Part shown: positions 1 to 44,882 of the stretch, one piece after another | How the letters are laid out: every line of letters begins with the position of its first letter | How positions within the stretch are numbered: the first letter of the stretch is position 1 | DNA from: a virus | Lineage: Duplodnaviria > Heunggongvirae > Uroviricota > Caudoviricetes | Length of the DNA stretch: 44,882 nucleotides | IMG/VR virus record: IMGVR_UViG_2872678658_000005 | Span: 1 to 44,882 of that record | Reading direction: 5' to 3' (one strand) | Translations under genes and position numbers: made by a program | The notes under the pieces: model-generated | Seen by the model: only the letters and a program-made list of their open reading frames with translations | What the model was told of the DNA's origin: nothing | Databases searched by the model: none

Positions 1-1254
1 ATGCTGGAACAAATGGGCATTGCCGCGAAGCAAGCCTCTTATAAATTAGCGCAACTCTCCAGCCGCGAAAAAAATCGCGTGCTGGAAAAAATCGCCGATG
101 AACTGGAAGCACAAAGCGAAATCATCCTCAACGCTAACGCCCAGGATGTTGCTGACGCGCGTGCCAATGGCCTTAGCGAAGCGATGCTTGACCGTCTGGC
201 ACTGACGCCCGCACGGCTGAAAGGCATTGCCGACGATGTGCGCCAGGTGTGCAATCTCGCCGATCCGGTGGGGCGGGTAATCGATGGCGGCGTACTGGAC
301 AGTGGCCTGCGTCTGGAGCGTCGTCGCGTACCGCTGGGGGTTATTGGCGTGATTTATGAAGCGCGCCCGAACGTGACGGTTGATGTCGCTTCGCTGTGCC
401 TGAAAACAGGTAACGCAGTGATCCTGCGCGGCGGCAAAGAAACGTGTCGCACTAACGCGGCAACGGTGGCAGTGATTCAGGACGCCCTGAAATCCTGTGG
501 CTTACCGGCGGGTGCCGTGCAGGCGATTGATAATCCTGACCGTGCGCTGGTCAGTGAAATGCTGCGTATGGATAAATACATCGACATGCTGATCCCGCGC
601 GGCGGGGCTGGTTTGCATAAACTGTGCCGCGAACAGTCGACAATTCCGGTGATCACTGGTGGTATAGGCGTATGCCATATTTACGTTGATGAAAGCGCAG
701 AGATCGCTGAAGCATTAAAAGTGATCGTCAACGCGAAAACTCAGCGACCGAGCACATGTAATACGGTAGAAACGTTGCTGGTAAATAAAAACATCGCAGA
801 TAGCTTCCTGCCCGCATTAAGCAAGCAAATGGCGGAAAGTGGCGTGACGTTACACGCAGATGCTGCTGCGCTGGCGCAGTTGCAGGCAGGCCCCGCGAAG
901 GTGGTGGCTGTTAAAGCCGAAGAGTATGACGATGAGTTCCTGTCATTAGACTTGAACGTCAAAATTGTCAGCGATCTTGACGATGCTATCGCCCATATTC
1001 GTGAACACGGCACGCAACACTCCGATGCGATCCTGACCCGCGATATGCGCAACGCCCAGCGTTTTGTTAATGAAGTAGATTCATCCGCTGTTTACGTTAA
1101 CGCCTCTACGCGTTTTACCGACGGCGGCCAGTTTGGACTGGGCGCGGAAGTGGCGGTAAGCACACAAAAACTCCACGCGCGTGGCCCGATGGGCCTGGAA
1201 GCACTGACCACTTACAAGTGGATCGGCATCGGTGATTACACCATTCGTGCGTAA
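1..1254 (+). CDS. proA: gamma-glutamyl phosphate reductase (complete, 417 aa)
   Basis: Full-length ORF from the first base of the window; translation recognised as E. coli ProA (aldehyde dehydrogenase fold); TAA stop at 1252-1254. Confidence 0.95.
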
Positions 1255-1368
1255 ATAAAACCGGGTGATGCAAAAGTAGCCATTTGATTCACAAGGCCAT
1301 TGACGCATCGCCCGGTTAGTTTTAACCTTGTCCACCGTGATTCACGTTCGTGAACATGTCCTTTCAGG

Positions 1369-1444
1369 GCCGATATAGCTCAGTTGGTAGAGCAGCGCAT
1401 TCGTAATGCGAAGGTCGTAGGTTCGACTCCTATTATCGGCACCA
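1369..1444 (+). tRNA. thrW: tRNA-Thr (anticodon CGU), phage attachment target
   Basis: 76-nt sequence GCCGATATAGCTCAGTTGGTAGAGCAGCGCATTCGTAATGCG...TATCGGCACCA with a 7-bp acceptor stem and CCA end; CGT anticodon in the anticodon loop; sits immediately downstream of proA as in E. coli. Confidence 0.9.
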
Positions 1445-1461
1445 TTTAAATCAATAAGTTA
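1399..1461 (+). repeat. attL core (3' 46 nt of thrW plus about 17 nt downstream)
   Basis: Exact 63-bp direct repeat of the segment at about 43625-43687 (ATTCGTAATGCGAAGGTCGTAGGTTCGACTCCTATTATCGGCACCATTTAAATCAATAAGTTA). Confidence 0.8.
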
Positions 1462-2622
1462 CACATCATTAGTACCTTCCTTATTTTTTGACTGGGACAA
1501 ATTTGGGACCGATGGGTTCAGGATCGAGTCTATTTGCCGTGCGTGTTCGGTAAGGTGATTAGGTGCAAGGTGAGCATATCGACGAACCATTTCGATAGAC
1601 TCCCAGCCTCCCATTTCCTGTAACACTGACAACGGGACTCCGGCTTGAACCAGCCAACTTGCCCAGGTGTGTCTCAAGTCGTGAAATCTGAAATCATCAA
1701 TACCAGCCCGTCTCAGCGCCGCTTTCCAGGCTGTGTTTGCGTCATACCGCATCTTCCTTACTGTTGGCGCTTTCGTTCCGTCTGGTTTGGTACAGCTTTC
1801 CTTGTACACAAATACCCAACGGTGATGATTCCCGATTTGTTTTTTCAAAACGCGACATGCAGTATCATTCAGCGCAACGCCAATTGCGCGGTTTGATTTA
1901 CTCTCTTCCGGGTTTATCCATGCCACCCGGCGCTGCATGTCTATTTGTTGCCATTCAAGGTTGATGATGTTCGAGCGTCTTAAGCCTGTTGCCAGTGCAA
2001 ATTCAACAACAGACTTTAATGGCTCCGGACATTCATCAATCAGCCTTTGTGCTTCATGGGGCTCCAGCCAGCGGATCCGTTTATTCTTTGGTTGAGGCAC
2101 TTTAATAATTGGTGCCTTATCCAGCATTTTCCATTCACGCTCTGCGGCTCTTAGTAGGGCCTTTATAAATGAAAGATGCGTAGCCTTCGTTGCAACGGAC
2201 GCTGGTTTTGGCGTGTATTCTGGAACAGGTTTCCCTTTTTTTCTGCATGCTTCTGCCCTGAGTCTCCAGTTTTCCTCATGACGCCGGTTCGTCATTTTCT
2301 GCATTGCTGAATAAATTTTTGATTCAGTAATGTCTCTTAGTTGCATTCCTGCGAAATGTTGAAGCCAGAATCCGATCCGGCTTTTGTCATCGTCCAGTGA
2401 TTTTTTATGTGCTTTCTCTTCAAGCCACCTGACACACGCTTCCTCGAACGTTATATCAGGTATTTCACCAAGTTTGCTGACCCGCCATGCTTCAGCCTTT
2501 AGCTTGTCATGGAGTTCTGTCGCCTGCCTTTTGTCCTTTGTTCCAAGAGACTGTTTAAATCTTTTACCGTTCGGCAATGTGAAACTGGCGTACCATATTT
2601 CACCTCTGCGGAAGAGTGACAT
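1459..2622 (-). CDS. int: tyrosine integrase (P22-type, 387 aa)
   Basis: ORF translation [24 protein letters not shown]... with C-terminal HDLRHTWAS...RYAHLAP catalytic region; adjacent to attL at the tRNA-Thr site that P22-like integrases use. Confidence 0.9.
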
Positions 2623-2849
2623 TTTCTTTCCTCTGTTATGCCATCACCCGCGCTCACCTGGACAGTATGCAGCGGAGACTGAAGAGCCGCAATGCAGGCT
2701 TGTCGTGTTGTGAGGTAAGGAGATTTATTCTTAGTGGGATCTTTGCGTGTTGCCTGAAGACGCCCTGTGCGTATCCAGTTAATGGCAGTCGGTCTGGATA
2801 TCTTGAGAAAATGACAGGCCTCATCGAGTGTGAGGCTGTATGGCTCCAT
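2499..2849 (-). CDS. xis: excisionase (116 aa)
   Basis: Internal ATG of ORF 2499..2933 giving [31 protein letters not shown] (Xis-type HTH); start overlaps the stop of the upstream gene (TAATG); 3' end overlaps the int start as in P22-like int-xis pairs. Confidence 0.8.
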
Positions 2850-3154
2850 TATTTCACCTCTTGCTGTGACATTGTTGAAAAATGGATACCAGCTCGTTGC
2901 TGCCAGACGATCCAACCGAGAGTCATATCCCATGCCATGTATTCGTTATTGCCGTTTTTTGCTCTCCGACGATCTACTAAGTCACCGAAACGCTTTTCCA
3001 TGAATAATTCATAAGCTTCGCGTTCATCTGGTTCTACTTCCAGAGATAGGAGTGCGATTTCATAAGCACGGCGCTCAATATCGTCTCGCACGTCAAGGCT
3101 GCTGATACGCTCTTTAATTTCTTTAATCAGTTCTTTGTCGGTAAAAGTGGTCAT
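2849..3154 (-). CDS. hypothetical early protein (YfdT-like, 101 aa)
   Basis: ORF with start/stop overlaps to both neighbours (TAATG coupling); size and position match the last gene of the CPS-53 yfdPQRST cluster. Confidence 0.6.
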   Translation of the reverse strand: MTTFTDKELIKEIKERISSLDVRDDIERRAYEIALLSLEVEPDEREAYELFMEKRFGDLVDRRRAKNGNNEYMAWDMTLGWIVWQQRAGIHFSTMSQQEVK

Positions 3155-3516
3155 TATGCTCCAGCCTCCGGTGCTTTTGGCATTACTGCCCAGTGAGTGA
3201 TATTGACGTTTTCAAGGTCCCCGACCTGAAATGTCCACTGCCATTCTCCGGTTTCTTTTTGTCCCCAGGTGTACCAGAGAGAACGCCAACCAATTAGCCA
3301 GCCTTCTCCGTTAGCATCGAATAACAAAACACTTTCATTTGCTGGTGGCAGTTCAGTTGACACTGGTATTACTTTGTTTTCCTGTGCTGCACATTTAGCT
3401 TCAAGCGCATCGAATTTACGCACCAGGTATTCAGCATCTGTTTCATTTACTTTCAGATCTCGCGGTACACATCTCCCACGAAGAAACCCTTCCATTTCGA
3501 AAACATTCATGCGCAT
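3154..3516 (-). CDS. DUF551 protein (YfdS-like, 120 aa)
   Basis: Translation MRMNVFEMEGFLRGRCVPRDL...WLIGWRSLWYTWGQKETGEWQW, typical of prophage DUF551 proteins. Confidence 0.7.
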   Translation of the reverse strand: MRMNVFEMEGFLRGRCVPRDLKVNETDAEYLVRKFDALEAKCAAQENKVIPVSTELPPANESVLLFDANGEGWLIGWRSLWYTWGQKETGEWQWTFQVGDLENVNITHWAVMPKAPEAGA

Positions 3517-4043
3517 TTGCGTAACTCCGATAACTCGTTAAAGCGTTCCATAAACATCCCGTAGGCATGGCCCGGTGCCAGTGGAATCACGTTGAACATC
3601 TCTGTTGCCGGGATACCTTCCAGTACAGGCCAGAAAGAGCCATCATCAAGCCCGAGATCGCGGCGTTCGGTTGCCAGCATGATGAGATCGGCATATTTCA
3701 CGGGCGTACTCATAACTGGGGGTAATCCGTATTTCTCACGGATTACGGAGTCTATTTTTTCTTCCATTTGTTTATAGTCAGGAAGAAGGCGTTTCAGTGG
3801 TGCGGGAATGTCCTGGCAATACGCTTCTGTTGCATCATGCATTAACGCTTCAAAAGCAAATTTCTGCGGCACCAGCTGGCTGCAAAGAACCGCATGTTGG
3901 GCGACGCTGTAGAAGTGCGAAAGATGACCGGCAAAGCGACAGATATTTGAAAGGGAAACCGCGATATCGTTAATATCGATGTCGTCTTTATTTATCCTGT
4001 CATAATAAAAATGCTTCCCGGAAAAAGTTTTAATAAATGACAT
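3507..4043 (-). CDS. HD-domain phosphohydrolase (YfdR-like, 178 aa)
   Basis: Start taken at MSFIKTF (GGAG 6 nt upstream); H...HD metal-binding motif (SHFYSVAQHAV...LMHDATEAY). Confidence 0.75.
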   Translation of the reverse strand: MSFIKTFSGKHFYYDRINKDDIDINDIAVSLSNICRFAGHLSHFYSVAQHAVLCSQLVPQKFAFEALMHDATEAYCQDIPAPLKRLLPDYKQMEEKIDSVIREKYGLPPVMSTPVKYADLIMLATERRDLGLDDGSFWPVLEGIPATEMFNVIPLAPGHAYGMFMERFNELSELRKCA

Positions 4044-4170
4044 TTTGTTCTCCACGTATATGCGCTGCACCGCGCTGAATTCTGGTAAAAAGAATCCCTC
4101 ACCATCCGGCGATTATTGAGTAAATTACGTTTCCATAAATGCCCCCGCAGGGGCATTTGCAGTAATGAAA

Positions 4171-4995
4171 TCAGGCGGTGAAAGTACCAATAAAGGTTTC
4201 TACTTTGCTGTCCTTGAATTTCTCAACAAGCAGATCACGAAATTCGTTAGCCATTTCTTCCTGCACCGCCTCCAGCTGAATAATGCGCAGAACCAGTACC
4301 GGACGATCGCCAGTGATAATGCTGAGGCGTAATTTAAACGGACGTTCTTTCAGACCTTCAAACGGAATGCATTTAAATTCAAATGCCACTGGCATAATGT
4401 CTTTGGTCTTCGCTTCGACAGACTCCATCAGGGAGCGTTTGCCGCTGAAGTCATTATCTTCAAAATCAGCGGTCTGGTTTGCTTCAATCGTGATTTTACG
4501 GACCGCCGCAGCCGCTTTTGTTGCCTGAATGGTGTCACCATTAGCATCAAAGCCCACAAGGTAGTCGGCCCAGTCTTCAATCCATTCTGCCAGTGATTTC
4601 TGGGAGTTACGCTCGCCATTAACAGACAACAGAGCAGAGAACGGTGCTGTCTTTTTCAGTTTGAGAGTGGCGGTGTTATCTGCGTGACCTGGTTCATCAA
4701 TAGTACCCAGGTTAAGCACACTGACGGCACGCATATTATCAGCATCGATAAAGCAGCGGGTGCCTTCATCTGCAAGATCTTTAGAATAACGGGTAAAGTC
4801 ATCGATGCTGGCAGTGGAAAGCGCACCACGGAAACGGAAGCGATTTAAATTAAATTTTTCCAGATCATGAATGCGGAAATTCTCAGGCAATGCCACAGCA
4901 TCGGCACCAATCTTACTGATAATTTCATTAACACCCTGAGCAGAAATAAGGGCATGGATTTGATTAATTGCGGTTGCGTCTAAGTTCTGAGACAT
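4171..4995 (-). CDS. DUF2303 protein (YfdQ-like, 274 aa)
   Basis: Translation [28 protein letters not shown]...; GAGGA Shine-Dalgarno upstream of the ATG. Confidence 0.75.
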
Positions 4996-5060
4996 AATAA
5001 GTCCTCACTATATAAAGATATTCAGTGATGAGATAAATAATCAGTTAATTAAGAACGATA

Positions 5061-5423
5061 TTAATGACCTGCTGCGCGGAGTTTTCCGTCAGGTTCACCG
5101 GCAAGAGTCAGTAATTGTCCCTGGTCTTCCTGCAGAATAGTCAGGCGACCACCGCGATTGACATACATCGGCGTTTCGGTGGTGTCTTCTTCGGAAATTT
5201 TCCCGCGGTTAGTCGGGCGAACATATGAGAGTTTGTGTTTGATTTTCACACGGTTCTCATCAAACGGTTCGATTTCCAGGTTGAGCGAGACCTTACCTTT
5301 GGTTTTCGTGTTCATCACACCGGAAGCGACTTCACTGAGAACTGCGCCGATTTTGGTTTCAAATACGCCGCCGTCCAGCTCCCCGATAAATGCCTGCACA
5401 TCAGTACTGCGTTCGCTAGCCAT
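5061..5423 (-). CDS. hypothetical early protein (YfdP-like, about 120 aa)
   Basis: Start placed at MASERSTDVQAFIGELDGG (GGGGAG upstream); the longer 197-aa reading has a low-complexity, non-protein-like N-terminus. Confidence 0.55.
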   Translation of the reverse strand: MASERSTDVQAFIGELDGGVFETKIGAVLSEVASGVMNTKTKGKVSLNLEIEPFDENRVKIKHKLSYVRPTNRGKISEEDTTETPMYVNRGGRLTILQEDQGQLLTLAGEPDGKLRAAGH

Positions 5424-6031
5424 TTTGCTGCTCCCCATCATATCGACCCTGCAAGGTCGGTTGGTTTCTCCACAAAACAGAGAAGAACACCTGCGGTGAC
5501 TGCCGCCCGGATGGATTGGGTTATGAGCCCGTCGTCCGGTGATGCTCTTCTCTGTTTTGTAAAAAGAGCGGTACCAGCCGGAAGCAAGGGTACAAACTGG
5601 TACCGCCAAAGCAGTGGCTGTTGTGGTGGGGTTGTCACTCAGGCGTATGGTCAACCTGACAATCCGGTGTCCTCAACGGGGAAAGAGTAACCCCGCCATA
5701 CTTACCGCCGCGCCATTTCGCGGATTACCACAACGCTGAGAGCACTTAGCCAGTTACGGCACCACACTTTGTCGCGGCTCCATAAATGCCCTCATCGTTG
5801 CACCCTGGTCTCTTCCCAGGCGTCAAACCGAATCGCCACGCTGGTTAGGCGTCTTATCAGCATCATCATTGACTTGCACATTCCGGCTACCTGGTTTGTT
5901 TGCCCGAGCAAGGAGTGGATTGTCCCCTTTAACGTCCCCAGACCGCTAACGACGCATGTGCCATACGCCGTGTTACAACCAAATTTTGTTAGTACCTTGT
6001 TTGTTTGTCTGGAAAGAAAGATAAAATGAAG

Positions 6032-6070
6032 TTGCGCATTATGCAAGTGTTTTTGTTGCGAGATATGCAA
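6032..6070. promoter_or_regulatory. putative OL-like operator pair (TTGCG-N5-xGCAA)
   Basis: Two 15-bp sites, TTGCGCATTATGCAA and TTGCGAGATATGCAA, each with inverted TTGC/GCAA half-sites, downstream of cI; a third copy lies in the cI-cro intergenic region. Confidence 0.35.
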
Positions 6071-6079
6071 TTTAAAGGG

Positions 6080-6105
6080 TAATGAAAAGCCACCTTTGGG
6101 TGGCT
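6080..6105 (-). terminator. intrinsic terminator after cI
   Basis: 7-bp stem AGCCACC/GGTGGCT with TTTG loop; on the minus strand it is followed by TTTTCATT, 20 nt after the cI stop. Confidence 0.5.
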
Positions 6106-6125
6106 AATTGATGAGGAGGTAAGGG

Positions 6126-6818
6126 TTAATTGTGTCGCTTAAGGGTTTGTGACTGGCTGATTAAGACCTTTCCAAAGACCATAAACCGGTGTTCATTTTC
6201 GCTGGTAATTCCCCATTCACGGTAAATCTGGTTATCAGAAATCACCAGTAGTTTGTCAGGTATCATTTGCAGTCGTTTGACATAAATTTTATCATCAAAA
6301 CCAAAGACATAGATACCATCTCCATCAAACTGATTGATACTGACATCAACGAAGATGAGATCTCCTGGCTCAATGGTTGGACACATACTGTCCCCACGAA
6401 CGTTGATAACTTTAATGTGATTGGCTGGCCGTCCGCCAAACATCGATACAGCATTATCAGTTCTGTATTCAATGGCATGAATCACATCAATGACATCACC
6501 GCCCTGGATAAGGCCATTTCCCGCACTGGCACTGACATCCAGCATTTCAATACGGAATACATCCTTCACCTGCGCAACATCCTCACTAATACTGTTTTTA
6601 CATACAGTATTACTTTTGAAGTCTGAGGTAAAGAGATCAGCAATATCAACACCTAAGCTCCTGGCAATATTACTCAGGGCTTGTTCAGTGAATTGTTTCT
6701 GCTTACCTGTTTCCAGGCGTGAGATATTCGCCGCATCCACTCCTATTGCTTCAGCGAGATCGGCGATTTTCATGTTCTTCGCCTGGCGAAGTTGTCTGAC
6801 TCGGTTTCCTATGTTCAT
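6126..6818 (-). CDS. CI-like repressor (HTH plus S24 LexA-like peptidase domain, 230 aa)
   Basis: N-terminal XRE-type HTH (KIADLAEAIGVDAANISRLETGK); C-terminal domain with the GDSM serine motif and a downstream lysine typical of autocleaving repressors; divergent from cro. Confidence 0.85.
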   Translation of the reverse strand: MNIGNRVRQLRQAKNMKIADLAEAIGVDAANISRLETGKQKQFTEQALSNIARSLGVDIADLFTSDFKSNTVCKNSISEDVAQVKDVFRIEMLDVSASAGNGLIQGGDVIDVIHAIEYRTDNAVSMFGGRPANHIKVINVRGDSMCPTIEPGDLIFVDVSINQFDGDGIYVFGFDDKIYVKRLQMIPDKLLVISDNQIYREWGITSENEHRFMVFGKVLISQSQTLKRHN

Positions 6819-6838
6819 GCGTTTATTACATTTCTTTA

Positions 6839-6900
6839 TTGCGCGTTAAGCAAATCAACTTGCGCAAAATATTTGCGTGAAATAATATGCTCATCACGCA
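6839..6900. promoter_or_regulatory. OR / PRM-PR region
   Basis: 97-bp divergent intergenic region with operator-like TTGCGCGTTAAGCAA, palindromic TTGCGCAA, and a candidate PR (-35 TTGCGC, 17-bp spacer, -10 TAATAT) ahead of the cro GGAGG RBS. Confidence 0.4.
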
Positions 6901-6915
6901 ATATGTGGAGGTCAT

Positions 6916-7176
6916 ATGCAATCACCATTACGGAATGTGCGTAAGGCGCACGGATTTACTTTGCAGCATGTTGCTGCTGGCGTTCAGGTCAATCCAGCGA
7001 CGCTGAGTCGTATTGAAAGACTGGAACAAATTCCATCTATCGATCTTGCAGAACGTCTGGCCAATTTTTTTAAGGGTGAAATCAGCGAAATGCAGATTCT
7101 TTATCCGGCACGTTTTCAATCTAGCCAAAACCAGAATGGGTTTAAACCACAGGAACAGGAGGTAAGCCGTGGGTAA
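6916..7176 (+). CDS. Cro-like HTH regulator (86 aa)
   Basis: Translation with XRE-type HTH (HGFTLQHVAAGVQVNPATLSRIER); GGAGG RBS; divergent from the repressor. Confidence 0.75.
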   Translation: MQSPLRNVRKAHGFTLQHVAAGVQVNPATLSRIERLEQIPSIDLAERLANFFKGEISEMQILYPARFQSSQNQNGFKPQEQEVSRG

Positions 7177-7720
7177 TCATCACTGGAAAGTGGAAAAACA
7201 GCCTGAGTGGTACGTGAAAGCTGTCAGAAAAACTATCGCGGCGTTGCCGGGGGGTTACGCTGAAGCTGCTGAGTGGCTGGATGTAACAGAGAACGCTTTA
7301 TTCAACCGCCTTCGTGCAGATGGCGATCAGATTTTCCCGCTGGGATGGGCAATGATTTTACAGCGTGCTGCTGGCACTCACTACATTGCGGATGCTGTCG
7401 CACAGTCTGCTGGTGGGGTGTTTGTATCGCTTCCTGAAATTGAGGAAGTAGAGAACGCAGATATAAACCAGCGCCTGCTGGAAGTCATCGAACAGATCGG
7501 GAGTTACTCAAAGCAGATTCGTTCGGCAATCGAAGATGGGGTAGTGGAGCCACACGAGCAGACAGCAATTAATGATGAATTGTATCTGTCAATTTCGAAG
7601 CTCCAGGAGCATGCGGCACTGGTCTACAAAATTTTCTGCGCTCCAGAAAAGAGTGACGCCCGCGAGTGTGCAGCTCCGGGCGTCGTGGCGTTTTGTGTCT
7701 GTGGAGAAACTAACGCATGA
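7169..7720 (+). CDS. CII-like / YdaT-family regulatory protein (183 aa)
   Basis: GTG start 8 nt after a strong AGGAGG; occupies the cII position after cro; family assignment is from recalled similarity, not a search. Confidence 0.55.
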   Translation: MGNHHWKVEKQPEWYVKAVRKTIAALPGGYAEAAEWLDVTENALFNRLRADGDQIFPLGWAMILQRAAGTHYIADAVAQSAGGVFVSLPEIEEVENADINQRLLEVIEQIGSYSKQIRSAIEDGVVEPHEQTAINDELYLSISKLQEHAALVYKIFCAPEKSDARECAAPGVVAFCVCGETNA

Positions 7721-8322
7721 ACAGTTTAACGGCAAATAACCGTTTGTCGCAACAGCTGGTGGTCAGTGTCGCTGCACACCTGTTGTTACGGCATGAATGC
7801 AGATTACCAAATCACCTGGCTGTAAGTAACCACAGAGAACTTTACCTGACTGTGGGGGGCGAGTTGTGCAGGAACTTAACCGCTGGTTTCGTGACGGAAG
7901 AGGACTTTATGTTCATGTTATTCGTTGGGAGCCAGAAACACAGCGCGTTATCTATCTTCGCAAAGACTACCCGCATGAGTGCTTTAGTCCTTTGTGGAAA
8001 TTCAGGCGTGATTTTGTTGAGTGTGAAGGACCACCAGCACATTGATTCTGCCATTCCGGGACGTTACACTGTTCAGGCACCTTATAAAGCGGGTGCCGGG
8101 CGTGGAAACCCGGAATTCACCAAAGCGCACAACCGCGCTCTTGCGGTTTTTTTGTGTCATGAGCAGCATTACGCCCAAATTATGGTGGGGCGTGCAGGGC
8201 CAACTTCGGTTGGGCCGGGTTCTTTGGTGACCGGTATTTCCACCCCTGTACGTCTCACCACCAATAAGGTCGTGGAAAGCCTTGGTGGTGAGTTATTAAA
8301 AATCACCAAAGAGGCTGCCATC
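7717..8322 (+). other. ambiguous 600-bp segment: open in frame with the downstream Rha gene, but contains terminator-like and hairpin structures
   Basis: ATG at 7717 overlaps the stop of the CII-like gene (ATGA) and the frame stays open for about 200 codons into Rha; the translation is not recognisable and a hairpin plus T-run lies inside at about 8131-8153. Confidence 0.25.
8131..8153 (+). terminator. candidate intrinsic terminator (tR1-like)
   Basis: AACCGC-GCTCTT-GCGGTT hairpin followed by TTTTTTT. Confidence 0.4.
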
Positions 8323-8868
8323 ATGGCTACGATCCCAACCCTCACTCAACCTGAAATTGCCATCGTTGATGGTCAGGCTGTTACTTCATCCCTGGCTGTT
8401 GCCAACTTCTTCTCCAAACGTCATGACGATGTACTGAAAAAGATCCGCACGCTTGAATGTTCCGCATCATTCACTGCCCGCAATTTTTCGGTGAGTGATT
8501 ACACCGATTGCACAGGCCGCAAACTACCTTGCTATCAAATAACCCGCGACGGCTTTGCGTTTCTTGCTATGGGTTTCACGGGTAAACGTGCTGCCCAGTT
8601 CAAAGAGGCATACATCAATGCCTTTAACCAGATGGAGAAACAGCTTTCAAAGCCCGCTGTACCGAGCGACGTTGCACATAACGCCAGCGTTCTCTGTTCC
8701 TACATTTCATCAATTCATCAGGTCTGGCTGCAGCAGCTTTATCCTATGTTGGCAAAAGCCGAATCTCCGCTGGCTGTTAGCTTATATGACTATATTAATG
8801 ATGCTTCGGCGCTGGCCTGCCTCATAAATTTGTCGCTGAACCCTTCAGAGGTAAGGGGGCGCAAATGA
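8323..8868 (+). CDS. Rha-family phage regulatory protein (181 aa)
   Basis: Internal ATG giving MATIPTLTQPEIAIVDGQAVTSSLAVANFFSKRHDDVLKKIR...ITRDGFAFLAMGFTGKRAAQFKEAYINAF, the canonical N-terminal pRha domain; AAGAGG upstream. Confidence 0.75.
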   Translation: MATIPTLTQPEIAIVDGQAVTSSLAVANFFSKRHDDVLKKIRTLECSASFTARNFSVSDYTDCTGRKLPCYQITRDGFAFLAMGFTGKRAAQFKEAYINAFNQMEKQLSKPAVPSDVAHNASVLCSYISSIHQVWLQQLYPMLAKAESPLAVSLYDYINDASALACLINLSLNPSEVRGRK

Positions 8869-9089
8869 TCCGGAATATTTTCAAACGTTTTACCAATCAG
8901 ACTTTCCGTTGTCCTCGTCCGGGTCAGTGGTACACCACGCCTGCAGGGCATGTTCTACGTGTTAGCCTGGTTGACCGTGAATGTCAGAAGGTGATTTGTG
9001 AACCGCTGGGCCGTAATTACCGCGTCAGTATGCCGCTTATAGCCTTTCGCTCCGGAAAAAACATGAAGCATCTCGGAGGTGCAGCATGA
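8865..9089 (+). CDS. hypothetical protein (74 aa)
   Basis: ORF whose start overlaps the Rha stop (ATGA); no recognisable domain. Confidence 0.5.
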   Translation: MIRNIFKRFTNQTFRCPRPGQWYTTPAGHVLRVSLVDRECQKVICEPLGRNYRVSMPLIAFRSGKNMKHLGGAA

Positions 9090-18221: not shown

Positions 18222-18716
18222 ATGGATCGAGAGTTAAAAAATCTGACGCTGAATATCAGTCAACTGGCGGCACTGTCAGGTGTACATCGCCAGACTGCTG
18301 CGGCAAGGCTGCAAAATCTACCCGTTGCAGGGGGGCATGAAAGCAACCTCAAGCTTTATCGGGTGGTTGATATTGTGTCGGCATTTCTGGCATTACCACC
18401 GCCGGTTGCAGAAGGCGAAATGGACGCGCATGAGCGCAAAGCCTGGTATCAGTCTGAACGTGAGCGTCTTAAGTTCGAACAGGAAACGGCGCAACTCATT
18501 CCGGCCAGTGATGTCAGACGGGAGTTTGCCATCTGGGCAAAAGCGGTCGTGCAGGTGCTGGAGACATTACCGGATATTCTGGAACGTGACTGCGGTCTGC
18601 AGCCTGCCGCTGTGAGCCGTGTTCAGTCCATTATTGATGATCTGCGCGATCAGATAGCCCTGCGGGTGACCGAAGCAGGTGCGGATGATGAGGAGGAATT
18701 ACAGCAGGAGGAGTAA
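18222..18716 (+). CDS. terminase small subunit (lambda Nu1-like, 164 aa)
   Basis: N-terminal HTH LNISQLAALSGVHRQTAAARLQ and acidic C-terminus; immediately precedes the large subunit. Confidence 0.75.
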   Translation: MDRELKNLTLNISQLAALSGVHRQTAAARLQNLPVAGGHESNLKLYRVVDIVSAFLALPPPVAEGEMDAHERKAWYQSERERLKFEQETAQLIPASDVRREFAIWAKAVVQVLETLPDILERDCGLQPAAVSRVQSIIDDLRDQIALRVTEAGADDEEELQQEE

Positions 18717-20818
18717 TGCTGAATCAGGAAACCGCAAAGGCAGCACGAACCGATTCAGGTTATATCCTTCGCGCACCGAGACGAATGCGGGTTGCTGATG
18801 CCGTTGCTCAGTATATGCGGGTGCCCATGGGGGCAGGGAACTCAGTCCCGTGGGATCCGCTGGTGGCACCGTATGTTATTGAGCCGATGAACTGCCTGGC
18901 CTCGCGTGAATACGACGCAGTGATATTTGTTGGCCCGGCACGAACCGGCAAGACTATCGGCCTGATTGACGGCTGGGTGATTTACAACGTGATTTGCGAT
19001 CCTGCTGATATGCTGATTATTCAGATGACGGAGGAAAAAGCCCGCGAACACTCCAAAAAACGACTCGCCAGAACGTTTCGCGTCAGCCCGGAAGTGGTCA
19101 GTCGCCTGAGTCCGAACAAAAATGACAACAACGTTTATGACAGAACATTCCTTGCTGGTAACTACCTGAAAATCGGCTGGCCGTCAGTCAATATCATGTC
19201 CTCATCAGATTATAAATGCGTCGCGCTGACGGATTATGACCGTTTTCCGGAAGATATTGATGGCGAGGGGGATGCTTTCTCTCTTGCCTCAAAACGTACC
19301 ACAACATTTATGTCCAGTGGTATGACGCTGGTGGAGAGTTCCCCCGGCAGGGATGTGAAGGATGTGAAATGGCGACGGACTTCACCGCATGAGGCTCCAC
19401 CAACCACGGGGATACTGTCGCTCTATAACCGTGGCGATCGCCGTCGCTGGTACTGGCCCTGTCCACACTGTGGTGAGTATTTTCAGCCCTGCGGCGATGT
19501 GGTTGCTGGTTTCCGTGATATTGCCGATCCCGTGCTGGCAAGTGAGGCGGCTTATATTCAGTGTCCTTCCTGTTCAGGACGGATTATGCCTGAACAAAAA
19601 CGTGAGCTGAACGGACGTGGGGTCTGGTTGCGGGATGGTGAATCCATCAATGCGGATGGCAGTCGTTATGGTGATCCCCGACGCTCACGTATTGCGTCAT
19701 TCTGGATGGAGGGTCCGGCAGCTGCTTACCAGACACTCTCGCAACTCGTTTACAAACTGCTTACTGCAGAACAGGAATACGAGACAACCGGAAGTGAAGA
19801 AACACTCAGGGCGGTTATCAATACCGACTGGGGATTACCTTATCTTCCCCGCGCCAGCATGGAGCAACGAGAAAGTGAACTGCTTGAGCAGCGGGCAGAG
19901 CCAGTTCCTTCCCGCAGTGTGCCGGATGGCGTTAATTTCCTTGTGGCGACAGTGGATGTGCAGGCGGGACGTCATCGCCGTTTTGTGGTTCAGGTAACGG
20001 GCTATGGCAGCCGTGGCGAACGCTGGATTATTGATCGTTACAACATCACGCAGTCATTGCGCGGTGACAGCGACGGGGAGAGCCAGCGAATTGATCCGGC
20101 CAGCTATCCGGAAGACTGGGATGTCCTGCTGACGGATGTTTTTCATAAAAGCTGGCCGCTGGCCTCCGATCCTTCTCAACAAATGCGACTGATGGCAATG
20201 GCGGTGGACTCCGGCGGTGAAGACGGGGTCACTGATAATGCCTATAAATTCTGGCGTCGTTGCCGTCGTGATGGCCTTGGTAAACGTATTTACCTGTTTA
20301 AGGGCGACAGCATCCGGCGCGCAAAACTGATCACCCGTACATTCCCTGATAACACCGGACGAACGGGCCGACGGGCGCAGGCCGCAGGTGATGTGCCGCT
20401 CTGGCTTCTTCAGACGGATGCACTGAAAGACCGGGTGAATAACGCGTTATGGCGTGACTCGCCAGGTCCCGGCTATGTGCATTTCCCTGACTGGCTGGGG
20501 AGCTGGTTTTACGACGAACTGACGTATGAAGAGCGGAGCAGTGACGGGAAATGGAGTAAGCCGGGTCGCGGTGCCAACGAAGCTTTTGACCTGATGGTGT
20601 ATGCCGAGGCTCTGGTCATTCTGCATGGATACGAAAAGATCCGCTGGCCGGATGCACCGGAGTGGGCGAGCCGGGAAACCTGGCTGGAGTGTGTCCAGGA
20701 CAGTACCGAACCGTCATCCTCACCGGAACCGGTATCCACGCCTGTTAAAAAACAAAAACGGAAGAAAACAGTAACTGACGATGTTAACCCCTGGCTGACT
20801 TCCGGAGGATGGTTATGA
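18716..20818 (+). CDS. terminase large subunit (lambda gpA-like, 700 aa)
   Basis: Walker A region VIFVGPARTGKT; size and order match lambda A. Confidence 0.9.
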   Translation: MLNQETAKAARTDSGYILRAPRRMRVADAVAQYMRVPMGAGNSVPWDPLVAPYVIEPMNCLASREYDAVIFVGPARTGKTIGLIDGWVIYNVICDPADMLIIQMTEEKAREHSKKRLARTFRVSPEVVSRLSPNKNDNNVYDRTFLAGNYLKIGWPSVNIMSSSDYKCVALTDYDRFPEDIDGEGDAFSLASKRTTTFMSSGMTLVESSPGRDVKDVKWRRTSPHEAPPTTGILSLYNRGDRRRWYWPCPHCGEYFQPCGDVVAGFRDIADPVLASEAAYIQCPSCSGRIMPEQKRELNGRGVWLRDGESINADGSRYGDPRRSRIASFWMEGPAAAYQTLSQLVYKLLTAEQEYETTGSEETLRAVINTDWGLPYLPRASMEQRESELLEQRAEPVPSRSVPDGVNFLVATVDVQAGRHRRFVVQVTGYGSRGERWIIDRYNITQSLRGDSDGESQRIDPASYPEDWDVLLTDVFHKSWPLASDPSQQMRLMAMAVDSGGEDGVTDNAYKFWRRCRRDGLGKRIYLFKGDSIRRAKLITRTFPDNTGRTGRRAQAAGDVPLWLLQTDALKDRVNNALWRDSPGPGYVHFPDWLGSWFYDELTYEERSSDGKWSKPGRGANEAFDLMVYAEALVILHGYEKIRWPDAPEWASRETWLECVQDSTEPSSSPEPVSTPVKKQKRKKTVTDDVNPWLTSGGWL

Positions 20819-21027
20819 ACCAGAATGATATCGAAGCCATGATTCAGCGTTATATGGAAGCTGAAATGGCGGTGCTGGACGGAAAATCCGTCACCTTTAA
20901 TGGTCAGCAGATGACCATGGAAAACTTATCTGAGATCCGGCAGGGACGGCAGGAGTGGGAGCGCCGCCTTGCGGCTCTGATTACACGACGACGGGGGCAT
21001 CCCGGGTACCGGCTGGCGAGGTTCTGA
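20815..21027 (+). CDS. head-tail joining protein (lambda gpW-like, 70 aa)
   Basis: Start at MNQNDIEAM (GGAGG 7 nt upstream; ATGA overlap with terminase stop); C-terminal ...RRRGHPGYRLARF resembles gpW. Confidence 0.7.
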   Translation: MNQNDIEAMIQRYMEAEMAVLDGKSVTFNGQQMTMENLSEIRQGRQEWERRLAALITRRRGHPGYRLARF

Positions 21028-22535
21028 TGGCAATTCTTGATGATGTGATTGGCGTTTTTTCACCTGGATGGAAAGCGGCAAGGCTGCGTTCCCGTGCGGT
21101 GATCCAGGCTTATGAAGCCGTAAAAACGACGCGGACACACAAAGCCCGACGGGAGAACCGAACTGCCGACCAGCTAAGCCAGTACGGGGCCGTGTCGTTA
21201 CGTGAGCAGGCCCGTTACCTTGATAACAACCACGATCTGGTTATTGGTGTATTTGACAAGCTGGAAGAACGGGTGGTGGGGAAAAACGGGATTATTGTCG
21301 AGCCACATCCGGTATTACGCAATGGGGCCATTGCCCGTGATCTGGCAGCGGAGATACGTACCCGATGGAGTGAATGGTCTGTCAGCCCGGAAGTCACCGG
21401 GCAGTTTACCCGTCCGATGCTGGAACGTCTGATGCTGCGTACCTGGCTGCGCGATGGTGAGGTGTTTGCCCAGATGGTTTCCGGGCGCATAAACAGCCTG
21501 ACGCCTTCTGCCGGTGTTCATTTCTGGCTGGAGGCGCTCGAGCCAGACTTTATTCCCATGACCAGTGATGAGAGCAACAGGCTGAATCAGGGCGTGTTTG
21601 TTGATGACTGGGGGCGTCCCGAAAAATATCTGGTGTATAAAAGCCGTCCCGTATCCGGACGGCAGATGGAAACCAAAGAAGTGGATGCAGAGCGAATGCT
21701 GCATCTTAAATTTGTTCGCCGTCTGCACCAGATGCGCGGGACGTCTTTGTTGTCCGGTGTGCTGATCCGCCTCAGTGCCCTGAAAGATTATGAAGATTAT
21801 GAGCTGACTGCAGCAAGGATCGCCGCTGCTCTGGGGATGTACATCCGCAAAGGCGACGGGCAGAGCTATGAACCGGATGGTAATGGCAGCAAGGATAAGG
21901 AACGCGAGCTTACCATTCAACCAGGCATTATTTACGACGATCTGAAACCCGGCGAAGAAATCGGAATGGTGAAGTCGGATCGCCCCAATCCTAACCTTGA
22001 AACTTTTCGTAATGGTCAGTTGCGTGCCGTGGCTGCGGGCAGTCGTCTGAGTTTTTCCAGTACAGCGCGCAACTATAACGGCACTTACAGCGCCCAGCGT
22101 CAGGAGCTGGTTGAATCCACTGATGGCTACCTGATCCTGCAGGACTGGTTTATTGGTGCTGTCACCCGCCCGATGTATCGTGCCTGGCTGAAACAGGCTG
22201 TGGCATCCGGTGTTATCAGGCTACCCCGCGATCTTGACCGTTCTTCACTGTATACCGCGGTGTACTCCGGACCGGTGATGCCGTGGATTGACCCTGTTAA
22301 GGAGGCTGAGGCCTGGAAAATTCAGATTCGTGGTGGAGCAGCGACAGAATCAGACTGGGTACGTGCAGGTGGTCGTAATCCGGATGATGTCAAACGTCGG
22401 CGCAAGGCCGAAATTGATGAAAACCGCAAGCTGGATCTGGTATTTGATACCGATCCGGCCAGTGATAAAGGAGGCAGCAGTGCCGCAACGAAACGACAGG
22501 AGCCGCAGCACACCGACGACCAGTCCGAAGAATAA
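21027..22535 (+). CDS. portal protein (lambda gpB-like, 502 aa)
   Basis: Start at MAILDDVIGVFSPGW (ATGA overlap with W stop); size and position of lambda B. Confidence 0.85.
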   Translation: MAILDDVIGVFSPGWKAARLRSRAVIQAYEAVKTTRTHKARRENRTADQLSQYGAVSLREQARYLDNNHDLVIGVFDKLEERVVGKNGIIVEPHPVLRNGAIARDLAAEIRTRWSEWSVSPEVTGQFTRPMLERLMLRTWLRDGEVFAQMVSGRINSLTPSAGVHFWLEALEPDFIPMTSDESNRLNQGVFVDDWGRPEKYLVYKSRPVSGRQMETKEVDAERMLHLKFVRRLHQMRGTSLLSGVLIRLSALKDYEDYELTAARIAAALGMYIRKGDGQSYEPDGNGSKDKERELTIQPGIIYDDLKPGEEIGMVKSDRPNPNLETFRNGQLRAVAAGSRLSFSSTARNYNGTYSAQRQELVESTDGYLILQDWFIGAVTRPMYRAWLKQAVASGVIRLPRDLDRSSLYTAVYSGPVMPWIDPVKEAEAWKIQIRGGAATESDWVRAGGRNPDDVKRRRKAEIDENRKLDLVFDTDPASDKGGSSAATKRQEPQHTDDQSEE

Positions 22536-22548
22536 TTCCTGGTTCAGG

Positions 22549-24507
22549 ATGCAGGCAGGTCACCAGAGTGACGCGGATATTTATATTTATGACGAGATTG
22601 GTTTCTGGGGTGTTACAGCGAAGCAGTTTATCAGTGATCTGAATGCACTGGGCGATATCACCCACATTAATCTCCATATCAATTCACCGGGTGGCGATGT
22701 CTTTGAAGGCATCGCCATTTTTAATGCGCTGAAAACACATGGTGCGTCCATTACCGTTTATGTCGACGGTGTGGCGGCGTCAATGGCGTCGATCATTGCG
22801 ATGGTGGGAAACCCGGTCATTATGCCGGAAAACACCTTCATGATGATTCATAAACCATTTGGCTTTACGGGCGGTGATGCGGAGGACATGCGCACCTATG
22901 CCGACCTGCTCGATAAGGTTGAGGCGGTTCTGTTACCCGCTTATGCACAGAAAACCGGGAAAACCACCGATGAAATTGCTGCCATGCTGGCGGATGAGAC
23001 CTGGATGTCCGGTGCCGAATGTCTGGCACATGGATTTGCTGATCAGGTGACGCCAGCCGTTAAGGCAATGGCATGTATTCAGTCAAAACGTACAGAGGAA
23101 TTTAAAAAGATGCCGGAATCCATTCGAAACATGATTACTCCGCCACGCAACAGTGCTCCACGCGTACAGGATAATGAACCTGCAGCCTCCCGGACGCCAG
23201 TGCAGGCAGCAGCACCCGTGGTGGATGAAAACAGTATCCGTGCGCAGGTACTGGCAGAGCAAAAAGCGCGTGTAAACGGTATTAATGATCTGTTTGCCAT
23301 GTTTGGCGGGCGTTATCAGACGCTGCAGGCTCAGTGTCTTGCCGATCCTGAATGTTCGCTGGAGCAGGCCCGCGAAAAGCTGTTGAACGAGATGGGGCGC
23401 GAGTCCACGCCATCCAATAAAAATACCCCGGCTCATATTTATGTCGGTAACGGTAATTTTGTGGGGGACGGGATCCGCCAGGCGCTGATGGCGCGTGCCG
23501 GATTTGAAAAAACCGAACGTGATAATGTCTACAACGGGATGACCCTGCGTGAATATGCCCGTATGTCACTGACTGAACGGGGTATTGGGGTTTCCGGTTA
23601 TAACCCGATGCAGATGGTCGGTGCGGCGTTCACACACAGTACGTCTGACTTCGGTAATATTCTGCTGGATGTTGCGAACAAAGCCATTCTGCAGGGCTGG
23701 GAGGATGCCCCTGAAACCTATGAACAGTGGACGCGGAAAGGTCAGTTGTCTGATTTTAAAATTGCCCATCGCGTGGGTATGGGGGGCTTCAGTGCTCTGC
23801 GTCAGGTGCGTGAAGGGGCGGAATATAAATACGTCACCACCGGAGATAAACAGGCCACTATTGCACTGGCGACCTATGGCGAGCTGTTCAGTATCACCCG
23901 TCAGGCCATTATCAATGATGATCTGAATATGCTGACCGATGTCCCGATGAAGCTGGGCCGTGCGGCGAAATCCACTATTGCCGATCTGGTTTATGCCATT
24001 CTGACGTCTAACCCGAAAATCTCCACAGATAATGTAAGTCTGTTCGATAAAGCGAAACATGCAAACGTACTGGAGGGCGCTGCAATGGACGTGGCATCGC
24101 TGGATAAAGCCCGCCAGTTGATGCGTGTTCAGAAAGAGGGGGAGCGTCATCTGAATATTCGTCCTGCGTTCGTACTGGTACCGACGGCGATGGAGTCTGT
24201 TGCTAACCAGGTCATTCGCTCCTCAAGTGTCAAGGGGGCTGACATTAACGCCGGTATTATTAACCCGGTGAAAGATTTTGCGACCGTTATTGCAGAGCCT
24301 CGTCTTGATGATAACAGCCAGACCACCTTCTACCTGGCTGCGTCAAAAGGCTCCGATACGATTGAAGTGGCTTATCTCAACGGTGTGGATACGCCATATA
24401 TTGATCAGATGGAGGGCTTCAGTGTGGATGGCGTGACAACGAAAGTGCGTATTGACGCCGGTGTCGCGCCAGTTGATCACCGCGGTCTGGTGAAATGTAC
24501 GGCGTAA
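22549..24507 (+). CDS. ClpP-like prohead protease fused to major capsid protein (652 aa)
   Basis: N-terminal S14/ClpP-type region (GGDVFEGIAIFNALK, VDGVAASMASIIAM, MMIHKPFG), Ala/Gln-rich linker, C-terminal major-capsid-like domain; hairpin plus T-run after the stop. Confidence 0.8.
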   Translation: MQAGHQSDADIYIYDEIGFWGVTAKQFISDLNALGDITHINLHINSPGGDVFEGIAIFNALKTHGASITVYVDGVAASMASIIAMVGNPVIMPENTFMMIHKPFGFTGGDAEDMRTYADLLDKVEAVLLPAYAQKTGKTTDEIAAMLADETWMSGAECLAHGFADQVTPAVKAMACIQSKRTEEFKKMPESIRNMITPPRNSAPRVQDNEPAASRTPVQAAAPVVDENSIRAQVLAEQKARVNGINDLFAMFGGRYQTLQAQCLADPECSLEQAREKLLNEMGRESTPSNKNTPAHIYVGNGNFVGDGIRQALMARAGFEKTERDNVYNGMTLREYARMSLTERGIGVSGYNPMQMVGAAFTHSTSDFGNILLDVANKAILQGWEDAPETYEQWTRKGQLSDFKIAHRVGMGGFSALRQVREGAEYKYVTTGDKQATIALATYGELFSITRQAIINDDLNMLTDVPMKLGRAAKSTIADLVYAILTSNPKISTDNVSLFDKAKHANVLEGAAMDVASLDKARQLMRVQKEGERHLNIRPAFVLVPTAMESVANQVIRSSSVKGADINAGIINPVKDFATVIAEPRLDDNSQTTFYLAASKGSDTIEVAYLNGVDTPYIDQMEGFSVDGVTTKVRIDAGVAPVDHRGLVKCTA

Positions 24508-24531
24508 ACGTCGCAGACAACAACTCTGATG

Positions 24532-24550
24532 GCCCGTAAGGGCTTTTTTT
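24532..24550 (+). terminator. hairpin plus T-run after the capsid gene
   Basis: GCCCGTAAGGGC followed by TTTTTTT; a second hairpin CAGCCCC-TGAA-CGGGGCTG lies at about 24562-24580. Confidence 0.4.
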
Positions 24551-24593
24551 GTACCTGAAATCAGCCCCTGAACGGGGCTGTGCGGAGACAGTT

Positions 24594-24917
24594 ATGGCAA
24601 AGAATTTTGTAGAAGAAGGAAAAACGGTGGCGATTGTTGCCAGTGCAGCCATCAGCAGCGGAGATCTGGTGCAGGTGGGTGATGTTTTTGCGGTGGCGCT
24701 GACCGATATTCCACAGGGTGAAACAGGCGACGGCATGACCGAAGGTGTTTTTATGCTGCCTAAGCTGAAAACGGATGATATGAAAACGGGTAAGAAGGTT
24801 TATCTGAAGTCCGGAAAAGTTCAGCTGACTAACAGCGGCTCTGATCCGCTGGTCGGGGTTGTCTGGGCAGATGCCGGAACCAGTGCAGAAGAAGTGCCGG
24901 TAAAACTCAATGTCTGA
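24594..24917 (+). CDS. head-associated structural protein (decoration or FI-like, 107 aa)
   Basis: Internal ATG with GGAG RBS directly after the capsid terminator; function inferred from position only. Confidence 0.5.
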   Translation: MAKNFVEEGKTVAIVASAAISSGDLVQVGDVFAVALTDIPQGETGDGMTEGVFMLPKLKTDDMKTGKKVYLKSGKVQLTNSGSDPLVGVVWADAGTSAEEVPVKLNV

Positions 24918-25185
24918 TCCCTTTTCCCGGCTGGCAGCGCGTATGGATGCGATCACGGTCAGAAAGATGGGAAAGACAGCCTCGATTAATGATGTCGATA
25001 TGACTGTGATCCCGGGAGAAACACTGGCAGAGCTGAATGCTCTGTCCGGACCTGCGGTCTCTCTGGTGGTGTTTTCTTCGGGATACCGCCCACGGCGCGG
25101 GGATCGCGTTGTTTATGACGGACAACAATGGACGGTCACACGGCATGAACGCTTTAACGGTAAGCCAATGATCTTTATTGAGTAA
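24910..25185 (+). CDS. head-tail connector protein (FII-like by position, 91 aa)
   Basis: ORF in the FII slot of a lambda-like order; no motif recognised. Confidence 0.45.
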   Translation: MSDPFSRLAARMDAITVRKMGKTASINDVDMTVIPGETLAELNALSGPAVSLVVFSSGYRPRRGDRVVYDGQQWTVTRHERFNGKPMIFIE

Positions 25186-25196
25186 AGAGGTGTGGG

Positions 25197-25775
25197 ATGA
25201 AGGGGCTTGAGAATGCCATCCGCAATCTGAACAGCCTTGATACCCGTATGGTGCCACAGGCCAGCGCATGGGCGATAAACCGTGTGGCACAGAAAGCGGT
25301 CTCGGTTGCCACCCGGCAGGTTGCCGGGAATACCGTTGCGGGAGATAACCAGGTGAAAGGGATCCCCCTGAAACTGGTACGTCAGCGTGTCCGGGTGTTT
25401 AAAGCCAGTCCGTCAGGAAAAATGACGGCCAGGATCCGCGTTAACCGGGGCAATCTGCCTGCCATTAAGCTGGGGACCGCCCGGGTCAGACTGACCCGGC
25501 GTGGTGGAAAACTGCAGTACCGTGGCAGCGTGCTGAAGGTGGGTAAATATCTTTTCCGGGATGCGTTTATTCAGCAACTGGCGAATGGTCGCTGGCATGT
25601 GATGCGGCGTATTGATGGCAAAAATCGTTACCCCATTGATGTGGTGAAAATCCCTCTGTCCGGACCGCTGACGCAGGCATTTGAAGATGCCCGCGACCGC
25701 ATCATTGCTGCGGAAATGCCGAAACAGCTGGGGTATGCACTGAAACAACAACTGAGGTTATGGCTGACCCGATGA
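25197..25775 (+). CDS. tail completion protein (Z-like, 192 aa)
   Basis: Same length and position as lambda Z. Confidence 0.55.
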   Translation: MKGLENAIRNLNSLDTRMVPQASAWAINRVAQKAVSVATRQVAGNTVAGDNQVKGIPLKLVRQRVRVFKASPSGKMTARIRVNRGNLPAIKLGTARVRLTRRGGKLQYRGSVLKVGKYLFRDAFIQQLANGRWHVMRRIDGKNRYPIDVVKIPLSGPLTQAFEDARDRIIAAEMPKQLGYALKQQLRLWLTR

Positions 25776-26173
25776 ACCGACATACACAAATCCGCCAGGC
25801 CGTACTGGCACGCCTTCGGGAACAGTGTGGAGACAGCGCCACGTTTTTTGACGGGCTTCCGGCATTTGTTGATGCGCAGGAACTGCCTGCCGTGGCGGTG
25901 TGGCTGAGTGATGCTCTGTACACCGGAAAAATGACGGATGAAGATGACTGGCAGGCTGTTCTGCATATTGCTGTCTTCATCCGGGCACAGGCACCGGATT
26001 CAGAGCTGGATATGTGGATGGAGAGCACCATTTTCCCGGCCCTGAATGATGTACCGGCACTTTCCGGACTCATCGACACCCTGATCCCACTCGGTTTTAA
26101 CTATCAACGTGATAATGAGATGGCCACCTGGGCGATGGCGGAAATCACGTACCAGATCACGTACACGAATTAA
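25760..26173 (+). CDS. tail terminator protein (U-like, 137 aa)
   Basis: Immediately precedes the major tail protein gene; size close to lambda U. Confidence 0.55.
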   Translation: MADPMNRHTQIRQAVLARLREQCGDSATFFDGLPAFVDAQELPAVAVWLSDALYTGKMTDEDDWQAVLHIAVFIRAQAPDSELDMWMESTIFPALNDVPALSGLIDTLIPLGFNYQRDNEMATWAMAEITYQITYTN

Positions 26174-26183
26174 GGAGGTGGCA

Positions 26184-26927
26184 ATGACCACACCAAATCC
26201 ACTGGCAAAAACGAAAGGTGCGGGAACGACGTTCTGGATGTACACCGGCAAGGGCGATGCGTTTGCGAACCCTTTATCGGACACTGACTGGCTGCGTCTT
26301 GCGATGGTGAAGGATCTGCAGCCTGGCGAAATGACCGCTGATGCAGAAGATGACACTTATCTCGATGATGAAGATGCAGACTGGAAAACGACAACCCAGG
26401 GGCAGAAATCCGTCGGTGATACTTCGGCGACGCTGGCCTGGCGTCCGGGTGACAGCGGGCAGAAAAAACTGGTTCAGTTGTTCGACTCCGGTGAAGTCTG
26501 CGCGTTTCGTATCAAATATCCCAACGGTACTGTTGATGTTTTCCGTGGCTGGCTGAGTTCACTGGGTAAAACCATTGCCTCAAAAGACGTGATGACCCGC
26601 ACAGTGAAAATCAGCGGTGTGGGGCGTCCGTATCTGGCAGAAGAAGGCACTGAAACCGTGAGCGTTACCGGGCTGACGGTGGCACCGGCATCTGCCAGTG
26701 TAAAAGTGGGAGCAACCACCACGCTGACCTTTACAGTAAAACCTGACGGAGCCAGTGACAAAGCGATCAGTGTGCATTCGACAGATCCACAGACTGCCAC
26801 GGTGACCCTGAACGGGCTTGTGGCCACGGTGAAAGGCGTGAAGCAGGGCAGTGTCAGCATTGTGGGCATGACCGCTGACGGGAATTTTGTGGCTGTGGCT
26901 GCGGTGACTGTCAGCGCAGCAGGTTAA
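26184..26927 (+). CDS. major tail protein (V-like, C-terminal Ig-like domain, 247 aa)
   Basis: AAGGAGGTG RBS; C-terminal repeated Thr/Val-rich Big_2-like segment; strong terminator after the gene. Confidence 0.8.
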   Translation: MTTPNPLAKTKGAGTTFWMYTGKGDAFANPLSDTDWLRLAMVKDLQPGEMTADAEDDTYLDDEDADWKTTTQGQKSVGDTSATLAWRPGDSGQKKLVQLFDSGEVCAFRIKYPNGTVDVFRGWLSSLGKTIASKDVMTRTVKISGVGRPYLAEEGTETVSVTGLTVAPASASVKVGATTTLTFTVKPDGASDKAISVHSTDPQTATVTLNGLVATVKGVKQGSVSIVGMTADGNFVAVAAVTVSAAG

Positions 26928-26947
26928 CAGGACGATACTCATCATTT

Positions 26948-26971
26948 GCCCCGGTTATTCGGGGCTTTTTT
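26948..26971 (+). terminator. intrinsic terminator after the major tail gene
   Basis: GCCCCG-GTTATT-CGGGGC followed by TTTTTT. Confidence 0.5.
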
Positions 26972-26984
26972 ACAGGTGGAGAAC

Positions 26985-27374
26985 ATGATGTTTCTGAAAC
27001 AGGACACGTTTAATTATGAAAAACAGTCCGTGGTGCTCAGTGAGCTGTCCGGGCTGCAGAGAATTGAATATCTGACGTTTGTTCAGCAGCGAACGGCAAA
27101 GTTTGATGCCGGGGAGGGAGAACTGCCGGAGGCTGAACGACAGATTGCTTTTCTGCGGATGGGGATGGATATCAATGCCTGGCTGGTTTCCCGCTCACTG
27201 TGGAATGCGGAACAGTCTCAGGATGTTGAGACGCTTTACGCATCCGTTATTACAACATGGTCGTATGATGCCCTGGGTGCGGGGGCGGAGATGGTTCTGT
27301 CGCTGAGCGGTATGGGGGCCATTGATAATGCCGGGGATTTGGAGCATGAGGTGCTGACGCCGGAAAAGTCCTGA
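26985..27374 (+). CDS. tail assembly chaperone G (129 aa)
   Basis: Start at MMFLKQ with AGGTGGAG RBS; lies immediately upstream of the tape measure gene. Confidence 0.75.
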   Translation: MMFLKQDTFNYEKQSVVLSELSGLQRIEYLTFVQQRTAKFDAGEGELPEAERQIAFLRMGMDINAWLVSRSLWNAEQSQDVETLYASVITTWSYDALGAGAEMVLSLSGMGAIDNAGDLEHEVLTPEKS

Positions 27375-27712
27375 CGCGGGAAATGCAGTTTGTCATGCGG
27401 CTTGCCCGGGAGTTCCGGCGGGCAGACTGGCGGCGGATGCTGTCGGAAATGTCGGCCACTGAGCTTGGTGAGTGGGGCGATTATTTCCGGATGCAGAGCT
27501 TCAGTGATGTGTGGATGGATGCGCAGTTTGCCTCGCTGAAGGCATTGATCGTGAGAATGGTGTCCGGCAGCAGTGATGCTGCGGTGGCTGATTTCAGCCT
27601 TTTACCGGAAGAGAACGGGATACCGGAGCGAACGGACGAAGAACTGATGCATCTTGGGGAAGGTATTTCCGGAGGTGTGCGTTATGGACCAGATAGCCAA
27701 CCTGGTCATTGA
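27359..27712 (+). CDS. T segment of the G-T frameshift product
   Basis: -1 frame ORF opening inside the 3' end of G and overlapping the tape measure start; slippery-like GGAAAAG at about 27362-27368. Confidence 0.55.
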   Translation, partial: AGKVLTREMQFVMRLAREFRRADWRRMLSEMSATELGEWGDYFRMQSFSDVWMDAQFASLKALIVRMVSGSSDAAVADFSLLPEENGIPERTDEELMHLGEGISGGVRYGPDSQPGH

Positions 27713-30700
27713 TTTGGGGATTGATGCGGCAGAGTTTAAAAATGAAATTCCCCGTATCAAAAACCTTCTGAATGGTGCAGCCAGCGATGCAGAACGGTCT
27801 TCTGCCCGTATGCAGCGTTTTATGGAGCGTCAGACTCAGGCCGCCCGGCAGACAACGCAGGCGGCTTCTTCGGCTGCAACAGCCGCATCCGTCCATGCGC
27901 AGACGGTGGAGAAAAACGCACAGGCTCATGAACGCATGGCCCGCGAGGTGGAGAAAACCCGCCAGCGCATGGAGGCACTGAGCCAGAAAATGCGCGAGGA
28001 ACAGGCGCAGGCCATGGCTCTGGCGGAGGCTCAGGATAAAGCGGCTGCCGCGTTTTATCGTCAGATTGACAGTGTAAAACAGGCCAGTGCGGGACTGCAG
28101 GAATTACAGCGTATTCAGCAGCAGATCCGACAGGCCAGAAACAGTGGCGGGATTGGTCAGCAGGATTATCTGGCGCTGATTTCTGAGGTTACGGCGAAAA
28201 CCCGTGTTCTTACACAGGCTGAGGAAGAGGCTACCCGACAGAAAGTGGCGTTTATCCGTCAGCTTAAAGAGCAGGCAACCCGCCAGAATCTTTCTTCTTC
28301 TGAGTTGCTTCGTGCTAAGGCTGCCCAGCTGGGGGTAAGCAGTGCTGCAGAAGTGTATATCCGCAAAATGGAGCAGGCAGGAAAAGCAACGCATTCGCTG
28401 GGTCTGAAAAGTGCAGCGGCCCGTCAGGAGATAGGCGTTCTGATAGGTGAACTGGCCCGCGGCAATTTAGGTGCGCTGAGGGGATCCGGAATAACGCTGG
28501 CTAACCGTGCCGGATGGATAGACACATTGATGTCACCGAAAGGCATGATGCTTGGCGGGGTTATTGGCGGTATTGCCGCGGCTGTCTATGGTCTGGGTAA
28601 AGCCTGGTATGACGGTCAGAAGGAGGGGGAAGAATTTAACCGCCAGCTGTCGCTGACGGGGCATTATGCCGGAGTCACTGCCGGGCAGTTGTGGACGCTC
28701 AGTCGTGCTATTTCCGGGAATGGTATCACGCAACATGCTGCAGCCGGTGCGCTGGCTCAGGTGGTGGGGAGTGGTGCATTTCGTGGAAACGATATCGGTA
28801 TGGTGGCGAGAGCTGCCGCACAGATGGAGCGATCGGTTGGCCAGTCGGTCAGCGATACCATAAATCAGTTTAAGCGGCTGAAGGATGATCCTGTAAATGC
28901 CGCGAAGGCTCTGGACAATGAGCTGCATTTTCTTACTGCCACTCAGCTTGAGCAGATACGCGTCCTTGGGGAACAGGGGCGGTCCAGTGATGCGGCACGG
29001 ATAGCCATGTCTGCACTGGCAGAGGAAACCGGTCGGCGTACTGCGGATATTGATAATAACCTCAATGCGCTGGGCAGTACGCTGAAGTATCTGTCTGATT
29101 TATGGAGTCGTTTCTGGGATGCGGCCATGAATATTGGTCGTGAAGACTCGCTGGATGAACAGATTTCCGCTTTACAGGAGAAAGTGTCGCGGGCGAAAAG
29201 ACTCCCCTGGACGGCATCATCTTCTCAGGTTGAGTACGATCAGCAGCGTCTTAACGAGCTTCAGGAGAAAAAACGCCAGAAGGATTTGCAGGATGCAAAA
29301 GAGCAGGCAGAGCGGAATTATCAGGAGCAACAGAAACGCCGTAATGCTGAAAATGCTGCACTGAACCGGATGAATGAAACGGAAGCAGCACGACATCAGC
29401 GTGAAATTGCGCGTATTAATGCCATGCAGTACGCCGATCAGGCTGTCAGGGATGCGGCGATACAACGTGAAAATGAACGTTACGAGAAAGCCCTGGCATC
29501 CGGTAAGAAAAAAACACGCGAAACCCGTAATGATGAGGCCACCCGGTTATTGCTGCAGTACAGTCAGCAACAGGCACAGGTGGAAGGACAGATTGCTGCT
29601 GCAAGACAGTCAGCAGGCATTGCCACTGACAGGATGACAGAAGCGCATAAACAGCTTCTGGCTCTGCAGCAGCGCATCAGCGATCTGGACGGGAAAAAAC
29701 TGACGGCAGATGAAAAGAGTGTGCTGGCCCGTAAAGATGAACTGATTCAGGCACTGACGCTGCTGGATGTAAAACAGCAGGAGCTTCAGAAACAGACGGC
29801 ACTCAACGATCTGAAGAAAAAAACAATTCAGCTGACCAGTCAACTGGCTGAAGAAGAGCGCGCTCAGCGCCAGCAACATGACCTGGATATCGCCACGGTG
29901 GGTATGGGTGATCAGCAGCGGCAGCGATATCAGGTACAACTGAGTCTTCGCCAGAAATACCAGCAACAGCTGGAGCAGTTGAGGCGGGATAGTGAGCAGA
30001 AAGGAACATATAACACGGATGACTACAGAAAGGCCGAGCAGGCGCTGACGGAGAGCCTGAACCGACAACTGAATGAGAATCGCCGTTATTGGCAACAGCT
30101 TGAAATTGCTCAGGGTGACTGGAAAAACGGAGTCCTGCGTGCACTCCAGAATGTCACTGAGAAAGCGGATAACACAGCCGGGACAGTGGAACAGTTGTTC
30201 ACGTCTGCGTTCAGTAGCATGAGTGACTGGCTGGCGACATTCTGTACTACAGGCAAACTCAATTTCAAATCCTTCACCTCTTCTGTGCTGTCAGATATGT
30301 CCAGAATCATGGCTCAGATAGCTTTAATGAAAGCGGTAAAAGGTATTGCTTCCGCGCTGCCTTTTGATTTTGTAGCCAATGCTGATGGCGGTGTTTATCA
30401 GTCGGCTGATTTGAGTCGCTACAGTGGCACGGTGGTTAACCGTCCGACGTTTTTTGCTTTTGCAAAAGGCGCGGGTGTGATGGGGGAAGCTGGACCTGAA
30501 GCCATTCTGCCACTGCGTCGTGGTGCTGATGGTAAGCTGGGGGTTGTGGCGGATATTGGTGGTTCAGGAATGGCGATGTTTGCCCCGCAGTACAACATCG
30601 AGATCAATAACGATGGCACGAACGGGCAGATAGGTCCGGCTGCCCTGAAGGTGGTTTATGACCTTGGGAAAAAAGCGGCAGCGGACTTTATGCAACAGCA

Positions 30701-30740
30701 GGCCCGTGATGGTGGTCGGTTAAGTGGAGCATATCGGTAA
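27684..30740 (+). CDS. tail tape measure protein (H-like, 1018 aa)
   Basis: Long coiled-coil/Ala-Gln-rich protein with GGAGGTG RBS. Confidence 0.9.
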   Translation: MDQIANLVIDLGIDAAEFKNEIPRIKNLLNGAASDAERSSARMQRFMERQTQAARQTTQAASSAATAASVHAQTVEKNAQAHERMAREVEKTRQRMEALSQKMREEQAQAMALAEAQDKAAAAFYRQIDSVKQASAGLQELQRIQQQIRQARNSGGIGQQDYLALISEVTAKTRVLTQAEEEATRQKVAFIRQLKEQATRQNLSSSELLRAKAAQLGVSSAAEVYIRKMEQAGKATHSLGLKSAAARQEIGVLIGELARGNLGALRGSGITLANRAGWIDTLMSPKGMMLGGVIGGIAAAVYGLGKAWYDGQKEGEEFNRQLSLTGHYAGVTAGQLWTLSRAISGNGITQHAAAGALAQVVGSGAFRGNDIGMVARAAAQMERSVGQSVSDTINQFKRLKDDPVNAAKALDNELHFLTATQLEQIRVLGEQGRSSDAARIAMSALAEETGRRTADIDNNLNALGSTLKYLSDLWSRFWDAAMNIGREDSLDEQISALQEKVSRAKRLPWTASSSQVEYDQQRLNELQEKKRQKDLQDAKEQAERNYQEQQKRRNAENAALNRMNETEAARHQREIARINAMQYADQAVRDAAIQRENERYEKALASGKKKTRETRNDEATRLLLQYSQQQAQVEGQIAAARQSAGIATDRMTEAHKQLLALQQRISDLDGKKLTADEKSVLARKDELIQALTLLDVKQQELQKQTALNDLKKKTIQLTSQLAEEERAQRQQHDLDIATVGMGDQQRQRYQVQLSLRQKYQQQLEQLRRDSEQKGTYNTDDYRKAEQALTESLNRQLNENRRYWQQLEIAQGDWKNGVLRALQNVTEKADNTAGTVEQLFTSAFSSMSDWLATFCTTGKLNFKSFTSSVLSDMSRIMAQIALMKAVKGIASALPFDFVANADGGVYQSADLSRYSGTVVNRPTFFAFAKGAGVMGEAGPEAILPLRRGADGKLGVVADIGGSGMAMFAPQYNIEINNDGTNGQIGPAALKVVYDLGKKAAADFMQQQARDGGRLSGAYR

Positions 30741-31069
30741 TGGAGACGTTTCACTGGAAAGTGCGCCCGGATATGAATGTGGTATCAGAGCCGAAAGTGG
30801 TGACAGTGAAGCTGGGCGATGGTTATGAACAGCGTCGTGCGGCGGGACTGAATAACCAGTTGTCGACTTACAGCGTGACGATACGTGTTCGTAAATGTGA
30901 ACACCCATCTTTGAAAGCCTTTCTGGAACGGCACGGTGGCGTCCGCGCATTTCAGTGGACGCCACCTTATGACTGGAAGCCGATCAGGGTGGTTTGTCGT
31001 AAATGGTCGGCAAGCGTGGGGGCGCTGTGGGTAACCATAACGGCAGATTTTGAACAGGTCGTGGCATAG
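30740..31069 (+). CDS. minor tail protein M (109 aa)
   Basis: Translation aligns by eye with lambda gpM (FxWKVxP...GDGYxQR...FEQVV); TAATG overlap with the tape measure stop. Confidence 0.85.
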   Translation: METFHWKVRPDMNVVSEPKVVTVKLGDGYEQRRAAGLNNQLSTYSVTIRVRKCEHPSLKAFLERHGGVRAFQWTPPYDWKPIRVVCRKWSASVGALWVTITADFEQVVA

Positions 31070-31078
31070 GAGGCCCTG

Positions 31079-31777
31079 ATGCAGGATATTCCACAGGAAA
31101 CACATCATGAGACGACACGCCTTACTCAGTCAGCCCTGGTGGTGCTCTGGGAAATCGATCTGACAGAGGTCGGTGGTGAACGTTATTTTTTCTGTAATGA
31201 GCAGAACGAAAAAGGTGAGCCGGTCACCTGGCAGGGGCGGCAGTATCAGGCATACCCCATTCAGGGGACGGGATTTGAACTGAACGGTAAGGGCAGTGCT
31301 GCCCGTCCGACACTGACGGTCTCTAACCTGCACGGCATGGTCACCGGGATGGCGGAAGACCTGCAGAGTCTGGTCGGCGGAACGGTGGTCAGGCGTAAGG
31401 TTTACGCCCGTTTTCTGGATGCGGTGAACTTCGTCAACGGAAACAGCGACGCCGATCCGGAGCAGGAGGTGATCAGCCTCTGGCGCATCGAGCAGTGCAG
31501 CGAACTGAGTGCGGTCAGTGCCTCCTTTGTGCTCTCCACACCGACGGAAACGGATGGTGCTGTTTTTCCGGGGCGCATCATGCTGGCCAACACCTGCACC
31601 TGGACCTATCGCGGTGATGAGTGCGGTTATCATGGTCCGGCTGTCGCGGATGAATATGACCAGCCGACGTCCGATATCACGAAGGATAAATGCAGCAAAT
31701 GCCTGAGCGGCTGTAAGTTTCGCAATAACGTCGGCAACTTTGGCGGCTTCCTTTCCATTAACAAACTTTCGCAGTAA
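31079..31777 (+). CDS. minor tail protein L (232 aa)
   Basis: Lambda gpL-like, including the C-terminal Cys cluster (TCTWTYRGDECGYHG...CSKCLSGCKFRNN). Confidence 0.85.
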   Translation: MQDIPQETHHETTRLTQSALVVLWEIDLTEVGGERYFFCNEQNEKGEPVTWQGRQYQAYPIQGTGFELNGKGSAARPTLTVSNLHGMVTGMAEDLQSLVGGTVVRRKVYARFLDAVNFVNGNSDADPEQEVISLWRIEQCSELSAVSASFVLSTPTETDGAVFPGRIMLANTCTWTYRGDECGYHGPAVADEYDQPTSDITKDKCSKCLSGCKFRNNVGNFGGFLSINKLSQ

Positions 31778-31781
31778 TCCC

Positions 31782-32525
31782 ATGACACAGACAGAATCAG
31801 CGATTCTGGCGCACGCCCGGCGATGTGCGCCAGCGGAGTCGTGCGGCTTCGTGGTGAGAACGCCGGAAGGGGAAAGATATTTTCCCTGCGTGAATATCTC
31901 CGGTGAGCCGGAGGCGTATTTCCGGATGTCGCCGGAGGACTGGCTGCGGGCAGAGATGCAGGGTGAGATTGTGGCGCTGGTCCACAGCCACCCCGGTGGT
32001 CTGCCCTGGCTGAGTGAGGCTGACAGGCGGCTGCAGGTGCAGAGCGATTTGCCTTGGTGGCTGGTCTGCCGGGGTGAGATTCATAAATTCCGCTGTGTGC
32101 CGCATCTTACCGGGCGGCGCTTTGAGCACGGGGTGACGGATTGTTACACGCTGTTCCGGGATGCTTATCATCTGGCGGGGATTGAGATGCCGGACTTTCA
32201 TCGTGAGGATGACTGGTGGTGTAACGGCCAGAATCTCTATCTGGATAATCTGGAGGCCACAGGGCTGTATCAGGTGCCGTTGTCAGCGGCGCAGCCGGGC
32301 GATGTGCTGCTGTGCTGTTTTGGTTCATCGGTGCCGAATCATGCCGCCATTTACTGCGGCGACGGTGAGCTGTTGCACCATATTCCTGAACAACTGAGCA
32401 AACGAGAGAGGTATACCGACAAATGGCAGCGACGCACACACTCCCTCTGGCGTCACCGGGCATGGCACGCATCTGCCTTTACGGGGATTTACAACGATTT
32501 GGCCGCCGCATCGACCTTCGTGTAA
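31782..32525 (+). CDS. tail assembly protein K (JAB/MPN plus NlpC/P60 domains, 247 aa)
   Basis: Start at MTQTESAIL; HSHP metalloprotease motif and NlpC/P60-like Cys/His region. Confidence 0.85.
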   Translation: MTQTESAILAHARRCAPAESCGFVVRTPEGERYFPCVNISGEPEAYFRMSPEDWLRAEMQGEIVALVHSHPGGLPWLSEADRRLQVQSDLPWWLVCRGEIHKFRCVPHLTGRRFEHGVTDCYTLFRDAYHLAGIEMPDFHREDDWWCNGQNLYLDNLEATGLYQVPLSAAQPGDVLLCCFGSSVPNHAAIYCGDGELLHHIPEQLSKRERYTDKWQRRTHSLWRHRAWHASAFTGIYNDLAAASTFV

Positions 32526-33070
32526 AAACGGGGGCTGAAGCCATCCGGGCGTTGTCCACACAGCTCCCGGCGTTTCGTCAGAAACTGAATGACGGCTGGT
32601 ATCAGGTGCGCATTGCCGGGCGTGATGCAGGTGAAACCGAATTATCTGCCCGTCTTAATGAGCCGCTGGCAAATGGTGCCGTGATCCATATCGTGCCGCG
32701 TCTGGCGGGAGCTAAAAGTGGCGGTGTGTTTCAGGTGGTGCTGGGGGCGGCGCTGATTGCGGTGGCATGGTGGAACCCTGTGGGCTGGCTGGGTGCCGCG
32801 GCTGTATCGGGCATGTATGCGGCAGGGGCCAGTATGATCCTGGGTGGTGTGGCCCAGATGCTGGCACCGAAAGCCCGGACGCCCACAGCGACCAGCACGG
32901 ATAACGGTAAGCAGAACACCTATTTCTCATCACTGGATAACATGGTTGCCCAGGGCAATGTTCTGCCTGTTCTGTACGGTGAAATGCGCGTGGGGTCGCG
33001 GGTGGCTTCTCAGGAGATCAGCACGGCAGACGAGGGGGACGGTGGTCAGGTTGTGGTGATTGGTCGTTGA
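32423..33070 (+). CDS. tail assembly protein I (215 aa)
   Basis: MAATHTLPLASPGMARICLYGDLQRFGRRIDL... and ...YGEMRVGSRVASQEISTADEGDGGQVVVIGR match lambda gpI; overlaps the 3' end of K. Confidence 0.8.
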   Translation: MAATHTLPLASPGMARICLYGDLQRFGRRIDLRVKTGAEAIRALSTQLPAFRQKLNDGWYQVRIAGRDAGETELSARLNEPLANGAVIHIVPRLAGAKSGGVFQVVLGAALIAVAWWNPVGWLGAAAVSGMYAAGASMILGGVAQMLAPKARTPTATSTDNGKQNTYFSSLDNMVAQGNVLPVLYGEMRVGSRVASQEISTADEGDGGQVVVIGR

Positions 33071-33130
33071 TGAAAAACGTTTTATGTGAAACCGCCTCAG
33101 GGCGGTTTTGTCGTTTCTGGAGCGTGAGGA

Positions 33131-36100
33131 ATGGGTAAAGGCAGCAGTAAGGGGCATACCCCGCGCGAAGCGAAGGACAACCTGAAGTCCACGCAGATGC
33201 TGAGCGTGATAGACGCCATCAGTGAAGGGCCGATTGAAGGTCCGGTGGACGGATTAAAAAGTGTGCTGCTGAACAGTACGCCGGTGCTGGACAGTGAGGG
33301 GAATACCAACATTTCCGGTGTCACGGTGGTGTTCCGGGCAGGTGAGCAGGAGCAGACACCGCCGGAGGGATTTGAATCCTCCGGCTCCGAGACGGTGCTG
33401 GGTACGGAAGTGAAGTACGACACGCCGATTACCCGGACCATCACGTCTGCAAACATCGACCGTCTGCGCTTTACCTTCGGTGTGCAGGCACTGGTGGAAA
33501 CTACCTCAAAGGGGGACCGGAATCCGTCGGAAGTCCGCCTGCTGGTTCAGATACAGCGTAACGGTGGCTGGGTGACGGAAAAAGACATCACCATTAAAGG
33601 CAAAACCACCTCGCAGTATCTGGCCTCGGTGGTGGTGGATAACCTGCCGCCGCGCCCGTTTAATATCCGGATGCGCAGGATGACGCCGGACAGCACCACA
33701 GACCAGCTGCAGAACAAAACGCTCTGGTCGTCATACACCGAAATCATCGATGTGAAACAGTGCTACCCGAACACGGCACTGGTCGGCGTACAGGTGGACT
33801 CGGAGCAGTTCGGCAGCCAGCAGGTGAGTCGTAATTATCATCTTCGCGGGCGCATTCTGCAGGTGCCGTCGAACTATAACCCGCAGACGCGACAATACAG
33901 CGGTATCTGGGACGGAACGTTAAAACCGGCATACAGCAACAACATGGCCTGGTGTCTGTGGGATATGCTGACCCACCCGCGCTACGGCATGGGAAAACGT
34001 CTTGGTGCGGCGGATGTGGACAAATGGGCGCTGTATGTCATCGGCCAGTACTGCGACCAGTCAGTGCCGGACGGCTTTGGCGGCACGGAGCCGCGCATCA
34101 CCTGTAATGCGTACCTGACCACACAGCGCAAGGCGTGGGATGTGCTCAGTGATTTCTGCTCGGCGATGCGCTGTATGCCGGTATGGAACGGGCAGACGCT
34201 GACGTTCGTGCAGGACCGACCGTCGGATAAGGTGTGGGCCTATAACCGCAGTAATGTGGTGATGCCGGATGATGGCGCGCCGTTCCGCTACAGCTTCAGC
34301 GCCCTGAAAGACCGCCATAATGCCGTTGAGGTGAACTGGATTGACCCGAACAACGGCTGGGAGACGGCGACAGAGCTTGTTGAAGATACGCAGGCCATTC
34401 TCCGTTACGGTCGTAATGTTACGAAGATGGATGCCTTTGGCTGTACCAGCCGGGGGCAGGCACACCGCGCCGGGCTGTGGCTGATTAAAACGGAGCTGCT
34501 GGAGACGCAGACCGTGGATTTCAGCGTCGGCGCAGAAGGGCTTCGCCATGTACCGGGCGATGTTATTGAAATCTGCGATGATGACTATGCCGGTATCAGC
34601 ACCGGTGGTCGTGTGCTGGCGGTGAACAGCCAGACCCGGACGCTGACGCTCGACCGTGAAATCACGCTGCCATCCTCCGGTACCACGCTGATAAGCCTGG
34701 TTGACGGAAGTGGCAATCCGGTCAGCGTGGAGGTTCAGTCCGTCAACGACGGCGTGAAGGTAAAAGTGAGCCGTGTTCCTGAGGGTGTTGCTGAATACAG
34801 CGTATGGGGGCTGAAGCTGCCGACGCTGCGCCAGCGCCTGTTCCGCTGCGTGAGTATCCGTGAGAACGATGACGGCACGTATGCCATCACCGCCGTGCAG
34901 CATGTACCGGAGAAAGAAGCCATCGTGGATAACGGGGCGCACTTTGACGGTGACCAGAGCGGCACGGTGAATGGTGTCACGCCGCCAGCAGTGCAGTACC
35001 TGACCGCCGAAGTCACTGCAGACAGCGGGGAATATCAGGTGCTGGCGCGATGGGACACACCGAAGGTGGTGAAGGGCGTGAGCTTCCTGCTCCGTCTGAC
35101 CGTAACAGCGGACGACGGCAGTGAGCGACTGGTCAGCACGGCCCGGACGACGGAAACCACATACCGCTTCACGCAACTGGCGCTGGGGAACTACAGGCTG
35201 ACAGTCCGGGCGGTAAATGCCCGGGGGCAGCAGGGCGATCCGGCGTCGGTATCGTTCCGGATTGCCGCACCGGCAGCACCGTCGAGGATTGAGCTGACGC
35301 CGGGCTATTTTCAGATAACCGCCACGCCGCATCTTGCCATTTATGACCCGACGGTACAGTTTGAGTTCTGGTTCTCGGAAAAGCGGATTACCGATATCAG
35401 GCAGGTTGAAACCACAGCCCGCTATCTTGGCACGGCGCTGTACTGGATAGCCGCCAGTATCAATATCAAACCGGGCCATGATTATTATTTTTACATCCGC
35501 AGTGTGAACACCGTTGGCAAATCGGCATTTGTGGAGGCTGTTGGCCAGCCGAGTGATGATGCATCCGGCTATCTGGATTTTTTCAAAGGAGAGATAGGGA
35601 AAAGCCATCTGGCTCAGGAGCTGTGGACGCAGATTGATAACGGTCAGCTTGCGCCTGACCTGGCTGAAATCAGGACGTCCATTACGGATGTCAGCAATGA
35701 AATCACGCAGACCGTCAATAAGAAACTGGAAGACCAGAGTGCGGCAATTCAGCAGATACAGAAGGTTCAGGTTGATACAAATAATAACCTGAACAGCATG
35801 TGGGCTGTGAAGCTGCAGCAGATGCAGGACGGACGCCTTTATATCGCGGGTATTGGTGCCGGTATTGAGAATACCCCTGACGGTATGCAGAGTCAGGTGC
35901 TGCTGGCGGCGGACAGGATTGCGATGATTAATCCTGCGAATGGCAACACAAAGCCGATGTTTGTTGGTCAGGGCGATCAGATATTTATGAATGAAGTGTT
36001 CCTGAAATATCTGACGGCTCCCACCATTACCAGCGGCGGTAATCCTCCGGCATTTTCCCTGACACCGGACGGGCGGCTGACGGCAAAAAATGCCGATATC

Positions 36101-36610
36101 AGCGGTAACGTGAATGCGAACTCCGGGACGCTCAACAACGTCACGATTAACGAGAACTGCCGGGTTCTGGGAAAACTGTCCGCGAACCAGATTGAAGGCG
36201 ATCTCGTTAAAACAGTGGGCAAAGCTTTCCCCCGTGACTCCCGTGCACCGGAACGGTGGCCATCAGGGACCATTACCGTCAGGGTTTATGACGATCAGCC
36301 GTTTGACCGGCAAATTGTTATTCCAGCGGTGGCTTTCAGCGGTGCCAGACATGAACGGGAGAATAGCGATACTTATTCGTCATGCCGCCTGATAGTGAAG
36401 AAAAACGGGGCTGAAATTTATAACCGAACGGCTCTGGATAATACTCTGATTTACACGGGTGTTATTGATATGCCTGCAGGCAGTGGTGTCATGACACTGG
36501 AATTTTCTGTATCGGCATGGCTGGTAAATGGCTGGTATCCCACAGCAAGTATCAGCGATTTGCTGGTTGTGGTGATGAAGAAAGCCACTGCAGGCATCAT
36601 GATTAGCTGA
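33131..36610 (+). CDS. central tail fibre / host specificity protein J (1159 aa)
   Basis: [37 protein letters not shown]... is lambda-J-like; size and position match. Confidence 0.9.
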
Positions 36611-36668
36611 ATTTTATAACCCAGATACGGGCGCCAGAAATGGCGCCTTTTTTATTTGTGGAGTGAAT

Positions 36669-39014
36669 ATGGCAGTACAGATTTCAGGTGTGCTGAAAGA
36701 TGGTGCGGGAAAACCAATACAGAACTGCACTATTCAACTGAAGGCAAAGCGTAACAGCACCACGGTACTGGTGAACACGGTGGCCTCTGAAAATCCGGAT
36801 GAAGCCGGGCGTTACAGCATGGATGTTGAGCATGGCCAGTACAGCGTCACCCTGCTGGTTGAAGGTTTTCCGCCTTCACATGCCGGAACCATTACCGTCT
36901 ATGAAGGTTCCAGACCAGGTACGCTGAATGATTTTCTCGGTGCCATGACGGAAGATGATGTCATGCCGGAGGCATTGCGTCGTTTTGAGGAAATGGTGGA
37001 AGAAGCGGCACGCAACGCTGAAGCCGCCTCTCAGAGCGCAGCGGCGGCAAAGAAATCCGAAACTGCAGCGGCATCATCGAAGAACGCGGCGAAAACCTCA
37101 GAAACGAATGCAGCTAACAGCGCACAGGCGGCAGCGGCCTCGCAGACTGCATCGGCAAACTCCGCAACAGCAGCTAAAAAATCAGAAACCAACGCGAAAA
37201 ATAGCGAGACAGCCGCAAAGACGAGCGAAACCAACGCAAAGTCCAGCCAGACGGCAGCGAAGACCAGCGAAACGAATGCCAAAGCCAGTGAAACTGCGGC
37301 AAAAAACAGCCAGGTTGCAGCAGCCCAAAGCGAGAGCGCGGCAGCCGGTTCTGCGACTTCAGCAGCTGGATCAGCAACTGCTACGGCTAACAGCCAGAAA
37401 GCTGCGAAGACGAGTGAAACTAACGCAAAGTCCAGCCAGACGGCAGCGAAGACCAGCGAAACGAATGCCAAAGCCAGCGAAACTGCGGCGAAAAACAGCC
37501 AGGTTGCAGCAGCCCAAAGCGAGAGCGCGGCAGCTGGTTCTGCAAGCGCGGCGGCTGCTTCTGCCACTGCATCAGCCAACAGTCAAAAAGCGGCAAAAAC
37601 CAGTGAAACCAATGCAAAGACAAGCGAGACTACAGCGGCGAACTCGGCGCAAGCATCGGCAGCAAGCCAGACAGCAGCTAAAGCAAGTGAGGATGCAGCC
37701 AGAGAGTATGCAAGCCAGGCAGCAGAGCCGTATAAATATGTCTTACAGCCACTGCCTGATGTGTGGATACCGTTTAACGATTCACTGGATATGCTTGCTG
37801 GCTTTTCGCCTGGTTATAAGCAAATAACTGTAGGTGATGATGTTATTAAAATGCCATCCGATAAGGTTGTTAGCTTCAAACGCGCATCAGGTGCAACATA
37901 CATTAATAAATCAGGTGTATTAACCGTTGCTGAAGTTGACGAACCGCGATTTGAACGAGAAGGTTTGCTGATTGAAGGACAGAGAACAAACTATTTCAGA
38001 AATTCAAATACACCAGAAGCATGGAATAACACGGGTAGTGTGTCTGTTGAGTCGTTCGACAGTGATAAGGGGTTTAACTATGGAAGGATAACTGTTATTA
38101 ATGAAAATCCGACAGCACAAGGATATCAGGCAATTGCTGTAAACACGAATGATGCTTACACCTGCCCGGCAGGTTCTTATACGACGATATCGTGTCTGAC
38201 GAAAAGTGATAATTCCCGGTGTCGTGCAAGGTTCGGAAAAATGTCTGATAATGGTGCGTTTGTTTTTCATTCAGATGCAGCTCTGGATCCTGTTACGGGA
38301 AATGTTGTTCATGGAAATAATGTGACGGTGACGGCAGAAAGAGTCGGTGAATGGTGGTTGTTTACCGCCACTCTTTTTGCAGATGCGGAAATGATAATCA
38401 GCTCAAGATTTGAAATCCTGGCGATGCCTGGAATCAGTATTATCCCCAATGGCTCTACGTTAGATATTGCGATGCCTCAGGCGGAGATTGGGTCGTACAG
38501 GACGTCATTTATCATTACTGAAGGGGCTCCTGGCACTCGCTCCAGCGACATGGTGACAATACCTGTAAGAAACAATATTCACCGATTACCATTCAGTGCT
38601 CTTGTTGAAGTTAATAAAAACTGGGATATCCCTCCCAGCAAATCACCATTAATCTTTAATGTTAAAGATTATCAGGAAAATGGTCTGTTCACGCATGGAT
38701 TCCGTGGTAATAATTTCTCTGATGCCGGTTCTCCTTTTATTTCTATGGGAGGGTGTAATAAATATGTGGCAACAACCCAGAGGAAAATCATTTCAGGCTT
38801 CCGTTGTGGCGCTGATGGAGATGTTCAGGCCGTATGTAATGGTGAATTATCTGTTGCGGCAAAAACAACATGGACTTCAATTGTTCCACGGGCAGTATTG
38901 CGAATTGGAGGGCAGGGCACTAATGGGGAGTATCATCTTTTTGGTCATATCCGTAATTTGCGTATCTGGCATAAAGAATTAACTGATGCGCAAATGGGGG
39001 AGAGTATTAAATGA
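36669..39014 (+). CDS. side tail fibre protein (Stf-like N-terminus, divergent AT-rich C-terminal domain, 781 aa)
   Basis: N-terminus MAVQISGVLKDGAGKPIQNCTIQLKA is lambda-Stf-like; central TSETNAK repeat region; C-terminal about 430 aa is AT-rich and unrecognised. Confidence 0.85.
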   Translation: MAVQISGVLKDGAGKPIQNCTIQLKAKRNSTTVLVNTVASENPDEAGRYSMDVEHGQYSVTLLVEGFPPSHAGTITVYEGSRPGTLNDFLGAMTEDDVMPEALRRFEEMVEEAARNAEAASQSAAAAKKSETAAASSKNAAKTSETNAANSAQAAAASQTASANSATAAKKSETNAKNSETAAKTSETNAKSSQTAAKTSETNAKASETAAKNSQVAAAQSESAAAGSATSAAGSATATANSQKAAKTSETNAKSSQTAAKTSETNAKASETAAKNSQVAAAQSESAAAGSASAAAASATASANSQKAAKTSETNAKTSETTAANSAQASAASQTAAKASEDAAREYASQAAEPYKYVLQPLPDVWIPFNDSLDMLAGFSPGYKQITVGDDVIKMPSDKVVSFKRASGATYINKSGVLTVAEVDEPRFEREGLLIEGQRTNYFRNSNTPEAWNNTGSVSVESFDSDKGFNYGRITVINENPTAQGYQAIAVNTNDAYTCPAGSYTTISCLTKSDNSRCRARFGKMSDNGAFVFHSDAALDPVTGNVVHGNNVTVTAERVGEWWLFTATLFADAEMIISSRFEILAMPGISIIPNGSTLDIAMPQAEIGSYRTSFIITEGAPGTRSSDMVTIPVRNNIHRLPFSALVEVNKNWDIPPSKSPLIFNVKDYQENGLFTHGFRGNNFSDAGSPFISMGGCNKYVATTQRKIISGFRCGADGDVQAVCNGELSVAAKTTWTSIVPRAVLRIGGQGTNGEYHLFGHIRNLRIWHKELTDAQMGESIK
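37215..37592 (+). repeat. tandem duplication (2 x about 189 bp) inside the tail fibre gene
   Basis: Two near-identical adjacent copies encoding AKTSETNAKSSQTAAKTSETNAKASETAAKNSQVAAAQSESAAAGSA... Confidence 0.6.
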
Positions 39015-39292
39015 AAGATTTAACACTCAAATTTGCAGACAGGGCCGACTTTTCGGCCTTTATGGAGAGTATTGGCTATTATGATGACGAGTCGATGCAG
39101 GATGATATTCTTATTGACGTGATAGGTAACGTGTACAAAGAAACCGGAGAACTGACTGAAGATGGCGAACCGGTATGTGTTAAGGAAGACGGATATTTTG
39201 TAAACGTGCGCATCATTAATGATGTAAAAAAATCGTCAATATTCGATAAATACGCGGTTGTTGTTGAGCATCAACTTCGTGGCTGGATGTGA
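39011..39292 (+). CDS. hypothetical acidic protein (93 aa)
   Basis: ORF overlapping the stf stop; AT-rich; no motif recognised. Confidence 0.5.
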   Translation: MKDLTLKFADRADFSAFMESIGYYDDESMQDDILIDVIGNVYKETGELTEDGEPVCVKEDGYFVNVRIINDVKKSSIFDKYAVVVEHQLRGWM

Positions 39293-39301
39293 GGGAGACA
39301 A

Positions 39302-40003
39302 ATGGCTACATCGACAGTAATTCCAGGAGATATCACCACGCTAAAGGGAGATGTCAGTAAAACTAAGGAAGATATTTCCTCAATTAACGGAAAAGTATCA
39401 ACGCTTCAGACTGATATGACCAGTGCAAAGCAGGATATCAGCACCAGATACACAAAAACTGAAGTTGATAATAAGCTGAAAAACAAACTGGAAGTGAACG
39501 ATCTGGAAAGCGGTCGTTATGGTGGAGATTTTTACCCGTTGACTGGCCGTGAAGCGTTTTATATGTGGGGATTGGGCACGACTACAGCGGCGGCAAACCT
39601 TTATCTTAATCCTGACCCTGCAATTTCGTCTGTACTGCGGTCAACATCGTCTATTCGCTATAAACATTCAGTAGAGACGATAGATTCAGAGCACGCCGAT
39701 CTCATTTTCAGGATGCGCCCTGTGTGGTACAGGTCGCAATGCGAAAATGACAGGCGTGACTGGGGATTCTACGGATTGATTGCCGAGGAAGTAGGAGAAA
39801 TTGCCCCTCAGTTTGTACACTGGCGACCAGCTAACGAAGATGATGCACCGGAAGCTATTTCCAGCAATGGCCTTGTTGCCGAAGGTGTAATGTACGAACG
39901 TCTGGTTGTTCCACTGATTCACCATATCCAGAAACTGACAGAAAGAGTTGATGAACTTCAGTCAGAATTAAAGTTGTTATCAACTTCCCGAAACGATATC
40001 TGA
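39302..40003 (+). CDS. short fibre-like protein with C-terminal intramolecular chaperone (Peptidase S74-like) domain (233 aa)
   Basis: N-terminal coiled-coil (TLKGDVSKTKEDISSINGKVSTLQTDMTSAKQDIS); C-terminal region with SSIRYK (Ser...Lys), RPVWYR and GFYGLIAEEVGEIAPQFV...LVVPLIHHIQKL resembles the self-cleaving chaperone of endosialidase and tail-fibre proteins. Confidence 0.6.
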   Translation: MATSTVIPGDITTLKGDVSKTKEDISSINGKVSTLQTDMTSAKQDISTRYTKTEVDNKLKNKLEVNDLESGRYGGDFYPLTGREAFYMWGLGTTTAAANLYLNPDPAISSVLRSTSSIRYKHSVETIDSEHADLIFRMRPVWYRSQCENDRRDWGFYGLIAEEVGEIAPQFVHWRPANEDDAPEAISSNGLVAEGVMYERLVVPLIHHIQKLTERVDELQSELKLLSTSRNDI

Positions 40004-40016
40004 TAAAGGAGGAGTA

Positions 40017-40304
40017 ATGGATATAAGCCCCTTACTTCATGCACTTTGTGCTGTGGCTGCGCAGGTACTGGTTGGTCTTTTTACCGGAAACTGGGCTTAC
40101 GGTGCGATAGCTGGTTGTACGTTCTTCATCGCTCGTGAACATACCCAGGCAGAATATCGCTGGATTGAAATGTTCGGGCATGGCAAGCGAATGAATATGC
40201 CGTGGTGGGGCGGTTTTGATCCGCGTGCTTGGGATGTGGCAAGCCTGATGGATTTTGCTGTGCCGGTGGTGGCGTGTCTGCTGGTCTGGCTGTTGATCCG
40301 TTAA
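40017..40304 (+). CDS. small inner-membrane protein (95 aa)
   Basis: Two predicted TM segments; the 3' 120 bp has an about 85% identical paralogous fragment outside attR at about 43862-43984. Confidence 0.55.
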   Translation: MDISPLLHALCAVAAQVLVGLFTGNWAYGAIAGCTFFIAREHTQAEYRWIEMFGHGKRMNMPWWGGFDPRAWDVASLMDFAVPVVACLLVWLLIR

Positions 40305-40312
40305 GCATAAGA

Positions 40313-40348
40313 ATCCGCAGTGTCTTGCCATGACAAGTTACTGCGGAT
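40313..40348. repeat. perfect 9-bp inverted repeat hairpin
   Basis: ATCCGCAGT-(18 nt, itself containing CTTG..CAAG)-ACTGCGGAT just after the membrane protein gene. Confidence 0.4.
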
Positions 40349-40499
40349 GGCTGGTGAACTTCCGATAGTGCAAGTATTGAATGATTGCCAGTCACAGCGG
40401 ATTGTACTTAGGTAATATGACGGTTCAAGGCGTTTAAACTGAAACCATCCACATATCAGTCTCTTCAAACATTTCCTAAATCGTTCGGCTTATCTGTTC

Positions 40500-40969
40500 T
40501 TTCTCACGTTTGCTGACGTCAGTGCTGATTGCCGGCAGTGTCATCATCGGTTTTACACGATACCCTTTGCGTTGAACGAGTCGTACTACTGTAACAGCGC
40601 GTCGGTGAAGCTGCTCATCCCGACACAGGACAGTCGGGATATCATTGCAGTAGCAACGGGGAGTCTGGATGCAATATGGAAAGACGGACACCGATATCAG
40701 AAAGCCGGGGTAATGCTGGGGGACTTCTTCAGTCAGAGCATGCCCTAACCTATTCGACGATAACGCGCTGGGTCCTGGGAGCGAAAAGTTAATGAGCGTG
40801 CTGGAGCACCTCAACGCAAAAGACGGGAAGGAAACACTCTGTTTCGCTGGGCAGGGCATTCAGCAGCAGTGGCAGATGAAACGCGAGATATTTTCGCACC
40901 GGTATACAACTAGATTTTCTGGCATTTTAGGTGGTTAGATAGATATTTATGCTCTACGCAATGAATATG
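40500..40969 (+). pseudogene. 5'-truncated, frameshifted umuC-like (Y-family polymerase) fragment
   Basis: Across two or three frames the translation reads ...SVKLLIPTQDSRDIIAVATGSLDAIWKDGHRYQKAGVMLGDFFSQ / NLFDDNALGPGSEKLMSVLEHLNAKDGKETLCFAGQGIQQQWQMKREIFSHRYTTR..., matching the UmuC C-terminal region; no start codon or N-terminal polymerase domain. Confidence 0.6.
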
Positions 40970-40975
40970 AGAGAA

Positions 40976-41641
40976 TTAATTGTCTAAGCTGGTATAATAT
41001 GAATAAAGGCTTTTTCCCATTATTTTCTCTAAATCCTTTTTGTTTCTAAAGAAAATGTTTGAGATATGCTGATGATAATACTTTATAATGATTCTCATCA
41101 GCGCCGATACTACCTCATGAAGTTTTTTCACCATTTTATGCTGTGTTGAATTACAATCTCCCTCCATAAGTGATATAAATGTTGATGTAACATTTAGGTT
41201 CGCTTGGGGGGAGGAGTGAACATAATAACAGGCGTTAATATAGACATTATGTAAATAAGACCAGCCTTCATCGACTTGTTGGGCTTTTAAGAAGTCAAAG
41301 TCTCTACGACGTACAGTTTGGTCAAAATCCCCACCATTGTAGTTCTTATTGAGGCTTATTCTGGCCACATGCTCCACCATTGAGCGGAAGTTCAGTTGGA
41401 GATACCGTTCTCTTTTTTTTATAATGGCAATTAAGGAGTTTAAGGTATCATATATAAAACCTTTTATATAAGAAGAGTGATTTAGATTAGGATTGTGACT
41501 TAAAATTGTATTACAAAGACTTATTTGCCTAAATATTGATACTGATTTGTTTATTTCATCAGTGGTTCTGAGGTGCTTTTGCACCTCCGCTCTAAAATAA
41601 TTTACATCTCTTCCAATGTTGAAGGGATCCTGCGTGAGCAT
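40976..41641 (-). CDS. hypothetical protein (221 aa), third gene of the AT-rich operon
   Basis: Start overlaps the stop of the upstream gene (TAATG); no domain recognised; contains RSMVEH and RIIIKYYH (Rx4-6H-like) stretches. Confidence 0.6.
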   Translation of the reverse strand: MLTQDPFNIGRDVNYFRAEVQKHLRTTDEINKSVSIFRQISLCNTILSHNPNLNHSSYIKGFIYDTLNSLIAIIKKRERYLQLNFRSMVEHVARISLNKNYNGGDFDQTVRRRDFDFLKAQQVDEGWSYLHNVYINACYYVHSSPQANLNVTSTFISLMEGDCNSTQHKMVKKLHEVVSALMRIIIKYYHQHISNIFFRNKKDLEKIMGKSLYSYYTSLDN

Positions 41642-42039
41642 TATTCTTCTTCCTTTTTATTTGCATTAATCCAAATATTTAAATTCCTTATAGCATGCTT
41701 GCTTTTAGATGTGGATTTTTGGCTTGTTTTATTTGCATCATTAAAAATAATGTCTAATGTGTTAATGTTGTTTAAGAAATGCGTATAAGCCATCTTTATG
41801 TCATTCTCACTTAATTCATTAATATGTTTGCAAATTTTAGCGCACATCAAAGTTCTTGACCGTACAGCATAATTCAAAAAAGATATTTTGAAGGTTTTGT
41901 TAATAAATTTACTAACATCAAAATTTGATCTAAAAACCTCTTTTGAAAGAATCAACATAATTACCAAGCCTAAGAAGTTTTCTTTGGTCATGGGCATATT
42001 GTTAGCTTTATTGATCGCTTTAATTAATTGTTTATTCAT
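41641..42039 (-). CDS. hypothetical protein (132 aa), second gene of the AT-rich operon
   Basis: Overlaps the ParA-like gene stop by 8 nt; hydrophobic segment FLGLVIMLILS; Lys-rich C-terminus. Confidence 0.6.
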   Translation of the reverse strand: MNKQLIKAINKANNMPMTKENFLGLVIMLILSKEVFRSNFDVSKFINKTFKISFLNYAVRSRTLMCAKICKHINELSENDIKMAYTHFLNNINTLDIIFNDANKTSQKSTSKSKHAIRNLNIWINANKKEEE

Positions 42040-42877
42040 TTGTGTTACCTTCCAAGTGAGCCACTCTGTTAATAAATTCGTTACAGATCTTTTCTATATC
42101 TTGGCGTGACTTTGAATAACAAGAAGGAATATTTCCTTGATAACCTACCATTAAATCACGCACGTAGGTTAATTGATTTTCAAAGAAATAAAAATTTGTA
42201 AATTGAGTATGGTTTTCGAATTGTTCTTTAATTTCCCTTGTTTTATTGGTCATTTCAGCATCAGTGTTTGTATAAATGTAACCGACTTGCTTGATTTCTT
42301 TCTCATGATGTGTGCGCATATTTCTTATAACGCTATTTAAACTGCTTGCTCCAAGCACCGAGTAGTGATCAATTTTAACCGGAGTAAGATAATAATCAGA
42401 AGCAAGGAGTGCGGTATCTGTAAATAATGATATTGTTGGGGGGCTATCGATAAAGATATAGTCGTAACTTTCTTTTAAGTCATTTTCGGTGATGAATTTA
42501 CGCAACATTTTTATTCTAATACCCTCTTGGTTAGTATCAAAGATAATGTTTATATCACCTAAGATAATATCAAGATTGTCTGAAACTTTAGTAATGACCT
42601 GTTCTGGTGTCACTTTCTTTTCATCTTCCATTAATGAATTTGGAAGCTCAAAAATCTTTCGAATGGTTTGATTATTAGGGCGAAGGGCAGTCATATATTC
42701 TTCTACTCGATCATAATGCCCCATTAAGGACTGAGTGGCATTAAATTGAGGATCAATATCGATAACTAGAACCTTGTGCCCCATATGGTTGGCTAAAAAC
42801 TCAGCAATCCCAACGCATAAAGTTGTTTTACCAACCCCACCTTTCATATTGATAAAACTAATTACTGGTGCAGTCAT
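42032..42877 (-). CDS. ParA/MinD-family P-loop ATPase (281 aa)
   Basis: Deviant Walker A KGGVGKTT near the N-terminus, DIDPQ and IFIDSPP motifs; AAGGA RBS; palindromic operator-like sites (GTGAA-N5-TTCAC, ATGC-N5-GCAT) in its upstream region. Confidence 0.8.
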   Translation of the reverse strand: MTAPVISFINMKGGVGKTTLCVGIAEFLANHMGHKVLVIDIDPQFNATQSLMGHYDRVEEYMTALRPNNQTIRKIFELPNSLMEDEKKVTPEQVITKVSDNLDIILGDINIIFDTNQEGIRIKMLRKFITENDLKESYDYIFIDSPPTISLFTDTALLASDYYLTPVKIDHYSVLGASSLNSVIRNMRTHHEKEIKQVGYIYTNTDAEMTNKTREIKEQFENHTQFTNFYFFENQLTYVRDLMVGYQGNIPSCYSKSRQDIEKICNEFINRVAHLEGNTNE

Positions 42878-43424
42878 TTTTTCATCCTTAATTATGTAGT
42901 GTGAAATAGATTCACTATGCTGAAAGCATTTTTTAGCTTAATTTTTATACTGCGCGTTGACTTATCACCCTATCATATATGATTTTTAGGTGTTGCATAG
43001 ACTGGTTTTATATCAGGGGCTTAGGTTGTATGTGGCGTCACAGAATCACTAATCATTGAACTTTGTACATGTAACGGTCAGGTTAAATAATATATAATGG
43101 GTTGTTAAGTTGGCTCTCTGATTCCTGATGCCCCAAGGACGCGCGTCATTGCGTGCCAGATTAACTTTTCGGCGGGCACAGTGCTATCGGCAATTATTTC
43201 CTCAGCCTCTTTCCCGCATAGGTCTTGGCGCATCCATTTTCTTGCTATGAAATCTCCAGCCGGTCAGACTGAAAGTATAGAAGAGAATATGCGAATCGCT
43301 GTTCCGGTGTTTCTGGGAGAGCTTATGTCGGAGTAATTCCCCGGTAATTGAATCTCTTTTGCTCGCTCATAACAGACATTCACTACAGTTATGGTAGAAA
43401 GTATGTATGCTGATTGGGGAAAGT

Positions 43425-43559
43425 GTGAAAGAAAAGAAGACTGCTGCGCTGTTTGTCGTCACGTTTATCTTCATTGGCTATGCAAGTCATAATACAAGGT
43501 GGGACAAAACTGAGACACATAAGGCCTCACAATGGCTTGCAAGGCTTTACATGTTTTGA
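43425..43559 (+). CDS. possible small hydrophobic peptide (44 aa)
   Basis: GTG-initiated ORF with GGGGA upstream and a hydrophobic core; below the ORF-track size cutoff; coordinates counted by eye. Confidence 0.2.
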   Translation: MKEKKTAALFVVTFIFIGYASHNTRWDKTETHKASQWLARLYMF

Positions 43560-43624
43560 TGTGGTGGGACGTGTGAGCACAGTGTTGATGGGGTAATACT
43601 TTGAATTAGAAGCGGATTCTTATA

Positions 43625-43687
43625 ATTCGTAATGCGAAGGTCGTAGGTTCGACTCCTATTATCGGCACCATTTAAATCAATAAGTTA
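43625..43687 (+). repeat. attR core (partial thrW 3' copy)
   Basis: Second copy of the 63-bp repeat; the tRNA 5' half is absent, so the intact thrW is the attL copy. Confidence 0.8.
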
Positions 43688-43815
43688 TCTCACATTTAAG
43701 TAAACTACGTTCTCCTCTTGTGCCTTTGATTTTGCTCGCGTGCGCGGTGAAATGCCTGACTGAAAGGTGAGCATATCGACGAACCATTTCGAGAGTTTCC
43801 CATCTGCTCATTTTT
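43688..43815 (-). pseudogene. integrase 3'-end remnant outside attR
   Basis: AAGGTGAGCATATCGACGAACCATTTCGAGAG matches the int 3' end at about 1565-1605 (35 of 39 nt); reads ...[13 protein letters not shown]... on the minus strand with no upstream gene body. Confidence 0.55.
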
Positions 43816-43861
43816 AAGTGCAAGCAGGAAAACACCGGACTAAACCAATCAGCTGTTCGAA

Positions 43862-43984
43862 AATGGCAAGCGGATTAATATGCCATGGCGGGGCAGCTTT
43901 GAGCCGCACGCATGGGGTGTGGCAAGCCTGATGGATTTTGCTGTGCCTGTGGTGGCGTGTTTGCTGGTTTGGCTGTTGGTTAAA
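43862..43984 (+). pseudogene. 3' fragment paralogous to the 40017-40304 membrane protein gene
   Basis: About 85% identical to 40180-40304 (...NMPWRGSFEPHAWGVASLMDFAVPVVACLLVWLL...); no 5' part. Confidence 0.5.
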
Positions 43985-44267
43985 CGCGAAAGTCATAATG
44001 CCAGGGGAATACCGCAGGGTGTTCAGGTTTTGCATAAAAAAGCCCACCATTAAGGTGGGCAAAAGGAATGATTTATATTCTCTGAGAGAAACATTACATT
44101 TCTCCTTGTCACTTCTAACATAAAAATATGGAGAAATAATGGAGCTTATATTAATTGGCGATTAGGTAACCATGTGGTTATACAAAACAATACAGTTCTT
44201 TACATTTGCCTTGTTTTATGAATACTCCTGAAGAGGTGTACAACATAATTAAACAAACAGGGTAAAT

Positions 44268-44882
44268 ATGAATATATTTGAACAAACTCCACCGAACCGC
44301 AGACGTTATGGTCTTGCTGCATTCATTGGGCTGATTGCTGGCGTTGTTTCCGCATTTGTGAAGTGGGGGGCTGAAGTTCCATTGCCGCCACGTAGCCCGG
44401 TGGATATGTTTAATGCAGCGTGTGGTCCGGAATCATTAATCAGGGCTGCTGGGCAAATTGATTGCTCCCGTAATTTTCTCAATCCTCCGTATATTTTTCT
44501 TCGAGACTGGCTGGGGCTGACAGATCCCAATGCGGCTGTTTATACCTTTGCCGGGCATGTCTTTAACTGGGTTGGTGTTACGCACATTATCTTTTCGATA
44601 GTGTTTGCTGTCGGTTATTGTGTGGTCGCTGAAGTATTTCCAAAAATTAAACTCTGGCAGGGCTTACTGGCAGGTGCTTTAGCCCAACTTTTTGTTCATA
44701 TGATTTCATTCCCTCTCATGGGACTGACGCCACCTCTGTTTGATCTCCCGTGGTATGAGAATGTTTCTGAAATTTTTGGACATTTAGTCTGGTTCTGGTC
44801 CATTGAAATTATTCGCAGAGATTTACGAAACAGAATTACTCATGAGCCAGACCCTGAGATCCCTTTAGGCTCAAACAGATAA
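44268..44882 (+). CDS. yagU: inner membrane protein YagU (DUF1440, complete, 204 aa)
   Basis: Translation [34 protein letters not shown]... recognised as E. coli YagU; TAA stop at the last base of the window. Confidence 0.9.

Follow-up and report, generated by a model that had tools for sequence, protein, structure and literature searches.

The yfdPQRST cluster has been studied in Escherichia coli K-12, where it belongs to the cryptic prophage CPS-53 (KplE1), and in phage SfV, where the corresponding genes are orf28-orf32. K-12 YfdR binds domain I of DnaA, and the binding of the purified protein depends on Phe46 and competes with DiaA and DnaB (PMC4776307). In multicopy, yfdQ and yfdR together with either yfdS or yfdT form the minimal set of K-12 genes that inhibits initiation at oriC, yfdQ being required and yfdP dispensable for the block; extracts also inhibited oriC replication in vitro (PMC4776307). 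The effect on DnaA was seen only under multicopy expression, a yfdQRST deletion was without phenotype, and the authors allow that over-expression might have produced it as an artefact (PMC4776307). The same article cites a weak 5'-nucleotidase activity of K-12 YfdR. A preliminary description of the locus analyzed here, made from the DNA sequence, had given the functions of these genes as unknown, a statement that does not hold in view of the binding of DnaA by K-12 YfdR and the inhibition of initiation in vivo and in vitro.

Prophage frame and layout of the yfd cluster

We analyzed a stretch of 44,882 nucleotides of viral DNA (IMG/VR record IMGVR_UViG_2872678658_000005, hereafter the window). 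The paired attachment sites delimit a prophage of ~42.3 kb; these sites and the features of its left end are as follows:

1399-1461, plus strand: attL, a direct repeat (60 bp or longer) that takes in the 3' portion of thrW
43625-43687: attR, the partner of attL
1459-2622, minus strand: int, a tyrosine integrase of 387 aa, adjoining attL in the tRNA-Thr gene (thrW)
2499-2849, minus strand: xis, an excisionase of 116 aa, with HTH_17 and PHROG excisionase matches
2849-3154, minus strand: yfdT, 101 aa, ATG start, TAATG overlap with yfdS
3154-3516, minus strand: yfdS, 120 aa, DUF551, ATG start, overlapping the end of yfdR
3507-4043, minus strand: yfdR, 178 aa, HD/YfbR-like and 5'-deoxynucleotidase-like, ATG start
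4137-4158, minus strand: perfect 9-bp hairpin AAAUGCCCC-UGCG-GGGGCAUUU in the yfdQ-yfdR spacer, without a U-tract
4171-4995, minus strand: yfdQ, 274 aa, DUF2303, ATG start
5061-5423, minus strand: yfdP, 120 aa, ATG start

On the minus strand the order is yfdP, yfdQ, yfdR, yfdS, yfdT, xis and int, and all five yfd open reading frames have a Shine-Dalgarno-like sequence ahead of their ATG. The preliminary description had counted five minus-strand genes between positions 2499 and 5423; all five are present, but the range holds six genes because it takes in xis. It had also reported TAATG-type overlaps at three junctions. Three of the five junctions in this range do overlap, but the literal TAATG is found at two of them (yfdS/yfdT and yfdT/xis, 1 nt each), the yfdR/yfdS junction being ATGCGCATGA, a 10-nt overlap counted from the annotated yfdS start that shrinks to a 4-nt ATGA if yfdS starts at its second Met. 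The yfdP/yfdQ and yfdQ/yfdR gaps measure 65 and 127 nt, neither of them overlap-coupled, and xis and int overlap as well, by 124 nt.

Judged from this layout, translational coupling at the three overlapping junctions is plausible. Among open reading frames of at least 70 aa, a mechanical census of the window turned up 24 junctions at which stop and start overlap by 1 or 4 nt, so that the yfd overlaps are no commoner than expected for this element. Moreover, since GGAG or GAGG lies 6-10 nt ahead of the ATG of every downstream gene, independent initiation is possible. The hairpin in the yfdQ-yfdR spacer might serve in RNA stability or processing.

Relation to CPS-53 and SfV

The DNA between 2499 and 5423 is 99.6% identical to the orf28-32 region of SfV, and identity to the K-12 yfdPQRST cluster is 96.7%. 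The likeness to CPS-53 put forward in the preliminary description proved closer than claimed when the alignment was run, with gene order, sizes and junctions equal in the two clusters. Across the five Yfd proteins, identity is 95-99% to K-12 (119 of 120 residues for YfdP, 270 of 274 for YfdQ, 172 of 178 for YfdR, 115 of 120 for YfdS and 96 of 101 for YfdT) and 98-100% to SfV, whose counterparts of YfdP (SfV orf32), YfdQ and YfdS are identical in sequence. By alignment, the operon is therefore the SfV/CPS-53 cluster, already known, and it is ordinary because it is nearly identical to genes studied in both systems.

CPS-53 has the same five genes in the same order and at the same lengths, with 65- and 127-nt gaps and 10-nt and 1-nt overlaps, but it has lost the control region ahead of yfdP, and downstream of the cluster it has torI in place of the xis-int pair. 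The copy described here, in contrast, sits in an intact prophage with a predicted PL, a leader, xis, int and both att sites. SfV (and also SfIV) shares orf28-orf32, xis, int and the thrW integration module, and the gaps and overlaps of SfV are of the sizes just given for CPS-53; SfV differs in its immunity region and in the distal leader.

Leader region between cI and yfdP

Upstream of yfdP, the following elements were found:

6018-6070, minus strand: promoter PL, predicted from sequence, with two operator-like 15-mers
5781-5990, minus strand: conserved structured RNA of ~190 nt, between the predicted PL and the terminator
5612-5734, minus strand: a second conserved non-coding leader module, called module B (query positions 392-514)
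5561-5606, minus strand: predicted intrinsic terminator heading the yfd module, a 10-bp stem GCGGUACCAG/CUGGUACCGC followed by UCUUUUU
5470-5562, minus strand: long hairpin (-56.3 kcal/mol) whose stem of ~22 bp is nearly perfect, conserved in SfV

The predicted PL consists of a -35 element (TTGCAT, 6041-6046), a 17-nt spacer and a -10 element (TATCTT, 6018-6023). Its operator-like 15-mers, of the form TTGC-N7-GCAA, lie at 6032-6046 and 6056-6070, and a third copy in the cI-cro intergenic region (6839-6853) brings the immunity region to three sites. The early-left position assigned to the genes in the preliminary description is thus borne out by a predicted PL with two operator-like sites beside cI and by genes that lead into xis-int.

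The 600-nt leader was taken to be non-coding because the indels among homologues are not multiples of three, and no open reading frame between PL and yfdP matched any family, an N antiterminator included. Module B is 85-90% shared with unrelated phages. Homology to SfV begins at the leader terminator, whose local fold was computed at -22.4 kcal/mol, and the long hairpin follows directly after its U-tract, upstream of the yfdP ribosome-binding site. The same terminator and long hairpin precede orf32 in SfV, where, however, the slot of the structured RNA and module B is occupied by orf33 (99 aa, not arginine-rich). We considered orf33 as an N-like protein taking the place of the RNA and rejected it, as it has no arginine-rich motif.

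A structured RNA in the leader

The leader RNA has six helices, two of which are pseudoknots, with strong covariation, and the covariance model built for it (R1) scores 151 bits here (E = 1e-46). In RNAalifold, the loop of the first hairpin pairs with UGUGC in a long-range helix, which we took for a pseudoknot, given the G-C to A-U covariation in the local hairpin. Copies of the RNA occur in over 240 viral contigs and in 1834 of 5426 E. coli genomes, and those in P1 and Uetakeviruses lie beside tRNA genes. Scanning 261 nt of the leader with the Rfam 15 covariance models (E up to 10) gave no relevant match, literature searches with strings of the RNA sequence returned just unrelated primers, and a literature search on Stx-phage tRNA genes retrieved nothing. 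We consider it very probable that this is a real, undescribed family of structured RNA.

What the RNA might do is a more speculative matter. One possibility is that it represents a novel type of phage RNA that works in cis on RNA polymerase during transcription. Resembling put in action but not related to it, such an antiterminator would let transcripts begun at PL pass the conserved terminator at 5561-5606 and reach yfdPQRST-xis-int with no need for an N protein, and the copies beside tRNA genes in P1 and Uetakeviruses would do likewise; we regard this as an unlikely, though specific, proposal. A promoter directly upstream of the RNA was sought in 187 contexts, 28% of which score at least 8/12 versus 16% in a control region used for comparison, a weak enrichment that is not decisive.

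The operon itself adds little, the SfV/CPS-53 cluster being already in the literature. The prophage, as an intact, inducible-looking copy, offers a setting for the proposed DnaA-targeting role of YfdQRST in real phage growth. The part that could matter is the leader RNA, a large, strongly covarying molecule that is very common among Enterobacterales phages, has no entry in Rfam and lies where a processive antiterminator would sit. Its function might prove to be a so far undescribed way of controlling early phage transcription through RNA; alternatively, it might be a novel non-coding RNA of phages that is tied to rare-codon tRNA genes.

Host replication and other possible roles of the operon

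We favor, at a probability of roughly 60%, the reading that the element is a complete SfV-like temperate prophage at thrW with the yfd genes in its leftward early operon, interference with host replication being their best-supported activity. The DnaA-targeting activity is carried over from the K-12 orthologues on the strength of the 95-99% protein identity, though six residues of the YfdR described here are not those of its K-12 counterpart. When cI repression is lost, transcription would start at PL, cross the 600-nt non-coding leader and allow YfdP, YfdQ, YfdR, YfdS, YfdT, Xis and Int to be made. YfdR would then bind DnaA domain I at the Phe46 surface used by DiaA and DnaB, and YfdR and YfdQ with either YfdS or YfdT would lower initiation at oriC, which in the live phage would bias replication resources to the phage. 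The yfdR-to-xis overlaps probably hold YfdR, YfdS, YfdT and Xis in fixed proportion, and the terminator and long hairpin before yfdP probably restrain the making of these potentially harmful proteins, as well as that of Xis and Int, until read-through.

YfdQ, for which 606 homologues were found, matches PF10065 (DUF2303) over residues 7-272 (E = 8e-92) and the PDB entry 9o7m, 'YfdQ Protein' (E = 4e-57), a YfdQ homologue solved as a 36-chain assembly; a literature search for a paper on this entry found none. The match of YfdS to PF04448 (DUF551) is marginal (22.2 bits versus a cut-off of 22) and covers residues 50-117, its C-terminal half. Although YfdS and YfdT are interchangeable in K-12, their similarity is not significant (E = 0.73).

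Phage T5 makes an early enzyme, Dmp, that is a deoxynucleoside 5'-monophosphate phosphatase. On a rival model, YfdR would be a phosphatase of the same kind that manipulates the nucleotide pool, with the other proteins accessory and DnaA binding incidental. The match of YfdR to PHROG 318, 'deoxyribonucleoside 5' monophosphate phosphatase' (E = 1e-109), the RefSeq name of its orthologue (5'-deoxynucleotidase) and an intact metal-binding His ... His-Asp motif (AQH and MHDATE, aligned with the motifs of PDB 2gz4) all point this way. Its YfbR-like/HD matches do so less clearly, as the Pfam one (PF12917) falls just below the curated cut-off (25.4 versus 25.9 bits) and the NCBIfam one far below (21.7 versus 122). 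Given also the low nucleotide affinity described in the literature for K-12 YfdR, and a replication phenotype whose need for YfdQ and YfdS or YfdT is left unexplained, we find this role improbable. Still less probable is that the cluster benefits the lysogen and not lytic growth, through tolerance of H2O2, acid or methyl methanesulfonate (MMS). The idea draws on the reported H2O2 sensitivity of K-12 yfdQ and yfdS deletions and MMS sensitivity of the yfdQ deletion, as cited in PMC4776307, and on the finding that, among 5426 complete E. coli genomes, 3875 retain the cluster, frequently within degraded prophages. However, these weak stress phenotypes belong to a cryptic prophage that has lost its upstream control region, whereas the genes here lie behind a predicted repressor-controlled promoter and a terminator, so that their expression in a stable lysogen is not expected.

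The preliminary description had proposed host-takeover or anti-defence activities for such early-left regions. Inhibition of replication is itself an activity of the host-takeover type, but nothing that our analysis covered suggests a part in defence or counter-defence. A role in counter-defence or recombination might be suspected from the position, which in other lambdoid phages holds recombination and anti-RecBCD genes, from the lack of recognizable exo/bet/gam genes between PL and xis here, and from the 36-chain assembly, which makes a large YfdQ oligomer possible. Fold searches, however, gave only weak generic matches for YfdP and YfdQ and nothing that resembled a recombinase or a known anti-defence protein, and yfdR, yfdQ and yfdP are also clustered in phages that have a complete recombination module apart from these genes (PMC12315714), which makes a hidden recombinase unlikely. 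YfdP and YfdQ were rejected as candidates for one on these two grounds, and a function of this type is as doubtful to us as a role in the lysogen.

Comparison with lambda and HK022

Like the lambda-type PL operon, the operon described here runs leftward, begins beside the repressor gene, has operator-like repeats and ends with xis-int. It differs in having no N, exo, bet, gam or kil genes and in the non-coding nature of its first 600 nt. The put RNA of HK022, another lambdoid phage that lacks N, is likewise a leader RNA, situated shortly after PL and ahead of a terminator; it is ~70 nt long, has two stem-loops and is present in two copies, putL and putR (PMC9378689). By analogy with putL and putR, a second copy of the leader RNA was sought in the window, and none was found. 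Compared by description, the RNA of this prophage is set apart from put by its presence beside tRNA genes in P1 and Uetakeviruses, its ~190 nt, its six helices with two pseudoknots and its single copy.

Prophage frame and identity of the yfd operon

The 3′ part of thrW lies in a direct repeat whose second copy is at 43625-43687; the two copies therefore enclose a seemingly complete prophage of ~42.3 kb with both attachment sites. The features of its left end and of the attachment sites are as follows.

Features of the prophage frame and the early-left region
1-1254: proA
1369-1444: thrW, tRNA-Thr
1399-1461: attL, direct repeat of at least 60 bp including the 3′ part of thrW
1459-2622, minus: int
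2499-2849, minus: xis, excisionase in PHROGs
2849-3154, minus: yfdT, without Pfam match
3154-3516, minus: yfdS, Pfam DUF551 (marginal)
3507-4043, minus: yfdR, Pfam YfbR-like/HD (borderline, 25.4 bits, cut-off 25.9)
4171-4995, minus: yfdQ, Pfam DUF2303 (E 8e-92)
5061-5423, minus: yfdP, without Pfam match
5470-5562, minus: long hairpin directly after the terminator, near-perfect ~22-bp stem, −56 kcal/mol
5561-5606, minus: intrinsic terminator predicted by folding, GC-rich 10-bp stem followed by UCUUUUU
5781-5990, minus: structured leader RNA, ~190 nt (covariance model, 151 bits), between the predicted leftward promoter PL and the terminator
6084-6105: cI terminator
6126-6818, minus: cI, HTH and S24 peptidase
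43625-43687: attR, second copy of the attL repeat

The preliminary description had likened the genes at 2499-5423 to yfdPQRST of the E. coli K-12 prophage CPS-53, which understated their relationship. On alignment, yfdT-yfdP of a K-12-derived chromosome is 96.7% identical to bases 298-2925 of this stretch, and all 2925 bases match phage SfV at 99.6%, from orf28-orf32 through xis into int, and phage SfIV at 99.3%. Gene lengths, gaps, and overlaps are equal in this prophage, SfV, and the K-12-derived chromosome. The proteins are nearly those of K-12 (YfdP 119/120, YfdQ 270/274, YfdR 172/178, YfdS 115/120, and YfdT 96/101 identical residues), and YfdP, YfdQ, and YfdS do not differ from their SfV counterparts. 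The yfdPQRST cluster is already known, with the yfd region matched in 3875 of 5426 complete E. coli genomes, and since identities and layout agree with SfV and K-12, the operon here is that very cluster, beyond mere likeness.

In the rightward early region, a long plus-strand ORF (7717-8868) carries Ash and Rha domains, which are preceded by Rfam matches to IsrK (8077-8153, plus, 67 bits) and the C4 antisense RNA (8178-8265, plus, 83.6 bits). This arrangement, here in a lambdoid prophage, resembles a P1-type immI antirepressor module.

Gene junctions

Three stop/start overlaps are present, as described earlier; a literal TAATG occurs at two of them, yfdS/yfdT and yfdT/xis, with a 1-nt overlap each. 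The yfdR/yfdS junction reads ATGCGCATGA, where the annotated start gives a 10-nt overlap and the second Met a 4-nt ATGA overlap. The xis and int genes overlap by 124 nt, while spacers of 65 and 127 nt separate yfdP from yfdQ and yfdQ from yfdR. The latter spacer is also 127 nt long in K-12 and SfV; here it contains a GC-rich hairpin of 9 perfect base pairs (4137-4158, minus) that lacks a U-tract. Because every downstream gene is preceded by its own GGAG/GAGG sequence, translational coupling would be possible, not required. Overlaps of 1 or 4 nt are generally common in phages and bacteria; a mechanical census of ORFs of at least 70 aa counted 24 in the window, so the three of the yfd operon are normal for this prophage.

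Proteins and published activity of the cluster

Alignment with PDB 2gz4 shows an intact HD motif in YfdR, whose PHROGs family is annotated as 'deoxyribonucleoside 5′ monophosphate phosphatase' (E 1e-109); YfdP, YfdQ, YfdS, and YfdT fall in PHROGs families of unknown function. The YfdQ model (pLDDT 77.5) had no meaningful PDB fold match in a library without 9o7m. That entry, titled 'YfdQ Protein', holds a 274-aa YfdQ homologue (~40% identity, E 4e-57) in 36 chains, a hint that proteins with DUF2303 may assemble into very large complexes; a literature search found no publication for it. The weak YfdP model (pLDDT 66.9) gave no match in the fold search, and similarity between YfdS and YfdT was not significant by sequence comparison.

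The functions had been called unknown, which published K-12 results make outdated for YfdR and, in part, for YfdQ, YfdS, and YfdT. Noguchi and Katayama (PMC4776307) isolated the cluster because, in multicopy, it suppressed the over-initiation of an hda mutant; extra yfd copies also inhibited initiation when the host was wild type or one of several regulatory mutants. YfdR is homologous in structure to the nucleotidase YfbR, with much lower nucleotide affinity. In purified form it bound DnaA in dependence on domain I residue Phe46 and competed moderately with DiaA and DnaB, and protein-containing extracts inhibited oriC replication in vitro. Deletion of yfd gave no phenotype, and the authors conceded a possible over-expression artefact (PMC4776307). 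They suggested that the proteins formerly aided the phage against host replication, and drew attention to the SfV homologues (PMC4776307); this proposal is in line with the host takeover guessed at earlier. The yfdR/yfdQ/yfdP trio was found to be frequent in early-left operons when lambdoid phages were surveyed in 2025 (PMC12315714). Inhibition of host replication initiation via DnaA is the best-supported activity of the cluster, as judged from multicopy K-12 genes. Overall, the preliminary observation holds with small corrections, and its interpretation is partly supported.

Predicted promoter, terminator and hairpin

Of three TTGC-N7-GCAA 15-mers, two lie just left of the cI terminator (6032-6046 and 6056-6070) and one in the cI-cro interval (6839-6853). 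A promoter-like TTGCAT-17 nt-TATCTT (6046-6018) overlaps the copy at 6032-6046, and together these sites are predicted to form PL and its operators. Some 600 non-coding bases separate the predicted PL from yfdP, and this leader folds far more strongly than shuffled sequence (z −4.3).

Homology with SfV begins exactly at the terminator and continues near-identically into yfdP, with terminator and long hairpin kept; upstream, PL differs in SfV, which carries orf33 there, and the orf33 product is not arginine-rich. Given this boundary, the terminator and hairpin form part of the conserved yfd module. Transcription from PL to yfdPQRST-xis-int would have to cross both, and no N-like gene is present for it. 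The two elements may act as a double terminator or as an RNase III site controlling these genes.

A second conserved non-coding leader module (5612-5734) is shared at 85-90% with the unrelated phages Evi, PPompW, PhiR42_1, and an Actinobacillus phage. ARAGORN found no tRNA in it; by eye, 7 bp of its plus strand can pair in the manner of a CCA-terminated tRNA acceptor stem.

A structured RNA in the yfd leader

The part worth pursuing is the structured RNA of the yfd leader, which matches no family in Rfam 15. It has six helices, two of them pseudoknots, with strong covariation. Across 82 sequences of <90% identity, with pairs counted for the six helices that we named, 97.7% of cells pair (25-48% with slid partners), two-sided changes occur at 16 of 31 pairs (at most 8 when slid), and 0 of 500 shuffles reached the observed pairing score. 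Many of its G-U pairs would become A-C mismatches on the opposite strand, so folding is assigned to the strand that is transcribed together with the operon. A coding sequence was ruled out by indels that are not multiples of three. The literature search found no paper containing the sequence.

This stretch matches non-coding DNA of very different phages: P1 and P7, between tRNA-Ile(CAU) and ban; Uetakeviruses, just before tRNA-Arg(UCU); and Stx, cdtI, and mEp460-type lambdoid phages. Two exact anchors each occur in >119 IMG/VR contigs, and >240 viral contigs carry the RNA overall. Of 5426 E. coli genomes, 1834 contain it, always unannotated and at 554 places on plasmids; 24 species-representative genomes have it (22 Enterobacterales and 2 metagenome-assembled contigs labelled Bacillota). 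The covariance model found a single copy in the window and none in the SfV locus, the K-12 locus, or the first 50 kb of P7.

Among 198 distinct copies, yfdP lies within 1.5 kb downstream in 31 and yfdQ in 30, and a perfect-stem terminator lies within 500 nt in 107. A tRNA-Arg(UCU) gene follows ~146 nt downstream in 31 and a tRNA(CAU) gene just precedes 18, with opposite-strand tRNAs near none. Some lambdoid contigs, including one from IMG/VR, have after the RNA a row of three tRNA genes (anticodons CAU, UCG, and UCU), which we take to be the ileZ-argN-argO set of Stx phages; the P7 copy (2995-3210) is flanked by tRNA(CAU) and by ban, a helicase gene. Given such different neighbours, the leader RNA moves among phage operons as a module.

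In its place after PL and before a terminator, the leader RNA resembles HK022 put; a stand-alone non-coding RNA accompanying rare-codon tRNA genes is at least as likely as a put-like role. However, put consists of ~70 nt with two stem-loops and occurs in two copies (PMC9378689), and membership of the leader RNA in the put family was rejected on these differences in size, stem-loop number, and copies.

Follow-up and report, generated by a model that had tools for sequence, protein, structure and literature searches.

The early-left region described here raises the question of how the first leftward genes are expressed in a lambdoid phage that has no N-type protein. Lambdoid phages lacking N are common, and to our knowledge few examples of processive antitermination by RNA alone have been described, among them put of HK022-like phages and EAR in Bacillus. 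For the N-less lambdoid phages, authors have only guessed that these "may use put" (PMC12315714). In the window, by which we mean the whole stretch of 44,882 nucleotides analyzed, positions 5424–6125 form a structured non-coding leader of the leftward, minus-strand early transcript, and all features described below lie on that strand unless noted otherwise. The leader is bounded by an S24/HTH repressor gene (6126–6818) and by a yfdP-like gene (5061–5423, ATG at 5423), the first early-left gene, which was taken from the ORF list, matches phrog_204 (E = 1e-49), and has a counterpart annotated YfdP in phiSTEC1575-Stx2k. Its Shine-Dalgarno sequence, GGGGAG, lies within 5424–5436, and a terminator scan together with sequence reading placed the repressor gene's own intrinsic terminator, AGCCACCCAAAGGTGGCT with TTTTC after it, at 6084–6105. 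The initial annotation had described the interval as an ORF-poor, structured leader without an N-like ORF. The structured, non-coding character and the absence of N both held; "ORF-poor" has to be qualified, as mechanical ORFs of 26–151 aa overlap the leader on both strands (92, 66, 34, and 26 aa on the minus strand; 151, 86, and 41 aa on the plus strand). The 92-, 66-, 86-, and 151-aa ORFs were tested against Pfam and PHROG; none had a Pfam match, and the PHROG matches were only to families of "unknown function" that are themselves built from annotated ORFs. Annotations of related phages place ORFs for hypothetical proteins across the leader on opposite strands. None of the leader ORFs has an Arg-rich N-terminus, as read from their translations, and an N-like ORF is absent from the leader. 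Out of all the window's ORFs, this check covered those of the leader; it was extended to the annotation of the close relative mEp460, which lists a Q-like late antiterminator and no N.

The predicted OL/PL region (6018–6070) was inferred by direct reading of the sequence. It contains two operator-like 15-mers (TTGCATATCTCGCAA, 6070–6056, and TTGCATAATGCGCAA, 6046–6032) and a candidate PL with a −35 element TTGCAT (6046–6041), a 17-nt spacer, and a −10 element TATCTT (6023–6018), with CATAAT (6043–6038) as an alternative −10; the transcription start is predicted at about 6011–6031. The window's candidate is a weak match to consensus (7/12) that falls under the promoter-scan threshold, and this counts against the antiterminator reading developed below. 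Relatives have strong promoters at an equal distance from the next element (TTGACA-16-CATAAT in L012 and TTGACA-18-TACATT in mEp390). From PL, the leftward transcript would run through a structured RNA core (5973–5792), a long closing helix (P7), a tRNA-like module (module B), a DicF-like terminator hairpin, and a three-way hairpin into the yfdP-like gene and the remaining early-left operon. The RNA modules of the leader form a chain and are shuffled independently of one another.

The core spans 182 nt (5792–5973; minimal fold 5804–5970) and was defined by a covariance model (R1) and covariation. It is the strongest element of the leader, lies upstream of both hairpins named in the initial annotation, and was absent from that annotation. 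R1 scores it at 135.6 bits (E = 5e-42), and it is the sole copy in the window. The fold, about 170–180 nt across the family, comprises five helices and two pseudoknots. Helix P1 (5970–5966 with 5954–5950) closes loop L1 (5965–5955), an invariant 11-mer UAUGGCACAUG, and pseudoknot PK1 joins GCACAU (5961–5956) to AUGUGC (5881–5876). Helices P2b (5945–5942 with 5887–5884) and P2a (5941–5938 with 5894–5891) follow, together with an invariant 19-mer, GGUAGCCGGAAUGUGCAAG (5891–5873). Further downstream are P4 (5852–5849 with 5841–5838), pseudoknot PK2 between the P4 loop (5846–5843) and 5829–5826, and P5 (5820–5816 with 5808–5804, loop GAAGAGA). The 11-mer and the 19-mer are invariant and unpaired across genera, and the peripheral hairpins are variable. 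In 70 diverse representatives, 94.2% of cells pair in this model, whereas slid controls give 27–41%. Compensatory changes on both sides are seen at 16 pairs, and none of 500 shuffles reached the observed value. Pseudoknot pair 128/148 changes from C-G to A-U without a mismatch, even between otherwise near-identical Kosakonia copies, and RNAalifold independently recovers PK1, P2a, P4, and P5. The core is a real RNA structure, specific to the transcribed strand: G-U pairs, which the opposite strand would present as C-A mismatches, are frequent. The single-sequence fold is not significant (z = −0.9), and the core is therefore hidden from single-sequence folding.

Several additional pairings were considered for the core and discarded. 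Helix P6 (101–104 with 149–152) has a C-A mismatch at one pair in 57 of the 70 sequences, and a GCCGGA/UUCGGU pairing from the first RNAalifold run is broken by a U-to-A variant. Kissing of a UUCCUUG loop with a GGAAGAG loop was dropped because it showed no compensatory pattern, as was a put-style pairing of the 5′ flank with loop L1, which the core subfamilies do not conserve.

Copies of the core, 272 in all, occur in three settings: lambdoid prophages after PL, phage P1 upstream of ban, and epsilon15-like phages before a tRNA-Arg. The core is present in 1375 of 5426 complete E. coli genomes, about a quarter; 255 of the E. coli matches lie on plasmids (P1-like replicons), and carriers include Stx2c-converting and cdt-converting phages. 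It is unannotated in the genome records shown. Its orientation always follows the surrounding transcription unit, and it is always found in an untranslated stretch, at the 5′ end or close to it. An upstream ORF on the same strand accompanies 197 copies, and in 114 of these the core lies about 120–140 nt after the stop codon of an S24 repressor; these repressors fall into two unrelated clusters. In the window the core begins about 40–60 nt past the predicted PL start, and mEp390, L012, and L158 have strong sigma-70 promoters about 45 nt ahead of it. What follows the core is less constant. The interval up to the terminator is occupied by P7 and a tRNA-like module, by a real tRNA-Arg, or by a 63-aa ORF. 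Some variants have a terminator-like hairpin directly after the core, and four distinct variants carry a hairpin and a canonical boxA (UGCUCUUUAACAA) 18–25 nt behind it. Two strong terminators separate the core and tRNA of phiV10 from the next gene. In phage P1 and L158, the core is a plain 5′ leader of the next gene, running into its ribosome-binding site, and the P1 core begins 13 nt past the CCA end of tRNA-Ile. The neighbors of the core in Klebsiella and phiV10-type phages include a DUF2829 gene. The genes and hairpins that lie downstream of the core recur in SfV and ST64B, relatives that have no core, from which it follows that the core is not indispensable for that operon.

Helix P7 (CAACGAUGAGGGCAUU...AAGUGCUCUCAGCGUUG around a variable insert, 5732–5799) links the core to the next module. 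It folds with z = −4.0, and in 78 distinct homologues its 15 pairs are 95% paired, with compensatory double changes in 10. Its end abuts exactly the tRNA-Arg in phiV10 or module B in the window. Module B (5620–5734) is a cloverleaf-shaped RNA of four helices, defined by BLAST, alignments, and folding, which occupies the slot of a real tRNA-Arg(UCU) in epsilon15-like phages. Its identity to the ~130 nt just upstream of dicF in prophage Qin is about 89%; it matches a region annotated "dicF-like region" in the P1 record and shows compensatory changes in three helices, a count drawn from only 20 distinct sequences. The cloverleaf is irregular, with 9 nt in the "anticodon" loop and 11 nt in the "T" loop. 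ARAGORN calls only a tRNA-Thr (1369–1444) in the window and not module B, and neither tRNA nor any other Rfam family matches it. A full-text literature search, with subscription journals outside its reach, returned nothing relevant for the invariant core motifs, nothing on the core in work on the P1 transcriptome, and no description of module B or of DicF with tRNA-like structures.

The two hairpins on which the initial annotation rested lie further downstream, and both exist and are conserved. The perfect 10-bp stem (GCGGTACCAG...CTGGTACCGC) is present at 5567–5607 and folds at −21.2 kcal/mol (z = −3.8; 1 of 200 shuffles as good). It belongs to a DicF-like terminator hairpin (GGCGGUACCAG...CUGGUACCGC followed by UCUUUUU, 5557–5607) that was recognized by folding and alignment to Qin, and with its U-tract it aligns with the dicF terminator hairpin of Qin and is its positional homologue. 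Fifteen distinct homologues keep the hairpin and U-tract without covariation. The alignment with dicF shares UUUGGCGGUA(C/U)CAGUUU and CCGC(U/C)CUUUUUA; the single-stranded seed at the DicF 5′ end (UUUCUGGUGACG) is deleted in the window copy and the loop sequence differs. The Rfam DicF model (RF00039), which finds Qin DicF at 76.7 bits, has no match at E ≤ 1 in 4900–7000. The resemblance extends beyond the hairpin: the alignment of window positions 5734–5557 takes in both the DicF terminator hairpin and the ~130 nt ahead of dicF, and in the dicB operon leader of Qin (E. coli K-12), as in the window, a tRNA-like module, a DicF-type hairpin with U-tract, and protein genes follow in the same order in an operon that reads away from the repressor gene. 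Unlike the window, Qin has no core element, and the window in turn lacks the seed region formed by the first 20 nt of DicF. The hairpin is a probable tL1; it is more likely the target of read-through or the 3′ end of a DicF-like sRNA, and could be the 3′ end of a DicF-related sRNA without the DicF 5′ seed.

The 16-bp stem closes a three-way hairpin (5470–5562) that ends in UUUUGU and was characterized by folding, covariation, and BLAST. It folds at −47.8 kcal/mol (z = −7.3; none of 200 shuffles as good), and in 32 distinct homologues 96.4% of cells pair, with 7 pairs showing compensatory double changes. SfV, SfII, SfIV, and ST64B share this hairpin, which in them immediately precedes the yfdP-like gene. 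The covariation check proposed in the initial annotation thus bore out this stem, with conservation but no covariation for the 10-bp stem, and the Rfam search it proposed gave no match. Its view of the two hairpins as a put-like element was not supported, one aligning with the dicF terminator and the other closing the hairpin upstream of the yfdP-like gene; the two are probably not the antiterminator. Its broader suggestion of a cis-acting antitermination element is reasonable for the core alone (5792–5973), as an RNA outside the put family, and that of an sRNA is reasonable for parts of the leader, without a match to the Rfam DicF model.

The position of the core invites comparison with known antitermination RNAs. 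The put RNA acts in cis by binding the zinc-binding domain of the RNA polymerase β′ subunit and requires no protein factors. Like put (HK022 putL and putR, and the put-like sites of HK639, HK75, and phiEt88), the core is an RNA element just past PL in an N-less lambdoid phage, with terminators and then the early-left genes behind it and with highly conserved unpaired nucleotides among varied peripheral helices. It lies a few tens of nucleotides downstream of an early promoter on the transcribed strand; terminators precede the early genes, at 5557–5607 and 5470–5562 (ending in UUUUGU) in the window and as a pair in phiV10; and the leader ORFs and the mEp460 annotation contain no N-type protein. 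A further likeness is a 5′ H-type pseudoknot around a CGGCG/CGUCG helix with CAUG in the loop (PMC9378689). The differences are substantial. The core has about 170–180 nt, five helices, and two pseudoknots, whereas put has about 72 nt and two stems. Each phage has a single core, with no second copy in the window, including its rightward operon, whereas HK022 has a second copy, putR, in the rightward operon; because only putL is annotated in HK639, a second copy may not be obligatory. Nor is the core confined to lambdoid PL leaders: P1 has it in the ban operon and epsilon15-like phages next to a tRNA-Arg. A covariance model of five put RNAs (R2), which recovers HK022 putL at 99 bits and putR at 42 bits (E = 4e-8), found no match in the window leader or in the P1, phiV10, mEp390, and SPN1S cores, even with filters off, and in the reverse search R1 matched no put site. 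Compared with the put consensus (stem I GAACGGCGCGAC...AAACCAUGCGUCGG; stem II GGCGGG...CGGCAAU), the put-like motif ACGGCG...CAUGCGUCG of the window is largely lost in the core family consensus, and the resemblance of the window core to putL stem I, seen by eye, is gone there. The residue equivalent to put G35, which is essential in put (PMC9378689), is U, A, or C. On the covariance models in both directions and the family consensus, we reject the core as an HK022-type put RNA. Searches of Rfam 15 with permissive filters likewise gave no match to the core at gathering threshold or at E ≤ 1, and none to the phiV10 and Klebsiella phage copies.

The boxA systems (lambda nut with N, and the rrn leader with Nus factors) are likewise promoter-proximal RNA signals upstream of terminators, and the four core relatives with a hairpin and exact boxA directly behind the core resemble them further. 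Nut sites are about 35 nt long versus 170 nt for the core. The window has no N ORF, and UGCUCUCA, the one boxA-like string it contains, pairs as the 3′ strand of the covarying helix P7, so that we reject both this boxA candidate and a lambda-type N/nut system in the window.

We speculate that the core is a cis-acting antiterminator RNA, put-like in its action and belonging to a different family, and we hold this reading tentatively, at somewhat short of an even chance. The core would fold upon transcription, some 40–60 nt after the start, and its invariant unpaired segments may bind either RNA polymerase as it transcribes or an accompanying host elongation factor. The bound complex would then resist the DicF-like terminator and the hairpin that follows, so that the early-left genes would be expressed in a phage without N, and polymerases left unmodified would halt at the DicF-like terminator, yielding a short non-coding transcript. 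A bolder form of the proposal, which is possible and which we advance with more reserve, is that the core stands for a second class of such RNAs with an unrelated structure, one by which RNA polymerase or a Nus-type elongation complex is reprogrammed to antiterminate processively with no phage protein involved, and that it sets the balance between a DicF-like sRNA and the early-left genes. The antiterminator reading is supported by the reality and strand specificity of the RNA structure, by the promoter-proximal position of the core, by the persistence of the DicF-like terminator despite a variable interval between the two, by the two strong terminators that cut off the phiV10 core and tRNA from the next gene, by the lack of an N-like ORF here and in the mEp460 annotation, and by the core's role as a plain 5′ leader in P1 and L158. 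The invariant unpaired segments, in a pattern reminiscent of put, suggest binding to a conserved host machine, and the variants with boxA behind the core link it to elongation control. The persistence of the terminator was assessed with a specific DicF-like motif. A genome-wide terminator census downstream of the core had used a finder that was equally positive on the reverse strand and was thus uninformative; its failure to separate the strands counts against the antiterminator reading, and the census was replaced by this motif with a strand control. The DicF-type pattern was found about 180–200 nt behind the core in 113 of 182 contexts without a tRNA and 32 of 41 with tRNA-Arg (62–78% of non-P1 contexts), with none in the reverse-complement control and none in the P1 context. 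Also against the antiterminator reading are the undetected relation to put, the variable G35 equivalent, the single copy per phage, and the lack of a core in SfV and ST64B.

With a tRNA or tRNA-like module directly behind P7, RNase P could sever the core from the polymerase, and a stable released RNA fits this arrangement at least as well as an antiterminator does. Core and P7 might then be a stable trans-acting non-coding RNA within a "stable RNA operon" of core-P7, tRNA(-like) module, and DicF-like sRNA, with its 3′ end made by RNase P at the module and its 5′ end in P1 made by tRNA-Ile processing; its target would be of host or phage origin, and it could, for instance, act as a decoy that occupies a defense or RNA-binding protein. 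In MALAT1/mascRNA and the stable RNAs of the T4 tRNA cluster, an upstream RNA is released by RNase P cutting at a tRNA or tRNA-like structure. The same succession of structured RNA, long junction helix, and tRNA or tRNA-shaped module is seen here; processing is inferred in our case, and in phage P1 the tRNA is upstream of the core. P7 ends exactly where tRNA-Arg or module B begins and would shield the 3′ end with its 10 covarying pairs, the P1 core starts 13 nt after the tRNA-Ile CCA, the modules shuffle independently, the neighbors are RNA genes along with the DUF2829 gene of Klebsiella and phiV10-type phages, and some variants have a terminator-like hairpin directly behind the core. We nonetheless consider a trans-acting RNA rather unlikely, since the P1 and L158 cores run straight into a ribosome-binding site with no P7, tRNA, or terminator behind them, the conserved promoter-proximal position is unnecessary for action in trans, and no target complementarity was identified. 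In its size, its two pseudoknots, and the abundance of invariant unpaired nucleotides, the core is reminiscent of large aptamers, and RNAalifold gives alternative pairings for both strands of helix P1 that hint at two conformations. A riboswitch-like aptamer or factor switch, choosing between a stop at the DicF-like terminator (sRNA only) and read-on into the early-left genes, is nevertheless improbable: these alternative pairings lack covariation, no expression platform adjoins the core, the terminator lies at a variable distance (~180–200 nt) behind variable sequence, and in the P1 context no terminator follows.

A passive leader, stabilizing the 5′ end or blocking Rho loading on the ~590-nt untranslated leader with RNA polymerase untouched, would suit a leader that is long, untranslated, and folded throughout and a core that is always at or near the 5′ end of such a stretch. 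It would leave the invariant unpaired segments of 11 and 19 nt and the conserved pseudoknots unexplained, and shielding from Rho has no effect on downstream intrinsic terminators; we regard it as having only a small chance of being correct. It is very doubtful that the leader encodes a small protein, possibly an N analogue, in the 92-aa ORF (5792–6070) or the 66-aa ORF (5438–5638). Stop-free frames are common across the core and PHROG families exist for overlapping ORFs, but there is neither a Pfam match nor an Arg-rich N-terminus, the start of the 92-aa ORF precedes the predicted promoter, annotations differ as to the strand, substitutions track base-pairing rather than codon position, and the lengths of the variable segments of the core, including indels in the variable hairpins, fall in all modulo-3 classes. 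Covariation cannot tell RNA from single-stranded DNA, and the 255 E. coli matches on P1-like replicons and the position of the P1 core beside the helicase gene ban might point to a single-strand initiation signal or recombination site. Such a role at the DNA level has very little to recommend it, because the core is always oriented with the transcription unit just past promoters, adjoins tRNA and sRNA genes, and is not linked in lambdoid or epsilon15-like phages to either replication or packaging functions.

Whatever its function, the core is a large, well-supported RNA family exactly at the nutL/putL position, and both this family and the tRNA-like module upstream of dicF merit curation. The leader further marks the DicF-type hairpin as a first terminator that recurs among the early-left operons of prophages. 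The core itself is a concrete, testable candidate for the element that opens the early-left operon in N-less phages, including Shiga toxin- and cdt-converting prophages. If the antiterminator reading is correct, a quarter of complete E. coli genomes would carry an antiterminating RNA, as would Stx2c- and cdt-converting phages, P1, and epsilon15-like phages.

The leftward leader of this lambdoid prophage, which is of the mEp460 / cdtI / Stx2c-phage type, contains at 5792-5973 (minus strand) a core RNA that represents a new, widespread pseudoknotted family that sits at the promoter end of phage transcription units; in the window, three more RNA modules, all conserved, and two hairpins of terminator type separate it from the first gene. 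The region studied extends from the stop of the S24/HTH repressor gene (6126-6818, minus strand) to the start of the yfdP-like gene (5061-5423), which with its YfdR-like and YfdQ-like neighbors forms the minus-strand early-left genes. The window also holds a tRNA-Thr (1369-1444), the integrase gene (1459-2622, minus strand), and, on the plus strand, cro-like (6916-7176) and CII-like (7169-7720) genes. An intrinsic terminator on the leftward strand (6105-6088) ends the repressor gene, and past it lie two operator-like 15-mers, TTGCATATCTCGCAA and TTGCATAATGCGCAA, together with a weak candidate for PL; the leftward transcript would accordingly begin with an untranslated leader of roughly 590-610 nt. 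Just upstream of the yfdP-like start, a plus-strand terminator-like hairpin (5442-5461; ATCGACCCTGCAAGGTCGGT then TGGTTT), found at the same site in locus L012, could halt antisense, rightward transcription entering the leader. In the rightward operon, Rfam places isrK (8077-8153, 67 bits) and C4 antisense RNA (8178-8265, 83.6 bits) on the plus strand inside a mechanically called 383-aa ORF (7717-8868), whose Pfam Ash domain (aa 117-213, followed by a Rha domain) spans the same nucleotides. The stretch 8077-8265 looks like a P1 immI / Gifsy-1 isrK-type module, and the ORF may be non-coding in its N-terminal part.

The evidence for the core structure is comparative, because its single-sequence fold is unremarkable (z = -0.9). 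Viral contigs, GTDB genomes and GenBank phages yielded 272 copies; the 70 representatives that we aligned share five helices (P1, P2a, P2b, P4, P5) and two pseudoknots: PK1, in which GCACAU of loop L1 pairs with AUGUGC within an invariant 19-mer, and PK2, formed between the P4 loop and the strand preceding P5. Standard pairs fill 94.2% of the cells of this alignment, versus 27-41% after shifting the partners by 1-3 columns; both sides change at 16 of 36 pairs, and none of 500 shuffles reached the observed covariation. Helices P1, P2a, P4 and P5 each contain several compensatory pairs, and PK2 shows one clean C-G to A-U switch that also distinguishes two otherwise near-identical Kosakonia copies. 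PK1 and P2b, invariant but for one wobble-compatible change each, are for that reason neither supported nor contradicted by covariation; PK1 was predicted independently by RNAalifold. G-U pairs are abundant, making the fold strand-specific, and length differences of the variable hairpins fall in all classes modulo 3. Two variants (L193 7323-7506 and L232 780-962) have an extra hairpin (GGCAUUUAUGCC) between P1 and P2, so this junction tolerates insertions. Our covariance model of the core gives the window copy 135.6 bits and detects no second copy in the window; in mEp390, a weak second match (2190-2315, 11.5 bits, E = 0.007) immediately after the full-length one (1938-2103) may be a degenerate tandem duplicate. 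Rfam 15 gave no match to the core in the window or its relatives, and full-text literature searches with its invariant motifs returned nothing relevant.

The core and the genes downstream of it are always oriented alike. An upstream ORF on the same strand is present for 197 copies; 114 of them lie 120-140 nt past the stop codon of an S24 repressor gene and are PL leaders, the repressors belonging to two unrelated clusters. In mEp390 and in loci L012 and L158, strong promoters end ~45-50 nt ahead of the core. No tRNA adjoins 200 of the 272 copies. Another 45 are followed by tRNA-Arg(UCU); core and tRNA form a small unit opposing the late genes in those epsilon15-like and Klebsiella phages that were examined, where the next ORF is most commonly a phiV10 p03-type gene (25 loci) or a DUF2829-type gene. 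P1-like phages account for 27 of the 272, after tRNA-Ile(CAU) and before ban. Among complete E. coli genomes, 1375 of 5426 carry the core, with 255 plasmid-borne places, and no annotated feature underlies it among the 12 matches listed. Two genome contigs from MAGs labelled Oscillospiraceae and Bacillota (L262, L274) also carry the invariant 19-mer and are probably mis-binned; the remaining hits are all Enterobacterales.

Behind the core, the minus strand continues with P7 (5732-5799), a long helix enclosing a variable insert and backed by 10 covarying pairs among 78 sequences; a boxA-like UGCUCUCA is paired, since it lies within the 3′ strand of P7. The inserts of loci L090 and L171 and of SPN1S (~1620-1660) often contain sequence resembling the 3′ half of a tRNA, with a T-arm (GGTTCAATTCC or GGTTCGATTCC) and then an acceptor-like strand. 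Module B (5620-5734), a cloverleaf-like fold, is the positional equivalent of tRNA-Arg in phiV10, is ~89% identical to the stretch that directly precedes dicF in Qin, and also matches what is annotated in P1 as the "dicF-like region". Compensatory changes back three of its helices among only 20 distinct sequences; neither ARAGORN nor Rfam calls it a tRNA. At window 5737-5727, at Qin ~940-960 and in the 5′ flank of the core in Klebsiella, PAT1-type and phiV10-type phages there is a connector motif, GUGC(U/G)CU(Y)(Y)C(R)G(S)(K)UGUGG; it stands right before a tRNA, before module B and, in some phages, before the core, and may be a processing or junction signal common to them.

The initial annotation had flagged two hairpins in this leader, a 10-bp stem and a 16-bp stem, as possibly a put-like antitermination element or an sRNA. 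Both are present at the positions given, fold better than chance and are conserved: the 10-bp stem reaches -21.2 kcal/mol (z = -3.8), and the three-way hairpin with the 16-bp stem at its base reaches -47.8 kcal/mol (z = -7.3), with 7 compensatory pairs among 32 distinct homologues. They are, however, DicF-related and terminator-type elements, and what stands out is the unannotated core upstream of them; the proposal was partly right in kind but named the wrong hairpins. The 10-bp stem (5557-5607, minus strand) aligns with the DicF terminator hairpin, with the DicF 5′ seed deleted, and is not matched by the Rfam DicF model. A DicF-type hairpin with a U-tract follows within ~200 nt of the core in 113 of 182 no-tRNA and 32 of 41 tRNA-Arg contexts, never on the reverse strand, and is absent from phage P1 contexts. 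In L158 a 63-aa ORF replaces P7 and module B between core and terminator, and phiV10 has a second strong terminator further on. The leader also lacks an N-like ORF, as had been claimed: no ORF of the region has an Arg-rich N-terminus, the four scanned have no Pfam family, PHROG matches are to unknown-function families only, and the hypothetical ORFs annotated in related phages fall on either strand.

By BLAST against phage genomes, the leader modules differ in distribution: the first ~260 nt match P1, P7, D6 and epsilon15-like phages (phiV10, TL-2011b, SPN1S), the next ~120 nt PPompW prophages and even an Actinobacillus phage, and the last ~180 nt SfV, SfII, SfIV and ST64B. SfV (1629-2690) and ST64B (1860-2640) have the three-way hairpin and the same downstream genes, yet no core. 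ST64B instead has another structured leader, ~770 nt long, with its own tRNA-like module (GUUGUGGUG...CACCACAAC), and SfV has orf33 (98 aa) between two annotated terminators.

For comparison with put, putL was located in the HK022 genome via the primer given in PMC9378689, and further put RNAs were collected from HK639, phiEt88, CobraSix and S9-5. The window core shares ACGGCG...CAUGCGUCG with putL stem I, and both have an H-type pseudoknot there. In the core family, however, this helix is variable (closing pair A-U in 41 sequences, G-C in 29) and the residue equivalent to the essential G35 of put is not conserved; moreover, a model built from five put RNAs recovers putL and putR and nothing in any core, and the core model finds no put site. 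On these grounds we reject membership of the put family, but not a functional analogy with it.

That the core is a released, stable RNA, with ends made by tRNA-processing enzymes, is the main rival reading and a rather unlikely one; the tRNA or tRNA-like module directly after P7 suits it equally well and counts against an action in cis, as do the lack of relationship to put, the single copy per phage, and the relatives SfV and ST64B that manage without a core. Lower still we place the readings as a sensor, a passive leader, a coding region or a DNA-level element. Four distinct core variants (L142, L148, L164, found four times, and L212) have a short GC hairpin and a canonical boxA 18-25 nt past the core end, UGCUCUUUAACAA in L164 and GCUCUUUAA in the other three, with none in the reverse-strand control; the L164 string matches the rrn boxA at 13 of 13 positions. 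This boxA, the conserved promoter-proximal position, the recurrence of the terminator past a variable intervening stretch, the lack of N, the invariance of the unpaired segments, and the occurrence of the core as a plain 5′ leader in phage P1 and L158 lead us to favor, tentatively and at somewhat less than even probability, antitermination in cis, in which the core would act on the elongation complex and so permit passage of the DicF-like terminator.

Follow-up and report, generated by a model that had tools for sequence, protein, structure and literature searches.

A P4/P1/Gifsy-1-type pair of RNA genes inside a conserved open frame upstream of Rha in a lambdoid prophage

Results

Organization of the locus

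The window analysed here is the whole 44,882-nt stretch of IMG/VR record IMGVR_UViG_2872678658_000005 (Caudoviricetes). The module we describe belongs to the early rightward operon of a lambdoid prophage, where a CII-like gene precedes it and the genes for a Rha-family protein and for replication follow (Table 1). The prophage group concerned comprises the mEp460, SfV, ST64B and Stx2c-phage types. From cro through the methyltransferase gene each ORF overlaps the next one; without the long ORF of Table 1, 278 nt including a terminator would go untranslated upstream of the O-like replication gene.

Table 1. Features of the segment between the CII-like gene and the end of Rha (window coordinates).
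Feature	Position	Strand	Basis or remarks
CII-like / YmfL gene	7169-7720	+	NCBIfam phage_reg_YmfL, E = 4.4e-50; Pfam Phage_CP76; PHROG CII-like activator
Long ORF, 383 aa	7717-8868	+	Crosses the RNA genes, then Rha in the same frame
DUF4222 gene, 59 aa, GTG start	7866-8045	+	Lies within the long ORF, in its +2 frame
Predicted sigma-70 promoter PisrK	8042-8070	+	-35 TTGATT (8042-8047), 17-nt spacer, -10 TACACT (8065-8070)
IsrK / seqA-type sRNA, 77 nt	8077-8153	+	Rfam RF01394; two 5' hairpins, a1, b1, terminator
C4 / CI-type antisense RNA, 88 nt	8178-8265	+	Rfam RF01695
AUG at transcript position +106	8182-8184	+	In frame with Rha; AAUUAUGGUGGGGCG context as at the first orf45 start of Gifsy-1
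Rha leader with targets a2 and b2	8266-8322	+	Complementarity to C4; leader fold
Rha-family regulator / antirepressor-like protein, 181 aa from this ATG	8323-8868	+	Pfam Phage_pRha, E = 1.4e-30; TIGR02681

Rha scores above cut-off with both PF09669 (106.1 bits) and TIGR02681 (103 bits) and belongs to the Rha-like and anti-repressor families of PHROG; position 8322 is the final base before its ATG. DUF4222 is recognized by Pfam (PF13973, E = 9.5e-14, 51.1 bits against a cut-off of 27) and by phrog_1343 (E = 1e-36), and PGAP annotates it in some genomes. The first-pass annotation of this DNA had mentioned the small ORF from GTG 7866 to TGA 8045 as a possible alternative frame. It is present and, judged by its substitutions, is a genuine gene under purifying selection: relative to a homologous locus (L023) it differs at 8/6/29 sites by codon position and carries 24 synonymous and 10 non-synonymous codon changes, versus 3 synonymous and 31 non-synonymous when the same stretch is read in the frame of the long ORF. 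Its TGA (8043-8045) falls within the -35 hexamer of PisrK. The 180-nt overlap of DUF4222 with the long ORF in another frame is unusual, in that one mRNA would need both frames to be read.

IsrK and its promoter

The IsrK match covers model positions 1-77 of 77 at 67 bits (gathering score 50); a sub-threshold match to the Rfam c4-a1b1 model lies over 8064-8116. An sRNA of about 80 nt had been suspected earlier from a hairpin and T run at about 8131-8153. A terminator scan finds this intrinsic terminator, with the stem at 8131-8148 and the T run reaching 8153, and the predicted promoter, the predicted transcript length and the terminator coincide with the above-threshold isrK match. Within the RNA, a1 (GTGGAAA, 8102-8108) occupies the loop of hairpin 2, and b1 (TCACCAAAG, 8117-8125) a single-stranded stretch.

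The promoter of the first-pass annotation, TTGATT-N17-TACACT, holds as to its sequence, which is conserved across homologues, but it matches the consensus at 8 of 12 positions, and a sigma-70 promoter scan of 7600-8450 called nothing. Since the scan was negative, the assignment of PisrK is based on conservation in homologues and on a position that corresponds to the promoters of P1 and P4. From the end of the -10 hexamer it is 7 nt to the IsrK 5' end; in P1 the annotated -10 of P1c4 (P51b) and the isrK-like match are spaced identically. Transcription from the predicted promoter would start near 8077.

C4 and its targets upstream of Rha

The C4 match reaches 83.6 bits (gathering score 45), and the RNA folds at -44.6 kcal/mol (z = -4.1). 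Element b' (CTTTGGTGA, 8222-8230) is found in the loop of hairpin 2 of C4, and a' (TTTCCAC, 8237-8243) in an internal single-stranded stretch. The two elements are complementary, over 7 (a) and 9 (b) contiguous bp, to a1/b1 in IsrK and to a2/b2 in the Rha leader. There, a2 (GTGGAAA) occupies 8272-8278, and b2 (TCACCAAAG, 8303-8311, extendable to 8313) overlaps the Rha Shine-Dalgarno sequence AAGAGG (8309-8314); b2 abuts or overlaps the Shine-Dalgarno sequence across all modules compared. A leader hairpin is predicted to sequester both the Shine-Dalgarno sequence and the AUG (-27.4 kcal/mol, z = -4.3). Two further hairpins reported earlier in this region do exist, but it had been missed that both are part of a second RNA gene, C4. 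The C4 targets within IsrK and at the Rha ribosome-binding site had likewise been overlooked. When the whole 254-nt transcript is folded, the frequency of the MFE structure is 0.0004, and this fold was therefore not used to choose among long-range structures. The AUG at 8182 is conserved, but no stop separates it from Rha, unlike the situation in Gifsy-1.

Relatives of the module

The isrK and C4 pair is present in 21 of 21 modules examined, P1 and N15 included, most of them with one geometry (77 + 24 + 88 nt); P4 and Gifsy-1 likewise carry the pair. Neither RNA gene is annotated in any of 15 records of lambdoid, P2-like and Klebsiella phages and prophages, and DUF4222 is annotated in just some of these 15. 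A scan of viral contigs with a C4-core pattern gave 11 loci and was set aside; a scan on the conserved region of the ribosome-binding site and start recovered far more. On genome contigs, the loci matching the pattern ATTATGGTGGGN{60,72}CCACC were for the most part chance hits from unrelated phyla and were not used.

Across 87 modules the 27 pairs of the C4 stem are about 100% canonical, with compensatory changes in 14, which supports the three-way fold. The same modules contain 17 a' alleles and 32 b' alleles in 47 combinations. Pairing of a C4 with its own targets spans 7 bp (a) and 9 bp (b) in the median; with the targets of other alleles it spans 3-4 bp. By this sequence comparison, C4 loops and their targets covary.

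A long frame is kept open across the RNA genes

As had been pointed out before, the long ORF begins with an ATG that shares bases with the YmfL stop (ATGA, 7717-7720); a Shine-Dalgarno sequence (GGAG, 7703-7706) precedes it. The frame then runs for 202 codons without a stop to the Rha ATG at 8323-8325. The three frames of 7717-8322 contain 0, 13 and 8 stops, and no frame-1 stop was seen in only 7 of 20,000 dinucleotide shuffles of the segment; the earlier estimate that some 200 open codons exceed chance was thus sound. The first-pass annotation had also proposed a comparison with related prophages for stops or indels in frame 1. The frame is stop-free in 80 of 87 related modules. Stops occur 15 times in the ORF frame versus 149 and 314 times in the other two, and all 15 are confined to 7 modules of minor subfamilies. 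On the shuffles and these counts we rejected a frame open by chance.

The same picture is obtained piece by piece. Between IsrK +1 and the Rha ATG, 15 modules of matching geometry show no distinct stop column in the ORF frame versus 21 and 15 in the others; in the set of 87 modules, the ORF frame has 3 distinct stop columns upstream of +106, all from minor subfamilies, versus 12 and 16 in the other frames. The 228-360 nt upstream of IsrK exist in three diverged versions, in which the ORF frame has 0 stops versus 11/4, 11/7 and 6/2 in the other two frames. Of 73 IMG/VR modules, 66 have the frame open over 246 nt or more before the ATG. Indels among modules measure 3 nt and 6 nt, the downstream ATG staying in frame throughout, and in unrelated upstream contexts a Shine-Dalgarno sequence and ATG recur just 5' of the -35 hexamer, often with an ATGA overlap with the stop of the preceding gene.

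Openness in 80 of 87 modules is yet accompanied by a lack of codon periodicity: upstream of Rha, entropy by codon position is 0.65/0.63/0.67, versus a strongly periodic 0.53/0.43/0.88 in Rha itself. Taken together, these two observations suggest that the openness of the long frame is selected and the amino acid sequence upstream of 8323 is not. In 7717-7865 nothing beyond the absence of stops and one 6-nt indel speaks clearly for or against translation; the 7 synonymous and 14 non-synonymous changes that this part has in the ORF frame compared with ST64B are uninformative. Gene callers differ on the start, giving 383 aa in one genome and 297 aa plus DUF4222 in another. The open frame is absent from 7 of the 87 modules and from P1, N15 and a module of the Stx2a_F765 type, so that an override of the switch by ribosomes is not universal. 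For the part between +106 and the ATG, an orf45-like upstream ORF could by itself account for the avoidance of stops.

The translation of the extension had been judged unrecognisable, but residues 117-213 (nt 8065-8355) match Pfam PF10554, Phage_ASH, with 57.8 bits against a cut-off of 26 (E = 1.7e-15). P4 eta also carries this domain, and the same domain matches N15 'cA'. Variation in the Phage_ASH region shows no concentration at third positions, and because of its equal spread over the three codon positions we rejected a functional Ash protein domain. The Pfam Phage_ASH entry is the translation of the IsrK/C4 RNA module. A long ORF and an sRNA had been presented as mutually exclusive; the comparative data indicate that both are real and share one dual-use sequence. 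The earlier proposal that finding a 383-aa fusion protein but no small transcript would speak against the sRNA consequently addresses a dichotomy that probably does not exist.

Comparison with P4, Gifsy-1, P1 and PICI satellites

The immunity region of P4 consists of the PLE promoter, seqA, the terminator t1, CI RNA, seqC and the nested eta/kil genes. P4 ORF 8812-8168(-) spans the P4 isrK and C4 matches and joins kil in frame; we identify it as eta, and the long ORF of the window as the likely counterpart of eta. In both, an isrK-type match is followed by a C4-type match, targets lie upstream as well as downstream of the antisense RNA, the ORF starts 5' of the internal promoter, extends over both RNAs and enters the first regulated gene in frame, and Phage_ASH covers the RNA module. 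Even the junctions are alike (...EAAIMAT... in P4, ...KEAAIMATIP... in the window). The two differ in the spacing from the IsrK-like RNA to CI (108 nt in P4, 24 in the window), in the specificity alleles (GTGAGAA and TTCACAGG in P4, GTGGAAA and TCACCAAAG in the window) and in output, which is Kil (65 aa) and a satellite replication operon in P4 and a Rha-family regulator in a lambdoid early operon in the window. In the window, unlike P4, 360 nt separate the ORF start from the IsrK 5' end further downstream, and the ORF overlaps DUF4222. In the summary given by PMC10111431, only transcripts of the late promoter upstream serve for translation of eta, which is coupled to the preceding gene and prevents termination.

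In the Salmonella prophage Gifsy-1, transcription from PisrK reads through into anrP; the resulting RNA is translationally silent, and IsrK provided in trans activates it 139-fold (Hershko-Shalev et al. 2016, PMC4825925). Pairing was demonstrated by the compensatory mutations G28A/C162U and G31A/C159U (PMC4825925), which map to the elements assigned here as a1 and a'. The same study described the orf45 start with its coupling role and STnc1160, a processed stable RNA (PMC4825925); the Rfam C4 position in Gifsy-1 coincides with STnc1160 (= orf45'). Like the window, Gifsy-1 has isrK and C4 followed by an antirepressor-like gene, and the same AUG context at the 5' end of C4. Its C4 is 84 nt long with a 25-nt spacer, and its orf45 is a separate ORF of 45 codons whose stop overlaps the anrP start (ATGA), whereas the frame in the window enters Rha unstopped. 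The Gifsy-1 module follows the late antiterminator gene antQ; that of the window is in the early operon.

The annotation of P1 gives the same plan: a'/b' lie in C4, a1/b1 precede it, and a2/b2 cover the ribosome-binding site of the first gene that follows. The window is 85% identical to P1 c4 over 54 nt. The output of P1/P7 immI (c4, icd, ant1/ant2) and of the N15 cA-antirepressor region is an antirepressor; Rha is not the P1 Ant protein. P1 has icd where the window has 57 nt from the C4 3' end to the Rha ATG and no separate ORF. Neither P1 nor N15 has a long ORF across the RNAs, and the upstream neighbours in P1 (the sim genes) are transcribed divergently. For PICI satellites, the relevant passages of PMC10111431 (2023) report matches of the Rfam C4 and isrK models inside Bro/Rha-type regulator genes and explain these CI/seqA homologues by the eta model of P4. 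These 'Bro network' elements are satellites, whereas the window is a full lambdoid prophage, and frame openness, the missing amino acid constraint and the covariation of target alleles are not among the analyses in those passages.

Discussion

Two-RNA switches of this kind are already known from P4, P1 and Gifsy-1, and the window adds a further example, whose regulated output is Rha. We consider it reasonably probable that the segment is a switch of the P4/P1/N15/Gifsy-1 type that silences Rha, and that transcripts arriving from the upstream promoter pR escape it by being translated along their whole course through the segment. This model builds on the observed identities of the RNAs, the structural covariation, the C4-target covariation, the open but unconstrained frame and the coding of DUF4222.

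In the lysogen, transcription would start at about 8077 from the promoter at 8042-8070, and most transcripts would end at the intrinsic terminator as the 77-nt IsrK. Read-through transcripts would carry C4, which would be cut out and accumulate; in P1 and P4, C4/CI is released from a longer precursor by RNase P. Pairing of a'/b' with a2/b2 would then leave Rha untranslated because b2 overlaps its Shine-Dalgarno sequence, and transcription downstream would probably be cut short. RNase P processing and Rho-dependent termination are carried over by analogy from P1 and P4. Pairing of a'/b' with a1/b1 within IsrK would allow the two RNAs to titrate each other and C4 to regulate its own synthesis. 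Experiments on homologues have established promoter activity, read-through, silent translation, a1-a' pairing and coupling through the orf45 frame, and by analogy the same may be expected here. After induction, pR transcripts would include the ATG at 7717 with its Shine-Dalgarno sequence and the stop-free frame across promoter, IsrK, terminator, C4 and targets. Ribosomes on this frame would block RNA folding and C4 binding, so that the replication genes and Rha, the latter made as a longer fusion protein, could be expressed despite the switch, as with P4 eta. The frame is probably kept open so that ribosomes can override the switch; for this prophage we infer processing, termination and override alike.

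The model could be right about the switch and wrong about the ribosomes: the ORF upstream of about 8182 might be untranslated, with only the stretch from the orf45-like AUG to Rha being read. Positions 7717-8181 would then be an artefact of gene calling, kept open by RNA conservation and chance. We think this unlikely, although several observations agree with it. The selected frame in 7866-8045 is that of DUF4222, the extension lacks codon periodicity anywhere, experimental support for translation covers the orf45 stretch of Gifsy-1 only, the callers disagree on the start, and P1, N15 and some Stx-phage modules function without such a frame. It does not account well for the scarcity of ORF-frame stop columns upstream of +106 (none in the geometry-matched modules), for a frame that is open through three diverged upstream versions or for the recurrent starts just 5' of the -35 hexamer in unrelated contexts; moreover, the arrangement copies that of P4 eta, for which a function has been described.

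Two other explanations were weighed. That the product is a genuine two-domain protein of 383 aa, a functional Ash fused to Rha, with the Rfam matches and the hairpin and T run incidental, is highly improbable. The Phage_ASH match is above cut-off, PGAP and PHROG families include the extension and the frame is open and conserved, but no protein model explains the 14 compensatory C4 pairs or the covariation of a and b with two distant targets. In addition, the Ash region varies equally at the three codon positions where Rha has a coding pattern, and DUF4222 is coded inside the ORF in another frame. The immunity factors of N15 and P4 have been shown to be RNAs, and the match of the same Pfam domain to N15 'cA' thus counts against an Ash-Rha protein as well. 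We also regard it as very unlikely that IsrK is mainly a trans-acting, Hfq-dependent sRNA on mRNAs of the host or other prophages, with the link to Rha secondary and C4 a remnant. Rfam does class isrK as an Hfq-binding RNA, its 3' end is typical of an sRNA, and at most four places per Escherichia coli genome match the segment, which would make cross-talk between prophages possible. The variable a1 and b1, however, track the C4 of their own module and no fixed external target; C4 is structurally conserved and outscores IsrK; and the module is always at a fixed distance before a regulated start codon.

Returning to the switch with ribosome override, a broader proposal is conceivable that we offer as tentative: the IsrK/C4 module gates the whole early rightward operon by translation, its alleles form a second heteroimmunity code, and the Phage_ASH family is defined by RNA. 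If so, pR transcripts would reach the O-like gene only with ribosomes crossing the intrinsic terminator and the C4 targets, and translation would serve here the purpose that N/nut antitermination has in lambda. The a and b alleles, which recombine freely (at least 17 × 32), would be an RNA-based heteroimmunity code among co-resident prophages, and the Phage_ASH 'protein family' would owe its definition to RNA genes in which selection acts only to keep a frame open. Apart from this proposal, the RNA pair resolves an annotation error that recurs: across thousands of enterobacterial prophages, the 'Ash' N-terminus of proteins named 'Rha family' or 'ash family' is two translated regulatory RNA genes. 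On the main reading, the RNA immunity logic of P4 and P1 extends to the lambdoid early operon, just 5' of the replication genes and in Stx-converting phages too, and the outcome of induction or superinfection could therefore depend on the matching of RNA alleles between prophages.

RNA genes within the long frame

The segment 7717–8322 belongs to a lambdoid prophage, where it lies in the immunity and early region, and the ORF running through it covers two small RNA genes and their targets (see table). The terminator scan confirmed the hairpin (8131–8148) with its T run ending at 8153. The Rfam match to isrK starts 7 nt past the −10 hexamer and ends at this T run; the 'about 80-nt sRNA' proposed in the first-pass annotation is therefore IsrK, and the 'two further hairpins' reported with it are the C4 RNA (fold −44.6 kcal/mol, z = −4.1). 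A sub-threshold match to the Rfam model 'a1, b1 targets of C4' covers 8064–8116. The motif TTGATT-N17-TACACT is present, agrees with the consensus at 8 of 12 positions and was not called by the promoter scan tool. It is conserved among homologues and takes the position of the annotated P1c4 (P51b) in the P1 record, with the same 7-nt distance between the −10 hexamer and the isrK-like match.

Features of the early region and of the IsrK–C4 module
Feature	Position	Strand	Remarks
CI-like repressor	6126–6818	−	LexA/UmuD-type cleavage domain
Cro-like gene	6916–7176
CII-like/YmfL gene	7169–7720
Long ORF	7717–8868	+	383 aa
DUF4222 gene	7866–8045		GTG to TGA
PisrK (predicted promoter)	8042–8070
isrK	8077–8153	+	Rfam RF01394, 67 bits, above gathering score
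a1 (GTGGAAA)	8102–8108		loop of IsrK hairpin 2
b1 (TCACCAAAG)	8117–8125		within IsrK
C4 antisense RNA	8178–8265	+	Rfam RF01695, 83.6 bits, above gathering score
b′ (CTTTGGTGA)	8222–8230		loop of C4 hairpin 2
a′ (TTTCCAC)	8237–8243		internal stretch of C4
a2 (GTGGAAA)	8272–8278		Rha leader
b2 (TCACCAAAG)	8303–8311		Rha leader, overlaps SD AAGAGG (8309–8314)

The recognition elements b′ and a′ of C4 are complementary to b1/b2 and a1/a2, respectively, a layout like that annotated in the P1 record; unlike in P1, there is no icd between C4 and the regulated gene here. Alone, the Rha leader forms a hairpin that buries both SD and AUG (z = −4.3). In a set of 87 non-identical modules, 73 of which came from scanning IMG/VR with the conserved RBS/start sequence as anchor, 17 a′ and 32 b′ alleles form 47 combinations. 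Between each C4 and its own targets the median contiguous pairing is 7 bp at a and 9 bp at b, against 3–4 bp with the targets of other alleles. The 27 stem pairs of C4 are ∼ 100% canonical, with compensatory changes in 14. These comparisons strongly support a functional C4 and functional target pairings.

The frame is kept open but its residues are unconstrained

The frame that opens in the ATGA overlapping the YmfL stop (7717–7720) runs for 202 codons to the Rha ATG, which lies at 8323, not 8322. That this exceeds chance is borne out: the three frames of the segment contain 0, 13 and 8 stops, and 7 of 20,000 dinucleotide shuffles of 7717–8322 were stop-free in frame 1. Counted from IsrK +1, 17 of the 21 first-round modules have no stop in this frame across both RNAs and into the downstream gene; the two remaining frames are closed in every one of the 21. 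In the 15 geometry-matched modules there are 0 distinct stop columns in this frame and 21 and 15 in the others; the leader shows a single indel, of 3 nt, and no module has its downstream ATG out of frame. The comparison with relatives for stops and indels proposed in the first-pass annotation finds the frame open in most modules, and stops in 7 of 87: the full set has 15 stop occurrences in the ORF frame (149 and 314 in the others), all confined to these seven modules of three minor subfamilies. The frame is open for at least 246 nt 5′ of the ATG in 66 of the 73 IMG/VR modules. Entropy between IsrK and the ATG is 0.65/0.63/0.67 by codon position, compared with 0.53/0.43/0.88 where the same loci encode Rha. 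Variation is equal across codon positions, and therefore the frame is kept open while the encoded residues are unconstrained.

Minor subfamilies with stops in this frame, for instance those with a GCTGG...CCAGT C4 hairpin, were seen in Stx2a_F765 (1097–1353), where the module is preceded by ∼ 620 nt without an annotated gene, and in the IMG/VR loci L171, L173, L216, L239, L213 and L226. In L173, L216, L213 and L226 a stop lies 18–27 nt 5′ of the downstream ATG.

In unrelated contexts an SD and an ATG in the ORF frame lie just 5′ of the −35 hexamer, often overlapping the stop of the preceding gene; the counterpart in the window is ATG 7717, with GGAG at 7703–7706. The long ORF is followed by a 74-aa ORF, an O-like replication initiator, a PerC-like activator and a DNA methyltransferase. 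Because neighbouring ORFs overlap all the way from cro through the methyltransferase gene (6916–11048), mostly by 4 nt (at 7717, 8865, 9086 and 9901), the arrangement suggests a single translationally coupled chain across the early operon. Without the long frame, this chain would be broken ahead of the replication genes by a 278-nt untranslated gap with an intrinsic terminator. A tRNA-Thr (CGU) gene at 1369–1444, close to the left end of the window, may mark the prophage attachment site.

The alternative-frame small ORF is also present and, judged by sequence comparison, is a real gene. It matches Pfam DUF4222 (E = 9.5e-14) and phrog_1343, and differs from a diverged copy at 8/6/29 sites by codon position (24 synonymous and 10 non-synonymous codon changes); read in the long-ORF frame, the same bases give 3 synonymous and 31 non-synonymous changes. 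Its stop codon sits within the −35 hexamer, and the long frame over it is stop-free in three diverged versions. A third GTGGAAA inside this gene (7994–8000, codons TTG TGG AAA) may be due to chance, a given 7-mer being expected ∼ 0.05 times in ∼ 800 nt.

Residues 117–213 of the long ORF (8065–8355) match Pfam PF10554 (Phage_ASH), which also matches the P4 eta ORF at full length over its RNA module (8330–8704) and N15 'cA' over the C4 part (413–538); PGAP 'ash family proteins' are ORFs overlying further IsrK–C4 modules. The family is therefore the translated IsrK–C4–target module. The N15 record annotates the C4 region as the protein 'secondary immunity repressor cA', and RNA genes were annotated in none of 15 examined records (lambdoid, P2-like and Klebsiella phages and prophages).

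A conserved module with mosaic breakpoints at its edges

The segment 7700–8400 is matched by 1,443 of 5,426 complete E. coli genomes and by 246 phage records, including mEp460, SfV, ST64B, cdtI and many Stx phages. Mosaic breakpoints coincide with the module edges: many genomes match 7700–8100/8127 only, followed by a different downstream module, and others 8031/8077–8357/8385 only, with unrelated flanks. An isrK match is followed by a C4 match in every fetched locus, including P1, N15, P4 and Gifsy-1, mostly with the geometry 77 + 24 + 88 nt (isrK, spacer, C4). In all modules, conservation extends over GAGGCTGCCATCATGGCTAC and the initial codons of the regulated gene behind it (MAT-I/V/L-P..., 8323–8340), regardless of the protein encoded (Rha, P4 Kil or others), which places the recombination junctions within coding sequence just past the start.

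E. coli AVS0969 (NZ_CP124475.1; 735–2235 of the fetched locus) carries three tandem modules with a 656-nt period and three different target specificities (ATTGGCGT/GTCAACGG, TCGCAG/GTCAACGG and GTGGAAA/TCAACATAG). Over each module runs an ORF with its start overlapping the stop before it; two of these ORFs are annotated 'ash family protein' and the third 'Rha family'. In two E. coli loci of a Qin/Rac-like prophage region (L006 and L007, ∼ 1715–2804), an IsrK–C4–Rha module lies between the DicF sRNA and dicB, with a partial dicB pseudogene fragment immediately 5′ and intact dicB 3′; it looks like an insertion into the dicB leader.

Relation to known systems and proposed mechanism

In Gifsy-1, PisrK drives IsrK and, by read-through, an isrK-orf45-anrP RNA, which is made but not translated; anrP translation requires translation of the 45-codon ORF and rises 139-fold with IsrK in trans, and a stable processed RNA, STnc1160, arises 3′ of IsrK (PMC4825925). 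The Rfam C4 match in Gifsy-1 is exactly the STnc1160 region, and the compensatory pairs G28A/C162U and G31A/C159U of that study fall in the elements identified here as a1 (ATTGGCGT) and a′ (ACGCCAA). Its authors regard IsrK as a structural homologue of P4 seqA and propose a possible P4 CI-like action for the processed RNA (PMC4825925). The first orf45 AUG lies in AAUUAUGGUGGGGCG, as does the in-frame AUG 8182 of the window; orf45 is stop-start coupled, whereas its counterpart here is fused in frame.

The P4 ORF 8812–8168 (−) spans the isrK and C4 matches and leads, without a change of frame, into a 65-aa ORF that is nested within it and starts MATTLTP; we identified the two as eta and kil. The junctions are alike (...EAAIMAT... 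in P4, ...KEAAIMATIP... in the window), and the open, unconstrained frame matches the P4 arrangement. As outlined in PMC10111431 (summarising Forti et al., 1999), a constitutive promoter inside eta gives transcripts terminated via CI and seqA interactions; full-length Eta is translated only from an upstream late promoter, in coupling to the upstream gene, and its translation prevents termination. The same paper, from 2023, noted that Bro/Rha-type genes of satellites contain matches to C4 and isrK, so the kind of arrangement is already known. In the papers covered here, we found neither quantitative evidence for a frame that is open yet unconstrained, nor a size for the a/b allele repertoire, nor a placement of the module 5′ of replication genes in lambdoid prophages.

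We propose that the element works like the P4 immunity region, with which it has parts in common. In the lysogen, PisrK would give IsrK and, by read-through, C4, which would block the Rha ribosome-binding site through a2/b2 and, by analogy with P4 and P1, would probably also provoke premature termination; pairing of C4 with IsrK would provide feedback and titration. We consider this RNA switch very nearly certain. Upon induction, ribosomes would translate transcripts from pR, the upstream early rightward promoter, from 7717 across the module, keeping the terminator and the C4 targets inactive, and would arrive in frame at Rha and then at the replication genes, a translational override that we judge more likely than not.

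Follow-up and report, generated by a model that had tools for sequence, protein, structure and literature searches.

A possible two-part side tail fibre and a separate small membrane protein gene downstream of stf in an Escherichia coli prophage

What is encoded by the three short genes that stand directly after the side tail fibre gene stf in this prophage, in the slot of lambda tfa, and do they belong together? A preceding sequence-only reading placed them there, rightly, and described them as an unusual post-fibre cluster. The window considered here is the whole 44,882-nucleotide stretch of viral DNA (IMGVR_UViG_2872678658_000005), whose source genome is E. coli ampC_0069.

The three genes and the module to which two of them belong

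All three genes lie on the + strand. The first (39011-39292, PHROG 1361) encodes an acidic protein of 93 aa, the second (39302-40003) a protein of 233 aa that is probably a second, or distal, fibre and carries an intramolecular chaperone at its C-terminus, and the third (40017-40304, PHROG 1443, named 'Ybl63' in UniRef) a small membrane protein of 95 aa; the same three ORFs, identical, are present in the RefSeq annotation of the source genome. Their tight packing is as had been described: the stf stop codon overlaps the start of the 93-aa gene (ATGA), which is translationally coupled to stf, and the following gaps of 9 and 13 nt contain the ribosome-binding sites GGGAG and AGGAGG. The description of the genes as AT-rich fits the 93-aa gene (GC 0.40) and the 233-aa gene (0.45) but not the 95-aa gene, which has a GC content of 0.52 compared with 0.50 for the whole prophage. 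The genes are all real and common in E. coli, and the 90%-identity clusters that hold the exact 93-, 233- and 95-aa proteins have 703, 2928 and 1603 members, respectively. Across the three genes dN/dS is 0.11–0.46 in the informative comparisons, and by this sequence measure all of them are under purifying selection.

The cluster is not unusual. At least 64 phage records, drawn from five groups, have the order of stf end, 93-aa gene and S74-fibre gene, as do 145 complete E. coli genomes, counted at ≥80% query coverage. Nor is the length of the 233-aa protein exceptional: about 230 aa is the norm of the subfamily, and E. coli prophages and T1-like phages usually carry the short distal form of 227–245 aa. 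The recurring module, which occurs in lambdoid phages, T1-like phages, Dhillonvirus, Nonagvirus and T5-like phages, consists of a large fibre with a conserved C-terminal region of about 400 aa, an overlapping acidic protein of 85–110 aa, and a second fibre beginning M-[AV]-T-x-T-x-I-P-x-D-I-x-x-L-K. The same order, overlaps and homologies are seen in IrisVonRoten gp22-gp23-gp24, tunus gp81-83, KarlBarth gp28-30, ESCO3 and 2G7b. The cluster is thus an ordinary case of a known fibre module with two uncharacterised small partners, and its three genes are not one unit: the 93-aa and 233-aa genes belong to the fibre, and the 95-aa gene is independent of them, since it is found without the other two (for example, after a P22-like tailspike) and is missing from virulent versions of the module.

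The distal fibre protein and its junction with Stf

On balance, it is probable that the 93-aa and 233-aa genes complete a proximal-plus-distal side tail fibre and that the 95-aa gene, a membrane gene associated with lysogeny, stands apart from this fibre behind the receptor-binding genes. The proximal part would be Stf (36669..39014, + strand, 781–783 aa), a homologue of IrisVonRoten Gp22. Its N-terminal virion-attachment domain (Pfam phage_tail_N, E=4e-67, residues 3–133) is, by Pfam, found in no other protein of the module; it is followed by a repetitive Ala-rich shaft and by the conserved C-terminal region of about 400 aa, which ends RIGGQ..HLFGHIRNLRIWHKELTDAQ; an NCBIfam GTA_spike_fiber domain lies at residues 436–627. 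The C-terminal 403 aa share 34–50% identity with fibres in 210 phage records, in 183 of which a homologue of the 93-aa protein stands behind the fibre, the two genes abutting wherever both positions are listed.

The C-terminal half of the 233-aa protein (residues 117–233, 39650..40000, + strand) is a chaperone and auto-processing domain of the S74 type that is predicted to be released after folding. Such a domain had been proposed from sequence motifs, and it is borne out by a Pfam Peptidase_S74 match at residues 116–172 (27.1 bits against a curated cut-off of 22); the motifs SSIRYK, RPVWYR and GFYGLIAEEVGEIAPQFV are all present, and the Ser...Lys pair is Ser116/Lys121 (codons 39647-39649 and 39662-39664), both conserved. 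Among 36 diverse homologues, Y120 and K121 are invariant and S116 and S117 nearly so. The protein's top sequence hit in the PDB is the L-shaped tail fibre 8hqz_d (E=2e-7), a 1076-aa chain which, from its length and name, we take to be DT57C LtfA, and the chaperone region aligns with the TSGIEYK site of this fibre. In a Foldseek search of the PDB, the best match was the MyRF ICA domain 7dc3_B (probability 1.0, E=2.7e-3), with the endosialidase chaperone 3gw6 third. The matches to PHROG 3299, a family of unknown function, and to two tail fibre families, PHROGs 454 and 1699, cover only the C-terminal ends of these profiles.

The part in front of the chaperone can be divided into three. The N-terminal peptide MATSTVIPGDITTLKG (residues 1–16, 39302..39349, + strand) is the part by which the distal fibre is proposed to dock. 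Starts of this type head otherwise unrelated distal fibres of 98–574 aa in lambdoid phages, Nonagvirus, T5-like, T1-like and Dhillonvirus phages; a tblastn search with the 27-aa N-terminal peptide returned 64 records, and the peptide starts 10–19 nt downstream of the 93-aa gene in every record that gives both positions. Some homologues, among them tunus gp83, have internal copies of it, so that it may be a coiled-coil unit and not a specific dock. The second part is a helical or coiled-coil shaft at about residues 11–69 (39332..39508, + strand), with AF2 helices at 11–47, 52–62 and 65–69 in a low-confidence monomer model (pLDDT 59; <50 for residues 62–127). It contains the fibre motif YTKTEVDNKL, and its sequence matches the coiled coil of the P22-type tail needle gp26 as well as the repeat region in 8hqz_d; the coiled-coil N-terminus that had been described is present, but not over the 110 aa once assigned to it. 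The third part is a small tip region (residues 70–116, 39509..39649, + strand) that ends at the predicted cleavage site; its segment TTTAAANLYLNPDPAISSVLRSTS is conserved family-wide, with N99 and R113 invariant.

In the proposed mechanism, the C-terminal domain would help the 233-aa protein to trimerise, and the trimer would cut itself after Ser116 to give a stub fibre, in agreement with the short mature product expected earlier (predicted residues 1–116, 12.6 kDa). This stub would dock via its N-terminal peptide on the end of Stf and provide a second receptor-binding tip, a step proposed by analogy with IrisVonRoten Gp22/Gp24 and DT57C LtfA/LtfB, and the 93-aa protein would be a joint or an assembly factor where the two meet.

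The 233-aa protein could instead be a stand-alone chaperone that folds the upstream Stf in trans and is not part of the particle. Homologues in KarlJaspers, PeterMerian, KurtStettler and HMD-P4 are labelled 'putative lateral tail fiber chaperone', at 116 aa the predicted mature part is very short, and the gene stands in the slot of lambda tfa. However, other phages have Stf and the 93-aa gene without any S74 gene, and therefore this fibre type does not need one; clear fibres with receptor-binding domains of 345–574 aa use the same slot and the same N-terminal peptide, and residues 1–116 are constrained as much as the chaperone half (dN/dS 0.16–0.39). To our knowledge, S74 domains have been shown to act only in cis (reportedly by Schwarzer 2007 and Schulz 2010), which also counts against this explanation, and we consider it unlikely. 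Far less likely still is that the ORF is a decaying, functionless remnant of the C-terminal end of a former long fibre. Fibre loci are recombination hot spots, and the ORF aligns only with the last ~240 of the 1385 profile positions of PHROG 3299, but the full-length proteins among the listed members of its 2928-member cluster have 233–234 aa, compact virulent T1-like genomes keep orthologues of about 231 aa, and the gene, with a start codon and a ribosome-binding site of its own, has a dN/dS of 0.17–0.41.

The stretch from about 27 codons before the end of stf, through the entire 93-aa gene, to about codon 22 of the distal fibre gene forms a junction cassette (38933..39366, + strand) that is kept as a single conserved DNA block while the receptor-binding parts on either side differ: in megablast, similarity of ~90–92% is limited to query positions 334-767 in 2G7b, Tritos, HannyBb and the virulent Nonagvirus ESCO3. 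The identity of the 93-aa protein correlates with that of the last 27 aa of Stf (rho 0.59) and of the N-terminal 16 aa of the distal fibre (rho 0.70), whereas there is no correlation with the Stf body (rho -0.27) or the distal body (0.06). The three co-varying pieces are adjacent in the DNA, and linkage alone could yield a correlation of this kind. The last 27 residues of Stf look, from their sequence, like the final strand of a jelly-roll-type domain, and they may for this reason be conserved for folding.

We read the 93-aa protein, which is acidic as stated earlier (pI 4.3), as one that putatively joins the two parts of the fibre or helps in their assembly. A structural joint is favoured, with a probability a little below even. 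It could also be a non-structural assembly chaperone of the Stf C-terminal region, a functional analogue of Tfa with no part in joining the fibres, and this is a real but lesser possibility. The protein is translationally coupled to this fibre type in every examined locus, including those of phages without a distal fibre, and it is a small acidic protein in the tfa position; the gene has no distal fibre behind it in Lambda_ev203, 1H12, 4A7 and the myovirus naswa, and these loci count against a pure joint because there is nothing to join there. On the other hand, the protein is 91–92% identical between phages whose Stf C-terminal bodies share only 42–44%, its divergence tracks the junction and not the domain to be folded, and searches of Pfam, NCBIfam and PHROGs placed it in no family of tail fibre assembly proteins; the BASEL label of its IrisVonRoten homologue is 'tail fiber protein'.

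The 95-aa membrane protein

The 95-aa product had been described as a two-TM protein. It is a membrane protein, but the number of TM segments is two or three: a hydrophobic N-terminal stretch of 35 residues (5–39) may form one or two helices, and a C-terminal helix spans residues 76–94. It matches phrog_1443 with E=1e-57, and its family, with 337 representatives at 50% clustering, has the near-invariant motif RExxQAEYRW; R40, E41, W72 and P83 are invariant, and H8, Q44, A45, E46 and R48 are conserved in ≥90%. The family is found mainly in temperate phages, with partial matches in a few large virulent ones. In lambdoid phages, P22-like JEP4 and phiHAP-1, its genes lie directly 3' of a receptor-binding gene, whose stop codon they overlap in three tail morphotypes (sipho-, podo- and myoviruses).

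The protein is a candidate lysogeny-associated envelope factor for which exclusion or surface conversion would be a plausible role, judged from sequence context; the only points favouring exclusion are the position beside receptor-binding genes and the mainly temperate distribution. It would be made in the lysogen, and its target in the envelope would be the receptor or the entry route that phages with such a fibre use; the effect would be surface conversion or superinfection exclusion, and this is the weakest step of the proposal. There is a considerable possibility, somewhat short of even, that the protein is unrelated to receptors and exclusion and is a lysis-timing, envelope-stress or other accessory factor hitch-hiking at the end of the late operon. 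It matched no known defence, exclusion or conversion family, its motif suggests a specific partner, and the partial matches in large virulent phages also fit an accessory role. Against this stand the repeated placement right after the receptor-binding gene in all three morphotypes and the absence of the gene from virulent versions of the same fibre module. In P22-like JEP4, moreover, the gene lies between tailspike and int, the place of the O-antigen conversion genes in P22.

A paralogous fragment outside attR had also been reported and is indeed present. This 3' fragment (43854..44053, + strand) lies beside an integrase fragment (43677-43835, RefSeq annotation); positions 43854-43978 are 86% identical in nucleotides to 40171-40295, with 28/35 aa shared in the protein. 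The attachment sites attL (1399-1461) and attR (43625-43687) are a perfect 63-nt repeat overlapping tRNA-Thr(CGT), and the fragment was left by an earlier prophage that occupied this tRNA-Thr site.

Comparison with known fibre systems

Lambda Stf/Tfa resembles this locus in the N-terminal attachment domain of Stf and in the accessory genes directly downstream. The fibre tip type differs, however, a second fibre gene is present here, and no Tfa homologue was detected in this prophage with the Pfam, NCBIfam or PHROGs profile libraries. The chaperone domain corresponds to the endosialidase/T5 pb1 type (PF13884 Peptidase_S74; 3gw6, 7dc3) in its C-terminal placement, in the Ser-x4-Lys pair at its start and in the long C-terminal helix at its end, but the passenger has only 116 residues, far fewer than in endosialidases or pb1, and cleavage is here a prediction.

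The genetics of the branched LtfA/LtfB fibre of DT57C has been reported (PMC4728585). According to this paper and PMC10713586, the T5-like phages DT57C and DT571/2 have two fibre proteins of which only LtfA is anchored to the tail, a proposed parallel to the present locus; LtfB is attached via LtfA and adds a second specificity, and both have C-terminal S74 autocleaving domains. In the text consulted, no protein of the 93-aa type was found in that system, and LtfB is proposed to sit mid-shaft on LtfA and not at its C-terminal end, whereas the docking proposed here is at the end of Stf.

The T1-like proteins of about 231 aa (PeterMerian, KarlJaspers, tunus gp83, Jahat_MG145) are direct orthologues of the 233-aa protein, with 55–60% full-length identity, the same N-terminal peptide and the same place after a lateral fibre gene and a 92-aa protein. 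Unlike the present prophage, these phages are virulent and lack the downstream membrane gene, and their labels, 'putative lateral tail fiber chaperone' or 'chaperone of endosialidase', imply a chaperone and not a fibre.

IrisVonRoten (Bas32, Tequintavirus), also virulent and without the 95-aa membrane gene, is like the present locus in the gene order and spacing of gp22-gp23-gp24. The C-terminal 403 aa of its proximal fibre are 45% identical to those of Stf, the small protein is 38% identical, and its distal fibre has the same starting peptide (MVTKTVIPTDITKLK) and likewise ends in an intramolecular chaperone. PMC11990801 describes Gp22, which has a galectin-like domain at its C-terminus, as the proximal fibre, and Gp24 is modelled there as a distal fibre attached to it; in the text consulted, no mention of gp23 as a separate component was found. 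That distal fibre is a T-shaped protein of 574 aa with two receptor-binding domains, to which the 233-aa protein would be the minimal counterpart, with a tip of ~45 residues.

Prophage setting and recurrence of the fibre module

Comparison of the genes with those of other phages groups the cluster, most likely, with the known two-part tail fibres of the side or lateral type, to which a widespread uncharacterised membrane gene is added. The window, which matches the chromosome of E. coli strain ampC_0069 at 100%, contains a lambdoid prophage bounded by a perfect 63-nt direct repeat (1399–1461 and 43625–43687), the left copy of which overlaps a tRNA-Thr(CGT) gene at 1369–1444; the integrase gene occupies 1459–2622, and yagU is found outside the prophage on the right. 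The late operon finishes with gpJ (33131–36610), which is followed by stf, the gene of the 783-aa side tail fibre (36669–39014, + strand), and then by the cluster, which encodes proteins of 93 aa (39011–39292), 233 aa (39302–40003) and 95 aa (40017–40304). All three ORFs had been placed at exactly these coordinates by the sequence-only reading, and RefSeq annotates them identically. The stop codon of stf and the start of the 93-aa gene overlap as ATGA, a spacing suited to coupled translation, while 9 nt with GGGAG precede the 233-aa gene and 13 nt with AGGAGG precede the 95-aa gene; a scan of the cluster's + strand turned up nothing resembling a promoter or a terminator. Directly 3' of the 95-aa gene there is a strong stem-loop at 40313–40348 (the 85-nt stretch folds at −24.1 kcal/mol, z −1.9), but it has no U-run and is therefore not a canonical intrinsic terminator. 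The description of all three genes as AT-rich suits the 93-aa and 233-aa genes, with GC contents of 0.40 and 0.45, but not the 95-aa gene, which at 0.52 is close to the prophage value of 0.50. Within the Ala-rich shaft of stf, a 189-nt (63-aa) unit is tandemly duplicated at 37181–37558, the two copies being 86% identical.

The 90%-identity clusters that hold the exact proteins have 703 members for the 93-aa protein, 2928 for the 233-aa protein and 1603 for the 95-aa protein. The cluster DNA has a partial match in 1954 of 5426 complete E. coli genomes, with at least 80% query coverage in 145 of these, and wherever divergence was sufficient, dN/dS was 0.11–0.46 for the three genes; the ORFs are real genes under constraint. 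The possibility that the cluster is a decayed fibre remnant is contradicted by copy number, constant length and dN/dS.

The cluster had been regarded as unusual, a view that is not supported, as the same three-gene order recurs across lambdoid, Nonagvirus, T1-like, Dhillonvirus and T5-like phages. In annotated phages, this order consists of a large lateral or side fibre, an overlapping acidic protein of 85–110 aa, and a second protein that starts with M-[AV]-T-x-T-x-I-P-x-D-I-x-x-L-K. For instance, a fibre, a 93-aa protein and a distal fibre follow one another in the lambdoid 2G7b, IdasGreatGrand and E. coli 042 prophage and in the virulent Nonagvirus ESCO3; the corresponding genes are gp81–83 in the T1-like phage tunus, gp28–30 in the Dhillonvirus KarlBarth, and gp22–24 in the T5-like phage IrisVonRoten. 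A C-terminal region of about 400 aa, 34–45% identical and ending in RIGGQ..HLFGH.RN.RIWH..LTD.Q, is common to all seven large fibres examined. Within the phage collection, this region occurs in 210 records and the small protein in 183, and the two are adjacent wherever both positions are listed. Sixty-four phage records contain the 27-residue peptide with which the 233-aa protein starts, and in those that also list the small gene, the peptide begins 10–19 nt 3' of that gene. In the PHROG search, the 233-aa protein matches long-fibre profiles only at their C-terminal ends, and residues 1–32 hit other fibre families at their N-terminal ends.

The coliphage fibre module is also carried by MG065692.1, MG065654.1, MG065635.1 and OR848352.1, which are labelled as Campylobacter phages C12, C13 and C15 and Listeria phage LM 4-14-1; genomes of these sizes are usual for T5-like and rV5-like coliphages, and mislabelling or contamination is probable. 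Between the fibre module and attR, a very AT-rich (GC 0.33) three-gene cassette at 40976–42877 on the − strand encodes a 281-aa ParA/AAA_31 ATPase along with products of 132 and 221 aa that fall into no family; its flanks (within 40305–43600) hold fragments of dinI, of a umuC-like gene (DUF4113) and of an SOS-response peptidase according to RefSeq. PADLOC gave weak partial matches only; the cassette looks like prophage cargo and is possibly a defence system.

The membrane gene beside receptor-binding genes

The 95-aa gene is an element separate from the fibre pair. It is absent from virulent versions of the fibre module, lies directly 3' of the small gene where the S74 gene is missing, and occurs next to other kinds of receptor-binding gene: in the P22-like phage JEP4, its homologue lies just before int, with its start overlapping the tailspike stop, and in the myovirus phiHAP-1, its start codon likewise overlaps the stop of the preceding gene, that for tail fibre assembly. 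In the lambdoid phages, JEP4 and phiHAP-1 alike, the gene comes after a fibre, tailspike or tfa gene. An exhaustive search returned 337 representatives at 50% clustering, mostly of 90–105 aa, in which R40, E41, W72 and P83 are invariant and H8, Q44, A45, E46 and R48 are present in at least 90%; these residues make up the motif RExxQAEYRW, which comes directly C-terminal to the N-terminal hydrophobic stretch. UniRef names the protein Ybl63. It has no match in PADLOC or PDB; in Pfam, neither the protein nor any of 43 family members reached threshold, and sub-threshold matches to the PhoR N-terminal domain appeared in 6 of the 43. Neither the gene nor the DNA preceding it showed anything resembling a promoter on the + strand. 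The protein had been described as having two transmembrane segments; a 35-residue N-terminal hydrophobic stretch (residues 5–39) together with a C-terminal helix (76–94) gives it two or three.

Genes for surface conversion and exclusion typically sit beside receptor-binding genes, as with P22 gtr, epsilon15 and Cor-type genes. The earlier suggestion that the 95-aa protein is a superinfection-exclusion factor is reasonable as a candidate role in exclusion or surface conversion because the gene adjoins receptor-binding genes, mainly in temperate phages. Members of this family are widespread, carry no established name and share a strongly conserved motif. A paralogous fragment of the gene outside attR had also been reported, and this was borne out: at 43677–44053, a 3' fragment of an integrase gene (74% nt identity to part of the prophage int) abuts a 3' fragment of the 95-aa paralogue. 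An older prophage that had used the same tRNA-Thr site left this segment behind, immediately beyond attR.

The 93-aa protein and the proposed fibre junction

The 93-aa protein is acidic, with a pI of 4.3. Pfam and NCBIfam place it in no family, and its PHROG lacks a functional assignment; neither sequences nor profiles linked it to assembly families of the lambda Tfa, Mu U or T4 gp38 type, and a PDB sequence search returned no relative. The best AlphaFold model is a small alpha/beta domain (pLDDT 85), with the five models disagreeing among themselves, and a structure search with this best model of a discordant set returned no diagnostic neighbour; the modelling alignment was shallow, and the 120 matches listed in the profile search were mostly near-identical E. 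coli sequences. No literature on the 93-aa or 95-aa proteins was found, and the module is not covered in the engineered-lambda Stf paper or the SH6/SH7 proteomics paper.

The gene is placed as assembly genes are, immediately 3' of its fibre and co-occurring with the fibre C-terminal region, and a non-structural assembly chaperone is a close rival to the reading favoured here from sequence comparison, in which the 93-aa protein is a structural joint. Between the window and phages with different fibres, DNA similarity is confined to 38933–39366, which takes in the complete 93-aa gene flanked by ~27 codons from the end of stf and ~22 codons from the start of the distal gene. Among distal fibres of eight phages, the first 16 residues are 56–100% identical, and identity in the remainder falls to 27–39% between tip types. 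When pairwise identities across eight phages were correlated, the small protein co-varied with the last 27 residues of Stf (Spearman rho 0.59) and with the first 16 residues of the distal fibre (0.70), as against −0.27 for the Stf C-terminal body and 0.06 for the remainder of the distal fibre. Between the window and ESCO3, for instance, the small proteins are 92% identical, the Stf bodies 44% and the distal bodies 32%. This pattern would be expected if the Stf end, the 93-aa protein and the distal N-terminus formed the joint between two exchangeable receptor-binding modules. The three pieces are contiguous in the DNA, and linkage alone could produce the correlation; folding needs may explain the conservation of the Stf end; and some loci without a subsequent distal fibre still have the small gene.

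Side and lateral tail fibres set which strains a phage reaches through the O-antigen layer and are swapped in host-range engineering. The conserved junction would be a natural splice point for tip swaps, and the interest of the cluster lies in the proposed junction role of the 93-aa protein, in the probable mis-annotation of the short S74 proteins as chaperones and in the strongly conserved 95-aa family. A broader proposal, put forward tentatively and with more doubt than belief, is that the 93-aa protein is a dedicated, universal and portable small adaptor, hitherto unnoticed, which in at least five coliphage groups mounts distal fibres with any tip onto the end of a conserved proximal fibre; and, separately, that the 95-aa RExxQAEYRW protein, associated with receptor-binding genes in sipho-, podo- and myoviruses, is a new envelope factor that alters or blocks the surface receptor pathway in lysogens.

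The 233-aa protein and known two-part fibres

Peptidase_S74 (PF13884) matches residues 116–172 of the 233-aa protein over profile positions 1–57 of 58, with 27.1 bits (gathering cut-off 22) and E=5e-6. A Ser-x4-Lys pair stands at the N-terminal boundary of the domain, within the motif RSTSSxRYK: among 36 aligned homologues with identities as low as 29%, S116 (present in at least 90%) and S117 hardly vary, and Y120 and K121 do not vary at all. Its counterpart is TSGIEYK in 8hqz_d, a 1076-aa L-shaped tail fibre chain and the best PDB sequence match. The AlphaFold monomer has a mean pLDDT of 59 and is poor at residues 62–127; in a Foldseek search with the C-terminal half of this model, the MyRF ICA 7dc3_B was the top and sole significant PDB match (probability 1.0, E=2.7e-3, TM 0.55 on target), and the endosialidase chaperone 3gw6 was third and weak. 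The Peptidase_S74 call of the sequence-only reading is thus supported by a Pfam match above cut-off and a conserved Ser...Lys pair, and all the motifs it quoted are present. The N-terminal half is helical, as had been supposed, and is similar both to the tail needle gp26, in its trimeric coiled coils, and to the repeat region of the 8hqz_d fibre, but in the AlphaFold model the helical part spans only about residues 11–69 instead of some 110 residues. Trimerisation-dependent autoproteolysis would free the C-terminal domain; cleavage after S116 is predicted to yield a mature chain of 12.6 kDa and a released domain of 13.6 kDa, so that the unusually short mature product foreseen earlier holds as a prediction. 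In tunus (3792–4529 of its locus) and in the homologous proteins P0009 and P0010, the distal N-terminal peptide is tandemly repeated, IPSDITKLKNDVSTLKQDV being followed by IPGDITKLKSDVSTLKQDV; in such short distal fibres, the 'docking' peptide may also serve as a repeating unit of the coiled coil.

Full-length orthologues of about 231 aa (55–60% identity) are standard in T1-like phages and are annotated there as 'chaperone of endosialidase' or 'putative lateral tail fiber chaperone', and the rival explanation is that the 233-aa protein is a chaperone acting in trans on Stf. However, the same Stf type and small partner occur without an S74 gene in Lambda_ev203, 1H12 and the myovirus naswa; the slot and the N-terminal peptide are shared with obvious fibres of 345–574 aa; and residues 1–116 are constrained as much as the chaperone half (omega 0.16–0.39 vs 0.13–0.46). 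In Lambda_ev203 and 1H12, according to gene coordinates only, an uninterrupted match to the fibre C-terminal region is followed directly by the 93-aa and 95-aa genes. The rV5-like naswa (62–4833 of its locus) has a 1479-aa fibre with the same C-terminal region as Stf, then a 110-aa homologue of the small protein with a divergent C-terminal third, and no distal fibre after it. The lambdoid 4A7 (917–3333 of its locus) is not a clean example of S74 gene absence because an insertion sequence, annotated as three 'mobile element protein' ORFs, interrupts its stf; the last ~50 fibre codons, the small gene and the membrane gene are intact 3' of the insertion. The short S74 proteins now annotated 'lateral tail fiber chaperone' are more likely small fibres, and the chaperone annotation is probably wrong.

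The 233-aa protein is accordingly not read as a trans-acting chaperone; we read it as a putative minimal distal fibre, composed of a docking peptide, a coiled coil of ~60 residues, a tip of ~45 residues (70–116) and a self-removing chaperone, because of its homology and synteny with the IrisVonRoten trio and because the virion-attachment domain (phage_tail_N in Pfam) is found in the 783-aa Stf only and not in the 233-aa protein. In the second BASEL paper (PMC11990801), IrisVonRoten Gp24 is modelled as a distal fibre with an intramolecular chaperone, attached to a proximal fibre, Gp22, whose end is a galectin-like domain. For DT57C, a branched fibre is supported by genetics and cryo-EM (PMC4728585, PMC10713586): LtfA holds LtfB, which contributes a second O-antigen specificity, and each of the two proteins has an S74 domain. 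The stf, 93-aa and 233-aa genes of the window are homologous and syntenic to gp22–24 of IrisVonRoten. Lambda itself has the Stf/Tfa pair, whereas many E. coli lambdoid prophages carry a putative two-part fibre of T5-like type instead.

Follow-up and report, generated by a model that had tools for sequence, protein, structure and literature searches.

The window analysed here, a 44,882-nucleotide stretch covering IMG/VR record IMGVR_UViG_2872678658_000005, carries an operon of three genes that very probably encodes a RemAIN-family module, with three components, carried by a prophage and acting in abortive infection and prophage competition, as judged from sequence comparison. The Escherichia coli operon comprises homologues of remA, remI and remN, which encode a ParA/Soj-type ATPase of 281 residues, a small protein of 132 residues and a candidate nuclease of 221 residues, respectively. 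A previous reading of the window, made from its sequence only, had proposed that the trio is an undescribed accessory or defence module in a prophage cargo slot. The defence-type part of this proposal is upheld by homology to the Salmonella RemAIN system, whose activity was shown experimentally. The novelty is not borne out, as the trio matches this already named defence system, published in 2024 after the release of PADLOC-DB 2.0.0, in which the window trio gave only P-loop-level noise.

Operon layout and prophage setting

The features of the locus are listed below in window coordinates.

40171..40295, plus strand: left copy of a 125-nt direct repeat, at the 3' end of a 95-aa membrane-protein gene after the tail fibre
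40976..41641, minus strand: remN homologue, 221 aa (ORF), all-helical HEPN-like nuclease candidate
41641..42039, minus strand: remI homologue, 132 aa (ORF), small all-helical protein
42032..42877, minus strand: remA homologue, 281 aa (ORF), ParA/Soj-type deviant-Walker-A ATPase
42878..43104, minus strand: operon 5' untranslated region and putative promoter
42889-42885, minus strand: Shine-Dalgarno AAGGA, upstream of the remA homologue
42916-42900: short palindrome AGTGAAtctatTTCACa, upstream of the operon
42929-42917: short palindrome ATGCTttcAGCAT, upstream of the operon
42982-42973: perfect 10-bp palindrome TCATATATGA, upstream of the operon
43685-43839: integrase pseudogene fragment (annotation of the identical E. 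coli record)
43854..43978, plus strand: right copy of the 125-nt direct repeat, 86% identical, adjoining the integrase pseudogene fragment

The three minus-strand open reading frames overlap by 8 nt and then by 1 nt (ORF list of the window), which confirms the tight co-directional operon that had been described. The block is AT-rich, again as noted before, with a GC content of 0.29-0.37, the flanks lying at about 0.43-0.51. An identical E. coli record is annotated such that the operon falls between the tail fibre and the end of a lambdoid prophage, where the genes for tail tip J and the tail fibre lie just upstream and the host gene yagU lies downstream. The operon thus occupies the cargo slot that had been assigned to it. 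The two copies of the 125-nt direct repeat bracket the cargo segment, with a protein-level identity of 28/35.

Homology to the Salmonella RemAIN system

RemAIN is the system that Sargen and Helaine reportedly described in Cell Host Microbe in 2024 (doi 10.1016/j.chom.2024.10.012), in the Gifsy-1 prophage of Salmonella Typhimurium 14028. According to PMC12724215 and PMC13043305, the remAIN genes carry the locus tags STM14_3218-3220. The latter presents RemA (an ATPase), RemI (an immunity protein) and RemN (a HEPN nuclease) as one functional unit, and RemN is described as a HEPN nuclease that cuts tRNA at the anticodon loop (PMC13043305). The former reports that RemAIN blocks the lytic cycles of co-resident prophages and of incoming phages (PMC12724215), and ST64B is described as inhibited by Gifsy-1 via remN. 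Phage FO1 is reported to be unrestricted by plasmid-borne Salmonella RemAIN in an LT2 background (PMC12724215), and RemAIN activity can therefore depend on the host or the phage.

A Salmonella locus (L002) harbors a homologous trio directly after a cI-like repressor. A 210-aa ORF located seven genes from this trio has 11 of the 11 published residues of HepS (STM14_3211), namely G19, Y20, F66, K71, K78, L83, R100, N101, H105, I107 and S202, and the gene count from this HepS-like ORF puts the trio at STM14_3218-3220. We identified the locus indirectly as the 14028-type Gifsy-1 remAIN, via the HepS residues, the gene numbering and the published composition. BLASTP comparison of the window proteins with those of this locus gave full-length matches for RemA (65% identity, E=4e-141), RemI (31% identity, E=2e-21) and RemN (49% identity, E=6e-88). 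The published composition of RemAIN matches the window trio gene for gene, and both loci share the order ATPase, immunity protein and nuclease, overlapping junctions and carriage by a prophage. The Gifsy-1 genes directly follow the cI repressor, whereas the window copy lies in the tail-fibre-to-att slot behind its own upstream region. On these comparisons, the E. coli trio is an intact but diverged RemAIN homologue, and the kind of system it represents is already known.

By homology with the Salmonella system, RemN would be a HEPN-type ribonuclease that cleaves tRNA anticodon loops and halts translation in response to the lytic growth of a competing phage or a co-resident prophage. RemI would be its cognate antitoxin-like immunity partner, holding RemN silent, and the ParA/Soj-type ATPase RemA would form a functional unit with both, possibly acting through ATP-dependent dimerisation as a switch or sensor. 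The E. coli copy is presumably expressed and active, and its trigger or specificity may differ because its RemI is so highly diverged from that of Gifsy-1. Homology, conserved architecture, mobile-element context and retained motifs were established in the present analysis; what is said of component roles, tRNA target and defence phenotype comes from the literature on the Salmonella system. A RemAIN-type label would give the likely function of the operon, a tRNA-nuclease abortive-infection and prophage-competition module, and it has implications for host range in phage therapy and for the induction of prophages in clinical E. coli, Klebsiella and Enterobacter.

Three other defence systems were compared with the trio. 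GiPD474, a ParA/Soj-like ATPase from the Gifsy-1 prophage of S. Typhimurium 4/74, is a single-gene defence that lowers the plating of T4, FO1 and Alf5 (PMC12724215). Like RemA, it is a prophage ParA/MinD/Soj-type ATPase with a GGVGKT motif, and it occupies the remAIN slot of other Gifsy-1 variants. Unlike RemAIN, it consists of one gene, whose 361-aa product has an extra domain, and neither an immunity protein nor a nuclease accompanies it; the authors state that the remAIN cluster has no homology to the gipd474-bearing immunity region of Gifsy-1 4/74 (PMC12724215). HepS (STM14_3211) is a solo HEPN tRNA anticodon nuclease of Gifsy-1 that acts by abortive infection; it is self-sufficient, triggered by the siphovirus tail-tip protein J, independent of RemAIN and directed at other tRNA targets (PMC13043305). 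HepS and RemN are alike as prophage-encoded HEPN tRNA anticodon nucleases, with hepS seven genes from remAIN; our searches detected no sequence relationship between HepS and the 221-aa family. Menshen (NsnABC), considered as a three-gene system whose paper mentions ParA, has a similar three-gene logic of sensor, ATPase and nuclease effector. Its parts, the ParB-DUF262 protein NsnA, the ABC ATPase NsnB and the inactive-PIN-plus-nuclease NsnC, are not homologous to any of the window proteins, and it was rejected since the window ATPase is ParA-type and not ABC and the trio has no DUF262 component. ParA goes unmentioned in the DefensePredictor preprint.

The component proteins

Searches against Pfam matched the 281-aa protein to AAA_31 (E=7.6e-38) and CbiA (E=5e-17). 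Its translation contains KGGVGKTT at residues 12-19, DIDPQ at residues 40-44 and the Walker B motif IFIDSPP at residues 141-147. With the signature lysine K12, the P-loop residues K17/T18 and the Walker A' and Walker B aspartates, it belongs to the ParA/MinD (SIMIBI) class, in agreement with its earlier identification as a ParA/MinD deviant-Walker-A ATPase. The N-terminal RemA pattern VISFINMKGGVGKTTL...DPQFN.TQ is kept in proteins as far apart as those of E. coli, Bacillus and Staphylococcus.

The 132-aa and 221-aa products had been said to resemble nothing recognisable; indeed, neither has a family match in Pfam, NCBIfam or PADLOC, and they fall only in the PHROGs phrog_6264 and phrog_7540, both of unknown function. 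RemI is a six-helix bundle and the fastest-evolving of the three components. Its family-invariant residues are G24, N39, F45, Y57, S61, R62, T63, L64, A67, A116 and W123, which yield the motif Y..[RK]SRTL..A[KR].

Two Rx4-6H-like stretches in the 221-aa protein had been taken as a hint of a HEPN-type RNase. The first, RSMVEH, stands: it corresponds to R86-x4-H91, is invariant within the enterobacterial clade and is present at the same position in RemN of both the window and Salmonella. The second, RIIIKYYH, does not, as it is not conserved among relatives. With RSMVEH in place, and with Salmonella RemN described as a HEPN tRNA nuclease, the 221-aa protein may be regarded as a candidate HEPN-type RNase. 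No Pfam family, HEPN families included, matched the query or any of 87 family members, PDB sequence searches with two profiles brought up nothing relevant, and Foldseek found no HEPN structure in the PDB at a significant level (best E 0.29).

Four residues, R86, E90, Y134 and H142, are invariant in all 88 representatives of the RemN family, which spans Enterobacterales, Bacillus, Staphylococcus and metagenomic members, and are spread over two different helices, whereas 67 of the 88 have Asn at the position of the HEPN histidine, with His confined to the enterobacterial clade. Because the invariant residues lie on two helices and the HEPN histidine is mostly replaced by Asn, RemN may possess a distinct R/E/Y/H catalytic centre. 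The full form of this reading, in which the RemN family is not canonical HEPN but uses an R/E/Y/H catalytic site, Rx4H is lineage-specific and the trigger or target differs in E. coli, is tentative and in our view rather unlikely. The fast evolution of RemI and the spread of the trio to an apparent SCC element and to PBSX-like prophages were considered together with it. Such comparative data, namely the obligate trio across phyla, the component rates, the invariant residues and the unconserved HEPN histidine, could guide work on the mechanism.

Alternative readings and distribution of the trio

Some features of the locus might suggest that the operon is a RemAIN-derived relic, silent or non-functional in E. 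coli and kept only through recent arrival. In the identical E. coli record, all the operon neighbours (dinI, umuC, SRAP and integrase) are pseudogene fragments. The cI-proximal position of Gifsy-1 has been lost: the Salmonella operon starts 58 nt after the cI-like repressor gene, and there is no cI coupling in the window. A promoter scan gave no convincing promoter, with no excess of promoter-like matches upstream of the operon over the shuffled expectation. We nevertheless consider a relic improbable. The three frames are full length relative to their homologues, the family-invariant residues and ATPase motifs are all intact, and the Shine-Dalgarno sequence and translational coupling are retained. 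The own-promoter arrangement is moreover shared with Enterobacter and Klebsiella, where the neighbouring genes are intact. The upstream region itself is conserved only with the near-identical Enterobacter type. The two short palindromes reported there by the sequence-only reading do exist; the autoregulation that they had suggested finds no comparative support, as even the closest Enterobacter relative has both ATG-proximal palindromes only in degraded form.

The trio was found in 52 of 5426 complete E. coli genomes (about 1%), and a diverged variant in 16 further E. coli genomes, including O103:H2 strains. Sequence identity of the E. coli copies is 99% or more, which leaves little time for decay and would suit a relic. 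Insertion sequences interrupt remA or remN in four of the 52 copies, through three separate events, which also favors a relic, but the other 48 copies are uninterrupted.

The same insertions touch on a second alternative, that the operon is mainly an addiction (toxin-antitoxin) module that stabilizes its mobile element, phage defence being incidental. No insertion was seen in remI alone with an intact remN, as if RemI restrained a toxin, in what is a very small sample; the pairing of an immunity protein with a nuclease follows a toxin-antitoxin-like logic, and the module is always carried by integrative elements. This alternative is very unlikely, given that defence and prophage competition are reported phenotypes of the Salmonella system, that simple toxin-antitoxin pairs have no obligatory ATPase, and that the rexAB-like cI-proximal and tail-fibre-to-att positions are classical defence slots.

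Current annotation of the genes as a 'ParA family protein' and two hypothetical proteins invites misreading as a partition system, and a type Ib cassette, decayed or functional, made of ParA and a small centromere-binding partner from a plasmid or phage-plasmid had been put forward as the main alternative. This is hardly credible. The first gene is genuinely ParA/Soj-type, with Soj and ParA as its best PDB sequence relatives (6iub, 3e-18) and the PHROG label 'ParA-like partition protein', and one match comes from a nominal plasmid record. However, among 72,556 plasmid records the 221-aa protein occurs in just that one, which is itself a lambdoid phage genome, circular and carrying an integrase. 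Iterated centromere-like repeats are absent around the operon, the 132-aa six-helix bundle has no RHH or HTH-ParB match, NCBIfam partition equivalogs stay far below their cut-offs (77 bits against 180), and all loci include a third, nuclease-like gene as an obligatory member. Type Ib systems such as ParF-ParG of TP228, delta-omega of pSM19035 and Soj-Spo0J resemble the trio in their ATPase fold and deviant Walker A motif; unlike them, the trio has no centromere, no RHH or HTH partner and an obligatory nuclease-like gene, and is virtually never on plasmids.

Returning to the RemAIN-family assignment, the co-occurrence of the three genes was checked from both ends of the operon. The layout of an ATPase, a small protein and a protein of about 220 aa is kept in every informative locus, and all of these are mobile-element cargo. 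All 47 loci retrieved from the RemN side show the A-I-N order and tight junctions, and both features also hold around four members at about 20% identity. Of 80 viral loci collected from the RemA side, 69 have both partners as detected by HMM; among the 11 others, three run into a contig end and eight show the same gene-size pattern. No solo RemA-like gene was seen among these 80 viral loci, which were found with RemA motifs. The system was encountered only in prophages and IMG/VR proviruses, with no DNA or protein match to the trio in GenBank phage records. Within prophages, the trio occupies tail-fibre-to-att, int-proximal and cI-proximal slots, and it is also found in a PBSX-like Bacillus prophage and at an apparent staphylococcal orfX/SCC site. 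In strain p10A, a DUF262 gene adjoins the trio.

The remAIN-like operon and its identification

The operon comprises three co-oriented genes, which ORF reading placed exactly at the positions assigned by the sequence-only reading:

42877..42032, minus strand, remA homologue (281 aa)
42039..41641, minus strand, remI homologue (132 aa)
41641..40976, minus strand, remN homologue (221 aa)

The first two genes overlap by 8 nt and the last two by 1 nt. The block is AT-rich, as had been noticed, with a GC content of 0.29-0.37 versus 0.43-0.51 in its flanks. The 281-aa product is indeed a ParA/MinD-type ATPase, containing the KGGVGKTT, DIDPQ and IFIDSPP motifs and matching AAA_31 (E = 7.6e-38) and CbiA (E = 5e-17) in Pfam; its closest sequence relatives in the PDB are Soj and ParA. 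The 132-aa and 221-aa products, which could not be recognised from the sequence alone, had no match in Pfam, NCBIfam or PADLOC-DB 2.0.0 and were assigned only to PHROGs of unknown function.

The remAIN cluster (STM14_3218-3220) from the Gifsy-1 immunity region of Salmonella Typhimurium 14028 is a three-gene anti-phage system that stops the lytic cycle of co-resident prophages as well as that of phages entering the cell (PMC12724215). Its RemN protein is counted among the HEPN anticodon-loop tRNA nucleases (PMC12409363), and Gifsy-1 inhibits ST64B via the tRNA-cleaving remN product (PMC12626290). A Salmonella locus with a homologous trio (L002) harbors a 210-aa ORF at 2581-3213, on the minus strand, between replication genes and dinI. 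This ORF carries, at the stated positions, 11 of the 11 residues published for HepS (STM14_3211), the solo HEPN anticodon nuclease of Gifsy-1: G19, Y20, F66, K71, K78, L83, R100, N101, H105, I107 and S202. Counting from HepS, the following genes are 3212 (dNTP pyrophosphohydrolase), 3213 (P), 3214 (O), 3215 (cII), 3216 (cro), 3217 (cI) and 3218-3220, the trio. The residue match and the gene numbering thus identify, at the sequence level, the L002 trio as RemAIN.

The window and L002 proteins align over their full length, with identities of 65% for RemA (E = 4e-141), 31% for RemI (E = 2e-21) and 49% for RemN (E = 6e-88), and the two RemN proteins carry the R-x4-H motif at an identical position. 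This homology places the window trio within the RemAIN family, as a diverged E. coli representative. It is not a partition cassette, the main alternative raised initially. The guess of a defence function involving a HEPN protein was borne out by the homology to a published anti-phage system with a HEPN tRNA nuclease. The suggestion that the module was undescribed was not: RemAIN was published by Sargen & Helaine in 2024, and the 2023 PADLOC library does not include it. The Gifsy slot that holds remAIN is also the site of GiPD474, described as a solo ParA-like defence protein of 361 aa.

Decayed cargo around the intact trio

Among 5426 complete E. coli genomes, 52 contain identical DNA and 16 others a diverged variant. 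In an annotated twin record, tail tip J and the tail fibres are followed in order by a 95-aa gene, fragments of dinI and of the umuC C-terminus, the trio, fragments of SRAP and of an integrase, and then the host gene yagU. The intact trio is flanked in the window by four pseudogene fragments and a direct repeat:

40171-40295 and 43854-43978, 125-nt direct repeat, copies 86% identical, corresponding to the 3' end of the 95-aa membrane-protein gene
40476-40562, minus strand, dinI fragment
40557-40938, plus strand, umuC fragment (DUF4113 C-terminus)
43105-43245, minus strand, SRAP (SOS-response-associated peptidase) fragment
43685-43839, minus strand, integrase fragment

In the Enterobacter counterpart (L012-L014) the same cargo is whole, comprising umuD-umuC, the trio and SRAP; the window thus represents a decayed form of this cargo with the trio alone still whole, an SOS-related set having decayed around a preserved defence operon. 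The repeat copies enclose a 3.7-kb dinI'-umuC'-remAIN-SRAP'-int' segment, and the integrase fragment abuts the right-hand copy. The repeat resembles an att scar left by a nested integrative element or, alternatively, a two-prophage junction.

The operon shows no coupling to cI in the window. Two ATG-proximal palindromes, previously taken as a hint of autoregulation, are present upstream but are not conserved. Unlike these, a perfect 10-bp palindrome, TCATATATGA, at 42973-42982, ~100 nt upstream of the remA start, is kept in the Enterobacter relative; it is missing from more distant loci.

Distribution and mobile-element contexts

The main interest of the RemAIN family lies in its cross-phylum spread and in the non-canonical conservation pattern of RemN. 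Close relatives of RemN form 31 clusters, Enterobacterales throughout, and an exhaustive profile search of 1.84 billion proteins yielded ~100 representatives, almost all of ~220 aa. Wherever DNA was visible, a ParA-type ATPase gene is followed by genes for a 110-170-aa and a 215-260-aa protein, and neighbouring genes overlap or abut. This layout is kept in all 47 loci fetched from the RemN side, and around four members at a mere ~20% identity. Retrieval from the ATPase side recovered both partners by HMM in 69 of 80 viral loci; three others are cut by a contig end, eight retain the same gene-size pattern, and none of the 80 contains a solo RemA-like gene. RemN was found in none of the GenBank phage isolates and in one of 72,556 plasmid records. 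The latter (NZ_CP148393.1, pZ1323HEC0010-3; 44.6 kb) is entered as a non-mobilizable plasmid but represents the complete genome of a circular lambdoid phage, with int, ymfK/L/T, J, lom and a tail fibre; it bears a diverged remAIN between tail fibre and int (RemN 37.6% identical to that of the window), a variant that is chromosomal in O103:H2 strains.

The trios occupy cargo slots of integrative elements in every case. The trio immediately follows a cI-like repressor in the Salmonella lambdoid prophage and adjoins integrases in Dickeya and Yersinia intermedia. In the Bacillus pumilus group (L008-L010, 4320-5165 and neighbours) it sits at the lysis/tail-fibre end of a PBSX-like prophage, beside SUKH-family immunity genes and a holin and amidase lysis cassette, a position equivalent, in Gram-positives, to the cargo slot at the prophage end. 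In L049/L050 (4732-6681), a trio of only very remote similarity (313, 111 and 226 aa) lies directly after walK-yycH-yycI-yycJ-rlmH and is followed by a 302-aa gene and N6/N4 DNA methyltransferase, DUF1643, DUF960 and SAUGI genes; this gene content suggests the staphylococcal orfX/SCC integration site. In some E. coli strains, such as p10A (NZ_CP049081.1; L022, 13257-15146), a gene for a 629-aa DUF262 protein (GmrSD/DndB-like) shares the tail-fibre-to-att slot with the dinI'-umuC'-remAIN segment beside it and is followed by another integrative element, marking the slot as a variable defence hotspot.

Component roles and the RemN active site

RemA, RemI and RemN form one functional unit, comprising an ATPase, an immunity protein and a tRNA anticodon nuclease effector, respectively (PMC13043305). 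RemA keeps all ParA catalytic motifs and its N-terminal third is almost invariant from E. coli to Staphylococcus, features that make an ATP-dependent dimer switch its probable mode of action. The pace of evolution is much higher in RemI than in RemA or RemN, as would suit a component under arms-race pressure. Insertion sequences interrupt remA in E. coli (IS903B, NZ_CP025950.3) and Dickeya (IS1, CP109768.1), and remN in E. coli (IS1A, NZ_OZ501671.1; IS3, NZ_CP049081.1); these insertions are independent, the E. coli ones comprising one event in remA and two in remN. No insertion was seen in remI alone, a pattern that would be expected if RemI restrains a toxin, in a tiny sample where polar effects are possible.

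Of the two HEPN-like stretches proposed for RemN, the first, RSMVEH, holds up in the enterobacterial clade, where R86-x4-H91 is invariant; the second, RIIIKYYH, is not conserved. Across the 88 family representatives aligned, R86, E90, Y134 and H142 (window RemN numbering) are invariant and the HEPN histidine at position 91 is Asn in 67. The Bacillus proteins have RSLLENFH, an Rx6H motif, and no His occurs over this stretch in the staphylococcal members or in several others from Firmicutes. The catalytic site of the RemN family may differ from the canonical HEPN one.

At the Salmonella locus, HepS lies seven genes from remAIN, placing two different HEPN tRNA nucleases within one prophage, in agreement with the literature.

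Follow-up and report, generated by a model that had tools for sequence, protein, structure and literature searches.

A probable deletion scar of an ancient lambdoid prophage between the thrW att core and yagU of Escherichia coli

The segment at positions 43688–43986 of the window, by which is meant the whole stretch of 44,882 nucleotides analyzed here, is in all probability (roughly 85%) a scar in two pieces, left by deletion in an ancient lambdoid prophage that formerly resided in the tRNA gene thrW. Its pieces are the 3′ end of an integrase gene and the 3′ end of a small membrane-protein gene, and the scar is without a function of its own. The order of features in the window is proA, thrW, a lambdoid prophage of ∼42 kb, and yagU, with which the conserved chromosomal genes resume on the right of the thrW hotspot (Table 1); RefSeq strain ampC_0069 is an exact match to the window. 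The att core includes 46 nt of the thrW 3′ end, and in genomes with an unoccupied site the equivalent of the attR core forms the 3′ end of a complete thrW gene. The analysis of the scar, which adjoins the attR core on its outer side, places the actual right-hand end of the resident prophage at 43687.

The right arm of the resident prophage (40476–43560) encodes a ParA-like ATPase (42032–42877) and two proteins of unknown function, and the same interval contains gene fragments annotated in RefSeq as DinI, DUF4113/UmuC-like, and SOS-response-associated peptidase. The presence of these fragments among its genes indicates that the right arm is itself a patchwork of cargo and debris.

Table 1. Positions of the features discussed in the text, in window coordinates unless another locus is named.
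Feature	Positions	Strand	Basis
proA	1..1254		
thrW, tRNA-Thr(CGU), integration target	1369..1444	+	ARAGORN
attL core of resident prophage, 63 bp	1399..1461		63/63 identical to 43625–43687
Resident integrase, 387 aa, P22-type; 3′ end abuts attL	1459..2622	−	Pfam Phage_integrase, E=3.5e-48
29-nt exact direct repeat, copy 1, in resident int; encodes ..EMVRRYAHL..	1567..1595		Longest exact shared run
Intact membrane-protein gene of resident prophage, 95 aa, phrog_1443	40017..40304	+	PHROGs, E=1e-57
attR core of resident prophage; presumably once the attL/attB core adjoining the scar	43625..43687		Self-BLAST
Integrase stub, last ∼60 codons and 3′ tail, mEp213/HK75/HK542-type	43688..43854	−	Phage BLAST and multiple alignment
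29-nt exact direct repeat, copy 2, in integrase stub	43764..43792		Longest exact shared run
Membrane-gene stub, codons ∼52–95 (last ∼44) of phrog_1443 gene	43855..43986	+	BLAST, alignment
Relic ORF, 57 aa, through membrane-gene stub	43880..44053	+	ORF comparison
Unassigned 38 bp; phage/chromosome junction somewhere inside	43987..44024		No phage match
Segment upstream of yagU, ancestral in Escherichia, not present in pao-type E. coli	44025..44102		Outgroup match
Intrinsic-terminator-like hairpin, GCCCACC-TTAAT-GGTGGGC then T6	44036..44060	−	Folding
yagU upstream region with promoter-like site	44103..44267		Kept in 4882/5426 genomes
yagU, DUF1440 inner-membrane protein	44268..44882	+	RefSeq annotation
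K-12 mini-scar-like stretch	3771..3826 of L093 (MG1655); equivalents in L010 and L091		Alignment

Anatomy of the scar

Homology between the scar and the resident prophage was examined by self-BLASTN of 43560–44270 against the whole window with a word size of 7. Beyond the self match, the att core, and the two stub matches, every alignment had E≥0.002. The first stub match pairs 43761–43813 with 1564–1616 in the resident integrase gene (45/53 identical, 84.9%, E=1.6e-11) and includes an exact run of 29 nt; the second pairs 43854–43978 with 40171–40295 (108/125 identical, 86.4%, E=3.9e-38) within the resident gene that is the paralogue of the second piece and specifies a hydrophobic product. Both similarities had been reported in the initial annotation, as an integrase 3′ end just to the right of attR followed by a fragment of the 3′ end of the membrane-protein gene. 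Both withstand formal alignment and only their coordinates needed refinement. Chance resemblance has practically no probability in view of the E values and of the phage integrases and phage membrane genes that match independently.

In a collection of phage genomes, 43689–43854 matches the int 3′ ends of mEp213, mEp043, and HK542 at 85.5% identity in two pieces, with further int matches in HK75, mEpX2, and SfX. The int homology begins at 43688, directly after the core, in the orientation expected at attL, and the spacing and orientation of stub and core match those at 1462 and those of the attP–int region of mEp213, in which an annotated thrW-type attP immediately adjoins the int 3′ end. Multiple alignment indicates that the stub is a mosaic relative to sequenced phages and that its tail, 43688–43760, is of mEp213/HK75 type, unlike the tail of the resident integrase. 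The earlier description of the lost element as a relative of the resident one is thus correct as regards one conserved stretch of int, but outside this stretch the old integrase, which belongs to the mEp213/HK75 type, is not close to the resident enzyme. The stub carries a 29-bp internal deletion after 43724 and a frameshift, such that its minus-strand translation reads C-terminal integrase residues and then runs out of frame. RefSeq treats it as a pseudogene, labeled “integrase; frameshifted; incomplete; missing N-terminus” in ampC_0069 and many other strains, and no NCBIfam model matches it; the C-terminal codons that are left fall well short of the complete catalytic domain (∼170 aa) of a functional Phage_integrase protein.

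The membrane-gene stub matches the 3′ part of a gene of phage PhiR49_2 at 88.0% identity over 133 nt. In intact prophages the phrog_1443 gene is situated past the side tail fibre genes and before attR. Its 95-aa product in the resident prophage is matched by no Pfam or NCBIfam model, and the PHROGs family is of unknown function. An open reading frame runs through the transmembrane segment of the stub in all four of the scars examined, and its B2-type version is annotated as a 61-aa “hypothetical protein” that has another start owing to a 5-bp indel; since phrog_34165, a 46-aa PHROGs family, matches the same C-terminal part, the stub might be read as a domesticated small gene for a single-pass membrane peptide of 57–61 aa under selection in the B2/F lineages. 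This reading is very improbable. The 5-bp indel gives the F-type and B2-type frames different N-termini as well as different starts, eight of the twelve substitutions between them are non-synonymous and four synonymous, no promoter-like site is found upstream on the plus strand in 43500–44198, and the product belongs to no Pfam or NCBIfam family. The substitutions in this frame are as expected without selection, and decay looks neutral at the sequence level; the truncations, the 29-bp deletion, the frameshift, and the 5-bp indel are all signs of decay in the scar.

The int and membrane-gene homologies abut at 43854/43855 (...CAGCT/GTTCG...). The gap of about 50 bp that had been placed between the two pieces does not exist, as the 40 bp separating them are also integrase-derived and the int homology continues to 43854, where it meets the membrane-gene stub. 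The 3′ ends of both stubs face outward and their interiors are fused, which is the permuted order of an integrated prophage and not the order of the phage genome, where the membrane gene and int converge on attP from either side. The positions homologous to the two stubs are ∼38.6 kb apart in the resident prophage, in agreement with the initial estimate of about 38 kb. Both pieces are phage-derived and are oriented as the attL-proximal and attR-proximal ends of a prophage would be, in support of the proposal that an element integrated at thrW had lost its interior. This interior, ∼38–40 kb by analogy with the resident prophage, would have been lost through illegitimate recombination, as suggested by a microhomology at the junction of only 1 nt, a single T.

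That the integrase and membrane-gene stubs derive from one and the same prophage is the simpler reading, though not a provable one. Alternatively, each could come from a different element of a tandem pair at thrW, a single deletion having fused the int gene of the left-hand element to the membrane gene of its right-hand neighbor. Elements are commonly found in tandem at thrW (islands beside the scar in B2 genomes, a prophage beside the scar, CP4-6 beside an int remnant in K-12), and the two gene families assort independently, the integrase type being that of mEp213/HK75 and the membrane gene that of PhiR49_2 and ev207/lambda-like phages. Nevertheless, a second element is not required, as one element with an internal deletion explains the arrangement more simply, and no sequence of an intervening att site survives; a two-element origin is accordingly judged unlikely.

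On its right side the phage-derived scar appears to end at 43986. The adjoining 38 bp (43987–44024) are 84% identical between F-type and B2-type scars and have weak similarity to an outgroup locus described below (L013). A phage origin of 43975–44110 was considered and dropped, as a distant BLAST search of this interval against 50,697 phage records returned hairpin-sized chance matches only, all with E≥0.1. The distal att repeat that would bound the remnant, i.e., the old attR, was sought by Smith-Waterman alignment of the 63-bp core to both strands of 43979–44267. None was found: the best alignment scores 9, compared with a mean of 10.1 for shuffled sequences, and the third att core that was suspected to lie before yagU is thus absent from this interval. 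The lack of a distal repeat points to loss of the right end through further deletion. One or more such deletions would have taken the attR-proximal end together with the old attR and some of the chromosome, and may have extended to the ancestral hairpin-containing segment upstream of yagU.

Distribution and age of the scar

The distribution of the scar was surveyed in 5426 complete E. coli genomes. The segment 43975–44110 is present in 1300 of these and at least 80% of 43688–44267 in 1297; carriers include IAI39, an ST648 strain, ST131, and NRG 857C. The phylogroup labels F and B2 used here are assigned on the basis of a few named strains. K-12, B, and O157 genomes lack the scar and have yagP/paoDCBA to the left of yagU instead, such that K-12, BLR(DE3), and O157:H7 share only 44103–44882 with the window. 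The scar is accessory and not core chromosome, the alternative that had been considered at the outset. The species-wide totals (pao-side paoA/yagP sequence in 3613 genomes, scar in 1300, shared yagU upstream sequence in 4882) fit two alternative states to the left of yagU, scar or pao, which makes this position useful as a lineage marker.

Unoccupied sites were sought with a synthetic junction in which 1260–1461 is joined directly to 43688–43987. In 82 genomes an unoccupied thrW gene is contiguous with the scar; identity is 100% in no fewer than 38 of these, among which are FDAARGOS_497 and a strain named ST648. The RefSeq gene order at such sites (e.g., L001) is proA, tRNA-Thr, integrase pseudogene, yagU, with no prophage. 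The actual prophage/scar junction (43200–43900) is found in two genomes only, ampC_0069 and strain 3150; different prophages adjoin the same scar elsewhere, for example in LR-62-2. In B2 genomes the left-hand neighbor of the scar is the attR core of an unrelated thrW island; examples are a restriction-modification/AbiE island, which has an att core of its own, and a vat island, the core of which is clipped by IS1.

These observations bear on two proposals. The first, contained in the initial annotation, is that a second element was once integrated in tandem with the resident prophage. A tandem array in the sense of two co-resident prophages is not found, as the scar is already decayed in the 82 genomes in which thrW is unoccupied and the junction with the resident prophage is confined to the two genomes named above. 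The scar predates the resident prophage by far, and its decayed state in both the unoccupied-site and the B2 genomes indicates that the two elements were in all likelihood never neighbors in intact form. The second is that the segment is owned by the resident prophage, for instance as a duplicated int fragment next to attP, which would account for its contiguity with attR and its resemblance to two prophage genes. This possibility is negligible given the 82 scar-bearing genomes in which no prophage occupies thrW, an identity to the resident genes of only ∼85%, and the finding that where the same right arm is joined to a pao-type flank no scar is present past a short diverged stretch.

The scar is 93–95% identical between the window and two B2 genomes, and the yagU coding sequence is 94.3% identical. 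Equal divergence of the scar and of yagU fits co-inheritance of the scar with the flanking chromosome, and the distribution shows that the B2/F part of the species has the scar as a fixed feature, inherited vertically with yagU. The favored reading, a deletion scar of an ancient thrW prophage, also accommodates the later occupation of the site: the old integration regenerated an intact thrW gene on its left and hence the site stayed usable. The 42-kb prophage would have inserted much later, whereupon the old attL core would have become its attR.

Two further observations concern the chromosome around the scar. The YagU protein accession of the window genome is the one found in K-12, B, and O157 genomes, and the yagU region here is closer to the K-12 type, with 96.9% identity over 44103–44882 vs. 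94.3% identity of the coding sequence to B2 (L002/L003). That the scar is common with B2 but the yagU allele is nearer to the K-12 type hints at recombination near the hotspot. In CE-O153H30 (L006, ∼3930–4000) the scar is present with no detectable thrW gene, and ARAGORN finds no tRNA there. A deletion has removed ∼70 bp of upstream sequence along with the 5′ half of the gene; the core-like 3′ part remains and carries two substitutions that look paired, from GTAGG..CCTAT to GGAGG..CCTCT.

The hairpin and the ancestral segment upstream of yagU

The initial annotation had ended the remnant with a hairpin followed by a minus-strand run of T. The structure is real but does not belong to the remnant, being instead part of an ancestral segment upstream of yagU. 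It comprises a stem of 7 bp (6 of them G-C) with a 5-nt loop at 44042–44060 and T6 at 44036–44041 on the minus strand, folds with −15.2 kcal/mol (z=−3.1), and is a predicted Rho-independent terminator. A scan of species-representative genomes having YagU yielded two informative Escherichia loci outside E. coli, in neither of which is thrW within reach. In one of them, from a divergent Escherichia (L013), 44025–44102 including the hairpin has an 86% match at 9759–9835, just upstream of yagU; in the other, from E. albertii (L014), the same block is recognizable with a weaker stem. The hairpin segment is ancestral chromosome, since it is found beside yagU at both loci without phage sequence. An origin as the terminator of the old phage was considered and is ruled out by these copies, which lack phage neighbors.

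No terminator-like site follows the resident prophage's own phrog_1443 gene, and among the loci examined from other genera none has an equivalent hairpin at the Escherichia yagU position. A search of 43500–44400 against Rfam 15 gave no match at the gathering score (best 20–22 bits, against the 41–56 needed). Between F-type and B2-type genomes the hairpin block is identical at 78/78 positions, whereas both flanks differ by ∼5%.

The divergent genome from which L013 derives is labeled E. coli SCPM-O-B-8794 and is a separate GTDB species representative. Immediately upstream of its hairpin segment, at 3889–9113, is a flagellar cluster with homologues of FliE, FliF, FliG, FliH, and FliI, at the position that in E. 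coli is taken by thrW islands or the pao operon.

The block also contains a minus-strand open reading frame of 14 codons, MFLSENINHSFCPP, that extends from an ATG at 44094–44092 to a TAA at 44052–44050. It is preceded by AAGGAG at 44107–44102, and its stop codon lies in the hairpin loop. The counterpart in L013 is MFLSEIINHSFCPP, with mostly synonymous changes, and the E. albertii copy leaves this frame after ..INHS owing to a 1-nt deletion. Genomes of the pao type (K-12-like) lack the 78-bp block, their homology to the window starting exactly at 44103. The block could be a small gene or a leader, or the reading frame could be a coincidence.

Proposed recombination at the scar and comparison with other thrW elements

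The scars of B2 genomes are collinear with that of the window from 43765 to the right. Left of this point, as far as the att core, they have a different sequence, 29 bp longer, and this left end is identical at 129/136 positions to the resident int 3′ end (1463–1598). The switch point between the B2-type and window sequences falls inside the 29-nt repeat, over which the two integrase types do not differ. A predicted recombinant across this repeat agrees with the B2 scar at 477/501 positions with 8 gap columns, whereas for the window's own scar the agreement is 423/467 with 47 gap columns. A plausible history is that a P22-type prophage once lay beside the scar in an ancestor of B2 and was lost by homologous recombination between its int gene and the stub, which would have left its int tail on the old scar. 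Replacement of the tail in the reverse direction is equally possible. RecA-type recombination between such repeats, which would delete thrW prophages and exchange the tail of the stub, is inferred from the B2-type scar because it has exactly the structure expected.

Both copies of the 29-nt repeat, the substrate of such an event, are present in the window now. The comparison of F-type and B2-type scars suggests that recombination between the stub and an incoming int gene would remove the prophage and rewrite the stub. An extension of this idea is that the stub is not inert, in that it would permit prophage deletion without an excisionase and have its tail overwritten each time, with the B2 scar as a fossil of the process, and that the 78-bp block is a small gene lost in K-12-type lineages. 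The combined proposal is possible but doubtful.

A comparison with K-12 and its CP4-6 region had been suggested in the initial annotation. The scar of the window is absent there. In K-12, CP4-6 lies between thrW and ptwF, and in K-12-type genomes the ptwF core is followed by ∼55 nt of a diverged mEp213-type int tail, which is unannotated, and then by the yagP region. A similar, if shorter, remnant is thus present to the right of ptwF, and short integrase stubs to the right of a thrW-derived core are the rule at this locus. In light of the K-12-type remnant the integrase stub could predate the B2/F clade, or stubs of this kind could form more than once.

The scar is an ordinary prophage remnant, the integrase half of which was already annotated as a pseudogene. 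Its analysis identifies an integrase pseudogene and a small “hypothetical protein” in more than 1000 RefSeq genomes as the debris of an older phage. It also provides a tidy case, unsurprising to specialists, of a tRNA hotspot that gathers stubs as it is re-used.

Other occupants of the locus are well known, including vat islands located between proA and yagU, next to thrW (PMC6592367), and GI-thrW of ST131 (PMC4134206). The scar resembles the cryptic remnants found at tRNA hotspots, such as CP4-6 of K-12 and the GI-thrW/vat island of ExPEC, in occupying the same locus from proA–thrW to yagU. It also shares with CP4-6-like remnants a truncated tyrosine-integrase gene set against an att core, at a site re-used repeatedly. 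Unlike CP4-6 and GI-thrW, it measures only ∼300 bp, contains no intact gene, has no attR of its own, and lies outside the right att core of the current thrW occupant. Its integrase stub aligns with the last ∼196 nt of the thrW-specific int genes of P22, SfX, HK75, and mEp213 lambdoid phages and is as far from the thrW-derived core as int is in the attP–int region of mEp213; it differs from full thrW integrases in retaining ∼60 of ∼386 codons and cannot encode a recombinase. The membrane-gene stub, in turn, resembles the phrog_1443 genes that follow the side tail fibre genes in PhiR49_2 (88% over 133 nt), ev207, and other lambdoid phages, and differs from the full gene in having lost the N-terminal 51 codons together with two of the three hydrophobic segments.
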